Shown piece after piece: positions 1-64,000 of a stretch of DNA of 64,000 nucleotides (within the stretch, counting starts at the first letter, position 1; each line of letters opens with the position of its first letter). This DNA comes from Candidatus Latescibacterota bacterium. Its GTDB lineage: Bacteria; Latescibacterota; UBA2968; UBA8231. The notes beneath the pieces are model-generated. The model did no database searches. It saw only the letters and a program-made list of their open reading frames with translations, and had not been told where the DNA came from. Location of the stretch: NCBI GenBank assembly GCA_965223905.1, contig CBDCXV010000009.1, positions 512,001 through 576,000 of the forward strand, given 5' to 3'. Both the position numbers and the translations under genes were made by a program.

Positions 1-692
1 CGGCCCTCGCCCACCTGCAATCCGGCAACATCGCCCCGGTTGATCTCGCCCAGGCCGCCATCGGCCCCGGCATGGCGGTCTACACCCGCTACGCCAAGGT
101 GCTCGACGCCCAGGGCAACCCCGTGTCCGTGCGCGACGCCCTGGCTCTGATCAACCATACCCTCGACGAGGTCCTGGCCGAGCAGGAAGGGGAATTCGAC
201 GCCGACACGCGCTGGGCCCTGGCCTGGTTCGAGCAGCAGGGCTTCACCGCCGGCGAGTACGGCGTGGCCGAGACCCTGTCCACTGCCAAGAACACCAGCG
301 TCGCGGGGATGGTGGAGGCGGGCATACTGGAGTCGAGGGCCGGCAAGGTGCGGCTGCTCCGCCCCGAAGAGCTGCCCGAGGACTGGGATCCGGCCGCCGA
401 CCGCCGGCTTCCCGTCTGGGAGGTCGTCCACCACCTCGTGCGCGTTCTGGAATCCCACGGCGAGACAGGGGCAGCCCGCCTCGTCAGGCAACTCGGCGGC
501 GTCGCCGAAACCGCCCGCGAGCTCGCCTACCGCCTGTACACGGTGGCGGAGCGCAAGAACCGCGCCGCGGAAGCGCTGTCCTACAACGCCCTGGTCCAGA
601 GCTGGCCGGAGATCGCGCGCCTGGCGCGGCAGGAAGCGCCGGACGAGCAGGGCGGACTGTTCGGAGAAGATGATCCGGCAGGTGGAACATGA
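1..692 (+). CDS. DUF1156-family DNA methyltransferase, C-terminal part (5' end outside window)
   Basis: Open frame from base 3: ...NIAPVDLAQAAIGPGMAVYTRY...ARELAYRLY...YNALVQSW, a typical DUF1156 C-terminus; DUF499 partner gene lies downstream. Confidence 0.8.
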   Translation, partial: ALAHLQSGNIAPVDLAQAAIGPGMAVYTRYAKVLDAQGNPVSVRDALALINHTLDEVLAEQEGEFDADTRWALAWFEQQGFTAGEYGVAETLSTAKNTSVAGMVEAGILESRAGKVRLLRPEELPEDWDPAADRRLPVWEVVHHLVRVLESHGETGAARLVRQLGGVAETARELAYRLYTVAERKNRAAEALSYNALVQSWPEIARLARQEAPDEQGGLFGEDDPAGGT

Positions 693-1339
693 GCGCGGTC
701 CATGGATCGTGGTGCAATGCGGTTACCTGGCGGACCAAGTGCCGTTACTGCAGAGAACAAATCTTCTTCTTTCACTGCGACTGCGGATCGGGGGTTTTCT
801 TCGACGAATTGGGGCCTCCTTGGCCTATCCATGACTGCGACACATCCTGGGCGCGTAACCTGAACCGTTAGAAAGACGATTCCGGCGGGCTCAACGTTGA
901 AATCGCACCGGGAATCACGGTCCGGCGGGCACCGGAGGGATCGATAGACCACGGGGTTGTATCGAGAGCCGTACGCCAAGAAAGGCGGCCCGATCCCATA
1001 CAGGCGGTAAAACCGGAAGGCCCTGAGGATATCACTGTAATCGGAATACTCAGGGAACTGCAGGTTGAAGTCGATGTGGCACCATCACTGAGGCTGCCGG
1101 AGACTTCGATGGCATCTGGATTTCTGGGAAAACTGGCGACCGGGAGATGGGGGAAGGTCACCATACACGCCCAGTCACCAGACGAGGATGTGCTCAACAG
1201 TTACACCGTCTGGGTGCGAAGCGAAGCTTTATCAGAGGTGGGGAATTCCCGGGGCCTAACGGTCGAAGCCAAAATTTCCTCTCAATTCATCCCTATAGTT
1301 GGGAATGTCTGGGTAGGCAGTTTCTACGAGGTGCTTTGA
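689..1339 (+). pseudogene. Cys/His-rich (zinc-finger-like) hypothetical protein interrupted by in-frame TAG at 869-871
   Basis: ORFs 689..871 and 1076..1339 are in the same frame and separated only by the TAG; CxxC, HCxC and HxC motifs; ATGA overlap with the upstream gene. Confidence 0.55.
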
Positions 1340-1437
1340 TGAACCAATTCAGAGGAGGATGGCTCATTTCTTCGTCATGCCAGTCTCCTACGCCCAACCA
1401 GCTATCCGAAACAGGTTGACGGTGCCCTGACACACCC

Positions 1438-2652
1438 ATGAATGCCCGACCAGACATCAGCGGCCGAGACATCGTGTTGGGACAAGGCTTGGCACCGATT
1501 CCGGAACGCCTACTCCTCGCCCACGCGCGAGGTGAGGTTCTCTTCATTGCAGGTGCCGGCGTTTCACAGTCCGCAGAATTGCCAGACTTTCGCAAGCTGG
1601 TCGTCAAGGTGTACGAAGAGCTGGATTTAGGGATGCATTCCGTTATTTCCAGAATCTCCTTCCTGAATGACAGCCCAAATCCAGATCTATCGAACTTGCA
1701 GAATTGGCAAAAGGCCGAGGTACGGCGTTTCAAGAAAGGGGAATACGATGTCGTCCTGGGCATGCTTGAGCGGAGACTGGAAGGTCAAGAGAAGTCCCAG
1801 AGTCAGGTCAGGAGGATCGTCAGAGAAACACTTCGCCCGACTGGCCTGAAGCCAGCCCCAATTCATGGAAATTTGATGCGTCTTGCCGACCGCGGTGCCG
1901 CGGTAGCAATCATCACGACGAATTTCGACCTGCTCTTTGAAGACGCGGCGAGTAAAATGAGATCCCCGGTCCAGACGTACGCACTTGGAGGCATACCGAG
2001 ACCCAGACCGCCATCGAATCCAGAATTCAATGGCGTGCTGCACATCCATGGTGCCTTGGACCGAAATCCCAATAGGACTTCTGAGCTGATCATTTCCGAT
2101 CAGGACTTCGGCGAGTTCTATCTGCGCAGGCGGATTGTTCCCGATCTGATTTACGACGCCGCACGCTTGTATAACCTGGTACTCGTGGGTTACAGCGCCA
2201 ACGACCCACCAATGAGGTACCTGCTGAACGCTGTCGCTGCGGATGTAGCGCGCTTCCCCGACCTTAAGGAACGATTCGTATTTGTAGGACTGAGGAAAGA
2301 CGATCCCGTAGAACTGGACGACTGGAGGGCTCGAGGGATTACACCGATTCGTTACGAAGTTAAAGATAATGACCACTCCCATCTTCAGCATACACTGGCT
2401 CGATGGGCGGGATTTTCCGCAATAAATGGCAACAGAACCCTAGTCGATCGCGAGCTGAAAAAAATGGTGAGGGTCAGAAGGGCGGAGGCTAGCGACGAAG
2501 AGCGGGATTTATTCGACCACTTGATCCGACGCAGTGAGACAAACGAACGAATTCGTTTGTCCAAGCTTGCCTCCAGGCACAAAGCGGATTTGGGATGGCT
2601 CGACGGCATCGTAGCCGTGTCGTCGGAGGAAAGCGGGAAGGGCAACCGATGA
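1438..2652 (+). CDS. SIR2-family (sirtuin/NADase) protein, Dsr1-like N-terminal half
   Basis: GAGVS, TTNFD, LHIHG and VGYSANDP SIR2 motifs. Confidence 0.85.
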   Translation: MNARPDISGRDIVLGQGLAPIPERLLLAHARGEVLFIAGAGVSQSAELPDFRKLVVKVYEELDLGMHSVISRISFLNDSPNPDLSNLQNWQKAEVRRFKKGEYDVVLGMLERRLEGQEKSQSQVRRIVRETLRPTGLKPAPIHGNLMRLADRGAAVAIITTNFDLLFEDAASKMRSPVQTYALGGIPRPRPPSNPEFNGVLHIHGALDRNPNRTSELIISDQDFGEFYLRRRIVPDLIYDAARLYNLVLVGYSANDPPMRYLLNAVAADVARFPDLKERFVFVGLRKDDPVELDDWRARGITPIRYEVKDNDHSHLQHTLARWAGFSAINGNRTLVDRELKKMVRVRRAEASDEERDLFDHLIRRSETNERIRLSKLASRHKADLGWLDGIVAVSSEESGKGNR

Positions 2653-5384
2653 GACTGCTCCAGCTAAGTCTCAATGCCAGAGATCAAGGGACGGTGGGTT
2701 CTACAGCCGCATTTCTCGAGAGTCGTCTCGAGGAAAAAGGAACTATCGAGTGGGCATTACGTCTTGGTTCAAACGACATCGTAAAGCGCATTGCAACGCT
2801 GTGGTTGCTAAACCGAAAGGAAGGAATAGCCCTCCGGGAACCTTGGCGATCAGCATGGCGAATAATTGAGGAAAGCTGGAATCACCCGACCGTCCGGTAT
2901 GATTTAAGACGGAATGAATACATAGTAAAGGATCGATTATCCTCTGGAGAGAGGTCCGATTCTCTCGTCTCCGCAATCGTCGATCTCGTTGCGCCGAGGT
3001 TAGTTCTCAAATCCTACGGTACCCGGGAACGTGAACTCTATAAAATCCCAAAGCGCCCGAGAACGTTCCACCATCTTTTTCGTTCAAGTTTGAGTTGCGG
3101 GAAAACGATCGATCCGAGTTTTCTTGGATTGGACCGGTTGATGGATGGTGAATTCATCCTTTCTCTTGCCAACGCTCTAGACGCCGCTGTTGTGCGTGGA
3201 CTGAACCTTGCACGCGGCATAGGCTGGGCCCATACACACCTCCACTTGCGTCGTGTATATCACGTATCGGAACCTGAACGTAGCGAAGAAACATATGAGC
3301 CAGATGAATTCAACCAGGATATCGCACCGCCGGTGAAGCTTCTTTACGCAGTTGCTTCCCAGCTCATAGAAGTCGACAGCTCCGCAGCTCAGGGTTTTGT
3401 CAGTCGATGGAACCGAAAAGACTCCCCGATTCATTTGCGGCTTTGGGCCGCAATGTCCCGTGATCCACGGGTAACGTCTGCAAAAGCGGTAGGTGACTTT
3501 CTCCTACGCTTGAATTACCGGCTATTTTGGGACGTGCATCACCATCCTGAAATAACCGAACTTCGCGCCCGGCGCTTTTCCGAGTTGGGCGATTCTACAC
3601 AAAAAAGGGTCACCAAAAGAATACGGAGGGGTCCACCCCGCCGGTTCTGGCCTGAAAATGAAAATGCGGACTCTGACCGCGTTGATGAGGCTCGTCTATA
3701 TTGGATTGTTCGCGAACTTAAACGGATTGAAGTCGCCGGAGGAACATTGCCACAAGCGGACCGGGTTTGGCTTGAAACGAACATTGTCCGGTTCTCCGGT
3801 TTAGCTGAAATGAACCGGATCGATGAGGGATTTCTGGATTTACCGAAGGGGGAATCGTTGCCCGCAGACCCAGTCCTTTCACTGGATACCTGTAAAGATA
3901 TTGATCGGTTAAGGACACTGGATCAGGCATTCACACCTCCCCGTAGTGGATGGGTTGATGATCCGGGGGAGCTGTCATGGGACTGGCTCAGGGAAAAAGG
4001 CAACGCTCTGAAGGTCTTGAAGGATTTTGAAGCAAGCCCCAGTGGCGGAGCGGAATTCCCGAAGGTCTGGGAACGCTTTGGGTGGGCACACTCGCCTCCA
4101 GAGGACCAACAGCAGGAAACCAATGAGAGGGATTTACCCTCTGAGGCATGTAGGGTTTTGGAACTACTTCAGAAGTTGCCTGAAGAGACCCTATCAAAAG
4201 CTATTGATGGCATTACCCACTGGCTTAGTGCTTGGCAAAAATACGTTGTAGACTTGCCCAACTGGTCTGCTGTCTGGTACCGTGTCTGGCCGTTAGCCGT
4301 TGCGAAAACAAACGGAATCCAGCCACTGAACGGAGACTCTACCTCTCACACCGAAGTAAGCCTCCATCTCGACAGAGACTGGGATCACGATATCCTAAAC
4401 ACCTCCGCAGGCAAGCTCGTTGGGGTTTTTCTTACAGGCTGCCCTGACCTTGTAATCGATTCCAAACCATTTGATTGCTCCAGCGAATTGCACAAGATGA
4501 GGGCTCAGGTTGTCAACATTTCCGGACGGGCGCGATTAATCGCGAAGCTTCGTATGATCTTGGACTTGGAATATTTCCTGAAAGCCGACCAAGAATGGAC
4601 GGAAAATCATCTTATTGAGCCCCTTCGTGCAGACGAGGACGAGGCATTGGTGCTCTGGAGTGCCATCGGTGGGCGGAGGCGATTTCGAGGAGTATTGGAA
4701 ATAATAGAAAGCGACATGGTTGAACGATCTACGGATGCCCGACTTGATCGCGAGACCCGCCGTTCACTTGCATTCAGCCTTGTGGTCGAGTCCCTGCATG
4801 CCCTTCGCGAAAGGCGGGAACCAGCAGTCCCGTATGACCAGATCCAGCAAATGATACGGTCCTTGGAAGCCGAAGTTCGTACATACTGCGCAGAAACGAT
4901 AACCCGTTTCGTGAATGATCTTTCGGAACCAAGCGACCAGGAACCCGACCCTCCGTCACGAGAAGATCTATTCCTATCCGCTGCAAAGCCCTTTTTGGTA
5001 CAGGTCTGGCCACAAGAGCGTTCCTTGGCGTCACCCGGGGTCAGCGCTGGGCTGTCCAGATTACCCGCGGCGGCTCGCGGCGAATTTGCGGAAGCAGTTA
5101 ACGCGGTCGAACGCTTTCTCATACCCTTCGATTGCTGGTCAATGCTCGAATATGGACTGTATGGCAACGACGACGACGAAATGCCAAAGCTCTCAATGAT
5201 TGAAGATGAAGCCAGGGCAGAGGCACTACTGGGCCTTCTGGATCGGACGGTGGGGACGGCTGAAGACTCGGTAATCCCTCTTGATCTGGGAGATGCACTT
5301 GATCAGATACGTGGAGTCGCCCCAAATCTTCCTCAAGCCTCGGAATACCGTCGCCTGGAGACAGCCGCTCGCCGGGCAGTATAG
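2649..5384 (+). CDS. Large (911 aa) partner of SIR2 protein, resembles Dsr1 C-terminal region
   Basis: ATG at 2649 overlaps the SIR2 stop (ATGA); long helical ORF; Dsr1 similarity is recalled, not searched. Confidence 0.6.
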   Translation: MRLLQLSLNARDQGTVGSTAAFLESRLEEKGTIEWALRLGSNDIVKRIATLWLLNRKEGIALREPWRSAWRIIEESWNHPTVRYDLRRNEYIVKDRLSSGERSDSLVSAIVDLVAPRLVLKSYGTRERELYKIPKRPRTFHHLFRSSLSCGKTIDPSFLGLDRLMDGEFILSLANALDAAVVRGLNLARGIGWAHTHLHLRRVYHVSEPERSEETYEPDEFNQDIAPPVKLLYAVASQLIEVDSSAAQGFVSRWNRKDSPIHLRLWAAMSRDPRVTSAKAVGDFLLRLNYRLFWDVHHHPEITELRARRFSELGDSTQKRVTKRIRRGPPRRFWPENENADSDRVDEARLYWIVRELKRIEVAGGTLPQADRVWLETNIVRFSGLAEMNRIDEGFLDLPKGESLPADPVLSLDTCKDIDRLRTLDQAFTPPRSGWVDDPGELSWDWLREKGNALKVLKDFEASPSGGAEFPKVWERFGWAHSPPEDQQQETNERDLPSEACRVLELLQKLPEETLSKAIDGITHWLSAWQKYVVDLPNWSAVWYRVWPLAVAKTNGIQPLNGDSTSHTEVSLHLDRDWDHDILNTSAGKLVGVFLTGCPDLVIDSKPFDCSSELHKMRAQVVNISGRARLIAKLRMILDLEYFLKADQEWTENHLIEPLRADEDEALVLWSAIGGRRRFRGVLEIIESDMVERSTDARLDRETRRSLAFSLVVESLHALRERREPAVPYDQIQQMIRSLEAEVRTYCAETITRFVNDLSEPSDQEPDPPSREDLFLSAAKPFLVQVWPQERSLASPGVSAGLSRLPAAARGEFAEAVNAVERFLIPFDCWSMLEYGLYGNDDDEMPKLSMIEDEARAEALLGLLDRTVGTAEDSVIPLDLGDALDQIRGVAPNLPQASEYRRLETAARRAV

Positions 5385-5438
5385 CAAGGCCCGTACCAGA
5401 AAGGCGGAGTAGTCGAGGCAACGCCCGAAAGAGAATGA

Positions 5439-6650
5439 ATGAACCTGCCTTACCCCACAACTACTCTCGAATCTCTGATGGCGGATCTCGAGTCCGAGTC
5501 CGTCGAGCGCAAGGAGTCGCTGCAAGGGGATGCCCCGACCCCGATTCGTCAAGCCGTCTGCGCATTTGCCAACGACTTGGCCGACCACCGGACGCCGGGG
5601 ATAGTCTTCGTGGGCGTGCGCGATGACGGAACCCCGACCGGTCTCCATATCACCGATGAACTGCTACTCCAACTCGCCGATATCAAGACCGACGGCAACA
5701 TCGTGCCGCCGCCCACGTTGTCGGTCGACAAGCACGTCCTTTCGGGCAAGGCGGTGGCCGTTGTCTCTGTTAAACCTTCGGATTCTCCTCCGGTGCGCTT
5801 TCGGGGGCAAGTCTGGATTCGCGTTGGGCCCCGGCGTGGTATCGCGAGTGCCCAGGATGAGAGGATCCTGAACGAGAAGAGACGGCATCGCGATCCTCAT
5901 TTCGATGCTCACCCCGTTTCCACCGCCAGCCTCAACGACCTGGACCTGCGTCGTTTCGACGAGGAGTACCTGCCTTCAGCCTTTGATCGCGCGATCCTTG
6001 CCGTCAACGACCGCAGCACCGAAGAGCGTCTCGCCGCCACCAAGATGATCGCCTCGGTCGATGATCCCGCGCCGACGGTAACGGGCCTCCTCGTCCTGGG
6101 AACGCGGCCCCGGGAATTCCTCCCAGGCGCCTATGTGCAGTTTCTCCGCATTGCCGGGAAGGAGTGGGGTGACCCGGTTGAGGACGAGGTCCGTTGCGAC
6201 GGACCGATTGCCCATCTGGTAGCACGTCTGGATGACAAGCTCCTCGCTCACAACCACATGGCCGTGGACTTCACCTCCGCCCCCGTGGAAACACGCCAGC
6301 CGACCTACCCTATCGCGGCCTTGCAGCAGCTTGTGCGCAACGCGGTCATGCACCGCACCTACGAGGGAACCAACAGTCCTGTCCGGGTGTACTGGTTCGA
6401 TGACCGCATCGAAATCTCAAGCCCGGGGGGCCCCTTTGGCATCGTTACAGTGGAATCGTTCGGGCAACCTGGTGTCGTGGATTACCGCAACCCCAATCTG
6501 GCGGAGGCCATGCGTGTCCTCGGCCTCGTACAACGATACGGCTTCGGCATTCCCACGGCGCGGCGGGAATTGAAGGAAAACGGGCAGCCGGAGCCGGCGT
6601 TCGAGGTCCAACCCAACTGGGTCCAATGCACGGTGAAGGCGAGGCTATGA
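5439..6650 (+). CDS. AlbA_2 (Schlafen-like) + HATPase_c_4 domain protein
   Basis: ESESVERKES, CAFAN, GIVFVGVRDDG; NAVMHRTY, RIEISSPG, RNPNLAE, GFGI. Confidence 0.85.
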   Translation: MNLPYPTTTLESLMADLESESVERKESLQGDAPTPIRQAVCAFANDLADHRTPGIVFVGVRDDGTPTGLHITDELLLQLADIKTDGNIVPPPTLSVDKHVLSGKAVAVVSVKPSDSPPVRFRGQVWIRVGPRRGIASAQDERILNEKRRHRDPHFDAHPVSTASLNDLDLRRFDEEYLPSAFDRAILAVNDRSTEERLAATKMIASVDDPAPTVTGLLVLGTRPREFLPGAYVQFLRIAGKEWGDPVEDEVRCDGPIAHLVARLDDKLLAHNHMAVDFTSAPVETRQPTYPIAALQQLVRNAVMHRTYEGTNSPVRVYWFDDRIEISSPGGPFGIVTVESFGQPGVVDYRNPNLAEAMRVLGLVQRYGFGIPTARRELKENGQPEPAFEVQPNWVQCTVKARL

Positions 6651-7650
6651 GCATCCCTGTCCTGACTTTCTTCAACATCAAAAGAGGCGTTTGGAAGACG
6701 GCGCTGATCTATCACGTTGCTTCCATGCTGTCCAAGCTGGATCGTCCGGTGCTCGCCGCCGATCTCGACCCCCAGGCCAATCTGACGGCCGCTTTTCTGC
6801 AGGAAGGAGAACTGGAGAAACTGTGGGAACCATCCCCTGATGACACAATTGGGAAAACCATCTTCCAGTGCATCGAGCCGCTGAACGATGCAGGCGATAT
6901 CCGGGAGCCTTGCCTTCATCGGATCGACGATTACCTGCACCTCCTTCCTGGCGATCTCGCGCTCTCCGGTTTTGAGGACCTGCTTTCCGCAGAATGGCCC
7001 AACTGCCTAGGGAGCCAGAACCTCTACCGTCCCTTCCGGGTCATCACCTCGTTGTGGCAGGTGTTGCAGCAGGGGGCCCGCCAATGCGACGCCGATCTAA
7101 TCTTCGTCGACGTCGGCCCCAGTTTGGGGGCCATCAACCGGTCTGCTTTGATCGCCGCGGATTTTGTCGTCGTACCGCTGGGAGCAGACCTTTTTTCGCA
7201 GCAGGGTCTGCGCAACCTCGGCCCGGCGCTCAGGCGCTGGCGGGCCGATTGGGCAAGGCGGCGCGATAGCTGGGGCGAGCCGGCCTTCGACCTGCCGGCT
7301 GGAAACATGCACCCCATAGGTTACCTGGTTCAGCAGCACGGCGTGCGCCTGAGCCGCCCCATCCAGGCTAATGACCGCTGGGTGAAACGACGCCGGAGGA
7401 GTACGCGCGCAGCGTCCTGGGGACCGGACAAACGCCGCAATCGCTCACCTTGGAGACCGACGGCAACCGGATCGCTACGGTAAAGCACTTCCGCAGCCTG
7501 ATCCCGCTTGGACGGGAGGCCCGCAAACCTATCTTCGACCTGACCGTGGCCGACGGTGCCATCGGCAGCCACGCGGTGGCCGCCAGCGATGCTTTCCATG
7601 ACTTCAAGGAAATCACAGAGGAAATCCTGCGGCGCATAAGGGCCGACTGA
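6647..7650 (+). pseudogene. ParA/AAA_31-family ATPase with degenerate Walker A and a frameshift near 7390
   Basis: FFNIKRGVWKT instead of KGGVGKT; DLDPQANLT; DVGPSLG; C-terminus (PEEYARSVL...KPIFDLTVADGAIGSH) continues in another frame to TGA 7650. Confidence 0.7.
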
Positions 7651-7682
7651 GCCGGAGATCACAAGAAAAAAGGAACGACACC

Positions 7683-8810
7683 ATGAATGAGGAAAACCGA
7701 GACGACCGACTGCATCTTCCTAGCCTGTCAATTACCGGGTTCCGGGGGATTGATGCGCTCACCGTTGAGCGGTTGGGACGCGTGACGTTGCTGGCGGGGA
7801 GGAACAGCGTAGGCAAAACGACTGTGCTGGATGCGGTCCGGGCCTACGGGGCCCGGGGTCACCTTGATGTGTTGTCCAAGATGCTGGAAAGCAGTGAAGA
7901 GGTGGCTACACGTGTTAACGAGAGAGGTCAAGAGACGGTTGGCCCATATTGGGAGGCGATCTTCTACGGACGGGATGCTTCCGATGGGGCCACCTTATCG
8001 ATAGGCCCAAACAACGATCAGAATCGGCTTGAAATTGAAGCCGTCCGCCCAACAACGCTCCTTGCTGCTTGGCAAATCAGGTCACGTGGAATTCCGACAC
8101 GCAGTCTCAAATTTGTATTTCAAGGAGAGGAACTAGGAGAAACTGGACTATTCTGCCCTTACGCTTTGAGTACAAAAGTCTCCAGGAGCCGTCGCGTATA
8201 CCAATCATCAGGATGGACTTTTGGAAAAGTCCCCGCCGAAATTACGTGCGAGTCCATAGGACCTGGTCTGTTGAACAACAACGAGATCCTTGAACGCTGG
8301 AATGTAATCGCATTAACTGACGATGAGGACCGGGTGGTGAATGCTTTGCAGCCCATCCTCGGCGGCGAAGTGAGTCGCATTGCGATCATCGGAGATGAAA
8401 AATACGATTCACGAGCAGTGGCGAAGCTCCAGGGGCAGGAGTTTCCAGTACCCCTCAGAAGCTTTGGTGACGGCGCCCAGCGTTTGTTCGGCGTCGCTTT
8501 GGCCATTGTCAACAGCAGGGACGGATTTCTGCTCATCGACGAAGCGGAAAACGGCATTCACCACTCCGTGCAGCGCGATTTCTGGCGCATGGTGTTGCTG
8601 GGAGCTCAAGATAACAACGTGCAGGTCATTGCGACGACGCACAGCTACGACTGTGTGCGCGGCTTTGCACAAGCGATGACCGAGTGCGAAGGGATCGAAG
8701 GGGCGCTCGTCCGCATTGAACGCGAGGACGGACACCTGCGCGCGGTCGAGTATTCAGAGCGCAACCTCAAGGCCATTGCCAAGCAACCCACTCCTGTTGA
8801 GGTGAGGTAG
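7683..8810 (+). CDS. AAA_21/ABC-type ATPase
   Basis: Walker A GRNSVGKT, signature FGDG, Walker B LLIDEAENGIH, ATTHS. Confidence 0.85.
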   Translation: MNEENRDDRLHLPSLSITGFRGIDALTVERLGRVTLLAGRNSVGKTTVLDAVRAYGARGHLDVLSKMLESSEEVATRVNERGQETVGPYWEAIFYGRDASDGATLSIGPNNDQNRLEIEAVRPTTLLAAWQIRSRGIPTRSLKFVFQGEELGETGLFCPYALSTKVSRSRRVYQSSGWTFGKVPAEITCESIGPGLLNNNEILERWNVIALTDDEDRVVNALQPILGGEVSRIAIIGDEKYDSRAVAKLQGQEFPVPLRSFGDGAQRLFGVALAIVNSRDGFLLIDEAENGIHHSVQRDFWRMVLLGAQDNNVQVIATTHSYDCVRGFAQAMTECEGIEGALVRIEREDGHLRAVEYSERNLKAIAKQPTPVEVR

Positions 8811-8814
8811 ATGT

Positions 8815-9420
8815 ATGCCTGGTAAGGACCGCGTTCTTCTCGTCGAGGGGCCGGATGACGAGCACGTCGTCCGGCATCTTTCCATTCGCCACGAAGGGAT
8901 GCCCCAATTCTGCATTCTGCAGAAGGAAGGAATAGAAAATCTGCTCGATTTCATGGGCTTGGAGATTCTGGAACCCGGCCGCAGGGCCGTCGGTATCCTC
9001 GTGGACGCCAACGAGGATCTTACCGCTCGGTGGAGTGCTGTCGCCAACAGGCTTCGAGAGGAACATATCGAGGTGCCTGACGGTCCCGAGACAGGCGGCA
9101 GCATTGTGGACGGCTCTCCACGAATTGGCATCTGGTTGATGCCGGATAATTCTTCGCCAGGGGAGCTCGAGGATTTCGTCTCGGAAATGATCCCCGCCGA
9201 CGATCCAGTTTGGCCGTTAGCCCAGGACTACATCGACGGAATACCGAGGGAAGACCGGAAGTTTACCGAGAAAAAGATTCAGCGGGCAAAGCTCCATGCC
9301 TGGCTGTCAACCAGGGAGGATCCCAGACCGATGGGTGTCGCCATCCGCACGGGGGATTTGAGGGTGGATGGAAAACTCAGCACAACATTCGCGGACTGGC
9401 TGCGGAAGCTGTTCAATTGA
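8815..9420 (+). CDS. DUF3226 (TOPRIM-like) protein
   Basis: VLLVEGPDD, GILVDAN, IWLMPDN..GELEDF, KAKLHAWL-like motifs; follows AAA ATPase. Confidence 0.75.
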   Translation: MPGKDRVLLVEGPDDEHVVRHLSIRHEGMPQFCILQKEGIENLLDFMGLEILEPGRRAVGILVDANEDLTARWSAVANRLREEHIEVPDGPETGGSIVDGSPRIGIWLMPDNSSPGELEDFVSEMIPADDPVWPLAQDYIDGIPREDRKFTEKKIQRAKLHAWLSTREDPRPMGVAIRTGDLRVDGKLSTTFADWLRKLFN

Positions 9421-9445
9421 ATTGGTTTGGTACCAGTACCACATC

Positions 9446-10675
9446 ATGAGTTCTGCTGAACTGAATCTTGCCCGCCGACTCCGGCTCGGAGATGACTCGC
9501 CTCTGGAGGTCATGCGCGTCCTGCTGTCCGGTAGCCTCGTCACCAGCCCGGACCGAAACGAACTGGCCGACCAGCTCGCCGCCTTTGCCAACTCACGTGG
9601 GGGAACCCTCGTCATGGGAGTGGACGACGCCACCCACGAGGTTCTGGGCATCCCATTGGATTCCCTGGATGCGGTGGAGACCTGGGCCCGTGAAATCTGC
9701 AACGATTCCGTGAAACCCGCGCTCGACGTCGACATCCTGAAGCTCGAATTGCCGGACACTTCCGGAACACTCGTTCCGGTCGTCCGCATCGAGGTCCCCC
9801 GCGGCCTGTTCGTTCACGAGAGTCCGGGCGGATACTTCCACAGGACGGTCAGGTCGAAGCGAGAAATGGCACCCGATGTGCTGGCCCGGCTCTTCCACGA
9901 ACGCAGCCAAGGCGGTATGATCCGCTTCGACGAATCGCCGGTGCCCCGCACCGGGCCGGGCGATCTCGACTATTCCCTTACTCGCCGGTTCCTGCGGGAG
10001 GATTCTCAGGAGAGCGTCAACGAGGCGGCGGCACGAAAGCTCCGCCTCGTGGCCGATGACCAGGACGACGTCGCGCGACTCACGCTCGCCGGCGTTCTGC
10101 TGGGTACGCCCGAGCCGCAAAAGTGGCTACCCCACGCCTGCATACAGGCGGTCAGCTATGCGGGTGAGCGCACCGATGCCGACTATCAGACCGACGCCCG
10201 GGACATAGGGGAATCGCTCGACGAGCAGGTTGCGGAAGCCCTGTACTTTGTGCGGCGGAACATGCTGGTGCGGGCGACCAAGACGACGGCCCGGGTCGAG
10301 TGCCCGCAGTTCAGCGAACGGGCCGTTTTCGAGGCCCTGGTGAATGCCGTGGCTCACCGCGACTACTCCGTGGCAGGTTCCCGGATTCGTCTGCATCTCT
10401 TCGGAGACCGCCTCGAGCTCTACGTCCCCGGTGCCCTGGCGAATACCCTCTCGCCGGACAGTCTGCACCTGCGGCAGGCCAGCCGGAATGAACTCATCGC
10501 CTCCCTTTTGGGTCGCTGTCCTGCGCCCGGCGGTTTCGGCCGGACGCATTTGATGGACCGCCGCGGCGATGGCGTGCGGATTATCCGGGAAGAGTGCAGG
10601 CAGCTTTCGGGCCGCCTTCCTCAATACAACCTGGTTGACGACATCGAGTTGCGGTTGGTGATCCGGGCGGCATGA
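9446..10675 (+). CDS. Second AlbA_2 + HATPase_c_4 domain protein
   Basis: AAFANSRGGTLVMGVDD; EALVNAVAHRDY; RNELIASLL; MDRRGDG. Confidence 0.8.
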   Translation: MSSAELNLARRLRLGDDSPLEVMRVLLSGSLVTSPDRNELADQLAAFANSRGGTLVMGVDDATHEVLGIPLDSLDAVETWAREICNDSVKPALDVDILKLELPDTSGTLVPVVRIEVPRGLFVHESPGGYFHRTVRSKREMAPDVLARLFHERSQGGMIRFDESPVPRTGPGDLDYSLTRRFLREDSQESVNEAAARKLRLVADDQDDVARLTLAGVLLGTPEPQKWLPHACIQAVSYAGERTDADYQTDARDIGESLDEQVAEALYFVRRNMLVRATKTTARVECPQFSERAVFEALVNAVAHRDYSVAGSRIRLHLFGDRLELYVPGALANTLSPDSLHLRQASRNELIASLLGRCPAPGGFGRTHLMDRRGDGVRIIREECRQLSGRLPQYNLVDDIELRLVIRAA

Positions 10676-11160
10676 AGCTCTCTACCATCGGCTTCACCAG
10701 GAAACCTGCCCGCCGATTTTTCGAACTACTCCGTCAGTCGGGCGCAAAGCGTGTCGTCGACGTGCGGCTCAACAACGGGTCGCAGCTCGCCGGTTTCACC
10801 AAGAAGGATGACCTCCCCTACTTTCTCGATAAGCTTTGCGGCATGGAGTATGTCCACCTTCCCGCGCTGGCCCCGACGAAGGAGATCCTCGACGACTTCA
10901 AGAAGCGGAAGGGCGACTGGAAGACCTACGAGGACCGCTTCCTCGCCCTGATGCGGGAGCGGCGGATCGAGGAGACGGTCCCCAGGGAGATCGTCGCGGA
11001 CGGCTGCCTGCTGTGCAGCGAGGACAAGCCCCACCACTGCCACCGGCGTCTCGTTGCCGAGTACCTGAACGAGCATTGGGGGGGGCGTCGAGATCTCCCA
11101 CCTCGGATAGAGGCATGGCATGATACCCGCCTCGGAAACATTCATACCGATCATGGTTGA
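10672..11160 (+). CDS. DUF488 family protein (C-terminus probably frameshifted at a G8 run; natural stop about 11110)
   Basis: TIGF, VVDVR, LLCSE..PHHCHR motifs. Confidence 0.8.
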   Translation: MKLSTIGFTRKPARRFFELLRQSGAKRVVDVRLNNGSQLAGFTKKDDLPYFLDKLCGMEYVHLPALAPTKEILDDFKKRKGDWKTYEDRFLALMRERRIEETVPREIVADGCLLCSEDKPHHCHRRLVAEYLNEHWGGRRDLPPRIEAWHDTRLGNIHTDHG

Positions 11161-11443
11161 GCGCATCGTGGAGGGCTTCGCGCCTTACCGCGTAGTCCTT
11201 TTCGGCTCGCACTTGCGGGGCGCGACCCACAAGTGGAGCGACGTCGACTTGCTGGTGGTGTTGCCGAACGGTACCGATCAGCACCATGCCGCCGTCGAAA
11301 TCCACCGGGCCTTGGGCGATCTGCCGGTGGCCAAGGACATCGTCGTGACCACGCCGGAGGAAATCAGCCGTCGCGGTCACGTCATCGGTGGTGTGCTGTA
11401 CGCGGCACTGCGGGAGGGGGAAACCATCTATGAACGACCCTGA
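11120..11443 (+). CDS. Minimal nucleotidyltransferase (MNT antitoxin)
   Basis: VVLFGSHLRG...SDVDLLVV motif. Confidence 0.8.
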   Translation: MIPASETFIPIMVERIVEGFAPYRVVLFGSHLRGATHKWSDVDLLVVLPNGTDQHHAAVEIHRALGDLPVAKDIVVTTPEEISRRGHVIGGVLYAALREGETIYERP

Positions 11444-11834
11444 GCGCCTCCGTGAAGGGCGTCGCTGGCTTCGTTTCGCGAGGGAGGATCTCGATGTGGC
11501 GAAGGAGTTGCTTGGCGGGCGACGAATCCGACACGCCTGCTTTTGCGCCCAGCAAGCGGCCGAAAAGGCGCTAAAGGCGGCGCTCCTGCTTGAGGGACTC
11601 GAGATCCCCTACATACACGATTTGAATGCCGTGCGGAACCGGTTACCTGATTCGTGGTCCGTGCGGAGCGAACATCCCGATCTTGCTGAACTCACGGTAT
11701 GGGCAGCTGAATCTCGGTACCCCGGGGATTGGCAGGAGGCCACAGCGGTCGATGCCGAACGGGCGGTGTCGCAGGCCGGAGGGGTCTACGACTCAATAGC
11801 GGCCGAGTTCGAGCAGCGCACAAACGCTGAATAA
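11430..11834 (+). CDS. HEPN domain protein (MNT-HEPN pair)
   Basis: AQQAAEKALKA, HDL, SRYP motifs; overlaps MNT gene. Confidence 0.8.
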   Translation: MNDPERLREGRRWLRFAREDLDVAKELLGGRRIRHACFCAQQAAEKALKAALLLEGLEIPYIHDLNAVRNRLPDSWSVRSEHPDLAELTVWAAESRYPGDWQEATAVDAERAVSQAGGVYDSIAAEFEQRTNAE

Positions 11835-11875
11835 GTCATTAAAGGCCCCACCCCAACGGAAAAGAGAACCAGCAT

Positions 11876-14800
11876 ATGGCAATCACGAACCACGAGCGCG
11901 TCGGCACGGCGATGGAGTTGCTCCGTCAGGGACTGGCCCCGTTCGTCGAACGCGAGCTGAACGACAAGGTCAAGAGGAACGCCGTCGACATGGACGTTCT
12001 TCGCCGCTTCGAGATCGACAAGCCGTACCGCGAGTGGGACGCCGCTGCCCTCCTCCGGCTGATGGGGGATAACTGGAGGGACGTCTTCAGCGACACCTTC
12101 GGCTACACAGAGCGCAGCCTGGTTTCCGAGCTGCGTGAATGGCGCAACAAGTGGGCGCACCAGGAGCGCTTCTCCAGCGACGATGCCGACCGCGCCCTTG
12201 ACTCCGCGGAGCGTCTTCTCACCGCGGTTTCCGCTCCCCAGTCGGCCGAAGCCGCAAAGATGAAGTTGGAGCTGCGCCGGCGGGTGTTCGACGAGCAGGT
12301 GCGTGGGGAGCAGCGCCGGGGCATAGGCGGGCTTGTCGAAGCCGTGGGCGACGGCGGGCTCAAGCCCTGGCGCGAGGTGGTGACTCCTCACGCCGACGTG
12401 GCAAGCGGCCGCTACCAGCAGGCGGAGTTCGCCGCGGACCTGGGGCAGGTGCATCTGGGCGAGGGCACGGACGAGTACCGCGACCCCGGGGAGTTCTTCC
12501 GGCGGACCTTCCTAACCGAAAGCCTGAAGCGGTTGCTGGCCGGCGGTATCCAGCGCCTCGCCGGCCAAGGCGGCGACCCGGTGGTTCAACTGCAGACCAA
12601 CTTCGGGGGCGGCAAGACCCACTCGATGCTGGCGCTCTACCACCTGTTCTCCGGGATCCCAGCGCGGGAGCTCACCGGCATGGACGAGGTGCTGGCGGAG
12701 GCGGGGGTCGAAATTCCCCGGGAAGTGCGGCGCGTGGTGCTGGTCGGCACCCGCATTTCCCCGGGAAATCCGGTGACCAAAGCGGACGGCACGGTGGTTC
12801 GCACCCTGTGGGGGGAGCTCGCCTGGCAGCTCGGCGGCAAGGAGGCGTTCGAGCGGGTGCGCGCCGACGACGAGCGGGCGACCAGTCCCGGGGACGTGCT
12901 GCGGGAACTGCTGAACGAGTACGGGCCCTGCCTGGTGCTGATCGACGAGTGGGTCTCCTACGCGCGCCAGCTTCACGACGACCCCGATCTGCCGGCGGGC
13001 AGCTTCGAGACTCAGTTCACCTTCGCCCAGGCCCTGACCGAGTCGGTGAAGCTCACGGGCAACTGCCTGCTGGTGATTTCGCTGCCGGCTTCCAACACCT
13101 CGACTCCCGATTCTCCCCATACCGAGGCGGACGACGCCGAGGTCGGGGGTGTTCGCGGGCGCGGCGCCCTGGACCGGCTACGCAACGTGCTGGGCCGGAT
13201 CGACTCGCCGTGGAGGCCGGCCAGTGCCGAGGAGAGCTTCGAGATTGTGCGCCGGCGGTTGTTCGAGCCTCTCGCCGGACCGGACCCCTTCACGCAGCGC
13301 GACGTCACCGCCCGCGCCTTCTCCGAACTGTATCGCTTACAACAGGTCGAGTTCCCCGCGGAGTGCCGCACCGCCGACTACGAGCGCCGCATCCAGACGG
13401 CTTACCCGATTCATCCCGAGATCTTCGACCGACTCTACACGGACTGGTCCGCCCTCGCCAAGTTTCAGCGCACCCGAGGGGTGCTGCGCCTGATGGCCGC
13501 GGTGATCCACAGCCTGTGGGAGCGGGGGGACCGCAACCCGCTGCTGCTGCCCTCCACCCTTCCCATCGACGACGACCGCGTGCGCAACGAGCTGACCCGC
13601 TATCTCTCCGACAACTGGAACCCCGTCATCGACAAGGACGTCGACGGCCCGGGCTCGCTGCCGGTCGCCATCGACGGGAGGGCGCCCAACCTCGGCAAGC
13701 TCTCCGCCACGCGGCGGGTGGCGCGCACCGTCTACCTCGGCTCCGCCCCCACTACCGCAGCGGCGCACCGGGGCATCGACGACTCCCGGGTCAAGCTCGG
13801 CTGCGTCATGCCGGGAGAATCCCCGGCGGTGTTCGGCGACGCCCTGCGCAGGCTGGCCGCGGAGGCGACCTATCTCTACCAGGACGGCCCCAGGCAGTGG
13901 TACGCCACCCAGCCGACGGTCACCAAGCTGGCCGAGGACCGGGCCGAGCAACTGGCCGGCAACCCCGACGCGGTCGCCAGGGAGCTGGAGGAGCGGCTGA
14001 AGAAGGACCTGCGCAGCACCGGGGACTTCGACCGCATCCACACCCTGCCCCGCTCGGGGGCGGACGTGCCGGACGACCTCGACGCGCGGCTGGTGGTGCT
14101 CTCCGCGGAGCATCCCTGTTCGCGGGATCCGGACAATGCGGCGGAGGTCACCGCCCGGGAAATCCTCGAGTCGCGCGGCAGTACACCGAGACTGTTCCGC
14201 AACACCCTGGTCTTCCTGGCGGTGGACAAGGTGCGGTACCAGGACCTCGACGAAGCCCTGCGCCGGTACTTGGCCTGGGTGTCGATCCTCGACGAGAGGG
14301 AGGAACTCAACCTCGACCCCCACCAAGCCCGACAGGCGGAAACGCAGCTGAAGGCGGCTGACGACACGGTGACCGCGCGGCTGCCGGAGGCTTACCAGTG
14401 GCTGCTGGTTCCCGGGCAGGAAAGGCCGGATGCCGAGGTCTCCTGGGAAGCCATTCGTCTGACTGCGTCAGGGGCATTGGCGGAACGGGCAGGCAAGCGG
14501 CTGCGCAACGAGGAACTGCTGGTAGCCGGGCTCGGGGCGACCATCCTGCGCAAGCACCTCGACGAGGTGCCCTTATGGCGCGGGGGGGATCACGTGGCGG
14601 TGCGGCAGCTCGTCGAGGATTTCGGCCGGTATTTGTACCTGCCACGCCTGCGCAACACCGAGGTTCTCACGCGCGCCGTCCAGGACGGGGTCGCTTTGCT
14701 GACCTGGGAGTCGGATTCATTCGCCCTTGCCGAGAGCCAAGACGAGGCCGTTGGACGCTACCGCGGTCTGCAGGCGGGACAGGCGGTCGGAATTTCCCCC

Positions 14801-15187
14801 GAAAGCCCGGCCCTGCTGGTCAAGCCGAAGGTGGCCCGCCGGCAGCTCGACGCGGAGGTGCCGCCCACGCCGGCGCCGGCTCCCGAGGGTCAGGAGGAGG
14901 TACCACCTGGTACGGATGGGACTGAGCCGCCCCCGCCGCCGCCCGAGAAGAAGGCGCGACGGTTTCACGGGGCCGTGACGCTGGACGCCACCCGGGTAGG
15001 CCGAGACGCCGGCCAGATCGCCGACGAGGTGATATCCCATCTTTCCGGCCTGGTCGGATCGGAGGTTACGGTCACCCTGGAGATCGATGCCGAGATCCCG
15101 GAGGGGGCCCCGGAGAACGTCGTGCGCACGGTCACCGAGAACAGCCGCACCCTGAAGTTCGCCAGCCACGGGTTCGAGGAGTCGTGA
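11876..15187 (+). CDS. Swt1-like HEPN + DUF499 AAA+ ATPase
   Basis: N-terminal RNKWAH (RxxxxH); EFAADL, QTNFGGGKTH Walker A, LIDEW, YPIHP, FQRTRGVLR. Confidence 0.88.
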   Translation: MAITNHERVGTAMELLRQGLAPFVERELNDKVKRNAVDMDVLRRFEIDKPYREWDAAALLRLMGDNWRDVFSDTFGYTERSLVSELREWRNKWAHQERFSSDDADRALDSAERLLTAVSAPQSAEAAKMKLELRRRVFDEQVRGEQRRGIGGLVEAVGDGGLKPWREVVTPHADVASGRYQQAEFAADLGQVHLGEGTDEYRDPGEFFRRTFLTESLKRLLAGGIQRLAGQGGDPVVQLQTNFGGGKTHSMLALYHLFSGIPARELTGMDEVLAEAGVEIPREVRRVVLVGTRISPGNPVTKADGTVVRTLWGELAWQLGGKEAFERVRADDERATSPGDVLRELLNEYGPCLVLIDEWVSYARQLHDDPDLPAGSFETQFTFAQALTESVKLTGNCLLVISLPASNTSTPDSPHTEADDAEVGGVRGRGALDRLRNVLGRIDSPWRPASAEESFEIVRRRLFEPLAGPDPFTQRDVTARAFSELYRLQQVEFPAECRTADYERRIQTAYPIHPEIFDRLYTDWSALAKFQRTRGVLRLMAAVIHSLWERGDRNPLLLPSTLPIDDDRVRNELTRYLSDNWNPVIDKDVDGPGSLPVAIDGRAPNLGKLSATRRVARTVYLGSAPTTAAAHRGIDDSRVKLGCVMPGESPAVFGDALRRLAAEATYLYQDGPRQWYATQPTVTKLAEDRAEQLAGNPDAVARELEERLKKDLRSTGDFDRIHTLPRSGADVPDDLDARLVVLSAEHPCSRDPDNAAEVTAREILESRGSTPRLFRNTLVFLAVDKVRYQDLDEALRRYLAWVSILDEREELNLDPHQARQAETQLKAADDTVTARLPEAYQWLLVPGQERPDAEVSWEAIRLTASGALAERAGKRLRNEELLVAGLGATILRKHLDEVPLWRGGDHVAVRQLVEDFGRYLYLPRLRNTEVLTRAVQDGVALLTWESDSFALAESQDEAVGRYRGLQAGQAVGISPESPALLVKPKVARRQLDAEVPPTPAPAPEGQEEVPPGTDGTEPPPPPPEKKARRFHGAVTLDATRVGRDAGQIADEVISHLSGLVGSEVTVTLEIDAEIPEGAPENVVRTVTENSRTLKFASHGFEES

Positions 15188-15506
15188 CAAGGCCCGACAC
15201 CGCTGGTAGCACGAAGGGAGAGACAGCTCTACATATGAAATCGCGGTCTCCTCGCAGGTGGGAAAAAGGCCGAGGATGGGGAAGCCATGCAAATCCCGTG
15301 GCAGCGTTGGGCGCATTGATTGAGAGCCAAAAAGGTGCTTTATCTATACTCTTGTATCATGGATCCGTGGTCTCAGCCCAGCCAAGCGATACGCTCCCTG
15401 CTCCCACGCTTTTTGCTAACCTCGACGGTTGTCGTTCAAAGGGCCGGGTTAGAAGTTGCGTCGGTTGGGCCCATCAAGGAGGAAGGCTTTGGACTTGCTA
15501 GGGAAC

Positions 15507-17354
15507 ATGTACATCGAACGAGTGCAGGTAGACGAAGGCTTTCTCGACGGTCTGGACCTGCGGCTGGCCCGAGGGCTCACTGTGATTATCGGCGCCCGCG
15601 GAGCGGGGAAGACCTCACTTGTGGAACTCGTCCGGTTCTGTCTCGATGTAGGAAGCTTCACCGATGAGGCTGGTCAGCGAGGGTACCAGCAGGCGCTGTC
15701 CGTTCTCGAAGGTGGGCAAGTTACGGTGACCCTGAGCGATGGGCACGAGCGCACCACATTCGTAAGGTCAGCGTCTGACTCGTTGCCGCGGTCGACTTCA
15801 AGGCCGCCTGATGTGACGATCCTTGCGCAAGGAGAAATCGAGGCTGTCGGCGCCCAAAGGGGTGGGCGCCTGCATCTTGTTGACCGGCTTGTTCCGGAGC
15901 GACGAGACTTTCACCGAAAAGCCGAGCACCTGAGAACCCAGATTAAGTCCATCACAGTCGAGATCCGAGATCTGCTGATCGAAGTAGACGACATGGAAGG
16001 AGCCGTTGGTGAGGAACGGAACGTTCCAGAGGAGCTAGCGAAAGCTCTGGAGCTAGAGGCTTCAGCCCTCAAATCCGTAGAGGCGACGGAAGCGGATAGA
16101 AAGCAGCTTGCCTCCTTGCAGCAAGCATCCGCGCAAACGAAGGTGCAGCAGGGGGTGTTTGAACGCGCTTTGGAAGAACTGGAATCACTGGATGCTGACC
16201 TAGTGGGGATTTCTAAACGTCCGATTCTAGCGGAGAGTTGGCCTGATTCAGCAGGTGGGCAGGATATGCTTTCACCGCTGCGTGAAAAGGTCGTCAGTGC
16301 TCTTGACCATTTAGATAAGGCGAGGCTGGTAGTTGCTGCAAGTATCCAGGACATACAGTCGCATATAGAGGATGGCATTGAGAAGACAATCAGGACAGAC
16401 CAAGCATCTCGCGAGATTCGGAAACGATTGGACCAGTTAGAGGAAGGTATAGGTGCGATCACCCGGAGGGTGGAGGAACTTCGCGAGAAGTCGGGTCAGC
16501 TCTCGGCGCTTAGCCAGCGATTGGTCGAGAAGCGTGCGCATGCGGTCTCCCAGTCAGGACACCGAAACGAGCTATACCGTGCTCTAGATCGTCTGCGTCA
16601 GGAACGCTTCGACAGCCGATTAAAGGTCGCAAAGTCCCTCACAGACGAGCTTGGACCTGACATTCGGGTCAGGGCTACCCGATCAGAGCAGACAAGACCC
16701 TATGCTGAAGCCATTATCGGTGGGCTTCGAGGAAGCGGCCTGCACTACAACGCGCTTAGTCCGCAACTCGCTGCTACCATGTCTCCACTGGAACTAGCCC
16801 AAGCTGTCGAAACAAGGGACCCCGAACCAATTGCAGAAGCAGCAGAAATACCGAGAGGTCGGGCGATGGCTATCATTCAGGCTCTAAAAGAAAGTGATTT
16901 GGCAAGCATCGTAGCGGCGCCGATTGACGACGGTATCGCACTTGAACTTCTAGACGGGTCCATATACAAGAATAGTGAGAATGTTTCAATCGGACAGCGC
17001 TGCACAACAGTTTTGCCGGTGCTCTTGGGCCAGCATGGAGGAATCCTCATGGTTGATCAACCAGAGGATCATTTGGACAATTCCTTCATCACTACTACGG
17101 TAGTAACTGCACTTAAAAAACGAGATCCAGGAGACCAGTTGATCTTTGCTTCACACAATGCCAATATTCCAGTATTGGGCAATGCAGATTCGATTGTAGT
17201 GCTCGACTCTGACGGAAAACGCGGTTTCGTAAAGCATACCGGCCCCCTTGAGGACAAGGAGAGCGTGCGAGCAATTACGGATGTCATGGAGGGAGGTGCC
17301 AAGGCGTTCGCGCGGCGGGCAGAATTTTACGGTGGTGATTTCGGTAGAGACTAA
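15507..17354 (+). CDS. SMC/ABC-type ATPase with central coiled coil (TrlF/Ppl-like ATPase module)
   Basis: GARGAGKT, SIGQ signature, MVDQPEDHLDN, SHNANIPVLG. Confidence 0.85.
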   Translation: MYIERVQVDEGFLDGLDLRLARGLTVIIGARGAGKTSLVELVRFCLDVGSFTDEAGQRGYQQALSVLEGGQVTVTLSDGHERTTFVRSASDSLPRSTSRPPDVTILAQGEIEAVGAQRGGRLHLVDRLVPERRDFHRKAEHLRTQIKSITVEIRDLLIEVDDMEGAVGEERNVPEELAKALELEASALKSVEATEADRKQLASLQQASAQTKVQQGVFERALEELESLDADLVGISKRPILAESWPDSAGGQDMLSPLREKVVSALDHLDKARLVVAASIQDIQSHIEDGIEKTIRTDQASREIRKRLDQLEEGIGAITRRVEELREKSGQLSALSQRLVEKRAHAVSQSGHRNELYRALDRLRQERFDSRLKVAKSLTDELGPDIRVRATRSEQTRPYAEAIIGGLRGSGLHYNALSPQLAATMSPLELAQAVETRDPEPIAEAAEIPRGRAMAIIQALKESDLASIVAAPIDDGIALELLDGSIYKNSENVSIGQRCTTVLPVLLGQHGGILMVDQPEDHLDNSFITTTVVTALKKRDPGDQLIFASHNANIPVLGNADSIVVLDSDGKRGFVKHTGPLEDKESVRAITDVMEGGAKAFARRAEFYGGDFGRD

Positions 17355-17359
17355 GGCCG

Positions 17360-18298
17360 GTGGATAGGCGCGAAGCACTTGAGCTATTGTCCTCAGAAAG
17401 CGCTTTCGACAGATTGCGCGCTGCACGCATTTTGCGCCATCTTGCTGTCTCATCCTCAGATAGAGCCCTCATTGAAGCCGCTCACCGGACCGAATCGGAT
17501 GCGTGGGTACGTTCTGCTCTCTCGAGGATCACAAGCCACGATCCGAAAGCACCCTCGGGGAAAAGTCCAGAAGAGCAAGTCGTAGAGGATGGAACACTGC
17601 TTGCCCATGACATTCGAGCACAGACCACCCAAGAGTTAACGGCGATGGTTGCCCATGAACTCGACCCACTCCTCGGGACGCTTCGTATGTGTTGTATGAA
17701 GGAGATATCCAGTTTCGAGGAGAGTGAGACTAAGCGATCCATTGCTGGCCTCGAGTCCTTTCTTAAGGCCCTGCGAGGGCTCTACAAAGCATCCGGAGTA
17801 CCCTCGGTCAGCGACTTTAGCCTTAACGACGTTGTGTTTGATTCAATCGAAACGGTTCTAGAAGAGCGACGGCAAAATGCAGCGGAAGAGATAAAGGTGG
17901 AAGCGGCGCGAAAGGATTATGTGGGGACACTAGGAGATCCCGATCTAGTCCGTCTTGCCCTCGTCAACATTCTTCGTAACGCCTTAGAAGCGAGCGACTC
18001 AACATCGGGAGGACAGGGACTTCCCGTGGTAGTCAACTGGGGTTTCACTGAAAGAGACGCTTGGGTATCGGTCTTGGACGAAGGGGTTGGCCTTCCACCG
18101 GGGGCATCTGGCATGGTAAAACCCGGTGTAACGAACAAGGACAAAGGTGCTCATTCTGGCATGGGTCTGCCCGTGTGCATCAGGGCACTAAAAGGGCTGA
18201 ATGGTGCGTTGGCTCTTCGACCACGCGAGGGTGGTGGAGTGGTCGCGGAGATGCGTTGGAAGGGAGATGAAGGGAAAAATGCGGGTGCTTCTAATTGA
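17360..18298 (+). CDS. Cytoplasmic histidine kinase with N-terminal HEAT-like repeat
   Basis: H-box VAHEL, N-box NILRNALEA, G1 DEGVG, G2 GMGL; no TM segments; N-terminal RLRAARIL...ESDAWVRSAL. Confidence 0.75.
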   Translation: MDRREALELLSSESAFDRLRAARILRHLAVSSSDRALIEAAHRTESDAWVRSALSRITSHDPKAPSGKSPEEQVVEDGTLLAHDIRAQTTQELTAMVAHELDPLLGTLRMCCMKEISSFEESETKRSIAGLESFLKALRGLYKASGVPSVSDFSLNDVVFDSIETVLEERRQNAAEEIKVEAARKDYVGTLGDPDLVRLALVNILRNALEASDSTSGGQGLPVVVNWGFTERDAWVSVLDEGVGLPPGASGMVKPGVTNKDKGAHSGMGLPVCIRALKGLNGALALRPREGGGVVAEMRWKGDEGKNAGASN

Positions 18299-19697
18299 GG
18301 ACGAGGAGGCCACAATCCGACAGATCCGCGCCCGCTTGCAAACCGAATGCCAAGCTAATGTCAAACTCGCACGAAGCAGGGACACTGCTATCGAGATTTT
18401 GAAAGGGAACGAGGATTTCGACTTGATCGTCTGTGACTTGAGAATCCCGACACGAGACGGATCGTTGGACGTAGACCAGGAACACGGCCTCCGGGTGCAT
18501 GATGTAGCTCGTACAGAGCATCCCGGCACCTTCACGATCTTTTTCAGCGGATTTGTAGAGCTTGAAAATGTAGGTGCAAGACTGTCTGCCGGCCCGTCTC
18601 TGGACGTCTTCGCCACAGGAGAAGAATGGCCGCTTGTAGACGCCCTCCTTAAATCGAAACAACCGGAGTTTCTTCAGTGGGCTACCAAATTGAGTATGAG
18701 ACTCAGGGAGGTAAATCAAATCAATATCCTTCAACCCAATATTTGCCTCACTAACGAATTCGCGTGGAGGACCTTACGCATCTATGCGAAACGATTGAAT
18801 GGAACAGAGATTGTTTCTGAGAGCCTGGGCGGTCTGTCAGGCGCGAAGGTACTTCGAGTCGAGATTTTGGACGGGTCACAAGCCTCTGTAGGATTGGTAG
18901 TTGCGAAGGTGGATCTACTCGTACGAATTGAGGACGAGCTTGTTCGCTATCGTAGGCATGTGGCACCGGTTCTGCGGGTCGGAACATTTGCTCCGCTAGC
19001 GGGCGAAGTCCTCCACGGATGTGGTCGGTTCGGAGCAGCCTTCTACAGCCTCGCTGCGAATGGATACAACGACCTTTTCTACCTGTCCATCACTGATGAC
19101 GCTGCTTCTCAGAAGGCGGTGTCTCTACTCCGCAAATCTCATCGTCAGTGGCGAGGCAATACTGGTAGCTCGAACGTATCCGTCGGCACCGTAAGGTCTT
19201 CTTGCATATCCGATGAACAGCTTGCTCCGTGGAGGGACGACCTTAGTCCAGACCGCGTTGAGGAGGCAGAGGCAATCACGATCTCCATGAAGCAATCTAT
19301 CCAACACGGAGATCTGCACGGCCTCAACGTGCTTGTCGATAGCGAAGGAGGACCTCTAATTATCGACTACGGCAACTTTGCCCGGCACCCAGTGGCACTC
19401 GATCCAGTGACACTTGAAATGAGCTTCGTATTTCACGCCGAACATCCTGAGCTTCATGGATGGCCGTCTATTGAGCAGGCGTCACGCTGGTTTGATCTAG
19501 CCGAATACGTTCGCGGTTCGCATCTCAAGGAGGTAGTCGGTGCTTGCCGCCAGTGGGCAGAATCCGATACCTCCCGACCGGAGTTGGCGGCAATCGTATA
19601 CGCTCATGCAGTACGGCAGCTGAAATATGAAGATACCAATAAAAGTCTTGCCCTTGCCATTGCTAAAGCCGCCATGGCAGAGCTGATTGGCGAGTAG
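18279..19697 (+). CDS. Receiver domain fused to APH/protein-kinase-like domain
   Basis: LLIEDE...IVCDLRIP...FSG receiver; GLSGAKV, VAK, E helix, HGDLHGLN, IIDYG kinase motifs. Confidence 0.75.
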   Translation: MRVLLIEDEEATIRQIRARLQTECQANVKLARSRDTAIEILKGNEDFDLIVCDLRIPTRDGSLDVDQEHGLRVHDVARTEHPGTFTIFFSGFVELENVGARLSAGPSLDVFATGEEWPLVDALLKSKQPEFLQWATKLSMRLREVNQINILQPNICLTNEFAWRTLRIYAKRLNGTEIVSESLGGLSGAKVLRVEILDGSQASVGLVVAKVDLLVRIEDELVRYRRHVAPVLRVGTFAPLAGEVLHGCGRFGAAFYSLAANGYNDLFYLSITDDAASQKAVSLLRKSHRQWRGNTGSSNVSVGTVRSSCISDEQLAPWRDDLSPDRVEEAEAITISMKQSIQHGDLHGLNVLVDSEGGPLIIDYGNFARHPVALDPVTLEMSFVFHAEHPELHGWPSIEQASRWFDLAEYVRGSHLKEVVGACRQWAESDTSRPELAAIVYAHAVRQLKYEDTNKSLALAIAKAAMAELIGE

Positions 19698-19721
19698 TTA
19701 GCTTCCTCACTCCGAACAGGT

Positions 19722-20006
19722 TTATTCGCGTTCAAACCCTCTTGGTCGAATAAGACAAGCTTTTCCGAGGAAACTACTCCAAATAACTATAGGACATAAT
19801 GTATGCGTATCCTTGAAATCGTGTTGCAAGCCGAAGGTATGGCTCAGTTCGTGGGCCACCGTCGTAAAGCTCGCACTTCCCCCTATAGAAATAAAGGCAC
19901 GATTTTTAACTCTCGGCCATGGCGCTGAGCGCACCTCAAGATTAGGCAGCACCCTGAGGATGGTTTGCATGTCCCTCGACAGAGCATCGTAGTACTGGTG
20001 GACCAT
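19722..20006 (-). pseudogene. Zinc metallopeptidase fragment
   Basis: AHELSHTFGLQH (HExxHxxGxxH) in a short ORF. Confidence 0.35.
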
Positions 20007-20343
20007 CCTGCATCCAGAAAAAAACGTGTATCCTGCAGGGTCAAAATGGAGATCTCAGGGGAAGATCGGAACAAGAAGGACAGGACAGCAAATACCAAAA
20101 TGAATCACCCTTTTCTCTGCCTGTCCGGCGGTCAAAGAATGGGTTCCATCCCTCCTTTCTGTTGCCGGCAAGTGGGAGCATTGACAGGGGTCCGGCTGGC
20201 GGTAATTTATCCTACGCGACCGAATCTTCATCCGAGTAAGGATTGATCACACCCTCGTTGTATTAGAGAACTGTAACTGGGGCACTCAACCACTTATCTT
20301 TTTCAGGTTTTGTTAATCAATAGTTGAACGCTTAGGTGACAAG

Positions 20344-21099
20344 ATGGCTAGGAAGCCACCGCCAGGACGATGCGTACATTGTAGAGCTGAGGTCAAGCAC
20401 CTGACTTGGGATCATGTGTTCCCCAAGGGGTGGTATCCGGGGAACACGCCTCCGAACATGGAGAAGTGGAAAATTCCAGCGTGTAGTCCGTGCAACTCGA
20501 GGTATGGGTGCATTGAAGACGACCTCGGAATCGTCATTCCCCTTTGTCTCGGACCCGACGCACCGAACGCCACAGGATTGTACCAGAAGGCCCTACGTGC
20601 TATCGATCCATCCCATGGGCGAAATCACAGAGACAGAGTGAATAGGAGGAAGAAACGACAGAAGCTCTTTCGGAGTTTGCTCAAGGGTCACGAGATTCCC
20701 AACGCTGTGTACCCAGGATTTGAGGAGAGATGGAACAGGGCTAAGTCGGATCAGGTTGGCCTTCCTGTTCCGGTAGATCACCTGAAGCAATTGGTCGTGA
20801 AAATAGTAAAAGGCATTACGTACATAGAGGATCGGATCTACCTAAATGAGCACACACAGATTGAGCACCATGTAGTAAAGCCAAGCATAGCCGCCCCACT
20901 CGAGAAAGCCGTGAGGGTGCACGGCGAAATACACTCTCGAGAACCTGGAATAGAAGTCGTCCGCGCCGTTACACCGGACGATGGCGTCTCTGCCCTATAC
21001 AAGATCACAATCTGGGGGAGGCTAGTAATGTACGCGACGGTGAAAAAAGGCCTTCAACCGGACGCTCCAGTGGACTCATCACAAGCTTCCTGCCTCTAA
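20344..21099 (+). CDS. HNH endonuclease-like protein
   Basis: CVHC, TWDHVFP, PACSPCN motifs. Confidence 0.7.
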   Translation: MARKPPPGRCVHCRAEVKHLTWDHVFPKGWYPGNTPPNMEKWKIPACSPCNSRYGCIEDDLGIVIPLCLGPDAPNATGLYQKALRAIDPSHGRNHRDRVNRRKKRQKLFRSLLKGHEIPNAVYPGFEERWNRAKSDQVGLPVPVDHLKQLVVKIVKGITYIEDRIYLNEHTQIEHHVVKPSIAAPLEKAVRVHGEIHSREPGIEVVRAVTPDDGVSALYKITIWGRLVMYATVKKGLQPDAPVDSSQASCL

Positions 21100-21114
21100 G
21101 GCCTTTCCACGAAT

Positions 21115-21522
21115 TCACGGGACTACTACGGCGGCGCTCTTCGGTCGGCAACACCTCAACTTTTGACTCGTTAATTTCGTCGCGGGCTCGTGCCCTTGAC
21201 TGCACAGACCGCAGGCTGCCGGTACTGTGCCGATGTCGCCCATTCGGTGCCAGTACTGCAAGACGTTGATCACCAGAGCTGCCGAAGAATGAAGCGCCTG
21301 GATTTTGGGAATGCTTCCAGTTTGCGGCTTTAGTTCATTGCCGTGGCCTGCTTTCAAAGCGACCAGCGCTTCCTCAGACAACGGCTCGAACAGATTGTCC
21401 TTGATGTTGATGGTGTAGTTCGGATTTCCTTCGGCACTACTGCGGCCCTGTAAGGCTAGCCCATGGCGGTGCGCCCATTGCAGCTGCTTCGAAAGAATGT
21501 ACTTGCGGCCGTTCATACTCAT
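21115..21522 (-). pseudogene. Truncated putative restriction endonuclease (PGN_0703-like N-terminus)
   Basis: NLFEPL, GNEL, ALHSSAALVINV; coherent sequence is lost after about 110 codons. Confidence 0.5.
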
Positions 21523-21580
21523 GGTCAGCTCTAAGTTCGAGGCAAACTATCCCTGCCGGTAGGAAAAATAAGGGTACCTA

Positions 21581-22354
<774 letters not shown>

Positions 22355-22404
22355 TGAGGCCACACGGGTCGTTGAATCAATCCCTGCGCAAGGAGAGCCT
22401 GGTT

Positions 22405-24525
22405 TTGGAACAATTCTCACTGGAGCACCCCGCGGGAAACAGCTCTCTGCTACTCAATGGCGAGTGGCAGTTCAGCGAGGGAACAGACGGGTCGCCACCG
22501 GCTGACAGTGACTGGCAGCGGGTGCGGGTGCCGCATCGATCGAGGGAATTCGAAAACGATCCGCCGGTATCAGGTTGGTATCGCACAACGCTGCGTGTGC
22601 CGGAGCAGTGGGATCTTCACGACAGTGACCCGGTGTTCGATCTGGCGCGGGTAAGGCATTACGGGCGGGTCTATCTGGGGGATCGGGTGGTGGGCGAGCA
22701 TTTCGGTATGCGGACGCTGTGGCGGGTCGAGCTGCGTGGACTGGTGGAGGCGGGCGGCGAGTATGATCTGATGATTTACACGCACAACTCGTCGGGCTCT
22801 TATGCCCATCCCGACCTCGACGAGGTCAGCGAAAGGGTGGCGATCGCGCTCGATACCTTCACGTGGCAGACGGGTTCCAGCACCATCGGGGTCGAGGGGG
22901 ATGTGTGGCTGCGACTGGAGCCGCGGCTGCTCATCGAGGATCTCTACGTGATGACGTCGGTGCGAGAGAAAACGCTCACAGTCGCCGTCACGGTGCGCAA
23001 TAAGAATTCGGCGGGTGCCTCGGCCGTTCTGGATCTGGTGGTGACGCGGGACGGAGGAGTCGAGCTCGAGCTGCCGACGCAAGAGGTCGGGCTCGAAGCC
23101 GGGGAAAAGCAGGTCGTGCGGGTGGCCGTGCCGTGGGAGGATCCCGTGCTCTGGGGGAGTCCGCCTTACGGGCAGCCGGTGCTGTATTTCCTGCAGGCGG
23201 CGTTGCGCCATGCCGACGAGGCGACGCCGATGCACACGCGGGTCGAGCGCTTCGGTTTCAGGGAGGTGTGGGCGGAAGGGGAGCGACTGCTGCTGAATGG
23301 GCAACAGCTCATGCTGTGGGGTGATCACTCGCTCCCCTATGTGCACGAGCGGCAGTGGATGACGCGGAAACTGCTGGATCTGGCTGACGGTAACATGAGT
23401 GTCGTCGAGAACCATCGCATCGATCCGCCGCCGGTGCTCTACGATGTGGCTGACGAGCTGGGTGTCTTCGTGGTGTCGTCCAACTTCTGCGTGGCCACGG
23501 GTCAGGTGAACGAAGAGTTGGAGGGGGCGGAGCTGGATCTTGTGCTCGAGAACAACCTGGCGATCTGCGAGACCTGGATCCGGCGCGACCGCAATCATCC
23601 GAGCATTCTGTTTTGGGACGTGACTGACTCGCGGGAACCGAGGTTCGGAATCCCTCTGCTGCGGCGGGCGCAGGAGCTGGATGACACCCGCATGAGGGAG
23701 GTCACGTACGACGTCACCAGTCACTCACCCGAACTGGTCGAACTGGTCGATACCTACCGGTTGTTCAGCGACAAGGAGCATATCGAGGAGGCGATCCATT
23801 TTATCCGCACGAACCCGGAGATGCCGGTAAAGCCGATCCGCGTCGGTGAGGCGGGCATTTTCGGGCGGCCGACGTGGGACTATGACGAGGCGCCGCCCAT
23901 GCAGGAGGGGGAGGACTGGCCCGAGTTTCTGGAGAGTATGCCCGAACGGAAGATTCACGGCCTGCAGACTTTCTACCTGATCGACCAGGATGGCAAAGGC
24001 TTCTATAATGAGAACACGGGCAATCTGTCAGCGCCCGTGCATCCTCAGATCACCTGGCCGTCGCAATCGGGACTTGACGCGCGCATCGATCCGTTTGGCG
24101 AGGGGACACAGGAGGCCTGGGGAAAGGCGGCGCTGTACCTCAACTGGTGTGATCCCGAGGAGCCGCTGTCACGCCGCACGTCCACATGGGAGTGGTCGCG
24201 TGAGATGTTCCGCGGGGTTACGGGCAGGGATGTAGGACCGCTGGCGGAGACGCGGGTGCCCGAGGTGATCGTGCATGTGTCACGAGGTGGTGAGCCGGTG
24301 GCTGGGGCCCAGGTTTTTGTTAAGGCGCTGGAGGGACAGGGTGTAGTGCCGTTCGGGATTCGGGGGGACGGGGCGGGTGCGAGTTGGTTCGTGTTGCCGG
24401 AGGCTGGGAGGTATGCTTTTGCGTGTGATGGGGGGCGGGTGGAGGTGTTGGCTCAGCGGCAGCCGATTCGCACCTCTCCGGGTTATGAGCATATCCAGCA
24501 TGTGCAGATGGAATTGGGTGATTGA
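22405..24525 (+). CDS. Glycoside hydrolase family 2-like protein
   Basis: LNGEWQF, GWYRT, RFGFRE, DELG, RDRNHPSILFW; TTG start after AGGAG. Confidence 0.75.
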   Translation: MEQFSLEHPAGNSSLLLNGEWQFSEGTDGSPPADSDWQRVRVPHRSREFENDPPVSGWYRTTLRVPEQWDLHDSDPVFDLARVRHYGRVYLGDRVVGEHFGMRTLWRVELRGLVEAGGEYDLMIYTHNSSGSYAHPDLDEVSERVAIALDTFTWQTGSSTIGVEGDVWLRLEPRLLIEDLYVMTSVREKTLTVAVTVRNKNSAGASAVLDLVVTRDGGVELELPTQEVGLEAGEKQVVRVAVPWEDPVLWGSPPYGQPVLYFLQAALRHADEATPMHTRVERFGFREVWAEGERLLLNGQQLMLWGDHSLPYVHERQWMTRKLLDLADGNMSVVENHRIDPPPVLYDVADELGVFVVSSNFCVATGQVNEELEGAELDLVLENNLAICETWIRRDRNHPSILFWDVTDSREPRFGIPLLRRAQELDDTRMREVTYDVTSHSPELVELVDTYRLFSDKEHIEEAIHFIRTNPEMPVKPIRVGEAGIFGRPTWDYDEAPPMQEGEDWPEFLESMPERKIHGLQTFYLIDQDGKGFYNENTGNLSAPVHPQITWPSQSGLDARIDPFGEGTQEAWGKAALYLNWCDPEEPLSRRTSTWEWSREMFRGVTGRDVGPLAETRVPEVIVHVSRGGEPVAGAQVFVKALEGQGVVPFGIRGDGAGASWFVLPEAGRYAFACDGGRVEVLAQRQPIRTSPGYEHIQHVQMELGD

Positions 24526-24728
24526 GAAGTGCTTGCACAGGGTTCGTCAATATCCCCGCTCTCTAAAAAAACCGTCAACCAAAGCGTTATTCTCGCTGCC
24601 GCCTACCCGATAGCCGCCCAAGAAGAAATAAGGGACCGCGCCGCGCCGGCACATTTCGCCGGCATACTGTGCTGTCAGCAGATGCTGGATGACCTTGTTG
24701 AGAATGCCAGTGACCGGACAGGTGTCCT

Positions 24729-24833
24729 CGGAAAGCTGAGCACCCACTGGCGCACCGGCACCCGGGGCAGCACATCGTCGACCCGGCGCGCCGCCGTATC
24801 GGCCATGCGCCGGCTGCAGCAGGGGGGGCAGGA
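24729..24833 (-). mobile_element. IS91/ISCR-family transposase remnant (Zn-binding region)
   Basis: CPPCCSRRMADTAARRVDDVLPRVPVRQWVLSFP. Confidence 0.6.
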
Positions 24834-25476
24834 GTGGCCAATGACAACAGCTCCGCAACTCTCCTCGCCATCTCCGCAAAGTACATCACTTCCTCCGGTG
24901 ACAGCGCCCGCCCGAGCACATCGCGTTCCCGGTAGGACACCCATTTCTTGAGCACCTGGTAGCCGCCGAGCTTGTAGCCCCAGATCGCAGCGGGGACGTT
25001 GCGCCAGAAAGCGCGGTCGTTCAGATAGACGTCCAGAGTTCTTGCGCCGAGGGTGGTTATTGAATTACCGAGCGCGGCGCGTTCCTCCGGGGTGTACTCG
25101 CGTTCGACGATGCGGCCCTGTCCCGGCATCACCGCTTCGCCGGTTCCGTAGTGGCCCCACCCTGCTGTATTCGCGAAGTCGTCGCCGGTCATGTTGCGAC
25201 CGTCGGTGGTGGAGGGCACAGCTATGGCGGCGACCTCCGGGCGCAATGCGCCTTGGGTAACGCTGGGAACCGGCGTGTCGGGATCGAGCAAGGGTGCCAG
25301 TTCGCGGCCCCGTGCCGCTGATGCAGCGAGTGCCTCTGGTGCGCCGTCAGCTTCGCCATCGGGCCAGCCCGGCAGCGGGATTCGTGGCCATTCCATGCGG
25401 AGCGCCCCGGCGTTGGCTTTGCGGTAAGCGGGATCGTGGAGGGTGGCGAGGACGTGGTGGAAGAGGTCTTCTAAAT

Positions 25477-26940
25477 GGCTATATACGGGTTTTTCAACGT
25501 GGTATTTATAGCGTTTCCCCAATGAGATTTTTAGGGTTTCATACTGTACGGAATCGGGCCGGAATCTGCGCAGGGATATCGAGGTCTCCGACGCACAGGT
25601 AAATCAGGTCGGCAAAGGCATCCAGAGTTTTAAATCCACTGGCTCGATTCTTGACCATGCGGATAATGCGATTGAGCCCTTCGGCGGCGGCGTTGGTCAG
25701 GTGCGTGTCGACGAAGGCGGTGATGCCGGCCGCCTGCTTGCGCACCGTGTTGACGAACTTGCGCAGGGGCTGCAGGCGGCTGCGCAGGGCCGCCGTCGTC
25801 CACTTCTTGAGGAAGCGTTCGGCGGCCCAGCGCGCCTTGTAGCGCCAGAAGTGCTCGAACTCGTCCTTCAGGCGCCAGGCGCGGTAGATGCGGCGGTTGG
25901 CCTTCTCCAGGGTTTGGAGCGTGCGCCGATCCTTTCGCGAGCGCTGGGCGGAGTGATGCAGCAGCACCCAGCGCAGGCCCTTGAGCAGCTTGCGGTCCTC
26001 GCCACAGGCTTGCCGCCACTGCTCCTTGCGCACCTCGTCGACGGCTTCGTTGAGGGCCTTGACGACGTGGAATCGGTCCAGGACCAACTCGGCGTTGGGA
26101 CCATGCTGCCGGATGGCGCCGATGAAGGTCTCGCTCAGGTCGCAGCAGGCCCAGCGGATGCGGTCCTTCTGGAAGGCGCTGAGATGGTCCCGGAAAAACG
26201 CGTCGATGGTCTTCCGTGCCTTGCCCTTGCCGACCCAGACGACACGGGAGCGTTCCAGGTCGTAGACCAGGGTAGCGTATTTATGGCCCTTGGCGTAGGA
26301 GATCTCGTCGATGCCGAGGGTCTTCAGCCGGCGGATGCGGTGCCCCGTACGCCGGCGCTCGATGAGCCGGTGCAGCTGGTCGGACAGGGTCGACGGGGCC
26401 AGACCCAGCAGGCGCGCGGCGGCGGCCTGCGTCATCCACTGGCAGTACCTCAGCAGCAGGTATTCGAAGCGGTAGCTGACCTGGGCCGAGGGCGCCGCCC
26501 AGGGCACCTCCTCGACGCGACGGCCGTGGGTCGGGCAGCGGATCTCCCGAGGGGCGTGGTGCAACCAGAGGGTACGGCCGCAAACGCGGACGTCGCGCCA
26601 GCGGCGGAACTCCATGACCTGTACGATCTTGCCGCGGCGCCCACACTCGGGACACCGGCACCCGTTCCTTTGGGGCTTCACCGCGACCACGACGGCCGCT
26701 TCTTCCCCGTGTCCTTCGAACCACACGCCCACCGCGCGAAATCCCTTGAATTGGAACAGCTTGGAGACGAACTTCATAGCGGTCATAGGTCGCCTTCCCT
26801 TCCCTTTCTTGGGGAGTGCTTGATGGGGATACACCAAGCATAGGGAACGACCTATGGCCTTGTCATGTACTCAGATGGACAGCAAGGGCTCAGGTACTTT
26901 CCGTACTTACGTTTCGGCGTTGAAAAACCCGGATAGACCC
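25477..26940 (-). mobile_element. ISL3-family insertion sequence with 8-bp TSD TTCTAAAT
   Basis: Imperfect terminal IRs GGCTATATACGGGTTTTTCAACG / CGTTGAAAAACCCGGATAGACCC; TSD at 25469-25476 and 26941-26948. Confidence 0.9.
25539..26786 (-). CDS. ISL3 transposase
   Basis: CPECG zinc finger, LGIDE, DRFHVV, TNAAAEGLN. Confidence 0.92.
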   Translation of the reverse strand: MTAMKFVSKLFQFKGFRAVGVWFEGHGEEAAVVVAVKPQRNGCRCPECGRRGKIVQVMEFRRWRDVRVCGRTLWLHHAPREIRCPTHGRRVEEVPWAAPSAQVSYRFEYLLLRYCQWMTQAAAARLLGLAPSTLSDQLHRLIERRRTGHRIRRLKTLGIDEISYAKGHKYATLVYDLERSRVVWVGKGKARKTIDAFFRDHLSAFQKDRIRWACCDLSETFIGAIRQHGPNAELVLDRFHVVKALNEAVDEVRKEQWRQACGEDRKLLKGLRWVLLHHSAQRSRKDRRTLQTLEKANRRIYRAWRLKDEFEHFWRYKARWAAERFLKKWTTAALRSRLQPLRKFVNTVRKQAAGITAFVDTHLTNAAAEGLNRIIRMVKNRASGFKTLDAFADLIYLCVGDLDIPAQIPARFRTV

Positions 26941-27401
26941 TTCTAAATCCGCGCCGATACGGTGGAGATAGCGTTGGGCGACCCCGGACAAATTGGGGCG
27001 GCGTTGTATTTCGTTGCCGCTGATTCCGAGGCCCCCGTCACGGAGGTAGGCGGGGAACATGTTAGCACCGCGCTCAATCAGCGGAAGGAGCGCCCAGGGG
27101 CTAGAGTCACCCAACAAGGGCCAGCAAGTGGGTCAGGGGTCATGGGCTCGGTGGAGCCGCATCGGCCTGACGGCGAGGTGGGCCTGATCGAAGGTCTGGA
27201 CGTTCCTGACGCCTCGGCGGCGGCAGCTGGCGGGAAACGCTCCCCACGCTAGCGGCGCTGACGAGGACCGCATGGCCGTGGCTGGAGAGGGGGGTGGTAT
27301 GTCAAATGCTAAGGCTACTTCAGGTCCTGTTCCCTACGGGGAATGGAAAAAACCCCCGGACTTACCACGATAGAAAAGCTTGGTGGGACAGCGAATTCGG
27401 G

Positions 27402-27922
27402 CTAAGGAAGCGGTAGAGAAACGTTGCGTTTCCTTAGGGACTGTGCCATCTCTTTGGAGACATTCTCTTTACTGATGAAATTTGAGGTCACGGATTGTCC
27501 GATTGCCTGGGCAACCTCCTTGTCATTGAAGCGTTTTATTCGTGCTTGGGTCTTGATGGCGCCAGCAAATCGGGCAATCTTGGCAATAGGGCAATAGATA
27601 GTTCAACAAGATCTATATGCCACTGGTTGACGCCAGGGTCCGGCGTATCTCCTTCCTTGCTGGCTGCCCGTATGTCGCAATCCTCAAGGATGCTATCTGG
27701 AATTACGGCTAGATCTATGTGAGCCAAGTGATCTCGAGTTAGTGCCAATGCCGCGACTACTCTCTCCATTTGTCGAGCGGGACGATCCAGAATGTAGACT
27801 GACAGTTTATTGTTCGCGGGATACAGGCACTTCACGACATCGGCTTGAGTGTCTCCCTGTTCAAGCCACTCCATGTCATCCCAATGTCGTTTCTGACTTA
27901 GCTTCCTGAGGACGACTGCCAC
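27402..27922 (-). pseudogene. Putative toxin (ADP-ribosyltransferase-like), frameshifted by an 8-bp tandem duplication
   Basis: LRKL...LSVY...GDTP...HIDL; GGCAATAG x2 at 27582-27597; removing one copy gives a 170-aa ORF; ART fold is inference. Confidence 0.5.
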
Positions 27923-28836
27923 GGATACTCCAACTCCAGCGAGCCGACTAGGTCAGTGAGGTCCTCACGTAGTTCCGGCACACCCTCGCTCTCAATAGCC
28001 TGCCTAAGGAGTCCTATAGCAGCACTTCTTTCGAGGTAAGCCAAGCCCAAGGCGGCAGCATCTCGGACCAGTGGAGACCCATTACAAAGCCCGAGGGATA
28101 GCAAATTAACAACGGTTTCGCGTAAAGGCCTTGCTTCTCGGCGCGAGACCCACTCCAGCATTTCTGACATTACCTCTGGAGAGGCACCGCCTTTAATTAA
28201 CCGTAGCCTCAGATAATCAAGTACGTCGACCGGGTGGGTCTGAAAAATCTGCTGGAGGCCGGTTGAGAAGCGGCTCTCCACCCCAGCCTCGAATTGTTCA
28301 TCATGGGCGGCCGAGAATAAGCGATCTAAATTGGATACTATAAAATCAGGTGCTAAGACGCCGAGGAAGTCATGACTCCTTTGGTTGTCTGAGGCGCCAG
28401 CAGCGGGGGAATGCAACACGTCTTTCAGGTTGGCAATTTCGACTATAGTCCATAAAGAATCATCTAGAAGCTCGGGAGGCAGTCGAACAGTCGCCGTTTG
28501 TGGTTGCAGGAAGTAATTGTGATAGTCGGCTGAACCAAAAAGGTGTTCCGTGGCAGCCTGCGACTGGACGACATGGCGTGTCGAATTGACTCCTGGCTGC
28601 CTGTCAAAGAGGGGCAAGTAAGTGCCCTTGCGCTCGGATCCGAAGTAGTATTTTACCATGGCCTTCTGGGAGTGATCGGTACGCGGCGCGGAGGAAAACA
28701 GCCTTTCTATTCTAGTCCAACTATCAGGCGAATCATCGTGGTCAATCCCATACCTAGGCTGCGTCTCAGTGTTGGCAGGGCAGTCTAGAGACGCGGGACT
28801 AGTGAGATCCTCAAATGACAAGACACCGCTGTTCAT
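27898..28836 (-). CDS. Hypothetical protein with C-terminal HEAT-like repeats
   Basis: SPLVRDAAALGLAYL...LRQAIESE; overlaps both neighbours. Confidence 0.6.
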   Translation of the reverse strand: MNSGVLSFEDLTSPASLDCPANTETQPRYGIDHDDSPDSWTRIERLFSSAPRTDHSQKAMVKYYFGSERKGTYLPLFDRQPGVNSTRHVVQSQAATEHLFGSADYHNYFLQPQTATVRLPPELLDDSLWTIVEIANLKDVLHSPAAGASDNQRSHDFLGVLAPDFIVSNLDRLFSAAHDEQFEAGVESRFSTGLQQIFQTHPVDVLDYLRLRLIKGGASPEVMSEMLEWVSRREARPLRETVVNLLSLGLCNGSPLVRDAAALGLAYLERSAAIGLLRQAIESEGVPELREDLTDLVGSLELEYPWQSSSGS

Positions 28837-29414
28837 GCAACGTCCCCCTTGGCAGCAATTTCGTTTCCCAAGTCAACGAGCTCTTCAAAAATGCCTGCTA
28901 AGTCATCGATTCTTTGCGTGGGCTGCGGAGCAGTATTGACGTCTAATTCTAAGCGACAGACATTTCCGGTGACTGTAGACTCCACTCGTTCAGAGCCTTG
29001 CACCTCTACTCGTATTTCCAGAATACTCGCAATTGACCATGTTGACAGGCGATTGAGTTCTACGCCCTCTATTGTGCGAGAATGGCGGCGTCGGTTAACT
29101 CGGTATAGAAGATCGTGCATATCCATGTCGATCTTGAGTGCGGGAAGCAACTCGGTGAGAATCTTGTTCCCCTCAGCTGGATCCTGACTCAACCTCCAGT
29201 CTATCCGATTAGGGTTTGCTTGAACGCTCAACCTTCCGGTCAAATGGGGGCCCTCTTCCTGCATTGAGCGCTCACGCGGCCTGTGATTTACTGCTTCTGG
29301 TGGTGTGCCCACCAATTGCTCCCAGAAGCTCGCTGTTTGCGCTAAGGGTTCGAGAGTGAACGCGGAGAGCCTAAGGCTTTCCGTTTGCCAGTCATTCAGA
29401 CTCTGTATGGGCAT
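28833..29414 (-). CDS. Hypothetical protein, TIGR04255-like
   Basis: WQTESLRLSAF, RIDW, RLELDVNT; first gene of three-gene operon; family call from recollection. Confidence 0.45.
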   Translation of the reverse strand: MPIQSLNDWQTESLRLSAFTLEPLAQTASFWEQLVGTPPEAVNHRPRERSMQEEGPHLTGRLSVQANPNRIDWRLSQDPAEGNKILTELLPALKIDMDMHDLLYRVNRRRHSRTIEGVELNRLSTWSIASILEIRVEVQGSERVESTVTGNVCRLELDVNTAPQPTQRIDDLAGIFEELVDLGNEIAAKGDVA

Positions 29415-29874
29415 TAGTGGATTCCTCCATAAATGGGGCTGTATCGGTCCCATTCCTCAGGAGGGGTTTAAGAAGTAGTGCACGAATGATCTCTATTGAT
29501 GAAGCTCAAACCGGTGCTGCTACCCTATGAGGTGGAGAAATTGGAAGATAGGAGGGGGTGACTCTACTGCAAGTCTGGGGCCCAAGCCTCCTGGGCATTG
29601 AGGAGGGAGCACCCTTTCTTGGCGCCCGAAGGGAGGAATGTGGGGCAAATTTCCGGCAGGGTCCTCACCAGAGACCTTGGCCTGCGAATTCGACTTGGCT
29701 TGGGTTTACCGTCATCCTGGGCTCCAGCAGCCACTAGGCTTACGGCGGCGTGGAATGGGTCGAATGCCGGGAAGTGATTCAGGTGGTGGAGGTGTACCAG
29801 CGGGTCATGCTGGATGGCCGTTGCGCGAGGTGACCCGACCGATGTATGGGGCGCGTCTCTCATGCCATTGCCCA

Positions 29875-31082
29875 CCCGTGCTCGATTCTCGACCGCAATG
29901 ACCTGGCCTGAAGCGACATCTTTCAACCGCTTGTATCTTCATTGACAGATACAATCCATTCCAGACCTCAACCCCCCCCGGAGACAACTGAATCGTGCCA
30001 TTCCTTCGCGTTCGCATAGCCCCCTCGCCGACCGGAGCCCCCCACGTCGGCACCGCCTACATCTCCCTGTTCAACATGGCCTTTGCCCGCCGGCACGGCG
30101 GCGAGCTGGTGCTGCGCATAGAGGACACCGACCGGGCGCGGTCCTCCGACGAGCACGAGCGGCGCCTGATGGAGGCGCTGCGCTGGGCCGGCATCGAGTG
30201 GCAGGAGGGCCCCGACCTCGGCGGGCCTCACGGTCCCTACCGGCAGAGCGAACGGATCGAGATCTACTCGGGGTACGCGAAGCAGCTCGTAGACCAGGGC
30301 CGCGCCTACTACTCCTTCACGACCCCCGAAGAGTTGGCCGCCTTGCGGAAGCGCAAGGACTCGGGCGAGCCGGCCCCGTACGAGGCGGAGCGCGAGCAAT
30401 CGACCGAGGCGGCGCGGAAGCGGATCGACGCGGGGACTGCGCACGTGATCCGCATGAAAACCCCGCGCGAGGGATCGGTAACGGTCACCGACACGTTGCG
30501 CGGGGAGATCCCGTTCGACCTGGCGGGCCTCGACGACCAGGTGCTGCTGAAGTCGGACGGGTTCCCCACCTATCATCTCGCGGTCGTCGTCGACGATCAC
30601 CTGATGGAGATCAGCCACGTCATCCGCGGCGAGGAGTGGATTCCGTCGACGCCGAAACACCTGCTGCTCTACGACTGGCTGGGCTGGGACCCTCCGGAGC
30701 ACACCCATCTGCCGCTGTTGCTCAACCCGGACCGCTCCAAGATGTCGAAGCGGCGGAACCCGACCTCCATCGACTTCTACCGCCGCGCCGGGTACCTGCC
30801 GGAGGCGCTGCTCAACTACCTGGCGCTGATGGCCTACCCGCCGGGGGAGGGGGGCGAGGAGAAATTCCCGCTGTTCGAGCTGGTCGACCGTTTCGATCTC
30901 GGGCGGATCAACCTCGGCGGCTCGGTGTTCGACCTCGAGAAGCTGAGCTGGCTCAACGGCCGCTACATCCGCGAGGACCTCACCGCCGGGGAGCTGCTGG
31001 ATCGCCTGAAGGAATGGGCCCTGAACGACCGTTTCATCGGCCAGATGATCCCCCTGATGCAGCCGCGCATGCAGACCCTCGG
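29875..31082 (+). repeat. gltX: gltX leader + 5' CDS, copy 2 (truncated after about 362 codons; ORF runs on to 31344)
   Basis: 29995-31082 nearly identical to 33994-35081. Confidence 0.92.
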
Positions 31083-31412
31083 CGCATCTGCACGACATTG
31101 CGCGGCCAATTCAATCATCGGTTCAGTTCCTTGGATTCGGCGGCATCCGGTGTTCGAGCATGGAGAAACATGGCAGGATTCTCCCAGACAAATGGCAATT
31201 TGTCCCCATGGTACCACGGCTTACGGAAATGTACAAACCGGAATCCTTAACAGAGCACTAGTTGGAGGAAGCGGGGTTCGGGAAGAACACACCAGTATAC
31301 AATGGAAGGGGAAGGAAACGAAACGAGGGCGGGGAAGGCTCTAACGAAAAGGTGTTGCAATCGGTGCCGTTGGCGTCCAAATTAGAAAGGTACGATTGAA
31401 AGGAAGGTGGAT

Positions 31413-32750
31413 ATGAACTTTGAGGTGAAAATCGAGAATTTTGGTCCAATCCAAAAGGCAAGGATCCAGGTTGGCCGGTTTACGGTATTCGCCGGACCGA
31501 ACAATACAGGTAAAACGTTTGTGTCGAAGATGCTTTATTCGATTCTTAGTGCTATAAACGCGAATCATGTGCAAGTTTTTTTTGGCATGATGACAGACAT
31601 CATTGAATCAGATTTGCGACATTACGAAAGGACCGGTTTGGCAGTAGAAGAACGTCACCTGCTCGAAATTAGAAAAGCACTTGAAAAAATCGATTCTGTT
31701 TTAAGGGAGACGTTTCCTAGCCATCCGGTCAAAAAAGAATCTGATTGGCTAAGAGAAATACAACCCGAACTGAAAACAGAAATTGAGAAAATAGAGAGCC
31801 ATTTTCAAATTCTTAGAAATAATGTCAAAACAAAAAGGCAATTCCCGGTCTTTGAAGCCTCTAGTGATCTATTGAGAAGTCTTTTAGGAGAAGTAGATTC
31901 GGTAGTTGGTATTGGGGAAAGGTTCAAATTTATCCAGAACGTGCAAGGGAATTTCCAAACTTCCGATCTTTCAGAGCTTAAAGGAGGAGCGGATTTCTCT
32001 TTGCGTTTCAGTGTCGAAGGGGTAGGGGAATTACGGGAAGAAGAGAATCGTTTAAATTTCACTTTTTCTCGACAAATCGCACAGAGTTTGCAGCCGTTTT
32101 CGGAAGCTTTCTATTTAGAATCTCCGATCTATTGGAAACTAAAAAGTGCTTTAGAATCGATCAAGCTCGATTCTCGTTCCTTTTTTAGAACTTTAAACGG
32201 AGTTCCGGACTATTTCTACGACATGGTAGTTGCCCTCAGAAGAGAGCGGACGGAACATCCTTTACATCCATTTGCCGGGATATATGAAAATCTGAATACC
32301 GCAATTAACGGACGGATTTCTTTAAATGAAGCCGGAAATCTAGAATTTCAACAAAATAAAAAGCCAATTTCCCTCTCCCTCACATCAGGAGGGGTCGCAA
32401 ATATGGGAATTCTTGCCCTGTTGGTTGAGCGAGGGGCCTTGGACCGAGGGTCCTTCCTTTTTATTGATGAACCAGAATCGAATCTCCATCCAGCATGGCA
32501 AGTTGAAATGGCGAAATTCCTATTTGAACTCGCCCGTCAGGGAATCAATGTGGTGGTTTCCACCCATAGCATGACGTTCCTCAAGTGGATTGAGGTACAA
32601 GTAAAGGGAAAGCCAGAAGACCGAGAGCTCGTTAAGTTGAATAAATTTCCACCAGATGCACAATGGAACCATGACATGGACGCGGTGATGACAGAAGTCA
32701 AACAGTCCTTGACCAAGCCCTTTTCTGACCTCTACATAGAGGGGTTATAG
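31413..32750 (+). CDS. AAA_15/AAA_21 ABC-type ATPase (AT-rich)
   Basis: GPNNTGKT, SGG signature, FIDEPESNLHP, STHS. Confidence 0.85.
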   Translation: MNFEVKIENFGPIQKARIQVGRFTVFAGPNNTGKTFVSKMLYSILSAINANHVQVFFGMMTDIIESDLRHYERTGLAVEERHLLEIRKALEKIDSVLRETFPSHPVKKESDWLREIQPELKTEIEKIESHFQILRNNVKTKRQFPVFEASSDLLRSLLGEVDSVVGIGERFKFIQNVQGNFQTSDLSELKGGADFSLRFSVEGVGELREEENRLNFTFSRQIAQSLQPFSEAFYLESPIYWKLKSALESIKLDSRSFFRTLNGVPDYFYDMVVALRRERTEHPLHPFAGIYENLNTAINGRISLNEAGNLEFQQNKKPISLSLTSGGVANMGILALLVERGALDRGSFLFIDEPESNLHPAWQVEMAKFLFELARQGINVVVSTHSMTFLKWIEVQVKGKPEDRELVKLNKFPPDAQWNHDMDAVMTEVKQSLTKPFSDLYIEGL

Positions 32751-32751
32751 A

Positions 32752-33306
32752 ATGATGCCCTTATCTCAATTTGTCGAGCCAATAGGGTCTGCTGGTGGCT
32801 TCAACGCTTTTCGGATGGACAGTACAGTTAGTGGGTCTGACATGCGTCGGGCAGCCGGACTGGGAACATGCGAGTGTTGTGACTATGTTACCGTCAGCCA
32901 AGACAAAGAAAGTATTGTTTTTATTGAAGAGACTGACTTAGATAGCACGATTGTTGAATTCAAACAGAAATTCAATTACTTAAATGACCAAGACCAAGTA
33001 GATATGCTCTACGACGAAGTTCTTAAAGAACATCGGCTTAAACTTTACGGGTCAATGTTGATTTTGTGTCGGCTATCCAGTTCACGAGAAGACGTAAAAG
33101 CCCTTTTTCCAGTTGATAAGTTCCAATTTTGGCTCGTAACGACCAGGGTTCAGGCCGATTCTGCTCTACTTATGGACTACCTAAATGAGAGATTGAAAGG
33201 GTTTTTAAAAAGTTCTTTACTCAAAGAAACGATGAGTGTTGTTCAAATTATACCCTCTAAAAGACTATTTGAGAAGCTGTCTACTCATGCACAACAAATC
33301 ACTTAA
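32752..33306 (+). CDS. Hypothetical protein, partner of AAA ATPase
   Basis: 184-aa ORF 1 bp after ATPase; same low GC; CDY...VFIEE possible nuclease motif. Confidence 0.6.
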   Translation: MMPLSQFVEPIGSAGGFNAFRMDSTVSGSDMRRAAGLGTCECCDYVTVSQDKESIVFIEETDLDSTIVEFKQKFNYLNDQDQVDMLYDEVLKEHRLKLYGSMLILCRLSSSREDVKALFPVDKFQFWLVTTRVQADSALLMDYLNERLKGFLKSSLLKETMSVVQIIPSKRLFEKLSTHAQQIT

Positions 33307-33338
33307 ACAGTTTTCCAATTTGGAAGCGCTTTACGACG

Positions 33339-33560
33339 TGGACAGTGATGGTAATTCCCTGACACCCGCCCCCTGCCCGGGGTAGTTGTTCCAGGCTGCG
33401 TTTTTTTCCACTGCTTTCCCCTTGTCTCGGGGCTTGGTTGTGAGCCCTTTCTTGAACGCCTGCAGCGGGGTCATGCCCTTCATGCTGCCGCCCTGATGCG
33501 GCCGTTTCTCGTTGTACTGGACCAGGTATGCATCCAGGTCCTTTTGCATGTGGTCCAGCG
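33339..33560 (-). mobile_element. IS481-family transposase 3' remnant with right end
   Basis: MQKDLDAYLVQYNEKRPHQG..TPLQAF followed by TGTCAGGGAATTACCATCACTGTCCA. Confidence 0.6.
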
Positions 33561-33993
33561 ATTATACCACGATGTTAGGCCCCTTTTTTTGGACTCTCGG
33601 CCAAGGCGCTGAGCGCATGGCAAGGGTCAGGCAGGTCCCCCCTGAGGGACTTTCGTGAGAGCTCGCAGGGCGGTTTTGTTTTCTGTTGGCCCTTATCAGG
33701 ATCAATCCGGGGTCCTGAGGGATCGTTGAGGGCACACACATCCGTCGGGCCGGTGCCGGAGGCGGGTCGAGAAGGCAGGTCAGGCGGTGAACTGGAACCG
33801 CGGCTCCGGCGGGGCCTTCGCCGGGGCCAATGCCGGGGGCCGGGCCGCGGACCCGGTGCTCTCTGCCGGCGCCGTCCCGTGCTTGTTCCTCTACCGCAGT
33901 GACCTGGCCTGAAGCGACATCTTCGAACCGCTTGTATCTTCCTGACACATAAAACCCATTCCAGACCCCTGACCCCCAGGAGACAACCGAATC

Positions 33994-35481
33994 GTGCCAT
34001 CCGTCCGCCTTCGCATAGCCCCTTCGCCGACCGGAGCCCCCCACGTGGGCACCGCCTACATCTCCCTGTTCAACATGGCCTTCGCCCGCCGCTGCGGGGG
34101 CAAGCTGGTGCTGCGCATAGAGGACACCGACCGGGCGCGGTCCTCCGACGAGCACGAGCGGCGCCTGATGGAGGCGCTGCGCTGGGCCGGCATCGAGTGG
34201 CAGGAGGGCCCCGACCTCGGCGGGCCTCACGGTCCCTACCGGCAGAGCGAACGGATCGAGGTCTACTCGGGGTACGCGAAGCAGCTCGTCGACCAGGGCC
34301 GCGCTTACTATTCCTTCACGACCCCTGAGGAGCTGGCCGCCTGGCGGAAGCGCAAGGACTCGGGCGAGCCGGCCCCGTACGAGGCGGAGCGCGAGCAATC
34401 GACCGAGGCGGCGCGGAAGCGGATCGACGCGGGGACTGCGCACGTGATCCGCATGAAAACCCCGCGCGAGGGATCGGTAACGGTCACCGACACGTTGCGC
34501 GGGGAGATCCCGTTCGACCTGGCGGGCCTCGACGACCAGGTGCTGCTGAAGTCGGACGGGTTCCCCACCTATCATCTCGCGGTCGTCGTCGACGATCACC
34601 TGATGGAGATCAGCCACGTCATCCGCGGCGAGGAGTGGATTCCGTCGACGCCGAAACACCTGCTGCTCTACGACTGGCTGGGCTGGGACCCTCCGGAGCA
34701 CACCCATCTGCCGCTGCTGCTCAACCCGGACCGCTCCAAGATGTCGAAGCGGCGCAACCCGACCTCCATCGACTTCTACCGCCGCGCCGGGTACCTGCCG
34801 GAGGCGCTGCTCAACTACCTGGCGCTGATGGCCTACCCGCCGGGGGAGGGGGGCGAGGAGAAATTCCCGCTGTTCGAGCTGGTCGACCGTTTCGATCTCG
34901 GGCGGATCAACCTCGGCGGCTCGGTGTTCGACCTCGAGAAGCTGAGCTGGCTCAACGGCCGCTACATCCGCGAGGACCTCACCGCCGGGGAGCTGCTGGA
35001 TCGCCTGAAGGAATGGGCCCTGAACGACGGTTTCATCGGCCAGATGATCCCCCTGATGCAGCCGCGCATGCAGACCCTCGGGGATTTCATGCCGGCCTGC
35101 TCCTTCTTCTTTGCCCGCGAGGTGGAGCCGGCGGCGGAGGATCTCGTTCCCAAAAAGCGGCAGCCCGCGGAGGCGGCGCAGATGCTGCTGACCGCGGTCT
35201 GGGCGCTTCAGGAGGTCTCGCCCTGGAATGTCTCCGGGGTCGAGGCGGCGGTTCATGGGGTGAGCTCGTTCTGGGAGTGGCCGGTGCGCGAGGTGACCCG
35301 GCCGATGTTCGCGGCGCTCATGGGACGGCCGGTCGGGCCCCCGCTGTACGAGTCGATCGTCCTGCTCGACATCGACCTGACGCGGGCGCGGCTGCAGGCC
35401 GCGGTGGGAGTGCTCGGGGGGGTCTCCAGGAAAAAGGAGCGGGCCCTGGAGAAGGAGTGGTCTTCCCGGGGTGGGAGCTAG
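33994..35481 (+). CDS. gltX: Glutamate--tRNA ligase (complete copy)
   Basis: [39 protein letters not shown], anticodon-binding C-terminus. Confidence 0.95.
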   Translation: MPSVRLRIAPSPTGAPHVGTAYISLFNMAFARRCGGKLVLRIEDTDRARSSDEHERRLMEALRWAGIEWQEGPDLGGPHGPYRQSERIEVYSGYAKQLVDQGRAYYSFTTPEELAAWRKRKDSGEPAPYEAEREQSTEAARKRIDAGTAHVIRMKTPREGSVTVTDTLRGEIPFDLAGLDDQVLLKSDGFPTYHLAVVVDDHLMEISHVIRGEEWIPSTPKHLLLYDWLGWDPPEHTHLPLLLNPDRSKMSKRRNPTSIDFYRRAGYLPEALLNYLALMAYPPGEGGEEKFPLFELVDRFDLGRINLGGSVFDLEKLSWLNGRYIREDLTAGELLDRLKEWALNDGFIGQMIPLMQPRMQTLGDFMPACSFFFAREVEPAAEDLVPKKRQPAEAAQMLLTAVWALQEVSPWNVSGVEAAVHGVSSFWEWPVREVTRPMFAALMGRPVGPPLYESIVLLDIDLTRARLQAAVGVLGGVSRKKERALEKEWSSRGGS

Positions 35482-35555
35482 CCTCAGAGGCCCGGAGCCA
35501 AGGGCACGGTGTTATGTGTGTGTGCCCTGGGGAATTGGCAATAGGGGAATCGGAA

Positions 35556-35832
35556 TTACCGAATCCTTAGTTCCAAGCGGCGGCCAAGTGCGTCCATCAC
35601 CTTCCGCAGCGTGGAAAGTTTGATGTCCTCGGCGTGGTTCTCCAAGCGAGAAATAGCCGTTTTCTTCGTGCCAATCCGGTCCGCCAACTGCTCTTGGGTA
35701 AGACCGGCCGCTTCGCGGGCTTGCTTAAGCAAGAATACCTATCTCGAAATCGCGATAGCCTGTCTCAAACCCCGCCGCGAACTCGGCGTCCGCCTGCTTT
35801 CTAGCAGAGATATACCGCTCAACATCGCTCAT
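35556..35832 (-). pseudogene. XRE-HTH antitoxin (HigA-like), frameshifted
   Basis: MSDVERYIS...FEIG / LLKQAREAAGLTQEQLADRIGTKKTAISRLEN..LSTL. Confidence 0.65.
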
Positions 35833-35987
35833 AACGCTCCTCTCCTGCGTGCCAAATATTCCTGCCGATACCGCGAACCGCGTTCACTTCGAGTTGGACG
35901 CCCTCGTGCTGCTGAATTCGGCTGATGACCTCGAAAAGGTTGCGGGCGTGCGGATTGCCGGACGGTCCGAGCCGGCTGTAGAACCGG

Positions 35988-37691
<1,704 letters not shown>

Positions 37692-37714
37692 GGGATCGGA
37701 ACCGTGCCGGCGGA

Positions 37715-38644
37715 CTAGCGGATCAGCCAGGGGCTGTCCGGCGGGCGGAACTCATCCTTGGGGGGAAGGAACTGGCGCAGGTGCCGGCAGCCGTAGGCGA
37801 ACCCCTCGAGGCCGGGCATGCCGCGGTCCTCGTTCTCGCAGCAGAGGACGTAGTCGTACCCCGACTCTACCAGGGCGTTGGTGATCTTGGCCCAGTCGAG
37901 ATCGCCGCGGCCCGGCACGCGGTACTGCCACCACCAGTTGCCGATGACGCCCTGGCGGTAGAGCATGCGCGGGCTCACCTCGCAGTCCTTGACGTCGGCG
38001 AAGTACCACTTGCCGGCGTACTCGCGGATGACGTCCTCGGCCGGCAGGATCATCATCCAGACCCAGTGCGAGGGATCGCACGAAAGGCCGAGGTAGTCGG
38101 AGGGCACCGCGTCGAGGATGCGGTCCCACATCTCCGGGTTGCAGCCGATGTTGCCCATGCGCACGGCCACGTCGAGGGCGATCCTGACCCCGGTTTCCTC
38201 GGCTTCCCGTGCGATCGGCGTGAACATCTCACGGTAGCGTTCGACGAGCTCGTCGCAGCGGTCGGTCGGGTTGCCCGGGGGGGAGGAGTACATGCCGTAG
38301 AAGACGCCGTTCCTGACCGGGGCGCCGCTGCCGGTGATCACCACGGGGCACTCGAGCGCCGCGGCCGAGCGCAAGGCCTTCTTCAGGCGCAGCGACTGCT
38401 GCTCGCGCACCTCGGCGTCGTCGTCGAGGAGGTTGCAGTGGGCGGCGATGCAGGAGAGGTAGAGATCGCGGTTGGAGAAGGTCTCCCGCACCTCGGCGGG
38501 TCCTTCCGTGAGGATTCGGTCGGAATCGAGCACGCCGTTGTCGGTCAGGCGGACGCAGTCGAAATCGTGCGCCCTGGCCCAGGCGGCGCACTCTCCGAGG
38601 CTCCAGCCGCCGGCTCCCGCGGTGGTGTAGAAACTGATGTCCAT
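37715..38644 (-). CDS. Sugar phosphate isomerase/epimerase (AP_endonuc_2 TIM barrel)
   Basis: [22 protein letters not shown]. Confidence 0.75.
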
Positions 38645-38763
38645 AGAGGTTCGGGATTTCCCTGAAGAGCGGCGGAGCTTGAGCCCGTTCGGCGCCGGGC
38701 CCTAGATTGGAACTCGCTCTCACCGCGAATGAACGAACGAACAGAAATAAGAAAGGCCACGGC

Positions 38764-39990
38764 ATGGCTCTCATCAACGAACACTACCTGAAGCTCACCG
38801 CCGGATACCTGTTCCCGGAGATCGCGCGCCGCACCGGCGCCTTCCAGGAGAAGCATCCCGGCGCCGACGTCATCCGCATGGGGATCGGCGACGTGGTCAA
38901 GGGGATTCCCCGGGTCGTCGCCGAGGCGATGAAGGAAGCGGTCGAGGAGATGGCGCACGACGAGTCGTTCCAAGGCTACCCCCCGGGCGAGGGGTACGAC
39001 TTCCTGATCGAGGCGATCGTCGAGCACGAGTACGCCTCGCGCGGGGTCGAGGTCGCCGCCGACGAGGTGATCGTGTCGGACGGGTCCAAGTGCGATTCCG
39101 CCAACATCCAGGAGATCTTCGCCATCGACAACACCGTCGCCCTCACCGACCCGGTCTACCCGGTCTACTGCGACAGCAACGTCATGGCCGGCCGCACCGG
39201 AGACGCCGGGGACGACGGCCGCTATGCCGGCCTGGTTTACCTGCCGTGCACGGCGGAATCCGGGTTTCTGCCGCCGCTTCCCGACGGCCACGCCGACCTC
39301 GTCTATCTCTGCTCGCCGAACAACCCGACGGGGGCGGTGATGCCGCGCGAGGTGCTGGGCGAGTGGGTCGAGTACGCCCGCGCCAAGAGCGCCGTCCTCT
39401 TCTTCGACGCCGCCTACGAGGGGTACATCTCCGATCCCGGGATTCCGCACTCCATCTACGAGATCGACGGGGCCCGCGAGGTCGCCGTCGAAATGCGCTC
39501 GTTCTCGAAGAGCGCCGGTTTCACCGGCCTGCGCTGCGCCTTCACGGTCGTTCCGAAAGAGCTGCGAGCCTTCTCCGCCTCGGGAGAGGGCCACTCCCTG
39601 CACGCCGCCTGGGTGCGCCGGCACAACACCAAGTTCAACGGCGTTTCCTACCCGGTACAGCGGGGGGCTGCGGCTTCCTACTCGCCGGAGGGCCGCGGCG
39701 CCACCGCGGAGATGATCTCCTTCTACATGGAGAACGCGCGGCATATGAAGGAGCGCCTGTCCGCCTGCGGCTACGTGGTGTACGGCGGCGAAAACGCCCC
39801 CTACCTGTGGATCGCCACCCCGGAGGGCATCGACAGCTGGGGCTTCTTCGATATCCTGCTCGAAGAGGCCCACGTCGTCGGCACTCCGGGCTCCGGGTTC
39901 GGGGCCGCCGGAGAAGGGTACCTGCGCCTGTCCGCCTTCCAGCACCGCGAAGCGGTCGAAGAGGCCCTGGCTCGCATCGCCGCTCTCTGA
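38764..39990 (+). CDS. dapL: LL-diaminopimelate aminotransferase
   Basis: [48 protein letters not shown]. Confidence 0.93.
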
Positions 39991-40106
39991 ATTCCCGGAG
40001 CGGATCGTTCCAGACCTCGCAACGCAGGAATCCCGCCTTCCAGTCCCTCTGGCCATACTCTCCGACCGGGCAGCCGGGTAACGGCGGTGAAATTGTGTCC
40101 GGGGGG

Positions 40107-40136
40107 TTGACAGTTCCGTGTCGAAATCGTTACACT
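40107..40136 (+). promoter_or_regulatory. Sigma70-like promoter upstream of RHH-nadA
   Basis: TTGACA-18 nt-TACACT followed by AT-rich palindromes. Confidence 0.55.
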
Positions 40137-40255
40137 ATCACACATTCAGAAATAAACAATTATTGCATAGTTATTAACTAATTTCGGCCGGGGAAACCCG
40201 GGAAAGTCCATTTGAAATGCAACATCCTCGACAAACCCGAAAGACGAAGAGATCG

Positions 40256-40450
40256 ATGAACGGAAAGGCGAGATCGAGAACTTTCTCGGCGACCGAGAGA
40301 GATTTTGAGATGCTCGAAGCGGTGGCTCGCTATCACGGCTCAAGCAAGAGTGCGGCGATCGCGGGACTGATCAGAAAGGAGTTCTGGCGCGTATTTCCGC
40401 ACGGAACCGAGGAGATCACCCCTGACCCGGGAGCCAAGGTGGAATCATGA
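40256..40450 (+). CDS. Small ribbon-helix-helix-like protein (alternative start 40217)
   Basis: RTFSAT (strand) ERDFEMLEAVARYHG SKSAAIAGLIR (helices); ATGA overlap with nadA. Confidence 0.55.
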   Translation: MNGKARSRTFSATERDFEMLEAVARYHGSSKSAAIAGLIRKEFWRVFPHGTEEITPDPGAKVES

Positions 40451-41433
40451 GCGAAGTCGAAACGACCGGCGTCGCCGGACACTACCACTATACCGACCTG
40501 CCGCACGAGGAGCTCGTCTCCCAGATCGACCGCCTGCGTCAGGAGAAGAATGCCGTAATCCTCGCCCACAACTACCAGGTGCCGGAGGTTCAGGATATCG
40601 CCGACTTCACCGGCGATTCCCTCGGACTGTCGGTGGAAGCCAGCCGCACCGACGCGGACCTGATAGTGTTCTGCGGCGTTCACTTCATGGCGGAATCCGC
40701 CAAGATCCTGAGCCCGGGCAAGACCGTCCTGCTGCCGCATCTCGGGGCCGGCTGCGCCCTGTCCGACTCGATCACCCCGGAGAGCCTCGACGAGTGGAAG
40801 GAGATGTACCCCGGGTACACGGTGGTCACCTACGTCAACTCCTCGGCGGAAGTGAAAGCGGAGTCGGACATCTGCTGCACCTCGGCGAACGCCGTCTCCG
40901 TCGTCCGCAGCCTCGACAGCGACAAGGTGCTGTTCACCCCCGATCGCAACCTCGGCCGCTGGGTGGCCGAGCAGGTCCCGGAGAAGGAGGTGGCGATCTA
41001 CGACGGCGTCTGCCCGACCCACGACGTGCTGCGCCAGGCGAGTGTCGATCGCACCCGGGGGGAGTACCCGGAAGCGGTCATCATCGCCCATCCGGAATGC
41101 CGCGAGGACGTGGTGGCCTCCGCGCACGAGGTCTGCTCGACGACCGGCATGCTCGACGCCGTGGGGCGCTACCCGGAAGCGGAGACTTTCATCATCGCCA
41201 CCGAGAGCGGCCTCATCCACCAACTGAAGAAACGCTACCCCGGCAAGGAGTTCGTGCCCGCGGACGGCTGTATCGGCTGCCGCCTGCACTGTCCGTACAT
41301 GAAGGTCACCGGCCTCCAGGACGTGTATTTTTCGCTTGCCGACGAGCGCTACGAGATCCAGCTGGACGACGACGTTATCGAGGGGGCGCGGCGCTCCCTC
41401 GAACGGATGATGGCGGTGCCGAGAGACAACTGA
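40447..41433 (+). CDS. nadA: Quinolinate synthase
   Basis: ILAHNYQ, GDSL, FCGVHFMAE, YVNSSAEVKA, CCTSAN, HPEC, CPYMK. Confidence 0.95.
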   Translation: MSEVETTGVAGHYHYTDLPHEELVSQIDRLRQEKNAVILAHNYQVPEVQDIADFTGDSLGLSVEASRTDADLIVFCGVHFMAESAKILSPGKTVLLPHLGAGCALSDSITPESLDEWKEMYPGYTVVTYVNSSAEVKAESDICCTSANAVSVVRSLDSDKVLFTPDRNLGRWVAEQVPEKEVAIYDGVCPTHDVLRQASVDRTRGEYPEAVIIAHPECREDVVASAHEVCSTTGMLDAVGRYPEAETFIIATESGLIHQLKKRYPGKEFVPADGCIGCRLHCPYMKVTGLQDVYFSLADERYEIQLDDDVIEGARRSLERMMAVPRDN

Positions 41434-41579
41434 CCGGGTGATGCATGGGCGGCCAGGCTGACGGCCGCGTTGTTCGAACTCGAGCCCAATAAGTCAGCCG
41501 CCCCTTTTCCCGGGCGCCCTACCCCACGCCGCCGGCTTCGGCGGTGTTTCCGTCCTTACACCAGCGAGGATTCAAAAAC

Positions 41580-42443
41580 ATGAAAGCAGGATCGGGTGAT
41601 TTCGTGTACGAGTACGTCGAGGGCTGGCCGCAGGTGCCGGCCGACATCGAGCTCGGATGGGTGGCTGCGGTTGCCGTGGATGCCGACGACAGGGTTTTCG
41701 TCTACAGCCGCAGCGAGGTGCCGATGGTGCTGTTCGACCGGGAGGGCAACTTCCTCGACGGCTGGCGCGACGGCATTCTCGACGCCGAGGCGGCTCACGG
41801 GCTGAATTTCGACGCCGGCGGGAACCTCTGGTGCACGGAGTACGCCAGCCACTGCGTCCGCAAGATGTCCCCGTCCGGAGAGGAGCTTCTGACCATCGGC
41901 ACACCCGGGAAACCCGGTGCGGAAGGGGACCCGTTCCGGCGCCCGACCGACGTCGCTTTCGACTCGCAGGGGTTTCTCTACATATCGGACGGCTACGACA
42001 ACGCCCGGGTGCACAAGTACTCGGCCGCCGGCGAGCTGCTCAAATCCTGGGGGGAGCCGGGCAGCGGTCCGGGGCAGTTCGACATCTCCCACTGCGTCCG
42101 CGTCGACCGCGACGACCGCGTCATGGTCTGCGACCGCTCCAACGACCGCATCCAGATTTTCGACACCGAGGGTAACTACCTCGAGGAGTGGGGGGACCTC
42201 AGCGAGCCGGACACGATCCACATCGACAACGACGGCATCGTCTACGTCGCCGAGCTCAACCAGCGCGTCAGCATCTACAACCTGCAGGGCGAGCTTCTGT
42301 GCCGCTGGGGCCGGGGGGAGCGCACCGATACCCCGGGAGAGTTCAAGGGCTGTCCCCACGGCATCTGGACCGACTCGCGGGGCGACCTCTACATCAGCGA
42401 GGTGCAGACCGACGGCAGGGTGCAGAAGTTCGTGCGCCAGTGA
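41580..42443 (+). CDS. NHL-repeat beta-propeller protein
   Basis: PTDVAF, YISDGY..RVHKY, GPGQF, DRSNDRIQIFD, PHGI repeats. Confidence 0.8.
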   Translation: MKAGSGDFVYEYVEGWPQVPADIELGWVAAVAVDADDRVFVYSRSEVPMVLFDREGNFLDGWRDGILDAEAAHGLNFDAGGNLWCTEYASHCVRKMSPSGEELLTIGTPGKPGAEGDPFRRPTDVAFDSQGFLYISDGYDNARVHKYSAAGELLKSWGEPGSGPGQFDISHCVRVDRDDRVMVCDRSNDRIQIFDTEGNYLEEWGDLSEPDTIHIDNDGIVYVAELNQRVSIYNLQGELLCRWGRGERTDTPGEFKGCPHGIWTDSRGDLYISEVQTDGRVQKFVRQ

Positions 42444-42503
42444 GGGGGCAGGGGCGCGGCGGCGAAAACCGCGCCGACTCCGATCAAACGATTGATATGC
42501 CGC

Positions 42504-43004
42504 TTACCCCAGGTAGGCTTGGGGTTCGTTGTCCGGTTCCCTGGCTTTGAGGTTCCTGTCCTTGGTCCAGATGTGCACCCGCCACTCCGGTCCCCGATAC
42601 CTGTCGCGCTTGAGTCTGCGGGCTTCGTCAATCAAGGTGCTGTCGCTCAAATCGATCCCTTCGTGTACGTGATTTTCGGCAAAGCTCACAACCAGTTCCT
42701 TGAAGACGTCGAGCTGTTTTGAAGGGACAACGGTCCACGGCGTTCCTTCGTCGATGCTGGATAGCACGGCATCTCGCACCTGCGAGGCCAATGACGCCCG
42801 AAGGTTGCCGTCACGGATATCAGAGATGTGCTCAGCCAACTCGTAAACGGACGGTATGGTGACATACAGCCGTGCTCCCTTCCTGGCGGCGCGGGCGGCG
42901 CGGTTGCGTATCTCGACAACTGCTTCTTCAGTAGAGCAACCTGGAACAGCGAATAGTTCCAGCAGGTAGCTTGTATCGATCACGTACACCGGCAACGAGT
43001 TCAC
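42504..43004 (-). CDS. PIN domain protein
   Basis: VIDTSYL, E, DLSD, WTKD acidic PIN motifs; GTGA overlap with ATPase. Confidence 0.65.
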   Translation of the reverse strand: MNSLPVYVIDTSYLLELFAVPGCSTEEAVVEIRNRAARAARKGARLYVTIPSVYELAEHISDIRDGNLRASLASQVRDAVLSSIDEGTPWTVVPSKQLDVFKELVVSFAENHVHEGIDLSDSTLIDEARRLKRDRYRGPEWRVHIWTKDRNLKAREPDNEPQAYLG

Positions 43005-44281
43005 GGTAGAGCCTCGACCCAGTCCAGCATCTCTTGACGACGCCGTTTCTCGAACTTCGGTGCCAGATATTGCTCGATGACCCGGCGCGACACGAGATCG
43101 CCCAATTGTCCGCGCTCGAGAAGCTCATCAGATCTCGGGAGACTGGCTAATTCGACGAGATCGGCGGCTTCCTTGGTCTCGCTCCAAGTACAAAGAACGA
43201 CCCCTTTAATCTGCTCAGCCGTCAAATTATTCATAGTAGCTGGATTATGCGTTGTGACTAGTACGCTAAGGCTGCGTTTCTTAGTGGCTTCCTCTATCGC
43301 CGAGGTCAGAACTCCAACTCGACTTGGATGAATTCCATTATCAAATTCTTCCACAATAACACGTGAACCTTTTTCTACAGTCTCCATGGCTGTCAGGATG
43401 GCTAGCGTTCGCAATGTGCCGTCCGACAATGATCGAGCATCCACGGTGTAACCTGTTTTTTCACGAAGTCCGAAGATTACGTCGCCAAGATTCGTTGTCG
43501 TGAATATGAACTCTTCAAATGGCTCGTCCGGAAGCTGGCTTATTTGAGCCAGCAACCGGGCTAACGATCCTTGCTGGGTTTCGTCTCCAACGGAAAGCGA
43601 GTAGAGCACTGCCGACAGGTTTGCGCCGTCCTTGGAGAGGACACTGTTGCCAATTCGCTCGTACCCGTGCATTAATTTTGGATTCGGATCGAAGACGAAT
43701 GAAGCTTGCAAGTGGTGCATTATTATTTGCACCAACTGAACGCACTCCTTCATGTTGCGATTTTTCTTTGCAATTTCTCGATACTGAGACAGAACGGAAC
43801 GCTCCGATGAAGCCGCTGTTTGAGGTTTTTTGCCACCACGGGCGAAGTTGTCGTATCTAACCGCTATGTCGCGCGACGCCGATCCTGGAACCGTGGGAAG
43901 CGTTTCGTAGATTATCCGGTTCTCTAATTGCAATGTCTCCTTCAGTATCTGAGGACGCGGTTTAGTGCAAATGTCTAATATGTAGAAGACTGGTTGTAAC
44001 TCACCTTCAAACCTTGCGTTAGCACTGAACCCTAGCGTGAAGGTGTCTCGGCCAGTTCGGCCACAAGCTTGAAGCCCTCCTCGAATCTGAATACCTGTAG
44101 CCGCACGACCGATGTCGGAAATCTCATAGAGAGGCTGGCCCCGGGCAACGAAGGAAAGAAGCTCGATTGCTTCGATGACGTTGGTCTTCCCCGATCCATT
44201 GGGTCCGATCAAGAGCGTGAACGGTTGCAGTAGTTCGATTCCCACATCTTCGAATCCTTTGAAATCTGTCAGGTAGTGCAT
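43001..44281 (-). CDS. AAA_21/ABC-type ATPase
   Basis: GPNGSGKT, LSDGTLR, VEEFDNGIHP, TTHNP. Confidence 0.85.
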   Translation of the reverse strand: MHYLTDFKGFEDVGIELLQPFTLLIGPNGSGKTNVIEAIELLSFVARGQPLYEISDIGRAATGIQIRGGLQACGRTGRDTFTLGFSANARFEGELQPVFYILDICTKPRPQILKETLQLENRIIYETLPTVPGSASRDIAVRYDNFARGGKKPQTAASSERSVLSQYREIAKKNRNMKECVQLVQIIMHHLQASFVFDPNPKLMHGYERIGNSVLSKDGANLSAVLYSLSVGDETQQGSLARLLAQISQLPDEPFEEFIFTTTNLGDVIFGLREKTGYTVDARSLSDGTLRTLAILTAMETVEKGSRVIVEEFDNGIHPSRVGVLTSAIEEATKKRSLSVLVTTHNPATMNNLTAEQIKGVVLCTWSETKEAADLVELASLPRSDELLERGQLGDLVSRRVIEQYLAPKFEKRRRQEMLDWVEALP

Positions 44282-44346
44282 AAGTCAACCTTTGGATGAG
44301 GTTGGAACACAAGCCTCGGGAGAGTATTTGTGCTACCGGTTTGTAA

Positions 44347-45657
44347 CTACAGGTAGGAGTTGATGATGTTCTCCAGCATCTCCTCGCGGCCGCTCCGTTT
44401 CTCCGGCTCCCCCTTCTGCAGGATATAGCTCTCCAGTTCGGCGAAGTCCGTCTTTCCGGCGGAGATCTTCCAGCCGATGCCGGACCGGTACGACTTGTAG
44501 CGCTCCTTGATGAAGTCGCCGACGACCCCGTCCTCGATGATCCTGTGGGCGATCTTCAGGCCCCGGGCGAAGCTGTCCATGCCCCCGATGTGGGCGTGGA
44601 ACAGGTCTACGGGATCGAAGGAACCGCGCCGCACCTTGGCGTCGAAGTTGATCCCTCCCGGGCGGATGCCCCCGTACTTCAGGATCACCATCATCGCGTA
44701 GGTCGTGCCGTAGAGATCGGTGGGGAACTGGTCGGTGTCCCACCCGAGGAGGAGGTCGCCGCGGTTGGCGTCGATGCTGCCGAGCATGCGGTCGGCAGCG
44801 GCCACGGTGAGGTCGTGCTCGAAGGTGTGCCCCGCAAGGGTCGCGTGGTTGGCCTCGAGGTTCAGCTTGAAGCGGTCCTGAAGCCCGTACTTGCGCAGGA
44901 AGCCGAGGACTGTGGCGGCGTCGTAGTCGTACTGGTGCTTGGTCGGCTCCTTGGGCTTGGGTTCGACCAGGAGGGTGCCGCGAAAGCCGATCTCCTTCTT
45001 GTAGTCGGCGGCCATCTCGAGGAAGCGCGCCATGTTGTCCTGCTCGCGGGCCATGTCGGTGTTGAGGAGGCTGGAGTAGCCTTCGCGTCCTCCCCAGAAG
45101 ACGTAGTTGGCGCCGCCGAGCTCCCTGGTGAGCTCCATCGCCTTTTTCACCTGCGCCGCGGCGTAGGCGAAGACGTGGGCGTCGGGGTTGGTCGCCGCCC
45201 CGTGGGTGAAGCGCGGGTGCGAGAACATGTTCGAGGTGCCCCACAGCAGCTTCACCCCTGTGTCCCGCTGCAGCTTTTTGGCCAGGGCGCCGATGCGGTC
45301 GAGTCTCTCGTTGGTCTCGGCGAGGGTGTCCGCTTCGGGAGCGATGTCGCGGTCGTGCCAGGCGTAGAACGGCGCCCCGAGCTTGGTGAACATCTCGAAC
45401 GCCGCCCGCATCGTGTCCTCCGCCCGCTGCATCGGGTCGGAGGCCTCGTCCCAGGGGCGGTCGTAGACCGGACCGCCGAACGGGTCGGCGCCCGTCCCTT
45501 TGAAGGTGTGCCAGAAGACGACGGAGAACCGCAGGTGTTCGGCCATCGTCTTCTTGCCGACCTGCTCCTCCGGGTCGTACTGCTTGAAGGCCAGCGGGTT
45601 CTTCGAGTCGGGGCCTTCGTAGCGAATCTGCGGAATCCCCTTGAAATACTCTTTCAT
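44347..45657 (-). CDS. xylA: Xylose isomerase
   Basis: [42 protein letters not shown]. Confidence 0.96.
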
Positions 45658-45856
45658 TTATATGGTCTCCCTGGTGGAGGTGTGCTCGGTTGCCCTCGGG
45701 CGAGGCGGATTTAGTGTAAGGCGGATGAATCAACCGGGCGAGGGCGGCCGCTTTCCCGGGCCGACTGGAGTTCCGGCTGGGGCGGGGCCTGCTGCTGGGA
45801 GGTGCGCGGCCAGCGGTGGCGGCCGTTGGCGGACAGGGGATTAGGTCGCCGGTGGC

Positions 45857-46633
45857 TCACTCCGGCGTCACGTAGGCGGCCGAGATTCCGCCATCCACCG
45901 TGAACGAGGTGCCGGTGACGAAAGAGGACTCGTCCGAGGCGAGGAAGACCACCGCGTCGGCGATCTCTTCGGCTTCGCCGAATCTCCCCATCGGAATGTG
46001 AACCAGGCGCCGCTGCCGTTTCTCCTCGGTGTCGAGGTACTTCATCAGCAATTCGGTTCGCAGCGGGCCCGGGCACAGGGCGTTGACGCGGATGTTGTCG
46101 CGGGCGTGAACGACCGCGAGCTCGCGGCTCAGGGCAAGGACGCCCCCCTTGCTCGCGGTGTAGGCAATCTGCGGCGTGGCCGCGCCCAGCAGGGCGACGA
46201 AGGAGGCGGTGTTGATAACCGACCCGCCGCCCGCTCGCTGCAGCGCCGGGATGCCGTACTTGCAGCCCAGGAAAACGCCCTTGAGGTTGACGTTCATCGT
46301 CTGCTCCCAGACCGCCTCGTCGGTGTCGACGGCGCCGGCGTCCTCCAGGTGGGAGATTCCCGCGTTGTTGAACAGGATGTCGAGGCGCCCGAAGGCATCC
46401 TCGGCCGCGGCGATCATCCGCCGGCAGTCCCCTGCCTCGGAAACGTCGGCCCGTGCGAAGAATGTGCGTCCTCCGGTCTGGTCCGCGATCATGGCTGCGG
46501 TTTCGGCGCCGGCGCCATCGTCGATGTCGACGGCGGCCACGGCCGCCCCTTCACGCGCGAGGCGCAGCGCGGTCTGGCGGCCGATACCGCTGCCAGCCCC
46601 GGTGATCAGTGCCGATTTCCCGGCCAGTCTCAT
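45857..46633 (-). CDS. SDR family oxidoreductase
   Basis: TGAGSGIG, NNAG, YTASK. Confidence 0.88.
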   Translation of the reverse strand: MRLAGKSALITGAGSGIGRQTALRLAREGAAVAAVDIDDGAGAETAAMIADQTGGRTFFARADVSEAGDCRRMIAAAEDAFGRLDILFNNAGISHLEDAGAVDTDEAVWEQTMNVNLKGVFLGCKYGIPALQRAGGGSVINTASFVALLGAATPQIAYTASKGGVLALSRELAVVHARDNIRVNALCPGPLRTELLMKYLDTEEKRQRRLVHIPMGRFGEAEEIADAVVFLASDESSFVTGTSFTVDGGISAAYVTPE

Positions 46634-46791
46634 GCGAAAATACCCGCTTCTCCTTCTGCGATTTCCAGGACGGCAAACTTTAGCCCCCGGGATTGGGGGG
46701 CGCAAGCAGTTTACTCGACTCGAAGCCCGGATGAAATTTTGCCTGAGAAATTTCACGACCCAGTCCGAAAACCATAGGCGGGAGCGAGCTC

Positions 46792-48072
46792 ATGGATAAA
46801 GACACAGCCTTCGAAATGGCCACCTCGAACATCCGCTACGGCCGCGGGGTCACCGCGGAGGTCGGAATGGACCTGGTCGACATGGGGGTCGGAAATGTGA
46901 TGGTGGTCACCGATCCGGTGCTCGCTTCCCTGCCCCCCGTCGCTACCCTCCTGGCCGCCCTCGACGACAGCGGGGTGCGCTTTCAGCTGTTCGACCGCGT
47001 GCACGTAGAGCCGACCGACCGCTCGTTCAAGGAGGCGATCGACTTCGCTTCCGGCGGCGGCTTCGACGGTTTCGTCGCCGTCGGCGGCGGTTCGACCATC
47101 GACACGGCGAAGGCGGCCAACCTCTACGACTCCCATCCGGCCGACTTCCTCGACTACGTCAACGCCCCGATCGGCAAGGGACTTCCGGTCCCGGGGCCCT
47201 TGAAACCGCTGATCGCGATCCCGACGACGGCCGGAACCGGCAGCGAGACGACCGGGGTCGCGATTTTCGACTTCACCGAGATGAAGGCGAAGACCGGCAT
47301 CGCTCATCGCCGGCTGAAACCGGCGCTGGCGATCGTCGATCCGGAAAACACCCGCACCCTGCCCCCGGCGGTGGCCGCGGCGACCGGCCTTGACGTGCTC
47401 AGCCACGCTCTCGAATCGTACACCGCGATCCCGTTCGACCGGCGCCCGCGGCCGTCGCGGCCGGTATTGCGGCCCTCCTACCAGGGAGCGAACCCGATCA
47501 GCGACATTTGGGCCTTGGAGTCGCTGGCGATGGTCGCCGAGTTCCTCCCCCGGGCGGTCAGCGACCCCGGGGATGAAGAGGCGCGCGGGCAGATGCTGCT
47601 CGCCGCCTCGTATGCCGGCATGGGTTTCGGCAATGCCGGCGTCCACCTTCCGCACGGGATGTCGTACCCCGTTGCCGGCATGGTCCGCGACTATGTGCCG
47701 CCGGGATACGAGACCGGCCATCCTCTCGTGCCGCACGGGGTCGCGGTGATCGTCAACGCCCCGGCGGTGTTTCGCTTTACGGCGGGCTCCAGCCCGCAGC
47801 GGCATCTCGAAGCGGCAGCCGTGCTGGGGGCGGATACCGCCGGAGCCGGGGCCGCGGAGGAGGCAGGTGACCTGCTGGCCGACTGCATCGTCGGCTTTAT
47901 GCGGCGGCTCGACATGCCCAACGGCCTGCGGGCACTCGGGTACGACGCCGGCGACATCCCGGCCCTTGTGGAGGGGACCCTGCCCCAGCACCGGGTCACC
48001 AAGCTTTCGCCGAGACCTGCGGGGGAAAAGGAGCTGCGGCAGCTGTTCGAAGAGGCGCTGGAGTACTGGTAG
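46792..48072 (+). CDS. Hydroxyacid-oxoacid transhydrogenase (Fe-ADH family)
   Basis: GGGSTIDTAKAANLY, PTTAGTGSETT, GNAGVHLPHGMSYP, PHG. Confidence 0.85.
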   Translation: MDKDTAFEMATSNIRYGRGVTAEVGMDLVDMGVGNVMVVTDPVLASLPPVATLLAALDDSGVRFQLFDRVHVEPTDRSFKEAIDFASGGGFDGFVAVGGGSTIDTAKAANLYDSHPADFLDYVNAPIGKGLPVPGPLKPLIAIPTTAGTGSETTGVAIFDFTEMKAKTGIAHRRLKPALAIVDPENTRTLPPAVAAATGLDVLSHALESYTAIPFDRRPRPSRPVLRPSYQGANPISDIWALESLAMVAEFLPRAVSDPGDEEARGQMLLAASYAGMGFGNAGVHLPHGMSYPVAGMVRDYVPPGYETGHPLVPHGVAVIVNAPAVFRFTAGSSPQRHLEAAAVLGADTAGAGAAEEAGDLLADCIVGFMRRLDMPNGLRALGYDAGDIPALVEGTLPQHRVTKLSPRPAGEKELRQLFEEALEYW

Positions 48073-48171
48073 AAGCGGAGTGCCGAGCCGCCCCGGGGAG
48101 GACCACAGGGATGCGCGTCCGGGGCCTTCTTTTTTGGAATTCGCGGGAGGCCGGGATTTTCCGGGCGGGCC

Positions 48172-48262
48172 CAGGTTTGCGGGCCGGAGGTGACGAGCTC
48201 CGCCACTGGGTGAAACCGAGCGGCCGATCCGATCCGGTGCAGGGCGGGAAGGTGATTTCCGG
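48172..48262. repeat. Degenerate duplicate of the 3' end of the GATase gene (48284-48371)
   Basis: GGGCCGGAGGTGAC...GGGTGAAA(A)CCGAGCGGCCGATCCG...TGCAGGG repeated about 112 bp apart. Confidence 0.7.
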
Positions 48263-48282
48263 CCTGGATATTCCTGGGCAGG

Positions 48283-49011
48283 TCAGGCTCTCGGGCCGGA
48301 GGTGACCAGATCCGCCCACCGGGTGAAAACCGAGCGGCCGATCCGTTGCAGGGGCGGCAGGTGGTTTCCGGTCGCGGCGCGGATCTCTTCGCCATCGAGC
48401 TGTGCGTCGCGGAGTTCCCCGGCGAACACCTCCGTCCACTCGGCAATGGAGCTCGCCGACAATTCCATGTGGAACAGGATGCCGTAGGCGCCGCGGCCAT
48501 GGGCGTAAGCCTGGTTCTCGGTGATTTCGGACGATGCCAGCCGCACCGCCCCCCGCGGCAGCTCGAACTGATCTCCGTGCCAGTGCAGGGGTGTAAAGCG
48601 ACTGCCGTGCCCGGCGCGGACCGGAGACCAGACGGGGTCGCCGGCCGCGGCTTCGTCGAGAGTCACCTCGTACCAGCCGATCTCCTTTTTCGGGCCGGGG
48701 TAGACCTTCGCACCCAGCACCGCGGCGAGCAGCTGGCTCCCCAGGCAGACCCCCAGGACCGGGCGCTCCTCTTTCAGGGCGCCCTCGATCAGTCGCATCT
48801 CGTCGCGCAGGTGCGGGTAGCTCTCCTGTTCGTACACCCCCATCGGCCCGCCCATGACGATGAGCCCGGCGGCGCCTTCCATTTCCAGGGGAACCGGTTC
48901 ATCATCGAAAACCCTGACATGCCTCGGCCTGAGACCGCTGCCGGCAAGTACTTCCTCGATGATTCCCAGGGTTTCGCAGTGCACGTGTTGAATGGCTATG
49001 ACGTCGGTCAC
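48283..49011 (-). CDS. Type 1 glutamine amidotransferase
   Basis: MGGPMG, GVCLGSQL, WHGD, FHME. Confidence 0.85.
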   Translation of the reverse strand: MTDVIAIQHVHCETLGIIEEVLAGSGLRPRHVRVFDDEPVPLEMEGAAGLIVMGGPMGVYEQESYPHLRDEMRLIEGALKEERPVLGVCLGSQLLAAVLGAKVYPGPKKEIGWYEVTLDEAAAGDPVWSPVRAGHGSRFTPLHWHGDQFELPRGAVRLASSEITENQAYAHGRGAYGILFHMELSASSIAEWTEVFAGELRDAQLDGEEIRAATGNHLPPLQRIGRSVFTRWADLVTSGPRA

Positions 49012-50108
49012 TGAACGGCTCCTTCCGGGGAGAGGACGACCGGCTCGCGCTCGAGACGGATGCCGAACCGGTCCTCCACCTGTTGTTGAATCGCGGCGGC
49101 CAGCTTCAGTACGTCGGCGCTGCCGCCGCCTCGGTTGACCAGGGCCAGGGCGTGGTTCTCGGAGACGGCCGCCCCGCCCAGCCGTTGGCCCTTGCGGAAC
49201 CCGGCGCGCTCGACGAGCCAGGCCGCAGGAACCTTGTGCCCGCCAGGGTCGGGAAAGACCGGGATCGACACCTGCTGCTCATTGGGTCCGGCGGGGCAAC
49301 GGCGGCGCAGATCGGATAGCTCCGTTTCGCCGAGCACCGGGTTGATAAAGAACGAGCCGACGGAGCGGGCATTGGGATCGCCGGGATCGAGCACCATCGA
49401 CTTGCTTCGCCGCAGCTCGAGCACCGCCGCCCTCACCGCGGACGAGGCAGGCTCCCCGGGCTCGAGATCGTCGAGGCCGCCGCGGCGGGCGATGAAGTCG
49501 CTCAATTCCCGGTAGCGCAGCTCCGGCAGGACTCCTTCCTCGAGGCGAAAGACCACCTCCGTGATGACGTAGCGGTCGCGGTCCTCGCTCTTGAAGCGGC
49601 TGTTCCGGTAGCGGAAACCACACTCCCGGTTGGCGAATTCCACCTGTCGCAGGGTGCGGCGGTCGATGGCGCGCACCGCGGCGATGGTGCCGGCGACCTC
49701 CTGGCCGTAGGCGCCGACGTTCTGCATCGGCGCCGCCCCTGTCATTCCCGGGATTCCCGAGAGGCACTCGACCCCGGAAAGATTGCGAGCGATGCAGCGG
49801 CGGACGAGATCGTCCCAGTCTTCTCCCGCAAGGGCGCTCACCTCGACTTTGCCGCCGCCGCCCTCGAAGCGCACGCCCGACAGCTCGAGCTTGAGAACGA
49901 GCCCGCGGTAGCCGCTGTCGTCGAAGATGGTGTTGCTGCCGCCGCCGAGGACCTGCACCGGCAGCCGTCGCCCGGCCGCCCAGTCGAGTGCGGTCCTGAT
50001 TTCGTCTGCTGTTCTGCACCGGGCCAGGTAGCGCGCCGGACCGCCGAGACGCATGGTGGTCATCGGCGACAGATCGACCTGCTCTTCGATGATTCCGGGT
50101 GTGTTCAT
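49008..50108 (-). CDS. murB: UDP-N-acetylenolpyruvoylglucosamine reductase
   Basis: LGGGSN, GIPG..GAAPMQNVGAYG, FRYRNS, GSFFINP, HALALVN. Confidence 0.9.
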   Translation of the reverse strand: MNTPGIIEEQVDLSPMTTMRLGGPARYLARCRTADEIRTALDWAAGRRLPVQVLGGGSNTIFDDSGYRGLVLKLELSGVRFEGGGGKVEVSALAGEDWDDLVRRCIARNLSGVECLSGIPGMTGAAPMQNVGAYGQEVAGTIAAVRAIDRRTLRQVEFANRECGFRYRNSRFKSEDRDRYVITEVVFRLEEGVLPELRYRELSDFIARRGGLDDLEPGEPASSAVRAAVLELRRSKSMVLDPGDPNARSVGSFFINPVLGETELSDLRRRCPAGPNEQQVSIPVFPDPGGHKVPAAWLVERAGFRKGQRLGGAAVSENHALALVNRGGGSADVLKLAAAIQQQVEDRFGIRLEREPVVLSPEGAVQ

Positions 50109-50316
50109 GGGTAGATCGAAGAAACCGCGGCCCTTCGGGGCCGACAAGGGCGGAAGCGTGAAACCGGGTGGACATGGGGATAGTAAAGCATTTGTTTTCA
50201 ACAGCTTGTGGTGGTGTCCAGTCTGGAAATAGGTGGCAAAGATTTCGGCCGCGAGCCGGGACCCCGGGTAGTCAAAGTCGAAGCGATTCAGGAATCCAGA
50301 TAGATCCGAAACACCG

Positions 50317-51627
50317 ATGCAGACTTCCATCTCCCCAGAGCTGAAGAACGATCCCGGCGTTCAGGTTTCCGAAGAGGCGTTGCGCACCTGCGTGCACTGC
50401 GGGTTCTGCAACGCCACCTGTCCCACCTATCTCCTGACCGGAAACGAGCTCGAGGGGCCGCGCGGCCGCATCTACCTGATCAAGAGCATGCTCGAAGGCA
50501 GGATCGCCCCGACGGACAGCACCGTCGAGCATATCGACAACTGCCTCGCCTGCCTGGCGTGCGAGACTACCTGTCCAAGCGGCGTGGTCTATTCCCACCT
50601 CCTCGAAGATGCGCGGCCGCGGCTGGAGAGACTTCACCGGAGGAAGTGGGTCGACCGCCTGCTGCGGGCTGCGCTGACCCGGCTGCTGCCCCGGCCCGGG
50701 CGATTCCGGTGGGCGCTTCGGGCTGCCATCCTCGGCAGGAGGGCGGCTTTCCTGCTGCCGAGGCGTTTTCGGCACCTGGCGGCGATGGCCCCGCGCTCGT
50801 TGCCGGCCCCTTCCCGCCTGGCGACTCCGGGGGTGAAGCCCGCCTCGGGTGCGCGCATGCGGGCAGCCCTTCTCACCGGCTGCGCCCAGCAGGTGCTCGG
50901 CCCGCAGATCAACGACGCGACGATTCGGCTGCTCACCCGCCGCGGCGTCGAAGTCGTGGTGCCGGAAGCGATGGGTTGCTGCGGCGCCCTGACCTACCAC
51001 ATCGGCGAACGCCGGCACAGCCTGCGGATGATGCGGCGCAACATCGAGGCCTGGTACCGCGAGCTGCGGGGAGCCGGGCTCGACGCCATCGTGCTAAACA
51101 CCTCAGGCTGCGGGACCGCGGTTCGGGAGTACGCCCATATCTTCCGCAACGACCCGGAGTGGGCGGAGAAAGCCGCGGCCGTCACCCCGCTGGTGCGCGA
51201 CGTTTCCGAGGTGGTCAGCGAGATCGGGCTGGGGGAGGTCGCCGAGCTGCCGCGGCTCCGCGTCGCCTATCACGACGCCTGCTCGCTGCAGCACGGCCAG
51301 AAGATCGTCGCGCCTCCGCGCGAACTGCTGAGCGCCGCCGGTTTCGAGGTGGTCGAGGTTCCCGAGGCTCACATCTGCTGCGGCAGCGCCGGCACCTACA
51401 ACCTGCTGCGCCCGGAGTTGGCGAATCAGCTGCGCGAGCGCAAGGGCGCAAATATCCGGAGCATCGAACCGGAGCTGGTCGCCGCGGGGAATATCGGCTG
51501 CATCGAACAGATCGCGTCCGCGGTCGACGTCCCGGTGGTGCACACGGTGGAGCTGCTGGACTGGGCTACGGGAGGACCGAAGCCCGCGGCGATGGGCGCC
51601 GCTACAGGACCATCTCGACGCGGCTGA
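50317..51627 (+). CDS. glcF: Glycolate oxidase iron-sulfur subunit
   Basis: CVHCGFCNATCPTY, CLACLACETTCPSGV, CCG domains. Confidence 0.88.
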   Translation: MQTSISPELKNDPGVQVSEEALRTCVHCGFCNATCPTYLLTGNELEGPRGRIYLIKSMLEGRIAPTDSTVEHIDNCLACLACETTCPSGVVYSHLLEDARPRLERLHRRKWVDRLLRAALTRLLPRPGRFRWALRAAILGRRAAFLLPRRFRHLAAMAPRSLPAPSRLATPGVKPASGARMRAALLTGCAQQVLGPQINDATIRLLTRRGVEVVVPEAMGCCGALTYHIGERRHSLRMMRRNIEAWYRELRGAGLDAIVLNTSGCGTAVREYAHIFRNDPEWAEKAAAVTPLVRDVSEVVSEIGLGEVAELPRLRVAYHDACSLQHGQKIVAPPRELLSAAGFEVVEVPEAHICCGSAGTYNLLRPELANQLRERKGANIRSIEPELVAAGNIGCIEQIASAVDVPVVHTVELLDWATGGPKPAAMGAATGPSRRG

Positions 51628-52162
51628 GGCTCTTCTTGTCGAGATCGTTGAGGTTGGAGATCTCGAAGCGGTTGCCGTCGACGTCGATCATCAGCAAGCG
51701 GAAATCCCCCAGCCACTGGGCGTTCTCGGCGACATTCTGAACCACGAACTCGCGCCTGCCCCGGTTGGTATCCACGTCCCAGTACGAGGTCCCGAACTCG
51801 TGGCGCACCGAGTGCACGCGCTCGATCAGCGAGGTGAGGTAGCGGCGGTCGAGCTCCTCCTCGACAATGCGCCGGGTCTCGTCGTTCAGCTGGCCGAGGT
51901 CGTCGATCATGCAGACCTCCTCCTCCTTTGCGTCGAGGAAGGAGATGTAGCTGTCGGGATGCGTCAGCGGCGCCGCGCGGACGACCTTGATCCCGATATA
52001 GGAGCGGTCCTCTTCGATGGTCAGGCGCAGCTGCCACGGGGGCTCGCGAAAGAGGCGTACCCTGTCGACATCGACGCGCTCCGGGTGGGTCACCGCGATC
52101 GGAGTTACCGCTTGCCCCGGTTGCGGGTTGCCGTTGGCGCCTGTCATCTTTTTGTCGTTCAC
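51602..52162 (-). CDS. DUF1854 family protein
   Basis: VRAAPLTHP..ISF, WDVDTNRG, DVDGNRFEI; follows ABC exporters. Confidence 0.7.
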   Translation of the reverse strand: MNDKKMTGANGNPQPGQAVTPIAVTHPERVDVDRVRLFREPPWQLRLTIEEDRSYIGIKVVRAAPLTHPDSYISFLDAKEEEVCMIDDLGQLNDETRRIVEEELDRRYLTSLIERVHSVRHEFGTSYWDVDTNRGRREFVVQNVAENAQWLGDFRLLMIDVDGNRFEISNLNDLDKKSLSRVEMVL

Positions 52163-52175
52163 CTGCCCCTCCTCC

Positions 52176-54419
52176 TCAGCCGCTGACGGCCATTATTGCG
52201 GTGGTTTCCTGCTGCGTCCTGACGAGGTTGTAGAAGAACCCTTTGCGCTCCATCAACTCGGTGTGGGTGCCCATCTCGACTACCTTGCCGTCGTCGAGCA
52301 CCACCAGCCGGTCTGCGCTGCGCAGCGTCGACAGGCGGTGGGCAATGGCAAAGGTGGTGCGGCCCTCGACCAGGCGGGCGATCGCCTCCTGGATCTTCCC
52401 CTCGGTCTGCGAGTCGAGGGATGAGGTGGCTTCGTCGAGAATGAGGATGCGCGGATCGTGCAGGATGGCGCGCGCAATGGCGATGCGCTGCTTTTCGCCC
52501 CCGGAGAGCTTGTCCCCCTGCTCTCCGACCACCATGTCGTAGCCGTCCGGCTTGGCGATGATGAACTCGTGGGCGTTGGCGGCGCGCGAGGCCCGCAGTA
52601 TCTCGGCGAACGTCGCCCCCGGCTTGCCGTAACCGATGTTCTCGGCGATGGGGCCGTTGAACAGGAACGACTGCTGCGCCACCAGGCCGATCTGGCCTCG
52701 CAGGTCCTCGAGTTTCATGTCGCGAATATCGACGCCGTCGATCATCAGTGAGCCGCGGGTTCCGTCGTAAAAGCGGCAGATCATGTTGATGAGGGTGCTC
52801 TTGCCGGCTCCCGACTTTCCGACCAGGCCGATCATCTCACCCGGCTCGACGTCGAAATCGATGTTTTTCAGCACCCGCTTGCCGGCGTCGTACCCGAACG
52901 ACAGGCCGTCGAACCGGACGCGCCCTTTCAGCGACGGCATCGGTAGCGCGTCGGGATCGCCGAACGGCTCGGTGCGGGCGTCGATGACCTCGAAAATGCG
53001 CTCGGCGCCGGCGTAGGCGCGCATCATGAAGCCGTAGAAATCGCCGAACCACTTCAGCGGCTGGTAGAGCATCCATAGGTAGGTGATGAAGGCGATCAAC
53101 TCGCCCAGCGCCATCGTGCCTCCGAGAATCTGGCGGCCTCCGAAGTACCAGACGAAGAACACCCCGAAGCTCATGAAGAAGTTGGTGATCATGAAGAACA
53201 CCACCCAGACCCGTTCCGCGGAAACCGTGACGGCGCGCAAGTCGTCGTTGCGGCGGTCGAAGCGCTGGCCTTCGCGGCGCTCCTGCGCAAAAGCCTTGAC
53301 CACCCTGATGCCGCGAATCGACTCGTTCAGGTGGGAGGACAGGCGGCCCCACTGTGCCGACCAGCGCTGCCAGTACGACTCCATCCGTTTCCAGATCAGG
53401 CTGCTGCCGATGACGATCGGCGGAACCGGGAGCAGCACCCACAGGGTCAGCTCCCAGTTCTTGTAGAACAGGAGCCCGAGGATCCCGATCACCATGAGGG
53501 CGTTGTTGAGGATATAGGGGAGGTCGAACAGCAGGTATTCCTCGACGAGGTCCGCATCGTTCGACATTCGCGAGATCAGGGTGCCGACCTTGCGCTTGTC
53601 GTAAAACTTCAGCGGCAGGTATTGCAAAGCCCGGTAGAGATCGGCGCGCAGCTCCTCGATGGCGCGAAACCCGACCCAGGATCCGAGCCACCGGCGGGTC
53701 ACCCAGGTAACCCAGCCCATGATGTTGACGGCGAGCAGACCGGCTACCAGCCATCCCAGCAGACCCACGTTGGCTCTGGGGGTCAGGACGTCGTCGATGA
53801 TGCGCTCGGTGATCAGGGGAGGCAGGACGTCGAAAACCGCCTCGGCGACTAGTACGAGGAACAACAGGACCAGCCTGGTCTTGTAGACCATCATGTAGCG
53901 GATCAGCCGCCGCAGGGTCGCCAGCTTCTTCACGCACGCCGGACAGACGCCGTCCTTTTCCGGAAGCACGCGGCCGCAGCGCACGCAGCGGGTGCGTTCG
54001 ACCGTCGCCGGCAGGGTGACGGTCCTGCCTTCGACCAGCTGCTGAATCCCCTCGGCCACCTCGCCGAACCGGGTCGCCAGGGAGTTGGAGTAGTAGAGGC
54101 ATTCCGGCTCCCCCTCCTTGCGCTCCACCTCCAGGCGCCCGCCCCCCACCAGGGCTTCGGCGCGGGCGGTTCGAACCGCTTCCATCGGTATCTGCACGGC
54201 CCCGTCCCTGCCGTCCGCACCCAGGAAGACGACGCGCCTGTCGGTTACCACCAGCCAGCTTTCCTCGTACTGGTCGCGGCCCGACATGTCGGTTGCGACC
54301 TGGATGAGGACATGCTCCTCCGGGGAGGTGAATCTCCGCAGGTTGCGGTCGATCTCCTCTGGAAGGGTCTCGACGAATGGGTTGGCCGTCTTTGTCGTAG
54401 CGGTGGTCACGGCAGTCAA
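52176..54419 (-). CDS. ABC exporter (TMD+NBD) with N-terminal extension and Zn ribbon
   Basis: GKSGAGKS, LSGGEKQR, ILDEATSS; CVRC..CPAC. Confidence 0.9.
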   Translation of the reverse strand: MTAVTTATTKTANPFVETLPEEIDRNLRRFTSPEEHVLIQVATDMSGRDQYEESWLVVTDRRVVFLGADGRDGAVQIPMEAVRTARAEALVGGGRLEVERKEGEPECLYYSNSLATRFGEVAEGIQQLVEGRTVTLPATVERTRCVRCGRVLPEKDGVCPACVKKLATLRRLIRYMMVYKTRLVLLFLVLVAEAVFDVLPPLITERIIDDVLTPRANVGLLGWLVAGLLAVNIMGWVTWVTRRWLGSWVGFRAIEELRADLYRALQYLPLKFYDKRKVGTLISRMSNDADLVEEYLLFDLPYILNNALMVIGILGLLFYKNWELTLWVLLPVPPIVIGSSLIWKRMESYWQRWSAQWGRLSSHLNESIRGIRVVKAFAQERREGQRFDRRNDDLRAVTVSAERVWVVFFMITNFFMSFGVFFVWYFGGRQILGGTMALGELIAFITYLWMLYQPLKWFGDFYGFMMRAYAGAERIFEVIDARTEPFGDPDALPMPSLKGRVRFDGLSFGYDAGKRVLKNIDFDVEPGEMIGLVGKSGAGKSTLINMICRFYDGTRGSLMIDGVDIRDMKLEDLRGQIGLVAQQSFLFNGPIAENIGYGKPGATFAEILRASRAANAHEFIIAKPDGYDMVVGEQGDKLSGGEKQRIAIARAILHDPRILILDEATSSLDSQTEGKIQEAIARLVEGRTTFAIAHRLSTLRSADRLVVLDDGKVVEMGTHTELMERKGFFYNLVRTQQETTAIMAVSG

Positions 54420-56671
54420 ACGGGAAGGGCGATGATTTTCGAGGTCTCTTTCTGAAGTTCCACGAGGTCGCGGAAGGCACCTTTTTCCGCCATCAGTTCC
54501 CCGTGCGAGCCGATCTGGACGATGCGGCCGTCGTCGAGGACGATGAGGCGGTCGGCATTGCGCAACGTCGACAGTCTATGGGCGATGGCGAAGGTCGTTC
54601 TCCCCTCGACCATGCGCCCGAGCGCGTCCTGAATCTGCTTCTCCGTGTCGACGTCGACGGAGGAGGTCGCCTCGTCTAGGATGAGTATGCGCGGGTTGTG
54701 CAACATCGCCCGCGCTATGGCTACGCGCTGCTTTTCACCGCCCGAGAGGTTGTTGCCCTGCTCCCCGACCTGGGTTTCGTACCCGTCCGGTTTGGCCATG
54801 ATGAAGTTGTGGGCGTTGGCGAGCCGCGCGGCGTGCATGATCTCCTCGAAATTCGCGTCGGGGTTGCCGTAGCCGATGTTCTCCCCGATGGTGCCGCTGA
54901 ACAGCACAGGCTCCTGCAGAACGATGCCGATCTGCCGGCGCAGGTCGCGCAGGTTGATTTTGCGAATGTCGACACCGTCGACCTCGATGGCGCCGTGGTC
55001 GACGTCGTAGAAACGGGCGATGAGGTTGATCGTCGTAGTCTTGCCGACTCCCGACTTGCCCACCAGTCCGATCATCTCGCCCGGCTCGATGTCGGCGCTG
55101 ACTCCGTGGAGCACAGGCTTGCTCTTGTCGTAGCCGAAGGTCACCTCCTTGAAGGTCACGCGGCCCTCGATCTTCCTCATGCGCACCGCTTTCGGATCGT
55201 GGTACGACTCCGGTTCGGTGTCGATGACCTCGAATACCCGTTCCGCCCCGGCAAAGGCGCTCGTCATCCAGGAGTTGACCTGCCCGAACCATTCGAGCGG
55301 GCCGTAGACCATCCACATGAACGAGTAGAAGGCCAACAGGGTACCGAGCGTCATTTCGTTCGACAGCACCTGTTTGCCGCCGAAGAGCCATACGATCAGC
55401 ACCCCGAATCCGGTCAGGAAGGTGATCGTCGCGTGGAACACCGTGCGGTTGACGGCGGTCTTGATGCCGATTTCCGTCGCCCTGCGGTTGACCTTGTGGA
55501 AGCTCCTGCGCTCCCGCTCCTCCTGGGCGAACGCCTTGACGACGCGAATTCCGGCGAGGGTTTCCGCGGTGCGATCGGTGAGGGACGACCAGACCGCGCT
55601 GTACTGGGTGAAGAGCCGGCGCATGCGCTGCCAGAACGCCGCGCCCCACAGCAGCAACGGCGGCACCGGCAGAAGGGTATAGAGCGTAAGCTCCCAGCTC
55701 ATCCACAGAAGAAAACCGAGAATGCCGAGCATCATCATCGCATTGGTGACGAGGTACGGCAGTCCGTCCACGAGGAATTCCTGCAGCCGGCCCGAGTCGC
55801 GCGTCACCCGCGCCATCAGCGCACCGACACGGCGCTTGTCGTAGAACTGCAGCGACAGCATCTCGAGCCTGCGGTAGAGTTGGCTGCGGATGTCCGCTGT
55901 TGCCTGGGCGCCAAGCCAGGCTACGATCCAGCCGTGAACCCATTCGGCGGCCCAGCTGCCAATGCGGATTCCGACAAGGGCGAGCACGAGAATGCCGAGA
56001 AGGGCAAGGCGCTCGTCGACCGGGGCCGGATCGCCGTCGACAGGAACCAGCACCTCGTCGACGATGCGCTTGGCGATCAGGGGCGGGGCGAGCTCCGCCC
56101 CGGTCGTCACTACCGAAGCCAGGGTCAGGGCCGCGGCCCGGACCTTGTAGGGAGCCATGTAGGCGGCGATGCGCTTGGTCGTCGACCACTTTTTCACACA
56201 GGCCGGACAGAGGCCGTTCTTCTCGGGCAACAGGAGCCCGCACCGGGGGCAGCGGGTGCGCTCCAGCTCGGGGTTGATCAGGAACGGCTCCCCCTTGCGC
56301 AGCTGCTCGAGGCCCCGGGCCACCTCGGAAAACTTGGCCGCTTCGGTGCCGGTGTAGGGAACGACCACGGTGGGCTCGCCGAAGCGCTCGATTTCCAACC
56401 TCCCTCCCCCCACGAGCGGTTCGGTCTGCGCGGCGCGCATCCTCTCGACAGGTACGTCGATCGCGCTGCCCTCCGCGGGAAGGATGACGGCGCGGTGGTC
56501 GGTGATCACCACCCAGGTGTCGGCGTAGCCGCCGTCGGCGCCGATGTCGGCTCGCACTTGCACAAGGATCTGTTCGCCCGCGGGCAGGCAGGCGTCCAGC
56601 CTGGCAGCTGTGGACCGGTCTGCCTGCTCAATCAGAAGAGGGGTGTCGCTGTCGTTCAAGGTCGAAACCAT
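54416..56671 (-). CDS. ABC exporter (TMD+NBD) paralog with N-terminal extension and Zn ribbon
   Basis: GKSGVGKT, LSGGEKQR, ILDEATSS; CPRC..CPAC. Confidence 0.9.
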   Translation of the reverse strand: MVSTLNDSDTPLLIEQADRSTAARLDACLPAGEQILVQVRADIGADGGYADTWVVITDHRAVILPAEGSAIDVPVERMRAAQTEPLVGGGRLEIERFGEPTVVVPYTGTEAAKFSEVARGLEQLRKGEPFLINPELERTRCPRCGLLLPEKNGLCPACVKKWSTTKRIAAYMAPYKVRAAALTLASVVTTGAELAPPLIAKRIVDEVLVPVDGDPAPVDERLALLGILVLALVGIRIGSWAAEWVHGWIVAWLGAQATADIRSQLYRRLEMLSLQFYDKRRVGALMARVTRDSGRLQEFLVDGLPYLVTNAMMMLGILGFLLWMSWELTLYTLLPVPPLLLWGAAFWQRMRRLFTQYSAVWSSLTDRTAETLAGIRVVKAFAQEERERRSFHKVNRRATEIGIKTAVNRTVFHATITFLTGFGVLIVWLFGGKQVLSNEMTLGTLLAFYSFMWMVYGPLEWFGQVNSWMTSAFAGAERVFEVIDTEPESYHDPKAVRMRKIEGRVTFKEVTFGYDKSKPVLHGVSADIEPGEMIGLVGKSGVGKTTTINLIARFYDVDHGAIEVDGVDIRKINLRDLRRQIGIVLQEPVLFSGTIGENIGYGNPDANFEEIMHAARLANAHNFIMAKPDGYETQVGEQGNNLSGGEKQRVAIARAMLHNPRILILDEATSSVDVDTEKQIQDALGRMVEGRTTFAIAHRLSTLRNADRLIVLDDGRIVQIGSHGELMAEKGAFRDLVELQKETSKIIALPV

Positions 56672-56928
56672 CCGCGGAGAGATCGTTGCACCCTATTTAA
56701 TGTATAGGTTTCAGAGTGTCGTTGACGGTCCCGTGCGCCTTTGCGGAACAGCTGTCTGACATTGGCGCGCAGGTCGCCCCGGAAGCCGAGGTGACGGTCT
56801 GATTGGGGTGATCCGGTCAGGGACTGCCTCCGCCAGCGGGGCTGGCACGAGGCCGGCGATCCCCGATGGAGTAGGGGTCTGCTCTGCCACCGGGCAACAA
56901 GGTCTGACCGTAAATGGTCACCGGTAGT

Positions 56929-57111
56929 CTACTTGCCGGGACAGCTGGATTTTCTTCGCCGGCGCTGGCGGGCGAATGGGGTCTCGATGCCGTACTGGCG
57001 GCATAGACGACCGAAAGTACCGCCCGCGATACCGAGCGCTCTGCAGGCATCCTGGTTGCTCGCGTAAACACGGGCGGCTCTTTCGATCCACTCTCTGGGT
57101 ATTTTCTGCAT
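56929..57111 (-). CDS. Small HTH-like protein (60 aa)
   Basis: NQDACRALGIAGGTFGRLCRQYGI; GGAG RBS upstream. Confidence 0.55.
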   Translation of the reverse strand: MQKIPREWIERAARVYASNQDACRALGIAGGTFGRLCRQYGIETPFARQRRRRKSSCPGK

Positions 57112-57238
57112 CTCTTCTTCTCCAAAAATGCTGTTTTGTTGCAGTGCGACTGCTGCGTTGGTGCGTTGCAGATTTCGTGCCTGGCAAAAAAAACGGCTGC
57201 GATCTCTGAACCGATCCTTCCAGAGACCTGCAGCCGGC

Positions 57239-57271
57239 AAAAAAAAACCGTAGGGATGTGATCCCTACGGT
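57239..57271 (-). terminator. Rho-independent terminator
   Basis: Perfect 11-bp stem ACCGTAGGGAT/ATCCCTACGGT with a T run on the minus strand. Confidence 0.7.
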
Positions 57272-57949
57272 ATGAGAAGCGCTTCGTGTGTCTGCTTTCT
57301 CAACCTCCGGGATCCTCACCAGCTGCAGGGCTGGTTTCGAACTTGGAGACCATGGCGTTGTCGATCAGATGAACCCGATCAGTTCGCGGTATCACCGTAA
57401 CGGTTTGGCATTTTACAGGTCCGCCAAAGCCGGCCTTGGGATTTCGCTCCACTCTGGAGTGATCCGCGCTGACTTCCCGGCGCCCGGTCGGGAACCCCTT
57501 GCCCATCCAGTCGACTTTCATCACCGATCGACATCCGGGGAATCCGAACGCGTCCTGCACGGCAAGGCCGGGTGCCGCGGCCATCATCGGCGCCCGGGAT
57601 TTGGCGCACGCGAACCCGGACGTTTCCACCATCTCACATGTGGGCAACAGGAAAGCGCCCGCTCCGGACCGGTTACCCGGACCGAGCCGAGCCGCCGGGG
57701 CGAATTCGCCCTTCTTCTTCCTGCCGATGTGTGGAATCATCTCTTCATCCGGTTTCAGGTTGTCTGTTTCCATAGTGGCATTCTCAATGCTCCCTACCGT
57801 GCGCTCAAGGCGGTTAGTAACTCATTCCTCCCTGATCAATGTAAAACTTACCCGGTGGTTTTTTACAATGTCAAGTAGAAAAAGCGGATCCATGTTGAGA
57901 AGCGAGTGCGTTTTCAGTTCGGCTGTCGTCCTCTATATTCCGCTTTACC

Positions 57950-58804
57950 ATGACGCTTTCGCCACCTCTCGAGGACCAGTCTGGAATGTCGCAAGCCGAG
58001 TTGGAAAAGCAGCGCGGCGACGGGGCGCAGGACAGCCTCTCTCTTCACAACGAGAAGCTGGAGGATCTGCTGCGCGAAAACGACTTCGAATCGATGTCCG
58101 CCGAGTCGATCCTCACCTGGGTGAGCTCGGCGTTCTCACCCGGCCGCGCCGTACTGAGCACCAGCTTTCAGTACACGGGAGTGGCGATGATCCACATGCT
58201 GCGGCAGCTCGACCTGGAGATCCGTATCGCCACCGTCGACACCTTGCGGTTGCACCCTGAGACCTACGCCTACATCCGCGAGCTGGAGCAGCACTACGGC
58301 ATCGAGATCGAGGTGCAGCGGCCCGATCCGGAGCAGGTTCGCAGCATGGTGGATCGGTTCGGCGAGTACCTGTTCTTCGATTCGAAAGCGCGGCAGGAAT
58401 ACTGCTGTCAGGTGCGCAAGCTCAGGCCCCATGACGAGCTCCTGAAGACGGTCGATTGCTGGATATCCGGAGTGCGCCGCGACCAGTCAGCGGTTCGCGA
58501 AAGGAACACGCCGAAGGCGACGACGGTTGCCGAGTACGGCTCGCGGAGGCAGATCTTCAAGCTCAACCCGATGAGCGACTGGACCGAAGAACGCGTGCGC
58601 GAATACGTGGCGGAAAACCGGGTCCCCGTCCACCCGCTCTACGCGAAGGGGTACCGCAGCATCGGATGCATCATCTGCTCGACCCCGACGTTGCCGGGAG
58701 AGGATCAGCGCGCCGGGCGCTGGCGCTGGTTCAACGGCAACGAGACCATCGGCGAAGAGGAGTTGAAAGAATGCGGTCTGCACGTGCCGATGTACAACAT
58801 TTGA
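57950..58804 (+). CDS. cysH: Phosphoadenylyl-sulfate/APS reductase
   Basis: DTLRLHPETY, CCQVRK, SGVRRDQS, GYRSIGCIICS, RAGRW, ECGLH. Confidence 0.9.
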   Translation: MTLSPPLEDQSGMSQAELEKQRGDGAQDSLSLHNEKLEDLLRENDFESMSAESILTWVSSAFSPGRAVLSTSFQYTGVAMIHMLRQLDLEIRIATVDTLRLHPETYAYIRELEQHYGIEIEVQRPDPEQVRSMVDRFGEYLFFDSKARQEYCCQVRKLRPHDELLKTVDCWISGVRRDQSAVRERNTPKATTVAEYGSRRQIFKLNPMSDWTEERVREYVAENRVPVHPLYAKGYRSIGCIICSTPTLPGEDQRAGRWRWFNGNETIGEEELKECGLHVPMYNI

Positions 58805-58819
58805 CACCGGTCTCTCCCA

Positions 58820-60193
58820 TCATTCCGGGATGGCCGCAACCGCTTCCTTGAACTTCGCTCCCCGCTCAGCGTAACTCGCGAACATTCCGAAGCTCGCACA
58901 GGCCGGAGACAGAAGCACGACATCCCCGGCCACGGCACGCTGTTGCGCCATGGCCACCGCCTCGACGAGTCCCGGGCAGCCGGGCTCGATGTGTCCCGTA
59001 TAACCGCAAGCGCGGACGGCATCGCCGAGCCGTCGTTCCTCCTCACTCGCCAACAGAATCAACGCTTTCAGGCCGCGGTCTGCGATCTTCCTGGCCAGGC
59101 CGGTAAAATCAGCTCCTTTGGAGGATCCCCCGGCGATCAGCAGCATCGGTTGGTCGAGGGAAGCGATCGCCGCCAGGGTCGCCTCCGGAGTCGTTGCCAG
59201 GGAATCATTGTAGTAGGCGACGCCGTTGCGCGTGGCGACGTGCTCCAGGCGGTGCTCCAGGCCGGAAAAGGATCGCAGGCGCGGTGTCAGCCGGCCGGCG
59301 GGGGCGCCGACGGCTACCCCGGCCGCCGCGGCTGCAAGCGCGTTGGCGACATTGTGCCGTCCCAGGAGTTTCAGATCGGAAGCGTCGCAAAGGAGCGTCG
59401 CTTCGGCGTCGAACGGGCGAGCCCAAAGCTGCCCATCATCGAGGAAAGCACCGGCTTCGACCGGGCGATTGATGCTGAACTCCATGGGACGGGCCGGTGA
59501 ATCCAGCGCGAAGCGGGAGGCTGTTTCGCAGTCGGCATCGACGATGAGGGTGTCGGCGGCCGACTGGTACCGGCAGATGGATTTCTTTGCTTCCACGTAC
59601 TCGTCGCGGCCGGTGTGGTAGTCGAGGTGGTCGGGGGTCACGTTCAGCACGACCGACACAGGCGGGCTGCGGTCGAGATCCTGAAGTTGGAAGCTGGAGA
59701 GCTCCAGAATCACGAGGTCCGCCACGGAGACATCGTCTAGAAAATCCATTGGTGGTGTGCCTATGTTGCCCCCGAGCCAGACCTGTCCGTACGGGCCGTC
59801 GCGAAGTATCTCGAAGAGCAGGGAGCAGGTGGTTCCTTTCCCCTTGGTGCCGGTGATGCCGACGATTGGCGCCGGACAGCGCTCGAAAAACAGGCGCGTC
59901 TGGCTGTGGAGCGACGTTCCCGCTTGCCGTGCCCGCACCAGGGCCGGGTTGAGAGCGCTGATCCCGGGGGTGCGGAAGAGGAGGTCGAATTCGTCGAGCT
60001 TTTTCAGGTAGTCGGGACCGAGGTGCCAGCTCCGGGTGATGTGATGCCATTCCGCAGCTTCGGGTAGCTCGTCACCGGTCCTGGCGTCACAGACGGAGAA
60101 CTCGATCCCGCGACCCGCCAGGTAGCGGCCGACGCTGCGATTCTCCATGCCCAGTCCGAGAAGCGCGATCCGCTTCCCTTCAAGCTCTTTCAT
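58820..60193 (-). CDS. murD: UDP-N-acetylmuramoyl-L-alanine--D-glutamate ligase
   Basis: GITGTKGKGTT, ELSSFQL, DHLDYH, HRLE, NDS, LLSPACAS. Confidence 0.92.
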   Translation of the reverse strand: MKELEGKRIALLGLGMENRSVGRYLAGRGIEFSVCDARTGDELPEAAEWHHITRSWHLGPDYLKKLDEFDLLFRTPGISALNPALVRARQAGTSLHSQTRLFFERCPAPIVGITGTKGKGTTCSLLFEILRDGPYGQVWLGGNIGTPPMDFLDDVSVADLVILELSSFQLQDLDRSPPVSVVLNVTPDHLDYHTGRDEYVEAKKSICRYQSAADTLIVDADCETASRFALDSPARPMEFSINRPVEAGAFLDDGQLWARPFDAEATLLCDASDLKLLGRHNVANALAAAAAGVAVGAPAGRLTPRLRSFSGLEHRLEHVATRNGVAYYNDSLATTPEATLAAIASLDQPMLLIAGGSSKGADFTGLARKIADRGLKALILLASEEERRLGDAVRACGYTGHIEPGCPGLVEAVAMAQQRAVAGDVVLLSPACASFGMFASYAERGAKFKEAVAAIPE

Positions 60194-60408
60194 CTGTCAT
60201 CCCCGACAACGCACGCCGAAAGTGGAAGTGGCTCAAGGCCATCCGGGGGCAGCGTGGCTTTCATCTTGGCAGCTCTCGACCAAGAAGCCGTAAATCTTCT
60301 TTTGCCCGGGTTTGCGAAATCGGATATAATCACGCGCATTCGATGCAGGACAGCCTTCCCCGTCTCGGATTCCCACGTCCCACCGCGAAATCCCCCACTG
60401 CCCGACGC

Positions 60409-61362
60409 ATGAAATTGATCGTGCAGATCCCCTGCCTCAACGAAGAGGCGACCCTGCCGGCGACTATCGCCGACATTCCCCGGGAGATCGACGGCATAGA
60501 CGAGGTGGAGATTCTCGTCATCGACGACGGCTCCACCGACCGAACAGCCGAGGTTGCACGCGAGTGCGGGGCGGATCACATCGTGCAGTTTCCGAAAAAC
60601 CGCGGGCTGGGGCACGCTTTCAAGTCCGGTTTCGACAGCTGTCTGAAACTGGGAGCCGACATCATCATCAATACCGACGGCGACAACCAGTACTACGGCG
60701 GGGATGTCTGCGAGCTCGTACGGCCGATACTCACTGGCGACGCTGAAGTAGTCATCGGTGACCGGCGCACTATAGGCATCGCCCACTTCGGCTTCACAAA
60801 GCGCTGGCTGCAGAGGTTCGGCAGCCATGTGATCAGCCGTCTGGCACGCCTTCGCGTTCCAGACGTTGCCAGCGGTTTTCGCGCCTACAGCCGCGCTGCC
60901 GCACTGCAGCTGACGACATTCACCGATTTCGACCACACTGCGGAACACGTGGTCGAGTGGGGGCAAACCCGCATGCCGGTGGTCAGCGTGCCGATCCGGA
61001 CCAACCCCAAGGCGCGCGAATCCCGGCTGTTCTCCAATGTAGGCGAGTTCGTCATGAAGTCGGCGATGATCAGCCTGCGCACGTACGCGCGCTACAAGGC
61101 CCTGAAAATCTTCGCTGCATTCGGATTCGGTACCTTTTTCATCGGATTTCTTCTCGGACTGCGGTTCCTCTACTTCCTGCTGTTCACGGACGAGGGAACC
61201 CTGCATGTGCAGTCGCTGATTCTCTCCGCGGTGCTGCTGCTGGCCGGCTTTCAGATGTTTCTGACGGGTGTCGTCGCCGATCTCATCGCGACCAACAGGG
61301 CCATGCTCGAGGATGCGTTGACCCGAATCAAACGGCTGGAGTTGAAGAAGAAGCGGGAGTAA
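60409..61362 (+). CDS. Glycosyltransferase family 2
   Basis: IPCLNEE, DDGSTD, DGDNQY, SGFRAY, C-terminal TM helices. Confidence 0.88.
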   Translation: MKLIVQIPCLNEEATLPATIADIPREIDGIDEVEILVIDDGSTDRTAEVARECGADHIVQFPKNRGLGHAFKSGFDSCLKLGADIIINTDGDNQYYGGDVCELVRPILTGDAEVVIGDRRTIGIAHFGFTKRWLQRFGSHVISRLARLRVPDVASGFRAYSRAAALQLTTFTDFDHTAEHVVEWGQTRMPVVSVPIRTNPKARESRLFSNVGEFVMKSAMISLRTYARYKALKIFAAFGFGTFFIGFLLGLRFLYFLLFTDEGTLHVQSLILSAVLLLAGFQMFLTGVVADLIATNRAMLEDALTRIKRLELKKKRE

Positions 61363-62311
61363 GTATCCCGGGCGGGGCGGAGTAGACGGCCTTCCGGCTG
61401 CCGTCGCGGGGATGCGGGAAGCCGAGTTTCATGGCATGCAAGTGATACCCCCCGTCTCCCGGCAGGGGTGGACGCTTTCCGGCGCCCGGTTCCCTCGGCA
61501 AACCGCCGGGACCGAAGAATGTCTCCCCGACCAGCGGAAATCCAGCCGCGGCCATATGTATTCTGATCTGGTGCGGGCGGCCTGTCGGGATCGCCAATTC
61601 CACAAGAGCGGTTCGTTCCCCCCCCTCACGGCGGAGTTCCATTACGCGAACCTGCGTCAGCGACTCCTTGCCCTCCGCCCGGGCGGCAAAAACTTCCCCG
61701 AGCGGGGCGTACCGTACGGGCCCGATCGCCACGTCCACTGAAAACTCGTCTCGCGAAGGGTGGCCGCGTACCAGGGCACGGTAGGTTTTCTGGAGACGAC
61801 CAAGACGGAAATCGAGCGCCAGCTCTCTCTTTGACAAAGCGGTTCGAGCGAACAGAACCAGCCCCGACGTTCCACGTCCGATGCGGTGTACGGGTGCGAC
61901 TCCATCTCCGAACCGGGTTCGCAGCAACCAGAGCAAGGTGTTTTCGAGGAAATCGCCTCCTGGCATCACCTGCAATCCAGCCGGCTTCGAGACCACAACC
62001 AGATCCTCGTCTTCGCAAACCAGCGTGAAAGAGCGAGGAGAGGCGGGTTCCCGCCATGGCGGCCGGTGGTAGGACAACACTCGGCCCTTCTGCAGCTTCG
62101 CATCGCAATGGGTCCGGCGTTCATCGAGCCGAATCGCCCCCGATTCGATGCGGGCTCGCCATTGCGCGCGATTCGAGTGGGTGTATCGCCGGGTGTAGAA
62201 ATCGAGCACGGACCGGCCGGCTTCCGGGCCCGCTATGCGGTCGTGATACACCCATCCACGGTTGAGGTGACTGGTGCAGCTTTCGGGGGACGACGGTGTT
62301 TTTGTCATCAA
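61328..62311 (-). CDS. RluA-family pseudouridine synthase
   Basis: KPAGL, HRIGRGTSG, TGRPHQIRIH, LHA. Confidence 0.85.
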   Translation of the reverse strand: MMTKTPSSPESCTSHLNRGWVYHDRIAGPEAGRSVLDFYTRRYTHSNRAQWRARIESGAIRLDERRTHCDAKLQKGRVLSYHRPPWREPASPRSFTLVCEDEDLVVVSKPAGLQVMPGGDFLENTLLWLLRTRFGDGVAPVHRIGRGTSGLVLFARTALSKRELALDFRLGRLQKTYRALVRGHPSRDEFSVDVAIGPVRYAPLGEVFAARAEGKESLTQVRVMELRREGGERTALVELAIPTGRPHQIRIHMAAAGFPLVGETFFGPGGLPREPGAGKRPPLPGDGGYHLHAMKLGFPHPRDGSRKAVYSAPPGILTPASSSTPAV

Positions 62312-62320
62312 GTTGTCGAA

Positions 62321-62358
62321 ATCTTATAATTATTCGTTGTTGTAAATAATTATTACCA
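62321..62358 (+). promoter_or_regulatory. Possible tandem ARG boxes upstream of argC
   Basis: Two ATAATTAT palindromes 20 bp apart (62326 and 62346) in an AT-rich patch. Confidence 0.45.
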
Positions 62359-62373
62359 ACGGACTGATCGAAA

Positions 62374-63348
62374 GTGGCGAAACCAGCAATTTATATCGAC
62401 GGACAGGAAGGCTCTACCGGTCTGCGCATCCGCGAGCTGCTCGGGAGGCGCGACGACATCGATCTGCGGTTGATTCCCGAGTCGGAACGAAAGGAGACCG
62501 ATATCCGTTCCAGTTTCCTCCGCGCTGCAGATTTGGCCATCCTCTGCCTTCCCGACGAGGCGGCTTCCGAGGCAATCGACCTGGTCTCAGGCGCCGACAC
62601 GCGCATCATCGACACCAGTACTGCTCGGAGAACGCACTGCGACTGGGTGTATGGGTTGCCCGAGATGGAACAGGCTCAGCGTGAGGCGATTCACACCGCC
62701 GATAGGGTCGCTAACCCCGGATGCTATCCCGTGGGGTTCATTCTCGCAGTGCGTCCGCTCATCAAAGCGGGTATTCTCCCTGCCGGGGTTCCGCTGACCG
62801 TCAACGCGGTGTCCGGCTACTCGGGGGGCGGACGACGGATGATCGAAGCCTACCAGGGTGCCCCTGCTTCACAAACGGCAGCTGGTGATGCCCCGTTGCC
62901 GTTGGCCTTGTACAATCTCGACGGCCCCCACAAACATGTCGCGGAAATGCAGGAATTCAGTCTCACCATGCATCCCCCAATTTTCGTCCCTTCCGTCGAC
63001 CACACCTATTCCGGGATGCTGGTCTGCACGCCGATTCCCGCGCCCAACCTCGCCGCGGATGTCTCGGCGGAGTCGATTTGCTCAGTATGGAACGAACGCT
63101 ACGCCTGCGAGCCGTTCGTGCGCGTTATTTCGCCACGCGAGGCCTCTGCGGCGTTGAGAGACGGGCGTTTCCTCGATCTGGGCGAAACCAACCGTACCAA
63201 CCGCGTCGATCTGTTCGCGTTCGGCGACGACCGAGGGGTCGTGCTGATCGGACGCCAAGACAACCTCGGCAAAGGGGCTTCAGGCAATGCCGTTCAGTGT
63301 ATGAATCTGATGTTGGGATTCGAAGAATCGAAAGGTCTGACCTCATAG
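62374..63348 (+). CDS. argC: N-acetyl-gamma-glutamyl-phosphate reductase (type 2)
   Basis: IDGQEGSTGL, ANPGCY, SGYSGGG, DNLGKGASG. Confidence 0.92.
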   Translation: MAKPAIYIDGQEGSTGLRIRELLGRRDDIDLRLIPESERKETDIRSSFLRAADLAILCLPDEAASEAIDLVSGADTRIIDTSTARRTHCDWVYGLPEMEQAQREAIHTADRVANPGCYPVGFILAVRPLIKAGILPAGVPLTVNAVSGYSGGGRRMIEAYQGAPASQTAAGDAPLPLALYNLDGPHKHVAEMQEFSLTMHPPIFVPSVDHTYSGMLVCTPIPAPNLAADVSAESICSVWNERYACEPFVRVISPREASAALRDGRFLDLGETNRTNRVDLFAFGDDRGVVLIGRQDNLGKGASGNAVQCMNLMLGFEESKGLTS

Positions 63349-64000
63349 GACAGGTGCACAGTCGCTGATGGCGGCAAGCATCTCGCCGCGATCGACGAAT
63401 TTCTCGCGCGGCTTGTGGACTTTCCTCCCCCTGGCTATTTCTGCGGCGTCGATTTTCTTCCAGCCCTCGTAGTCTACGACCTGCACCCCGCGGGCTTGGA
63501 GCAACTGCAACAGGGTGCAGTTGTCCGCTATTTCGCACAGGGGCAGCCTCGGGAGGTCCGCAAGTAAATTCCGCACTGTTTCCTGGCTGTCGGGTTTATT
63601 GGTGCCGATGACGCCGGTTGGCCCCCGTTTGATCCAGCCTACAGCGTAGAGTCCGGCAATAGTCTCATCCCCGTCCCGGATGCGGCCGCCGTCGTTGGGG
63701 ATTGTGCCATTCTCGGCGTCAAACGGCACACCCGAAATCGGAACTCCACGGTAGCCGACGCTGCGGAACAAGGCCCCACAGGCGAGTTCCTCGGTCTTAC
63801 CAGTGCCACGTGGTTTCTGGTTTCCCGCCTCTCCGATGAGCTCGTTGCGCTCGAGAATTACGCTTTCCACTTTGCCGTTGCCGCACAGACGCTTGGGACT
63901 CTTCAGAAAATGGATCGCGAAGCGCCGCGCCTTGTGTGACGGCCCCACCCGGGAAAGGAGCTCGAGAGCTTCCAGATTCCGTCGGCGCTGGCTGTCGCTC
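63343..64000 (-). CDS. Ferredoxin/adrenodoxin--NADP reductase (FprA-like), C-terminal part
   Basis: FRSVGY, GWIKRGPTGVIGTNK, WKKIDAAE..G..PREK. Confidence 0.85.
   Translation of the reverse strand, partial: SDSQRRRNLEALELLSRVGPSHKARRFAIHFLKSPKRLCGNGKVESVILERNELIGEAGNQKPRGTGKTEELACGALFRSVGYRGVPISGVPFDAENGTIPNDGGRIRDGDETIAGLYAVGWIKRGPTGVIGTNKPDSQETVRNLLADLPRLPLCEIADNCTLLQLLQARGVQVVDYEGWKKIDAAEIARGRKVHKPREKFVDRGEMLAAISDCAPVL

Follow-up and report, generated by a model that had tools for sequence, protein, structure and literature searches.

Three adjacent genes in the DNA of a Candidatus Latescibacterota bacterium raise the question of why an ABC ATPase, a histidine kinase, and a receiver domain fused to a kinase should be encoded side by side. 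The genes lie in a 64,000-nucleotide stretch of DNA, all of which was analyzed and is herein called the window. We favor, with a probability of roughly 55%, the reading that this triad is a Detocs-like immune phosphorelay in which a Ppl-like ATPase would serve as the sensor and a kinase as the effector. The genes, here called g1, g2, and g3, are as follows.

g1, 15507..17354, + strand: 615-aa coiled-coil ABC (SMC/Rad50-like) ATPase of the TrlF/Ppl clade; proposed sensor
g2, 17360..18298, + strand: 312-aa soluble class-I histidine kinase; proposed transducer
g3, 18279..19697, + strand: 472-aa receiver (residues 1-146, D53) plus TCAD9/APH-like kinase (residues 149-470); proposed phospho-activated effector

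Layout, conservation, and mobility of the triad

All three open reading frames are on the same strand, at the coordinates first noted. The g1 gene begins with ATG at 15507, g2 with GTG at 17360, which is 5 bp past the g1 stop, and g3 with ATG at 18279, where it overlaps g2 by 20 bp. Both tight junctions described in the original prediction are thus present, and the chosen starts agree with the N-termini of aligned homologues. The reading frame is open for only 17 codons upstream of 15507, and short upstream frames are found at 20 of 20 triad-type loci. An alternative g1 start (TTG at 15456) that would add 17 residues was rejected because the extension is common to no homologue. As had been claimed, the GC content is below that of the flanks (0.52-0.54 across 16-21 kb vs. 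0.69 at 12-15 kb and 0.62-0.65 at 22-27 kb), and the low-GC patch also extends past the triad, ending at about 21.5 kb.

The arrangement is strictly conserved. Among 80 genome loci found with g3, 66 carry the complete triad in the order g1-g2-g3 (63 were recognized by clustering of ORFs, and tblastn added L026, L039, and L040). The other 14 comprise three loci cut at a contig start, one fragment, five decayed remnants, and five orphans in which a g3-like gene occurs without g1 and g2; one or two of these orphans, including L010, have a vWA-FHA neighbor. Co-occurrence also holds when the search begins with g1: a triad-type ATPase is present at 42 of 80 metagenome loci, g2 comes next at all 38 triad-type loci with sufficient downstream DNA, and g3 then follows at 37 of 37. 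Junctions between the triad genes are mostly overlaps of 4-20 bp. No fourth conserved gene was found among the 80 loci, where the next largest neighbor cluster occurs in only 7. Similarity scores of the genes co-vary across 53 loci (Spearman coefficients of 0.80, 0.65, and 0.52), a result that is descriptive only because the loci are related. The family comprises 380 clusters (50% identity) with E<=1e-30, and the loci found with g3 represent at least 10 phyla.

Furthermore, the triad is mobile. A search of 40 relatives revealed no g3 orthologue (0 of 40), and only receiver-level matches (E about 1e-5) were recovered. Complete triads occur on two IMG/VR contigs, and phage records gave no match to the cassette. 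Flanking genes (234 ORFs at 63 loci) include 6 integrases, 5 resolvases, and several transposases. Flanking ORFs also match, in PADLOC at E<=1e-10, type I, II, IIG, III, and IV restriction-modification proteins as well as DpdF, DISARM, MADS, PsyrT, SoFic, PD-T4-6, and MkoA, these matches being listed by family and not by protein or locus. The flanking genes as a whole are mixed, and many are housekeeping or plain mobile-element genes. The neighborhood in the window is a defense island, as originally described, with a split Dsr1-like SIR2 gene, PDC-M38A/B, Schlafen, and HEPN genes, and a HEPN-DUF499 gene that matches HmaC at E=0. These observations support the conclusion that g1-g2-g3 is one conserved, self-contained, horizontally mobile unit.

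A competing explanation is that plasmids, integrative elements, and genomic islands carry the cassette as an addiction or stress module; it survives best of the alternatives but is itself rather unlikely. The relay would then restrain a HipA-like growth-arrest kinase, and its purpose would be to stabilize the element or to answer DNA damage, not phage specifically. Matches to the cassette are indeed carried by 47 plasmid records, and the genes that adjoin it encode VapBC, Fic, and AbiEii modules, relaxases, integrases, and resolvases. Three intact plasmid copies that were examined have VapBC (twice), AbiEii, and VbhA/Fic modules as neighbors, and a Piscirickettsia plasmid copy is decayed. In addition, the g1 clade is related to DNA-end sensors. 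However, the triad has neither an antitoxin-like small partner nor an autoregulatory DNA-binding domain, three enzymes with all active sites intact would be elaborate for addiction, and most loci found with g3 are chromosomal. In practice, an addiction module of this kind overlaps with abortive-infection defense.

Most likely, the triad is a self-contained, horizontally mobile conflict system, directed against phages or mobile elements, that operates through a cytoplasmic phosphorelay. The features of the three proteins bear on this reading.

Domains and catalytic residues

The g1 protein was described as a coiled-coil ABC ATPase with characteristic DQPED.LDN and HNAN motifs, and this description is borne out. 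Walker A spans G29-K35, and the motifs D517QPEDHLDN525 and H550NAN553 follow; Walker A, the Q-loop, the signature SxGQRC, the Walker B sequence DQPED, and the H-loop are invariant in 26 sequences. Profile matches in the PDB are to SMC/Rad50 heads and, over residues ~140-380, to coiled-coil proteins. The best family is NCBIfam TrlF_fam_ATP (NF045780; E 1.2e-68, 232.8 bits, cut-off 350), to which g1 aligns at profile positions 296-944 of 944, with the first ~295 positions absent. It is also matched by the Ppl models of PADLOC (E 2.9e-19) and NCBIfam (E 7e-22), scoring 77.2 bits against Ppl (cut-off 1000) and 115.5 bits against Spaf_1101 (cut-off 475). Assignment of g1 as a full-length Ppl or TrlF protein was rejected, since all scores are under the curated cut-offs and the N-terminal domain is missing. 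Pfam, PADLOC, and NCBIfam profiles identified no nuclease or other effector domain in g1.

The g2 product is a soluble histidine kinase whose N-terminus is HEAT-like, as first described. Pfam recognizes HATPase_c (E 1.2e-9), whereas no HisKA, HEAT, or TPR match emerges at E<=1, and the DHp helices and four N-terminal helices were assigned from an AlphaFold model (AF2 pLDDT 90.1) and Foldseek. The domains so defined are a four-helix HEAT-like N-terminus (residues 3-59), DHp (78-145, including H99), and CA (151-301). Foldseek matches for the model include CpxA (4cb0, 1.6e-11) and ZraS (9jfj, TM 0.74), and a PADLOC search returned nothing matching g2. Among the motifs H99-E100, N207, D240xGxG244, and G267xG269, the residues H99, N207, G242, G244, G267, and G269 are invariant in 31 sequences, and E100 and D240 are kept in at least 90% of them.

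The original prediction also held that g3 joins a receiver to an output resembling APH or protein kinases, and the sequence conservation agrees. Pfam matches are to TCAD9 (PF19974; 57.6 bits, cut-off 40), Response_reg (34.4, cut-off 30.2), and APH (PF01636; 25.7, cut-off 23.2), and TCAD9 is precomputed on almost every g3 homologue. The Pfam receiver match is limited to residues 3-62; in the AF2 model (pLDDT 90.4), residues 1-146 align to receivers (VIA Z 15.9). Motif residues are E7, D8, D53, and K125 in the receiver and K210, E220, H343GDLHGLN350, and D363YG in the kinase, of which E7, D8, D53, K125, K210, E220, H343, D345, N350, and D363 are invariant in 22 sequences. Thus, the HGDLHxxN and DYG motifs are intact, and the hallmarks of APH/choline-kinase-like enzymes (a Lys-Glu pair, an HxDxxxxN loop, and DxG) are complete. 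Between them, g2 and g3 also hold a complete classical two-component core, consisting of the H-box His, the N, G1, and G2 boxes, an acidic pocket, Asp, and Lys. No 19-residue window of the three proteins exceeds 1.3 in a Kyte-Doolittle scan, and they therefore look soluble. Neither a membrane or PAS/GAF input nor a DNA-binding output was detected in the triad by hydropathy and Pfam; the output of g3 is a kinase.

The substrate of this kinase is a separate matter. By VIA, the kinase portion of g3 is closest to maltokinase 4u94 (Z 14.4, 279 residues aligned), and its nearest folds, from Foldseek and VIA, are mostly small-molecule kinases acting on maltose, choline, glucosamine, amicoumacin, and aminoglycosides, so a toxic protein-kinase role for g3 is not implied. 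These top structural matches, together with the APH score above its cut-off, would suit a regulated enzyme that is activated by the relay to modify a metabolite, an antibiotic, or an envelope precursor in resistance or metabolism. We regard this as quite improbable. The peptide kinase LxmK has a fold like that of g3 (Z 14.1), no transporter, biosynthetic, or catabolic gene is a conserved neighbor, and the obligatory partner is an SMC/Rad50-like ATPase from a defense-linked clade. Moreover, TCAD9 takes its name, according to a figure legend, from association with vWA-MoxR-VMAP conflict systems (PMC10910872).

Relation to known defense systems

The triad is named neither by a model in PADLOC 2.0, NCBIfam, or Pfam nor by a description in the literature open to search; the lack of a PADLOC hit had been anticipated. 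The original prediction knew of no system linking an ATPase of this kind to a His-Asp relay; relays of this type are already known in defense from Detocs and Ambrosia, as far as the accessible text of the two reports describes them.

Detocs (DtcA/DtcB/DtcC) is a defensive two-component system (Rousset et al., bioRxiv 10.1101/2023.01.24.525353). As outlined in the available portions of that report, it is an immune pathway built, as the triad would be, on a three-gene cytoplasmic His-Asp relay. Both have a soluble kinase with a phospho-accepting His and a receiver-enzyme fusion in place of a DNA-binding output, and the N-terminal helical-repeat sensor region of the Detocs kinase may have a counterpart in the four N-terminal helices of g2. 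Effector domains are exchanged among Detocs relatives. In contrast, one Detocs gene encodes a receiver that stands alone as a 'buffer' (DtcB), and none encodes an ATPase, whereas the triad has an ABC ATPase and no buffer; no ORF between or beside the triad genes encodes a DtcB-like receiver, and none is conserved in the 80 loci. By the same account, the Detocs sensor is a TPR region and its effector mostly a PNP ATP nucleosidase, compared with a short HEAT-like segment in g2 and a TCAD9/APH-like kinase in g3, where no PNP, nuclease, or transmembrane domain takes the effector place. Pfam, PADLOC, and NCBIfam revealed no sequence link between the two, with the proviso that PADLOC 2.0.0 may not hold Detocs models. 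Ambrosia, a five-gene restriction-modification and two-component defense system (bioRxiv 10.1101/2025.09.30.679545), requires a histidine-kinase/receiver pair for phage defense. Unlike g3, its receiver protein is described in the accessible text as having a winged helix, with proposed transcriptional control of restriction-modification-like genes, and that text presents no ABC ATPase or kinase effector.

The ATPase itself points to Ppl, a single-gene defense system made of a PHP exonuclease and an NTPase (PMC12904381; PMC11482910). The C-terminal ATPase part of Ppl is matched by g1, and the DQPEDxLDN/HNAN motifs are common to both, but g1 lacks PHP or any other N-terminal domain. The effector function of the triad would instead be provided in trans, by two separate proteins, the histidine kinase and the receiver-kinase. 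For Ppl, the claim that ATPases of this clade act as sensors in conflict systems agrees with a review, which describes, in the sections available, how Ppl detects 3'-OH DNA ends and a depletion of nucleotides (PMC12904381). The claim does not extend to TrlF, from a Photorhabdus temperature-restriction locus, for which the accessible part of the report does not show such a role (bioRxiv 10.1101/2020.06.02.129163). TrlF proteins are also different in being ~900-980 aa long and in having no g2 or g3 after them. The TrlF family is common in Latescibacterota (38 of 151 genomes above the cut-off), and its N-terminus gave no Pfam or PDB match in the examples tested.

The TCAD9 domain of g3 is the point of likeness to vWA-MoxR-VMAP systems. 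The main text of Kaur et al. 2020 (PMC7159879), in the portions available, reports finding no histidine kinase among vWA-associated effectors and does not name TCAD domains. No vWA, MoxR AAA+, or VMAP genes are among the neighbors of the triad in the window or among its conserved neighbors.

A proposed phosphorelay and a sister cassette

On the immune reading, g1 would be the sensor, as kin of the Ppl NTPase module without the nuclease part, and would be complexed with the HEAT-like N-terminus of g2. An infection cue, perhaps foreign DNA, free ends of DNA, or declining nucleotides, would alter the ATPase state of g1, and this altered state would lead g2 to autophosphorylate at H99. Transfer of the phosphoryl group to D53 of the g3 receiver might then release or dimerize the fused TCAD9/APH-like kinase, which would stop growth or phage replication by phosphorylating a small molecule or a protein of either host or phage. 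To our knowledge, no substrate has been established experimentally for TCAD9 kinases. A predicted complex of g1 and g2 weakly suggests that the two proteins associate. It scored 0.59 vs. 0.01 for the best control. Of 80 solved complexes, 58 attained that mark, as did 2 of 110 mismatched pairs, with scores of 0.60 or less coming from only 7 of the 80 and from the two mismatched pairs. The partners had pLDDT values of at least 71, and at least 92% of contacts were common to the runs.

A related cassette bears on the direction of flow. In this sister, an ATPase of ~630 aa is accompanied by a HEAT-histidine kinase that hhalign shows to be homologous to g2 (probability 99.6%, E 8.8e-25), and the receiver protein differs from g3 at its C-terminus. 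The ATPase and the kinase are retained while the receiver output is changed, and the receiver protein is therefore marked as the output. A flow from ATPase to histidine kinase to receiver-kinase, as originally proposed, fits both this output-only change and the anatomy of the triad; the direction itself we infer. It is very doubtful that the flow is reversed or branched, with g1 doing the work on DNA, such as clamping or compacting a foreign molecule, under the control of g2 or g3, or with the relay merely tuning the ATPase: SMC-like ATPases of Wadjet and Lamassu do act on DNA directly, according to the available sections of a review (PMC12904381), and g1 is well conserved (mean column identity of 47%, vs. 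34% for g2 and 50% for g3), but g1 has no effector domain, lacks the extra N-terminal region of TrlF and Ppl, and is kept in the sister cassette where the receiver output varies.

More tentatively, and at somewhat less than even odds, the immune phosphorelay might exemplify a widespread unnamed pathway in which an SMC/Rad50-like ABC ATPase senses infection and gates a histidine kinase, with a killing or arresting kinase as the output of His-Asp transfer. The triad would then be one member of an 'ATPase-HEAT-kinase-receiver-X' family with exchangeable outputs. If true, no earlier defense system would have coupled an ABC ATPase sensor to a two-component relay, and none would have had a phospho-activated APH-like kinase for its effector. 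Confirmation would establish a second, independent family of phosphorelay immunity beside Detocs, would indicate that the sensor ATPase of a Ppl-type nuclease can detach from the nuclease and drive a signaling cascade, and would provide a function for TCAD9 kinases. The model can be put to a direct test at every step, since its components are all small, soluble proteins for which a clear point mutant can be made.

The sister receiver protein has two weak matches, to RpaA over profile positions 5-260 and to XylR (E 0.18), and may end in a winged-helix DNA-binding domain. If this output is truly a winged helix, then regulation fits as well as immunity. The exchange of outputs between the triad and its sister resembles that among Detocs effectors, and the sister could serve as a naturally occurring control for an effector swap.

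Organization and conservation of the three-gene unit

The three genes that form the triad lie on one strand between positions 15507 and 19697, and their start codons were set by the N-termini of homologues.

15507-17354, + strand: g1, ABC ATPase of the TrlF/Ppl clade (ATG start at 15507)
17360-18298, + strand: g2, histidine kinase with a HEAT-like N-terminus (GTG start at 17360)
18279-19697, + strand: g3, receiver domain fused to a TCAD9/APH-like kinase (ATG start at 18279)

These starts agree with the 5-bp gap and 20-bp overlap given in the original prediction, and the triad does have a lower GC content than its flanks, as was also claimed there (0.52-0.54 versus 0.69 just upstream and approximately 0.63 downstream). 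The low-GC patch extends past the triad to about 21.5 kb. No hydrophobic segments are present in the g1, g2 or g3 proteins, and no tRNA genes were found within the 64-kb window. A promoter and terminator scan was uninformative, with no sigma-70-like promoter in the interval 15000-20500.

Other open reading frames are located in or beside this patch. A 251-aa ORF at 20344-21099 (+ strand) was ruled out as a member of the system, as it matches no Pfam or PADLOC model and is not conserved beside other triads. A 94-aa ORF at 19722-20006 (- strand) carries a motif of reprolysin-type zinc metalloproteases (Reprolysin_5, E 1.5e-6); it is probably a gene fragment, and it is not a conserved neighbor of other triads either. 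Positions 21917-22357, on the border of the patch, encode a 146-aa piece of the catalytic domain of a class I Glu/Gln-tRNA synthetase (E 5.4e-41), apparently a truncated gene that marks the boundary of an insertion.

The g1, g2 and g3 genes are one unit from both search directions. A word-indexed search for the g3 family gave 188 matches; counted in representative clusters, the family reaches 700 at E<=1e-3, 560 at 1e-10 and 380 at 1e-30, and nearly all of its members are about 470 aa long. A scan for g3 in one genome per species recovered 80 loci distributed over at least 10 phyla, 66 of which carry g1, g2 and g3 in that order on one strand. The other loci include three that start inside or just before g3, one fragment, five decayed remnants, and five that have a g3-like gene without g1 and g2. 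No fourth conserved gene accompanies the triad among these genome loci, and the junctions are typically overlaps of 4-20 bp. A metagenome scan with a g1 alignment also yielded 80 loci, which split cleanly into 42 with a triad-type ATPase and 38 with a more distant one. Among the former, g2 is next in every case with enough DNA (38/38) and is then followed by g3 (37/37). Furthermore, the similarity scores of g1, g2 and g3 co-vary across 53 loci. The co-occurrence check proposed for the triad is thus answered positively from either end.

Mobility and genomic neighborhood

No g3 orthologue was found in 40 relatives, two of which belong to the same genus, and the drop in GC content at the triad fits recent acquisition. 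Homologues of g3 occur in 47 plasmid records, 36 of them from Piscirickettsia, and two IMG/VR contigs carry complete triads. GenBank phage records gave 0 matches to g3, and a blastn search of complete E. coli genomes with the Enterobacter-type triad found nothing. Three intact plasmid triads that were examined, for which the RefSeq names are generic only, adjoin VapBC pairs, AbiEii and VbhA/Fic. Perhaps the triad serves plasmids or islands as an addiction or stress module, an explanation that we consider possible but unlikely. The reading we favor, with a probability of roughly 0.55, is that of a mobile anti-phage phosphorelay resembling Detocs.

Many of the plasmid copies in Piscirickettsia salmonis are annotated as two hypothetical proteins. 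One copy (L094) is decayed, with its ATPase lost and its kinase truncated, and it sits amid IS elements and toxin-antitoxin genes.

A survey of 234 ORFs flanking 63 triads revealed mobile-element genes (6 integrases, 5 resolvases and several transposases), defense genes (several restriction-modification types, DpdF, DISARM, MADS, PsyrT, SoFic, PD-T4-6 and MkoA) and also ordinary metabolic genes, and the overall picture is mixed. In the window itself, the proposed defense island was recovered, with a split Dsr1-like SIR2 protein, two Schlafen-HATPase proteins, PDC-M38A/B, DUF488, HEPN and HEPN-DUF499, as well as a HEC-02A/PD-T4-4-like ATPase at a greater distance.

1438-2652: SIR2 part of the Dsr1-like protein
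2595-5384: C-terminal part of the Dsr1-like protein
start 5439: Schlafen/AlbA_2-HATPase_c_4 protein
start 6626: ParA-like ATPase
7683-9420: AAA_15/21 ATPase and DUF3226 pair, candidate system PDC-M38A/B (E 5.5e-70 and 4.5e-36)
start 9368: second Schlafen/AlbA_2-HATPase_c_4 protein
start 10672: DUF488
start 11388: HEPN
start 11876: HEPN_Swt1-DUF499 (PADLOC HmaC, E=0)
25539-26837, - strand: ISL3 transposase
31407-33306: AAA_15/21 ATPase (HEC-02A / PD-T4-4_A-like) and a 184-aa partner without a match

The two overlapping Dsr1-like ORFs match the same PADLOC Dsr1 models, and the split may be due to a frameshift, or the two-gene form may be natural. The interval 5439-15187 resembles the arrangement called 'BREX-related type 1', in which HEPN is fused to DUF499 (PMC12839542). 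The ATPase and its 184-aa partner at 31407-33306 lie in a second patch, of very low GC (0.44-0.45).

The component proteins

The g3 protein (472 aa) begins with a receiver domain, which is followed by a kinase that Pfam places in TCAD9 (above cut-off) and APH. In the predicted model (pLDDT 90.4), alignment of the receiver with solved receiver structures gives Z 15.9. Residues E7, D8, D53 and K125 of the receiver pocket are invariant in 22 sequences, as are the catalytic residues of the kinase (K210, E220, H343, D345, N350 and D363), and the expectation of a receiver with an intact APH/protein-kinase-like output holds. TCAD9 kinases in the protein atlas are also joined to STAS, or to a receiver plus Trans_reg_C. 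The closest structural alignments noted for the g3 kinase are with maltokinase (Z 14.4) and the peptide kinase LxmK (Z 14.1), and Foldseek also returned choline, glucosamine, amicoumacin and aminoglycoside kinases. These neighbors make it a real possibility, albeit an improbable one, that the triad is a regulated small-molecule kinase system.

For g2 (312 aa), the sole Pfam match is HATPase_c. Its AlphaFold model (pLDDT 90.1) starts with four helices, followed by a DHp hairpin and a CA domain, and Foldseek matches it to CpxA, ZraS, HK853 and CusS. Across 31 sequences, H99 and the N, G1 and G2 boxes show little or no variation, with E100 and D240 conserved at 90% or more. The conserved H99, the absence of a hydrophobic segment and the four predicted N-terminal helices are in line with the soluble histidine kinase with a HEAT-like N-terminus that had been claimed. 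A predicted complex of g1 with g2 scored 0.59, compared with 0.01 for the best control, and weakly supports their association.

The 615-aa g1 protein is an ABC ATPase that contains a long helical insert. Among protein families, NCBIfam TrlF matches it best (E 1.2e-68), although the score of 232.8 is below the cut-off of 350 and only profile positions 296-944 are covered. The Walker A, Q-loop, signature, Walker B (DQPED), D-loop and H-loop (HNAN) motifs are invariant in 26 sequences, which, along with the family matches, substantiates the ATPase assignment and its DQPED and HNAN motifs. A PDB profile search returned only SMC/Rad50 heads, plus coiled-coil proteins across the middle of the protein. 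Longer fused forms (at least 1078 aa) were not found, which is weak evidence by the search's own terms.

The closest relative of g1 is the anti-phage protein Ppl, whose ATPase end is similar to it. According to a 2026 review (PMC12904381), Ppl is a PHP exonuclease with an NTPase part that reacts to a depletion of nucleotides and to DNA ends bearing 3'-OH, and its PHP domain is known from the same review, PMC11482910 and bioRxiv 10.1101/2025.09.30.679545. The g1 protein is the same kind of ATPase but without the nuclease of Ppl. A PHP domain in TrlF was not confirmed, because no PDB sequence match was obtained with the first 300 residues of one full-length TrlF protein and no N-terminal Pfam match at E<=0.01 with two full-length ones.

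A sister cassette and the proposed signaling scheme

The 38 metagenome loci with the more distant ATPase (L154-L166, L169-L181 and L183-L194) define a sister cassette. Its ATPase is about 630 aa long and lacks an N-terminal extension. Downstream sequence of 1.2 kb or more was available at 29 of the 38 loci, and at 23 of the 38 the next gene encodes a 376-aa HEAT-histidine kinase that is a homologue of g2 (hhalign 99.6%, E 8.8e-25). A third protein of about 305 aa, present at 21 loci, has an N-terminal receiver; its C-terminus matches no common Pfam family and gives weak matches only (XylR, E 0.18), hints that the output may be a winged helix. The cassette is as conserved as the triad, and it also appears to be without a name so far. 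Because it keeps the ATPase and the HEAT-kinase, this pair is the constant module and the receiver output is exchangeable, which points to the receiver protein as the output and to the ATPase-kinase pair as the input. That g1 is instead the actor is improbable, given its apparent place on the input side.

Detocs is the closest validated counterpart in logic: its soluble kinase, which bears repeats, phosphorylates a receiver fused to an effector, and defense requires the His as well as the Asp (bioRxiv 10.1101/2023.01.24.525353). This logic, and the nature of g1 as a nuclease-free ATPase of the Ppl kind, led us to propose a scheme running from g1 to g2 to g3. Building on the observed anatomy, conservation and modularity, we infer a cue, a contact, a direction and a target. 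Perhaps g1 senses a DNA or nucleotide cue and signals via the HEAT-like end of g2, whereupon phosphotransfer from H99 to D53 would switch on the g3 kinase.

No model in PADLOC 2.0, NCBIfam or Pfam names the triad, and the lack of a PADLOC system for it had been anticipated. No published description was found in the literature searched, although an earlier bioinformatic mention is possible, for example in the ABC ATPase classification of Krishnan et al. 2020 (NAR). A system in DefensePredictor Fig. 6F was rejected as the triad, since its legend gives TPR, HATPase, REC and purine phosphorylase, a set suggestive of Detocs. Immune phosphorelays as such are already known, namely Detocs (bioRxiv 10.1101/2023.01.24.525353) and Ambrosia (bioRxiv 10.1101/2025.09.30.679545). 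In its main text, the source paper for TCAD9 (Kaur et al. 2020, PMC7159879) has no histidine kinases among its effectors. Two orphan g3-like receiver-TCAD9 genes from Dehalococcoidia (L010 and L012) are divergent from genes for an OmpR-type regulator and vWA-FHA and DnaJ-FHA proteins, an arrangement that comes nearer than the triad's to the vWA context that gave TCAD9 its name.
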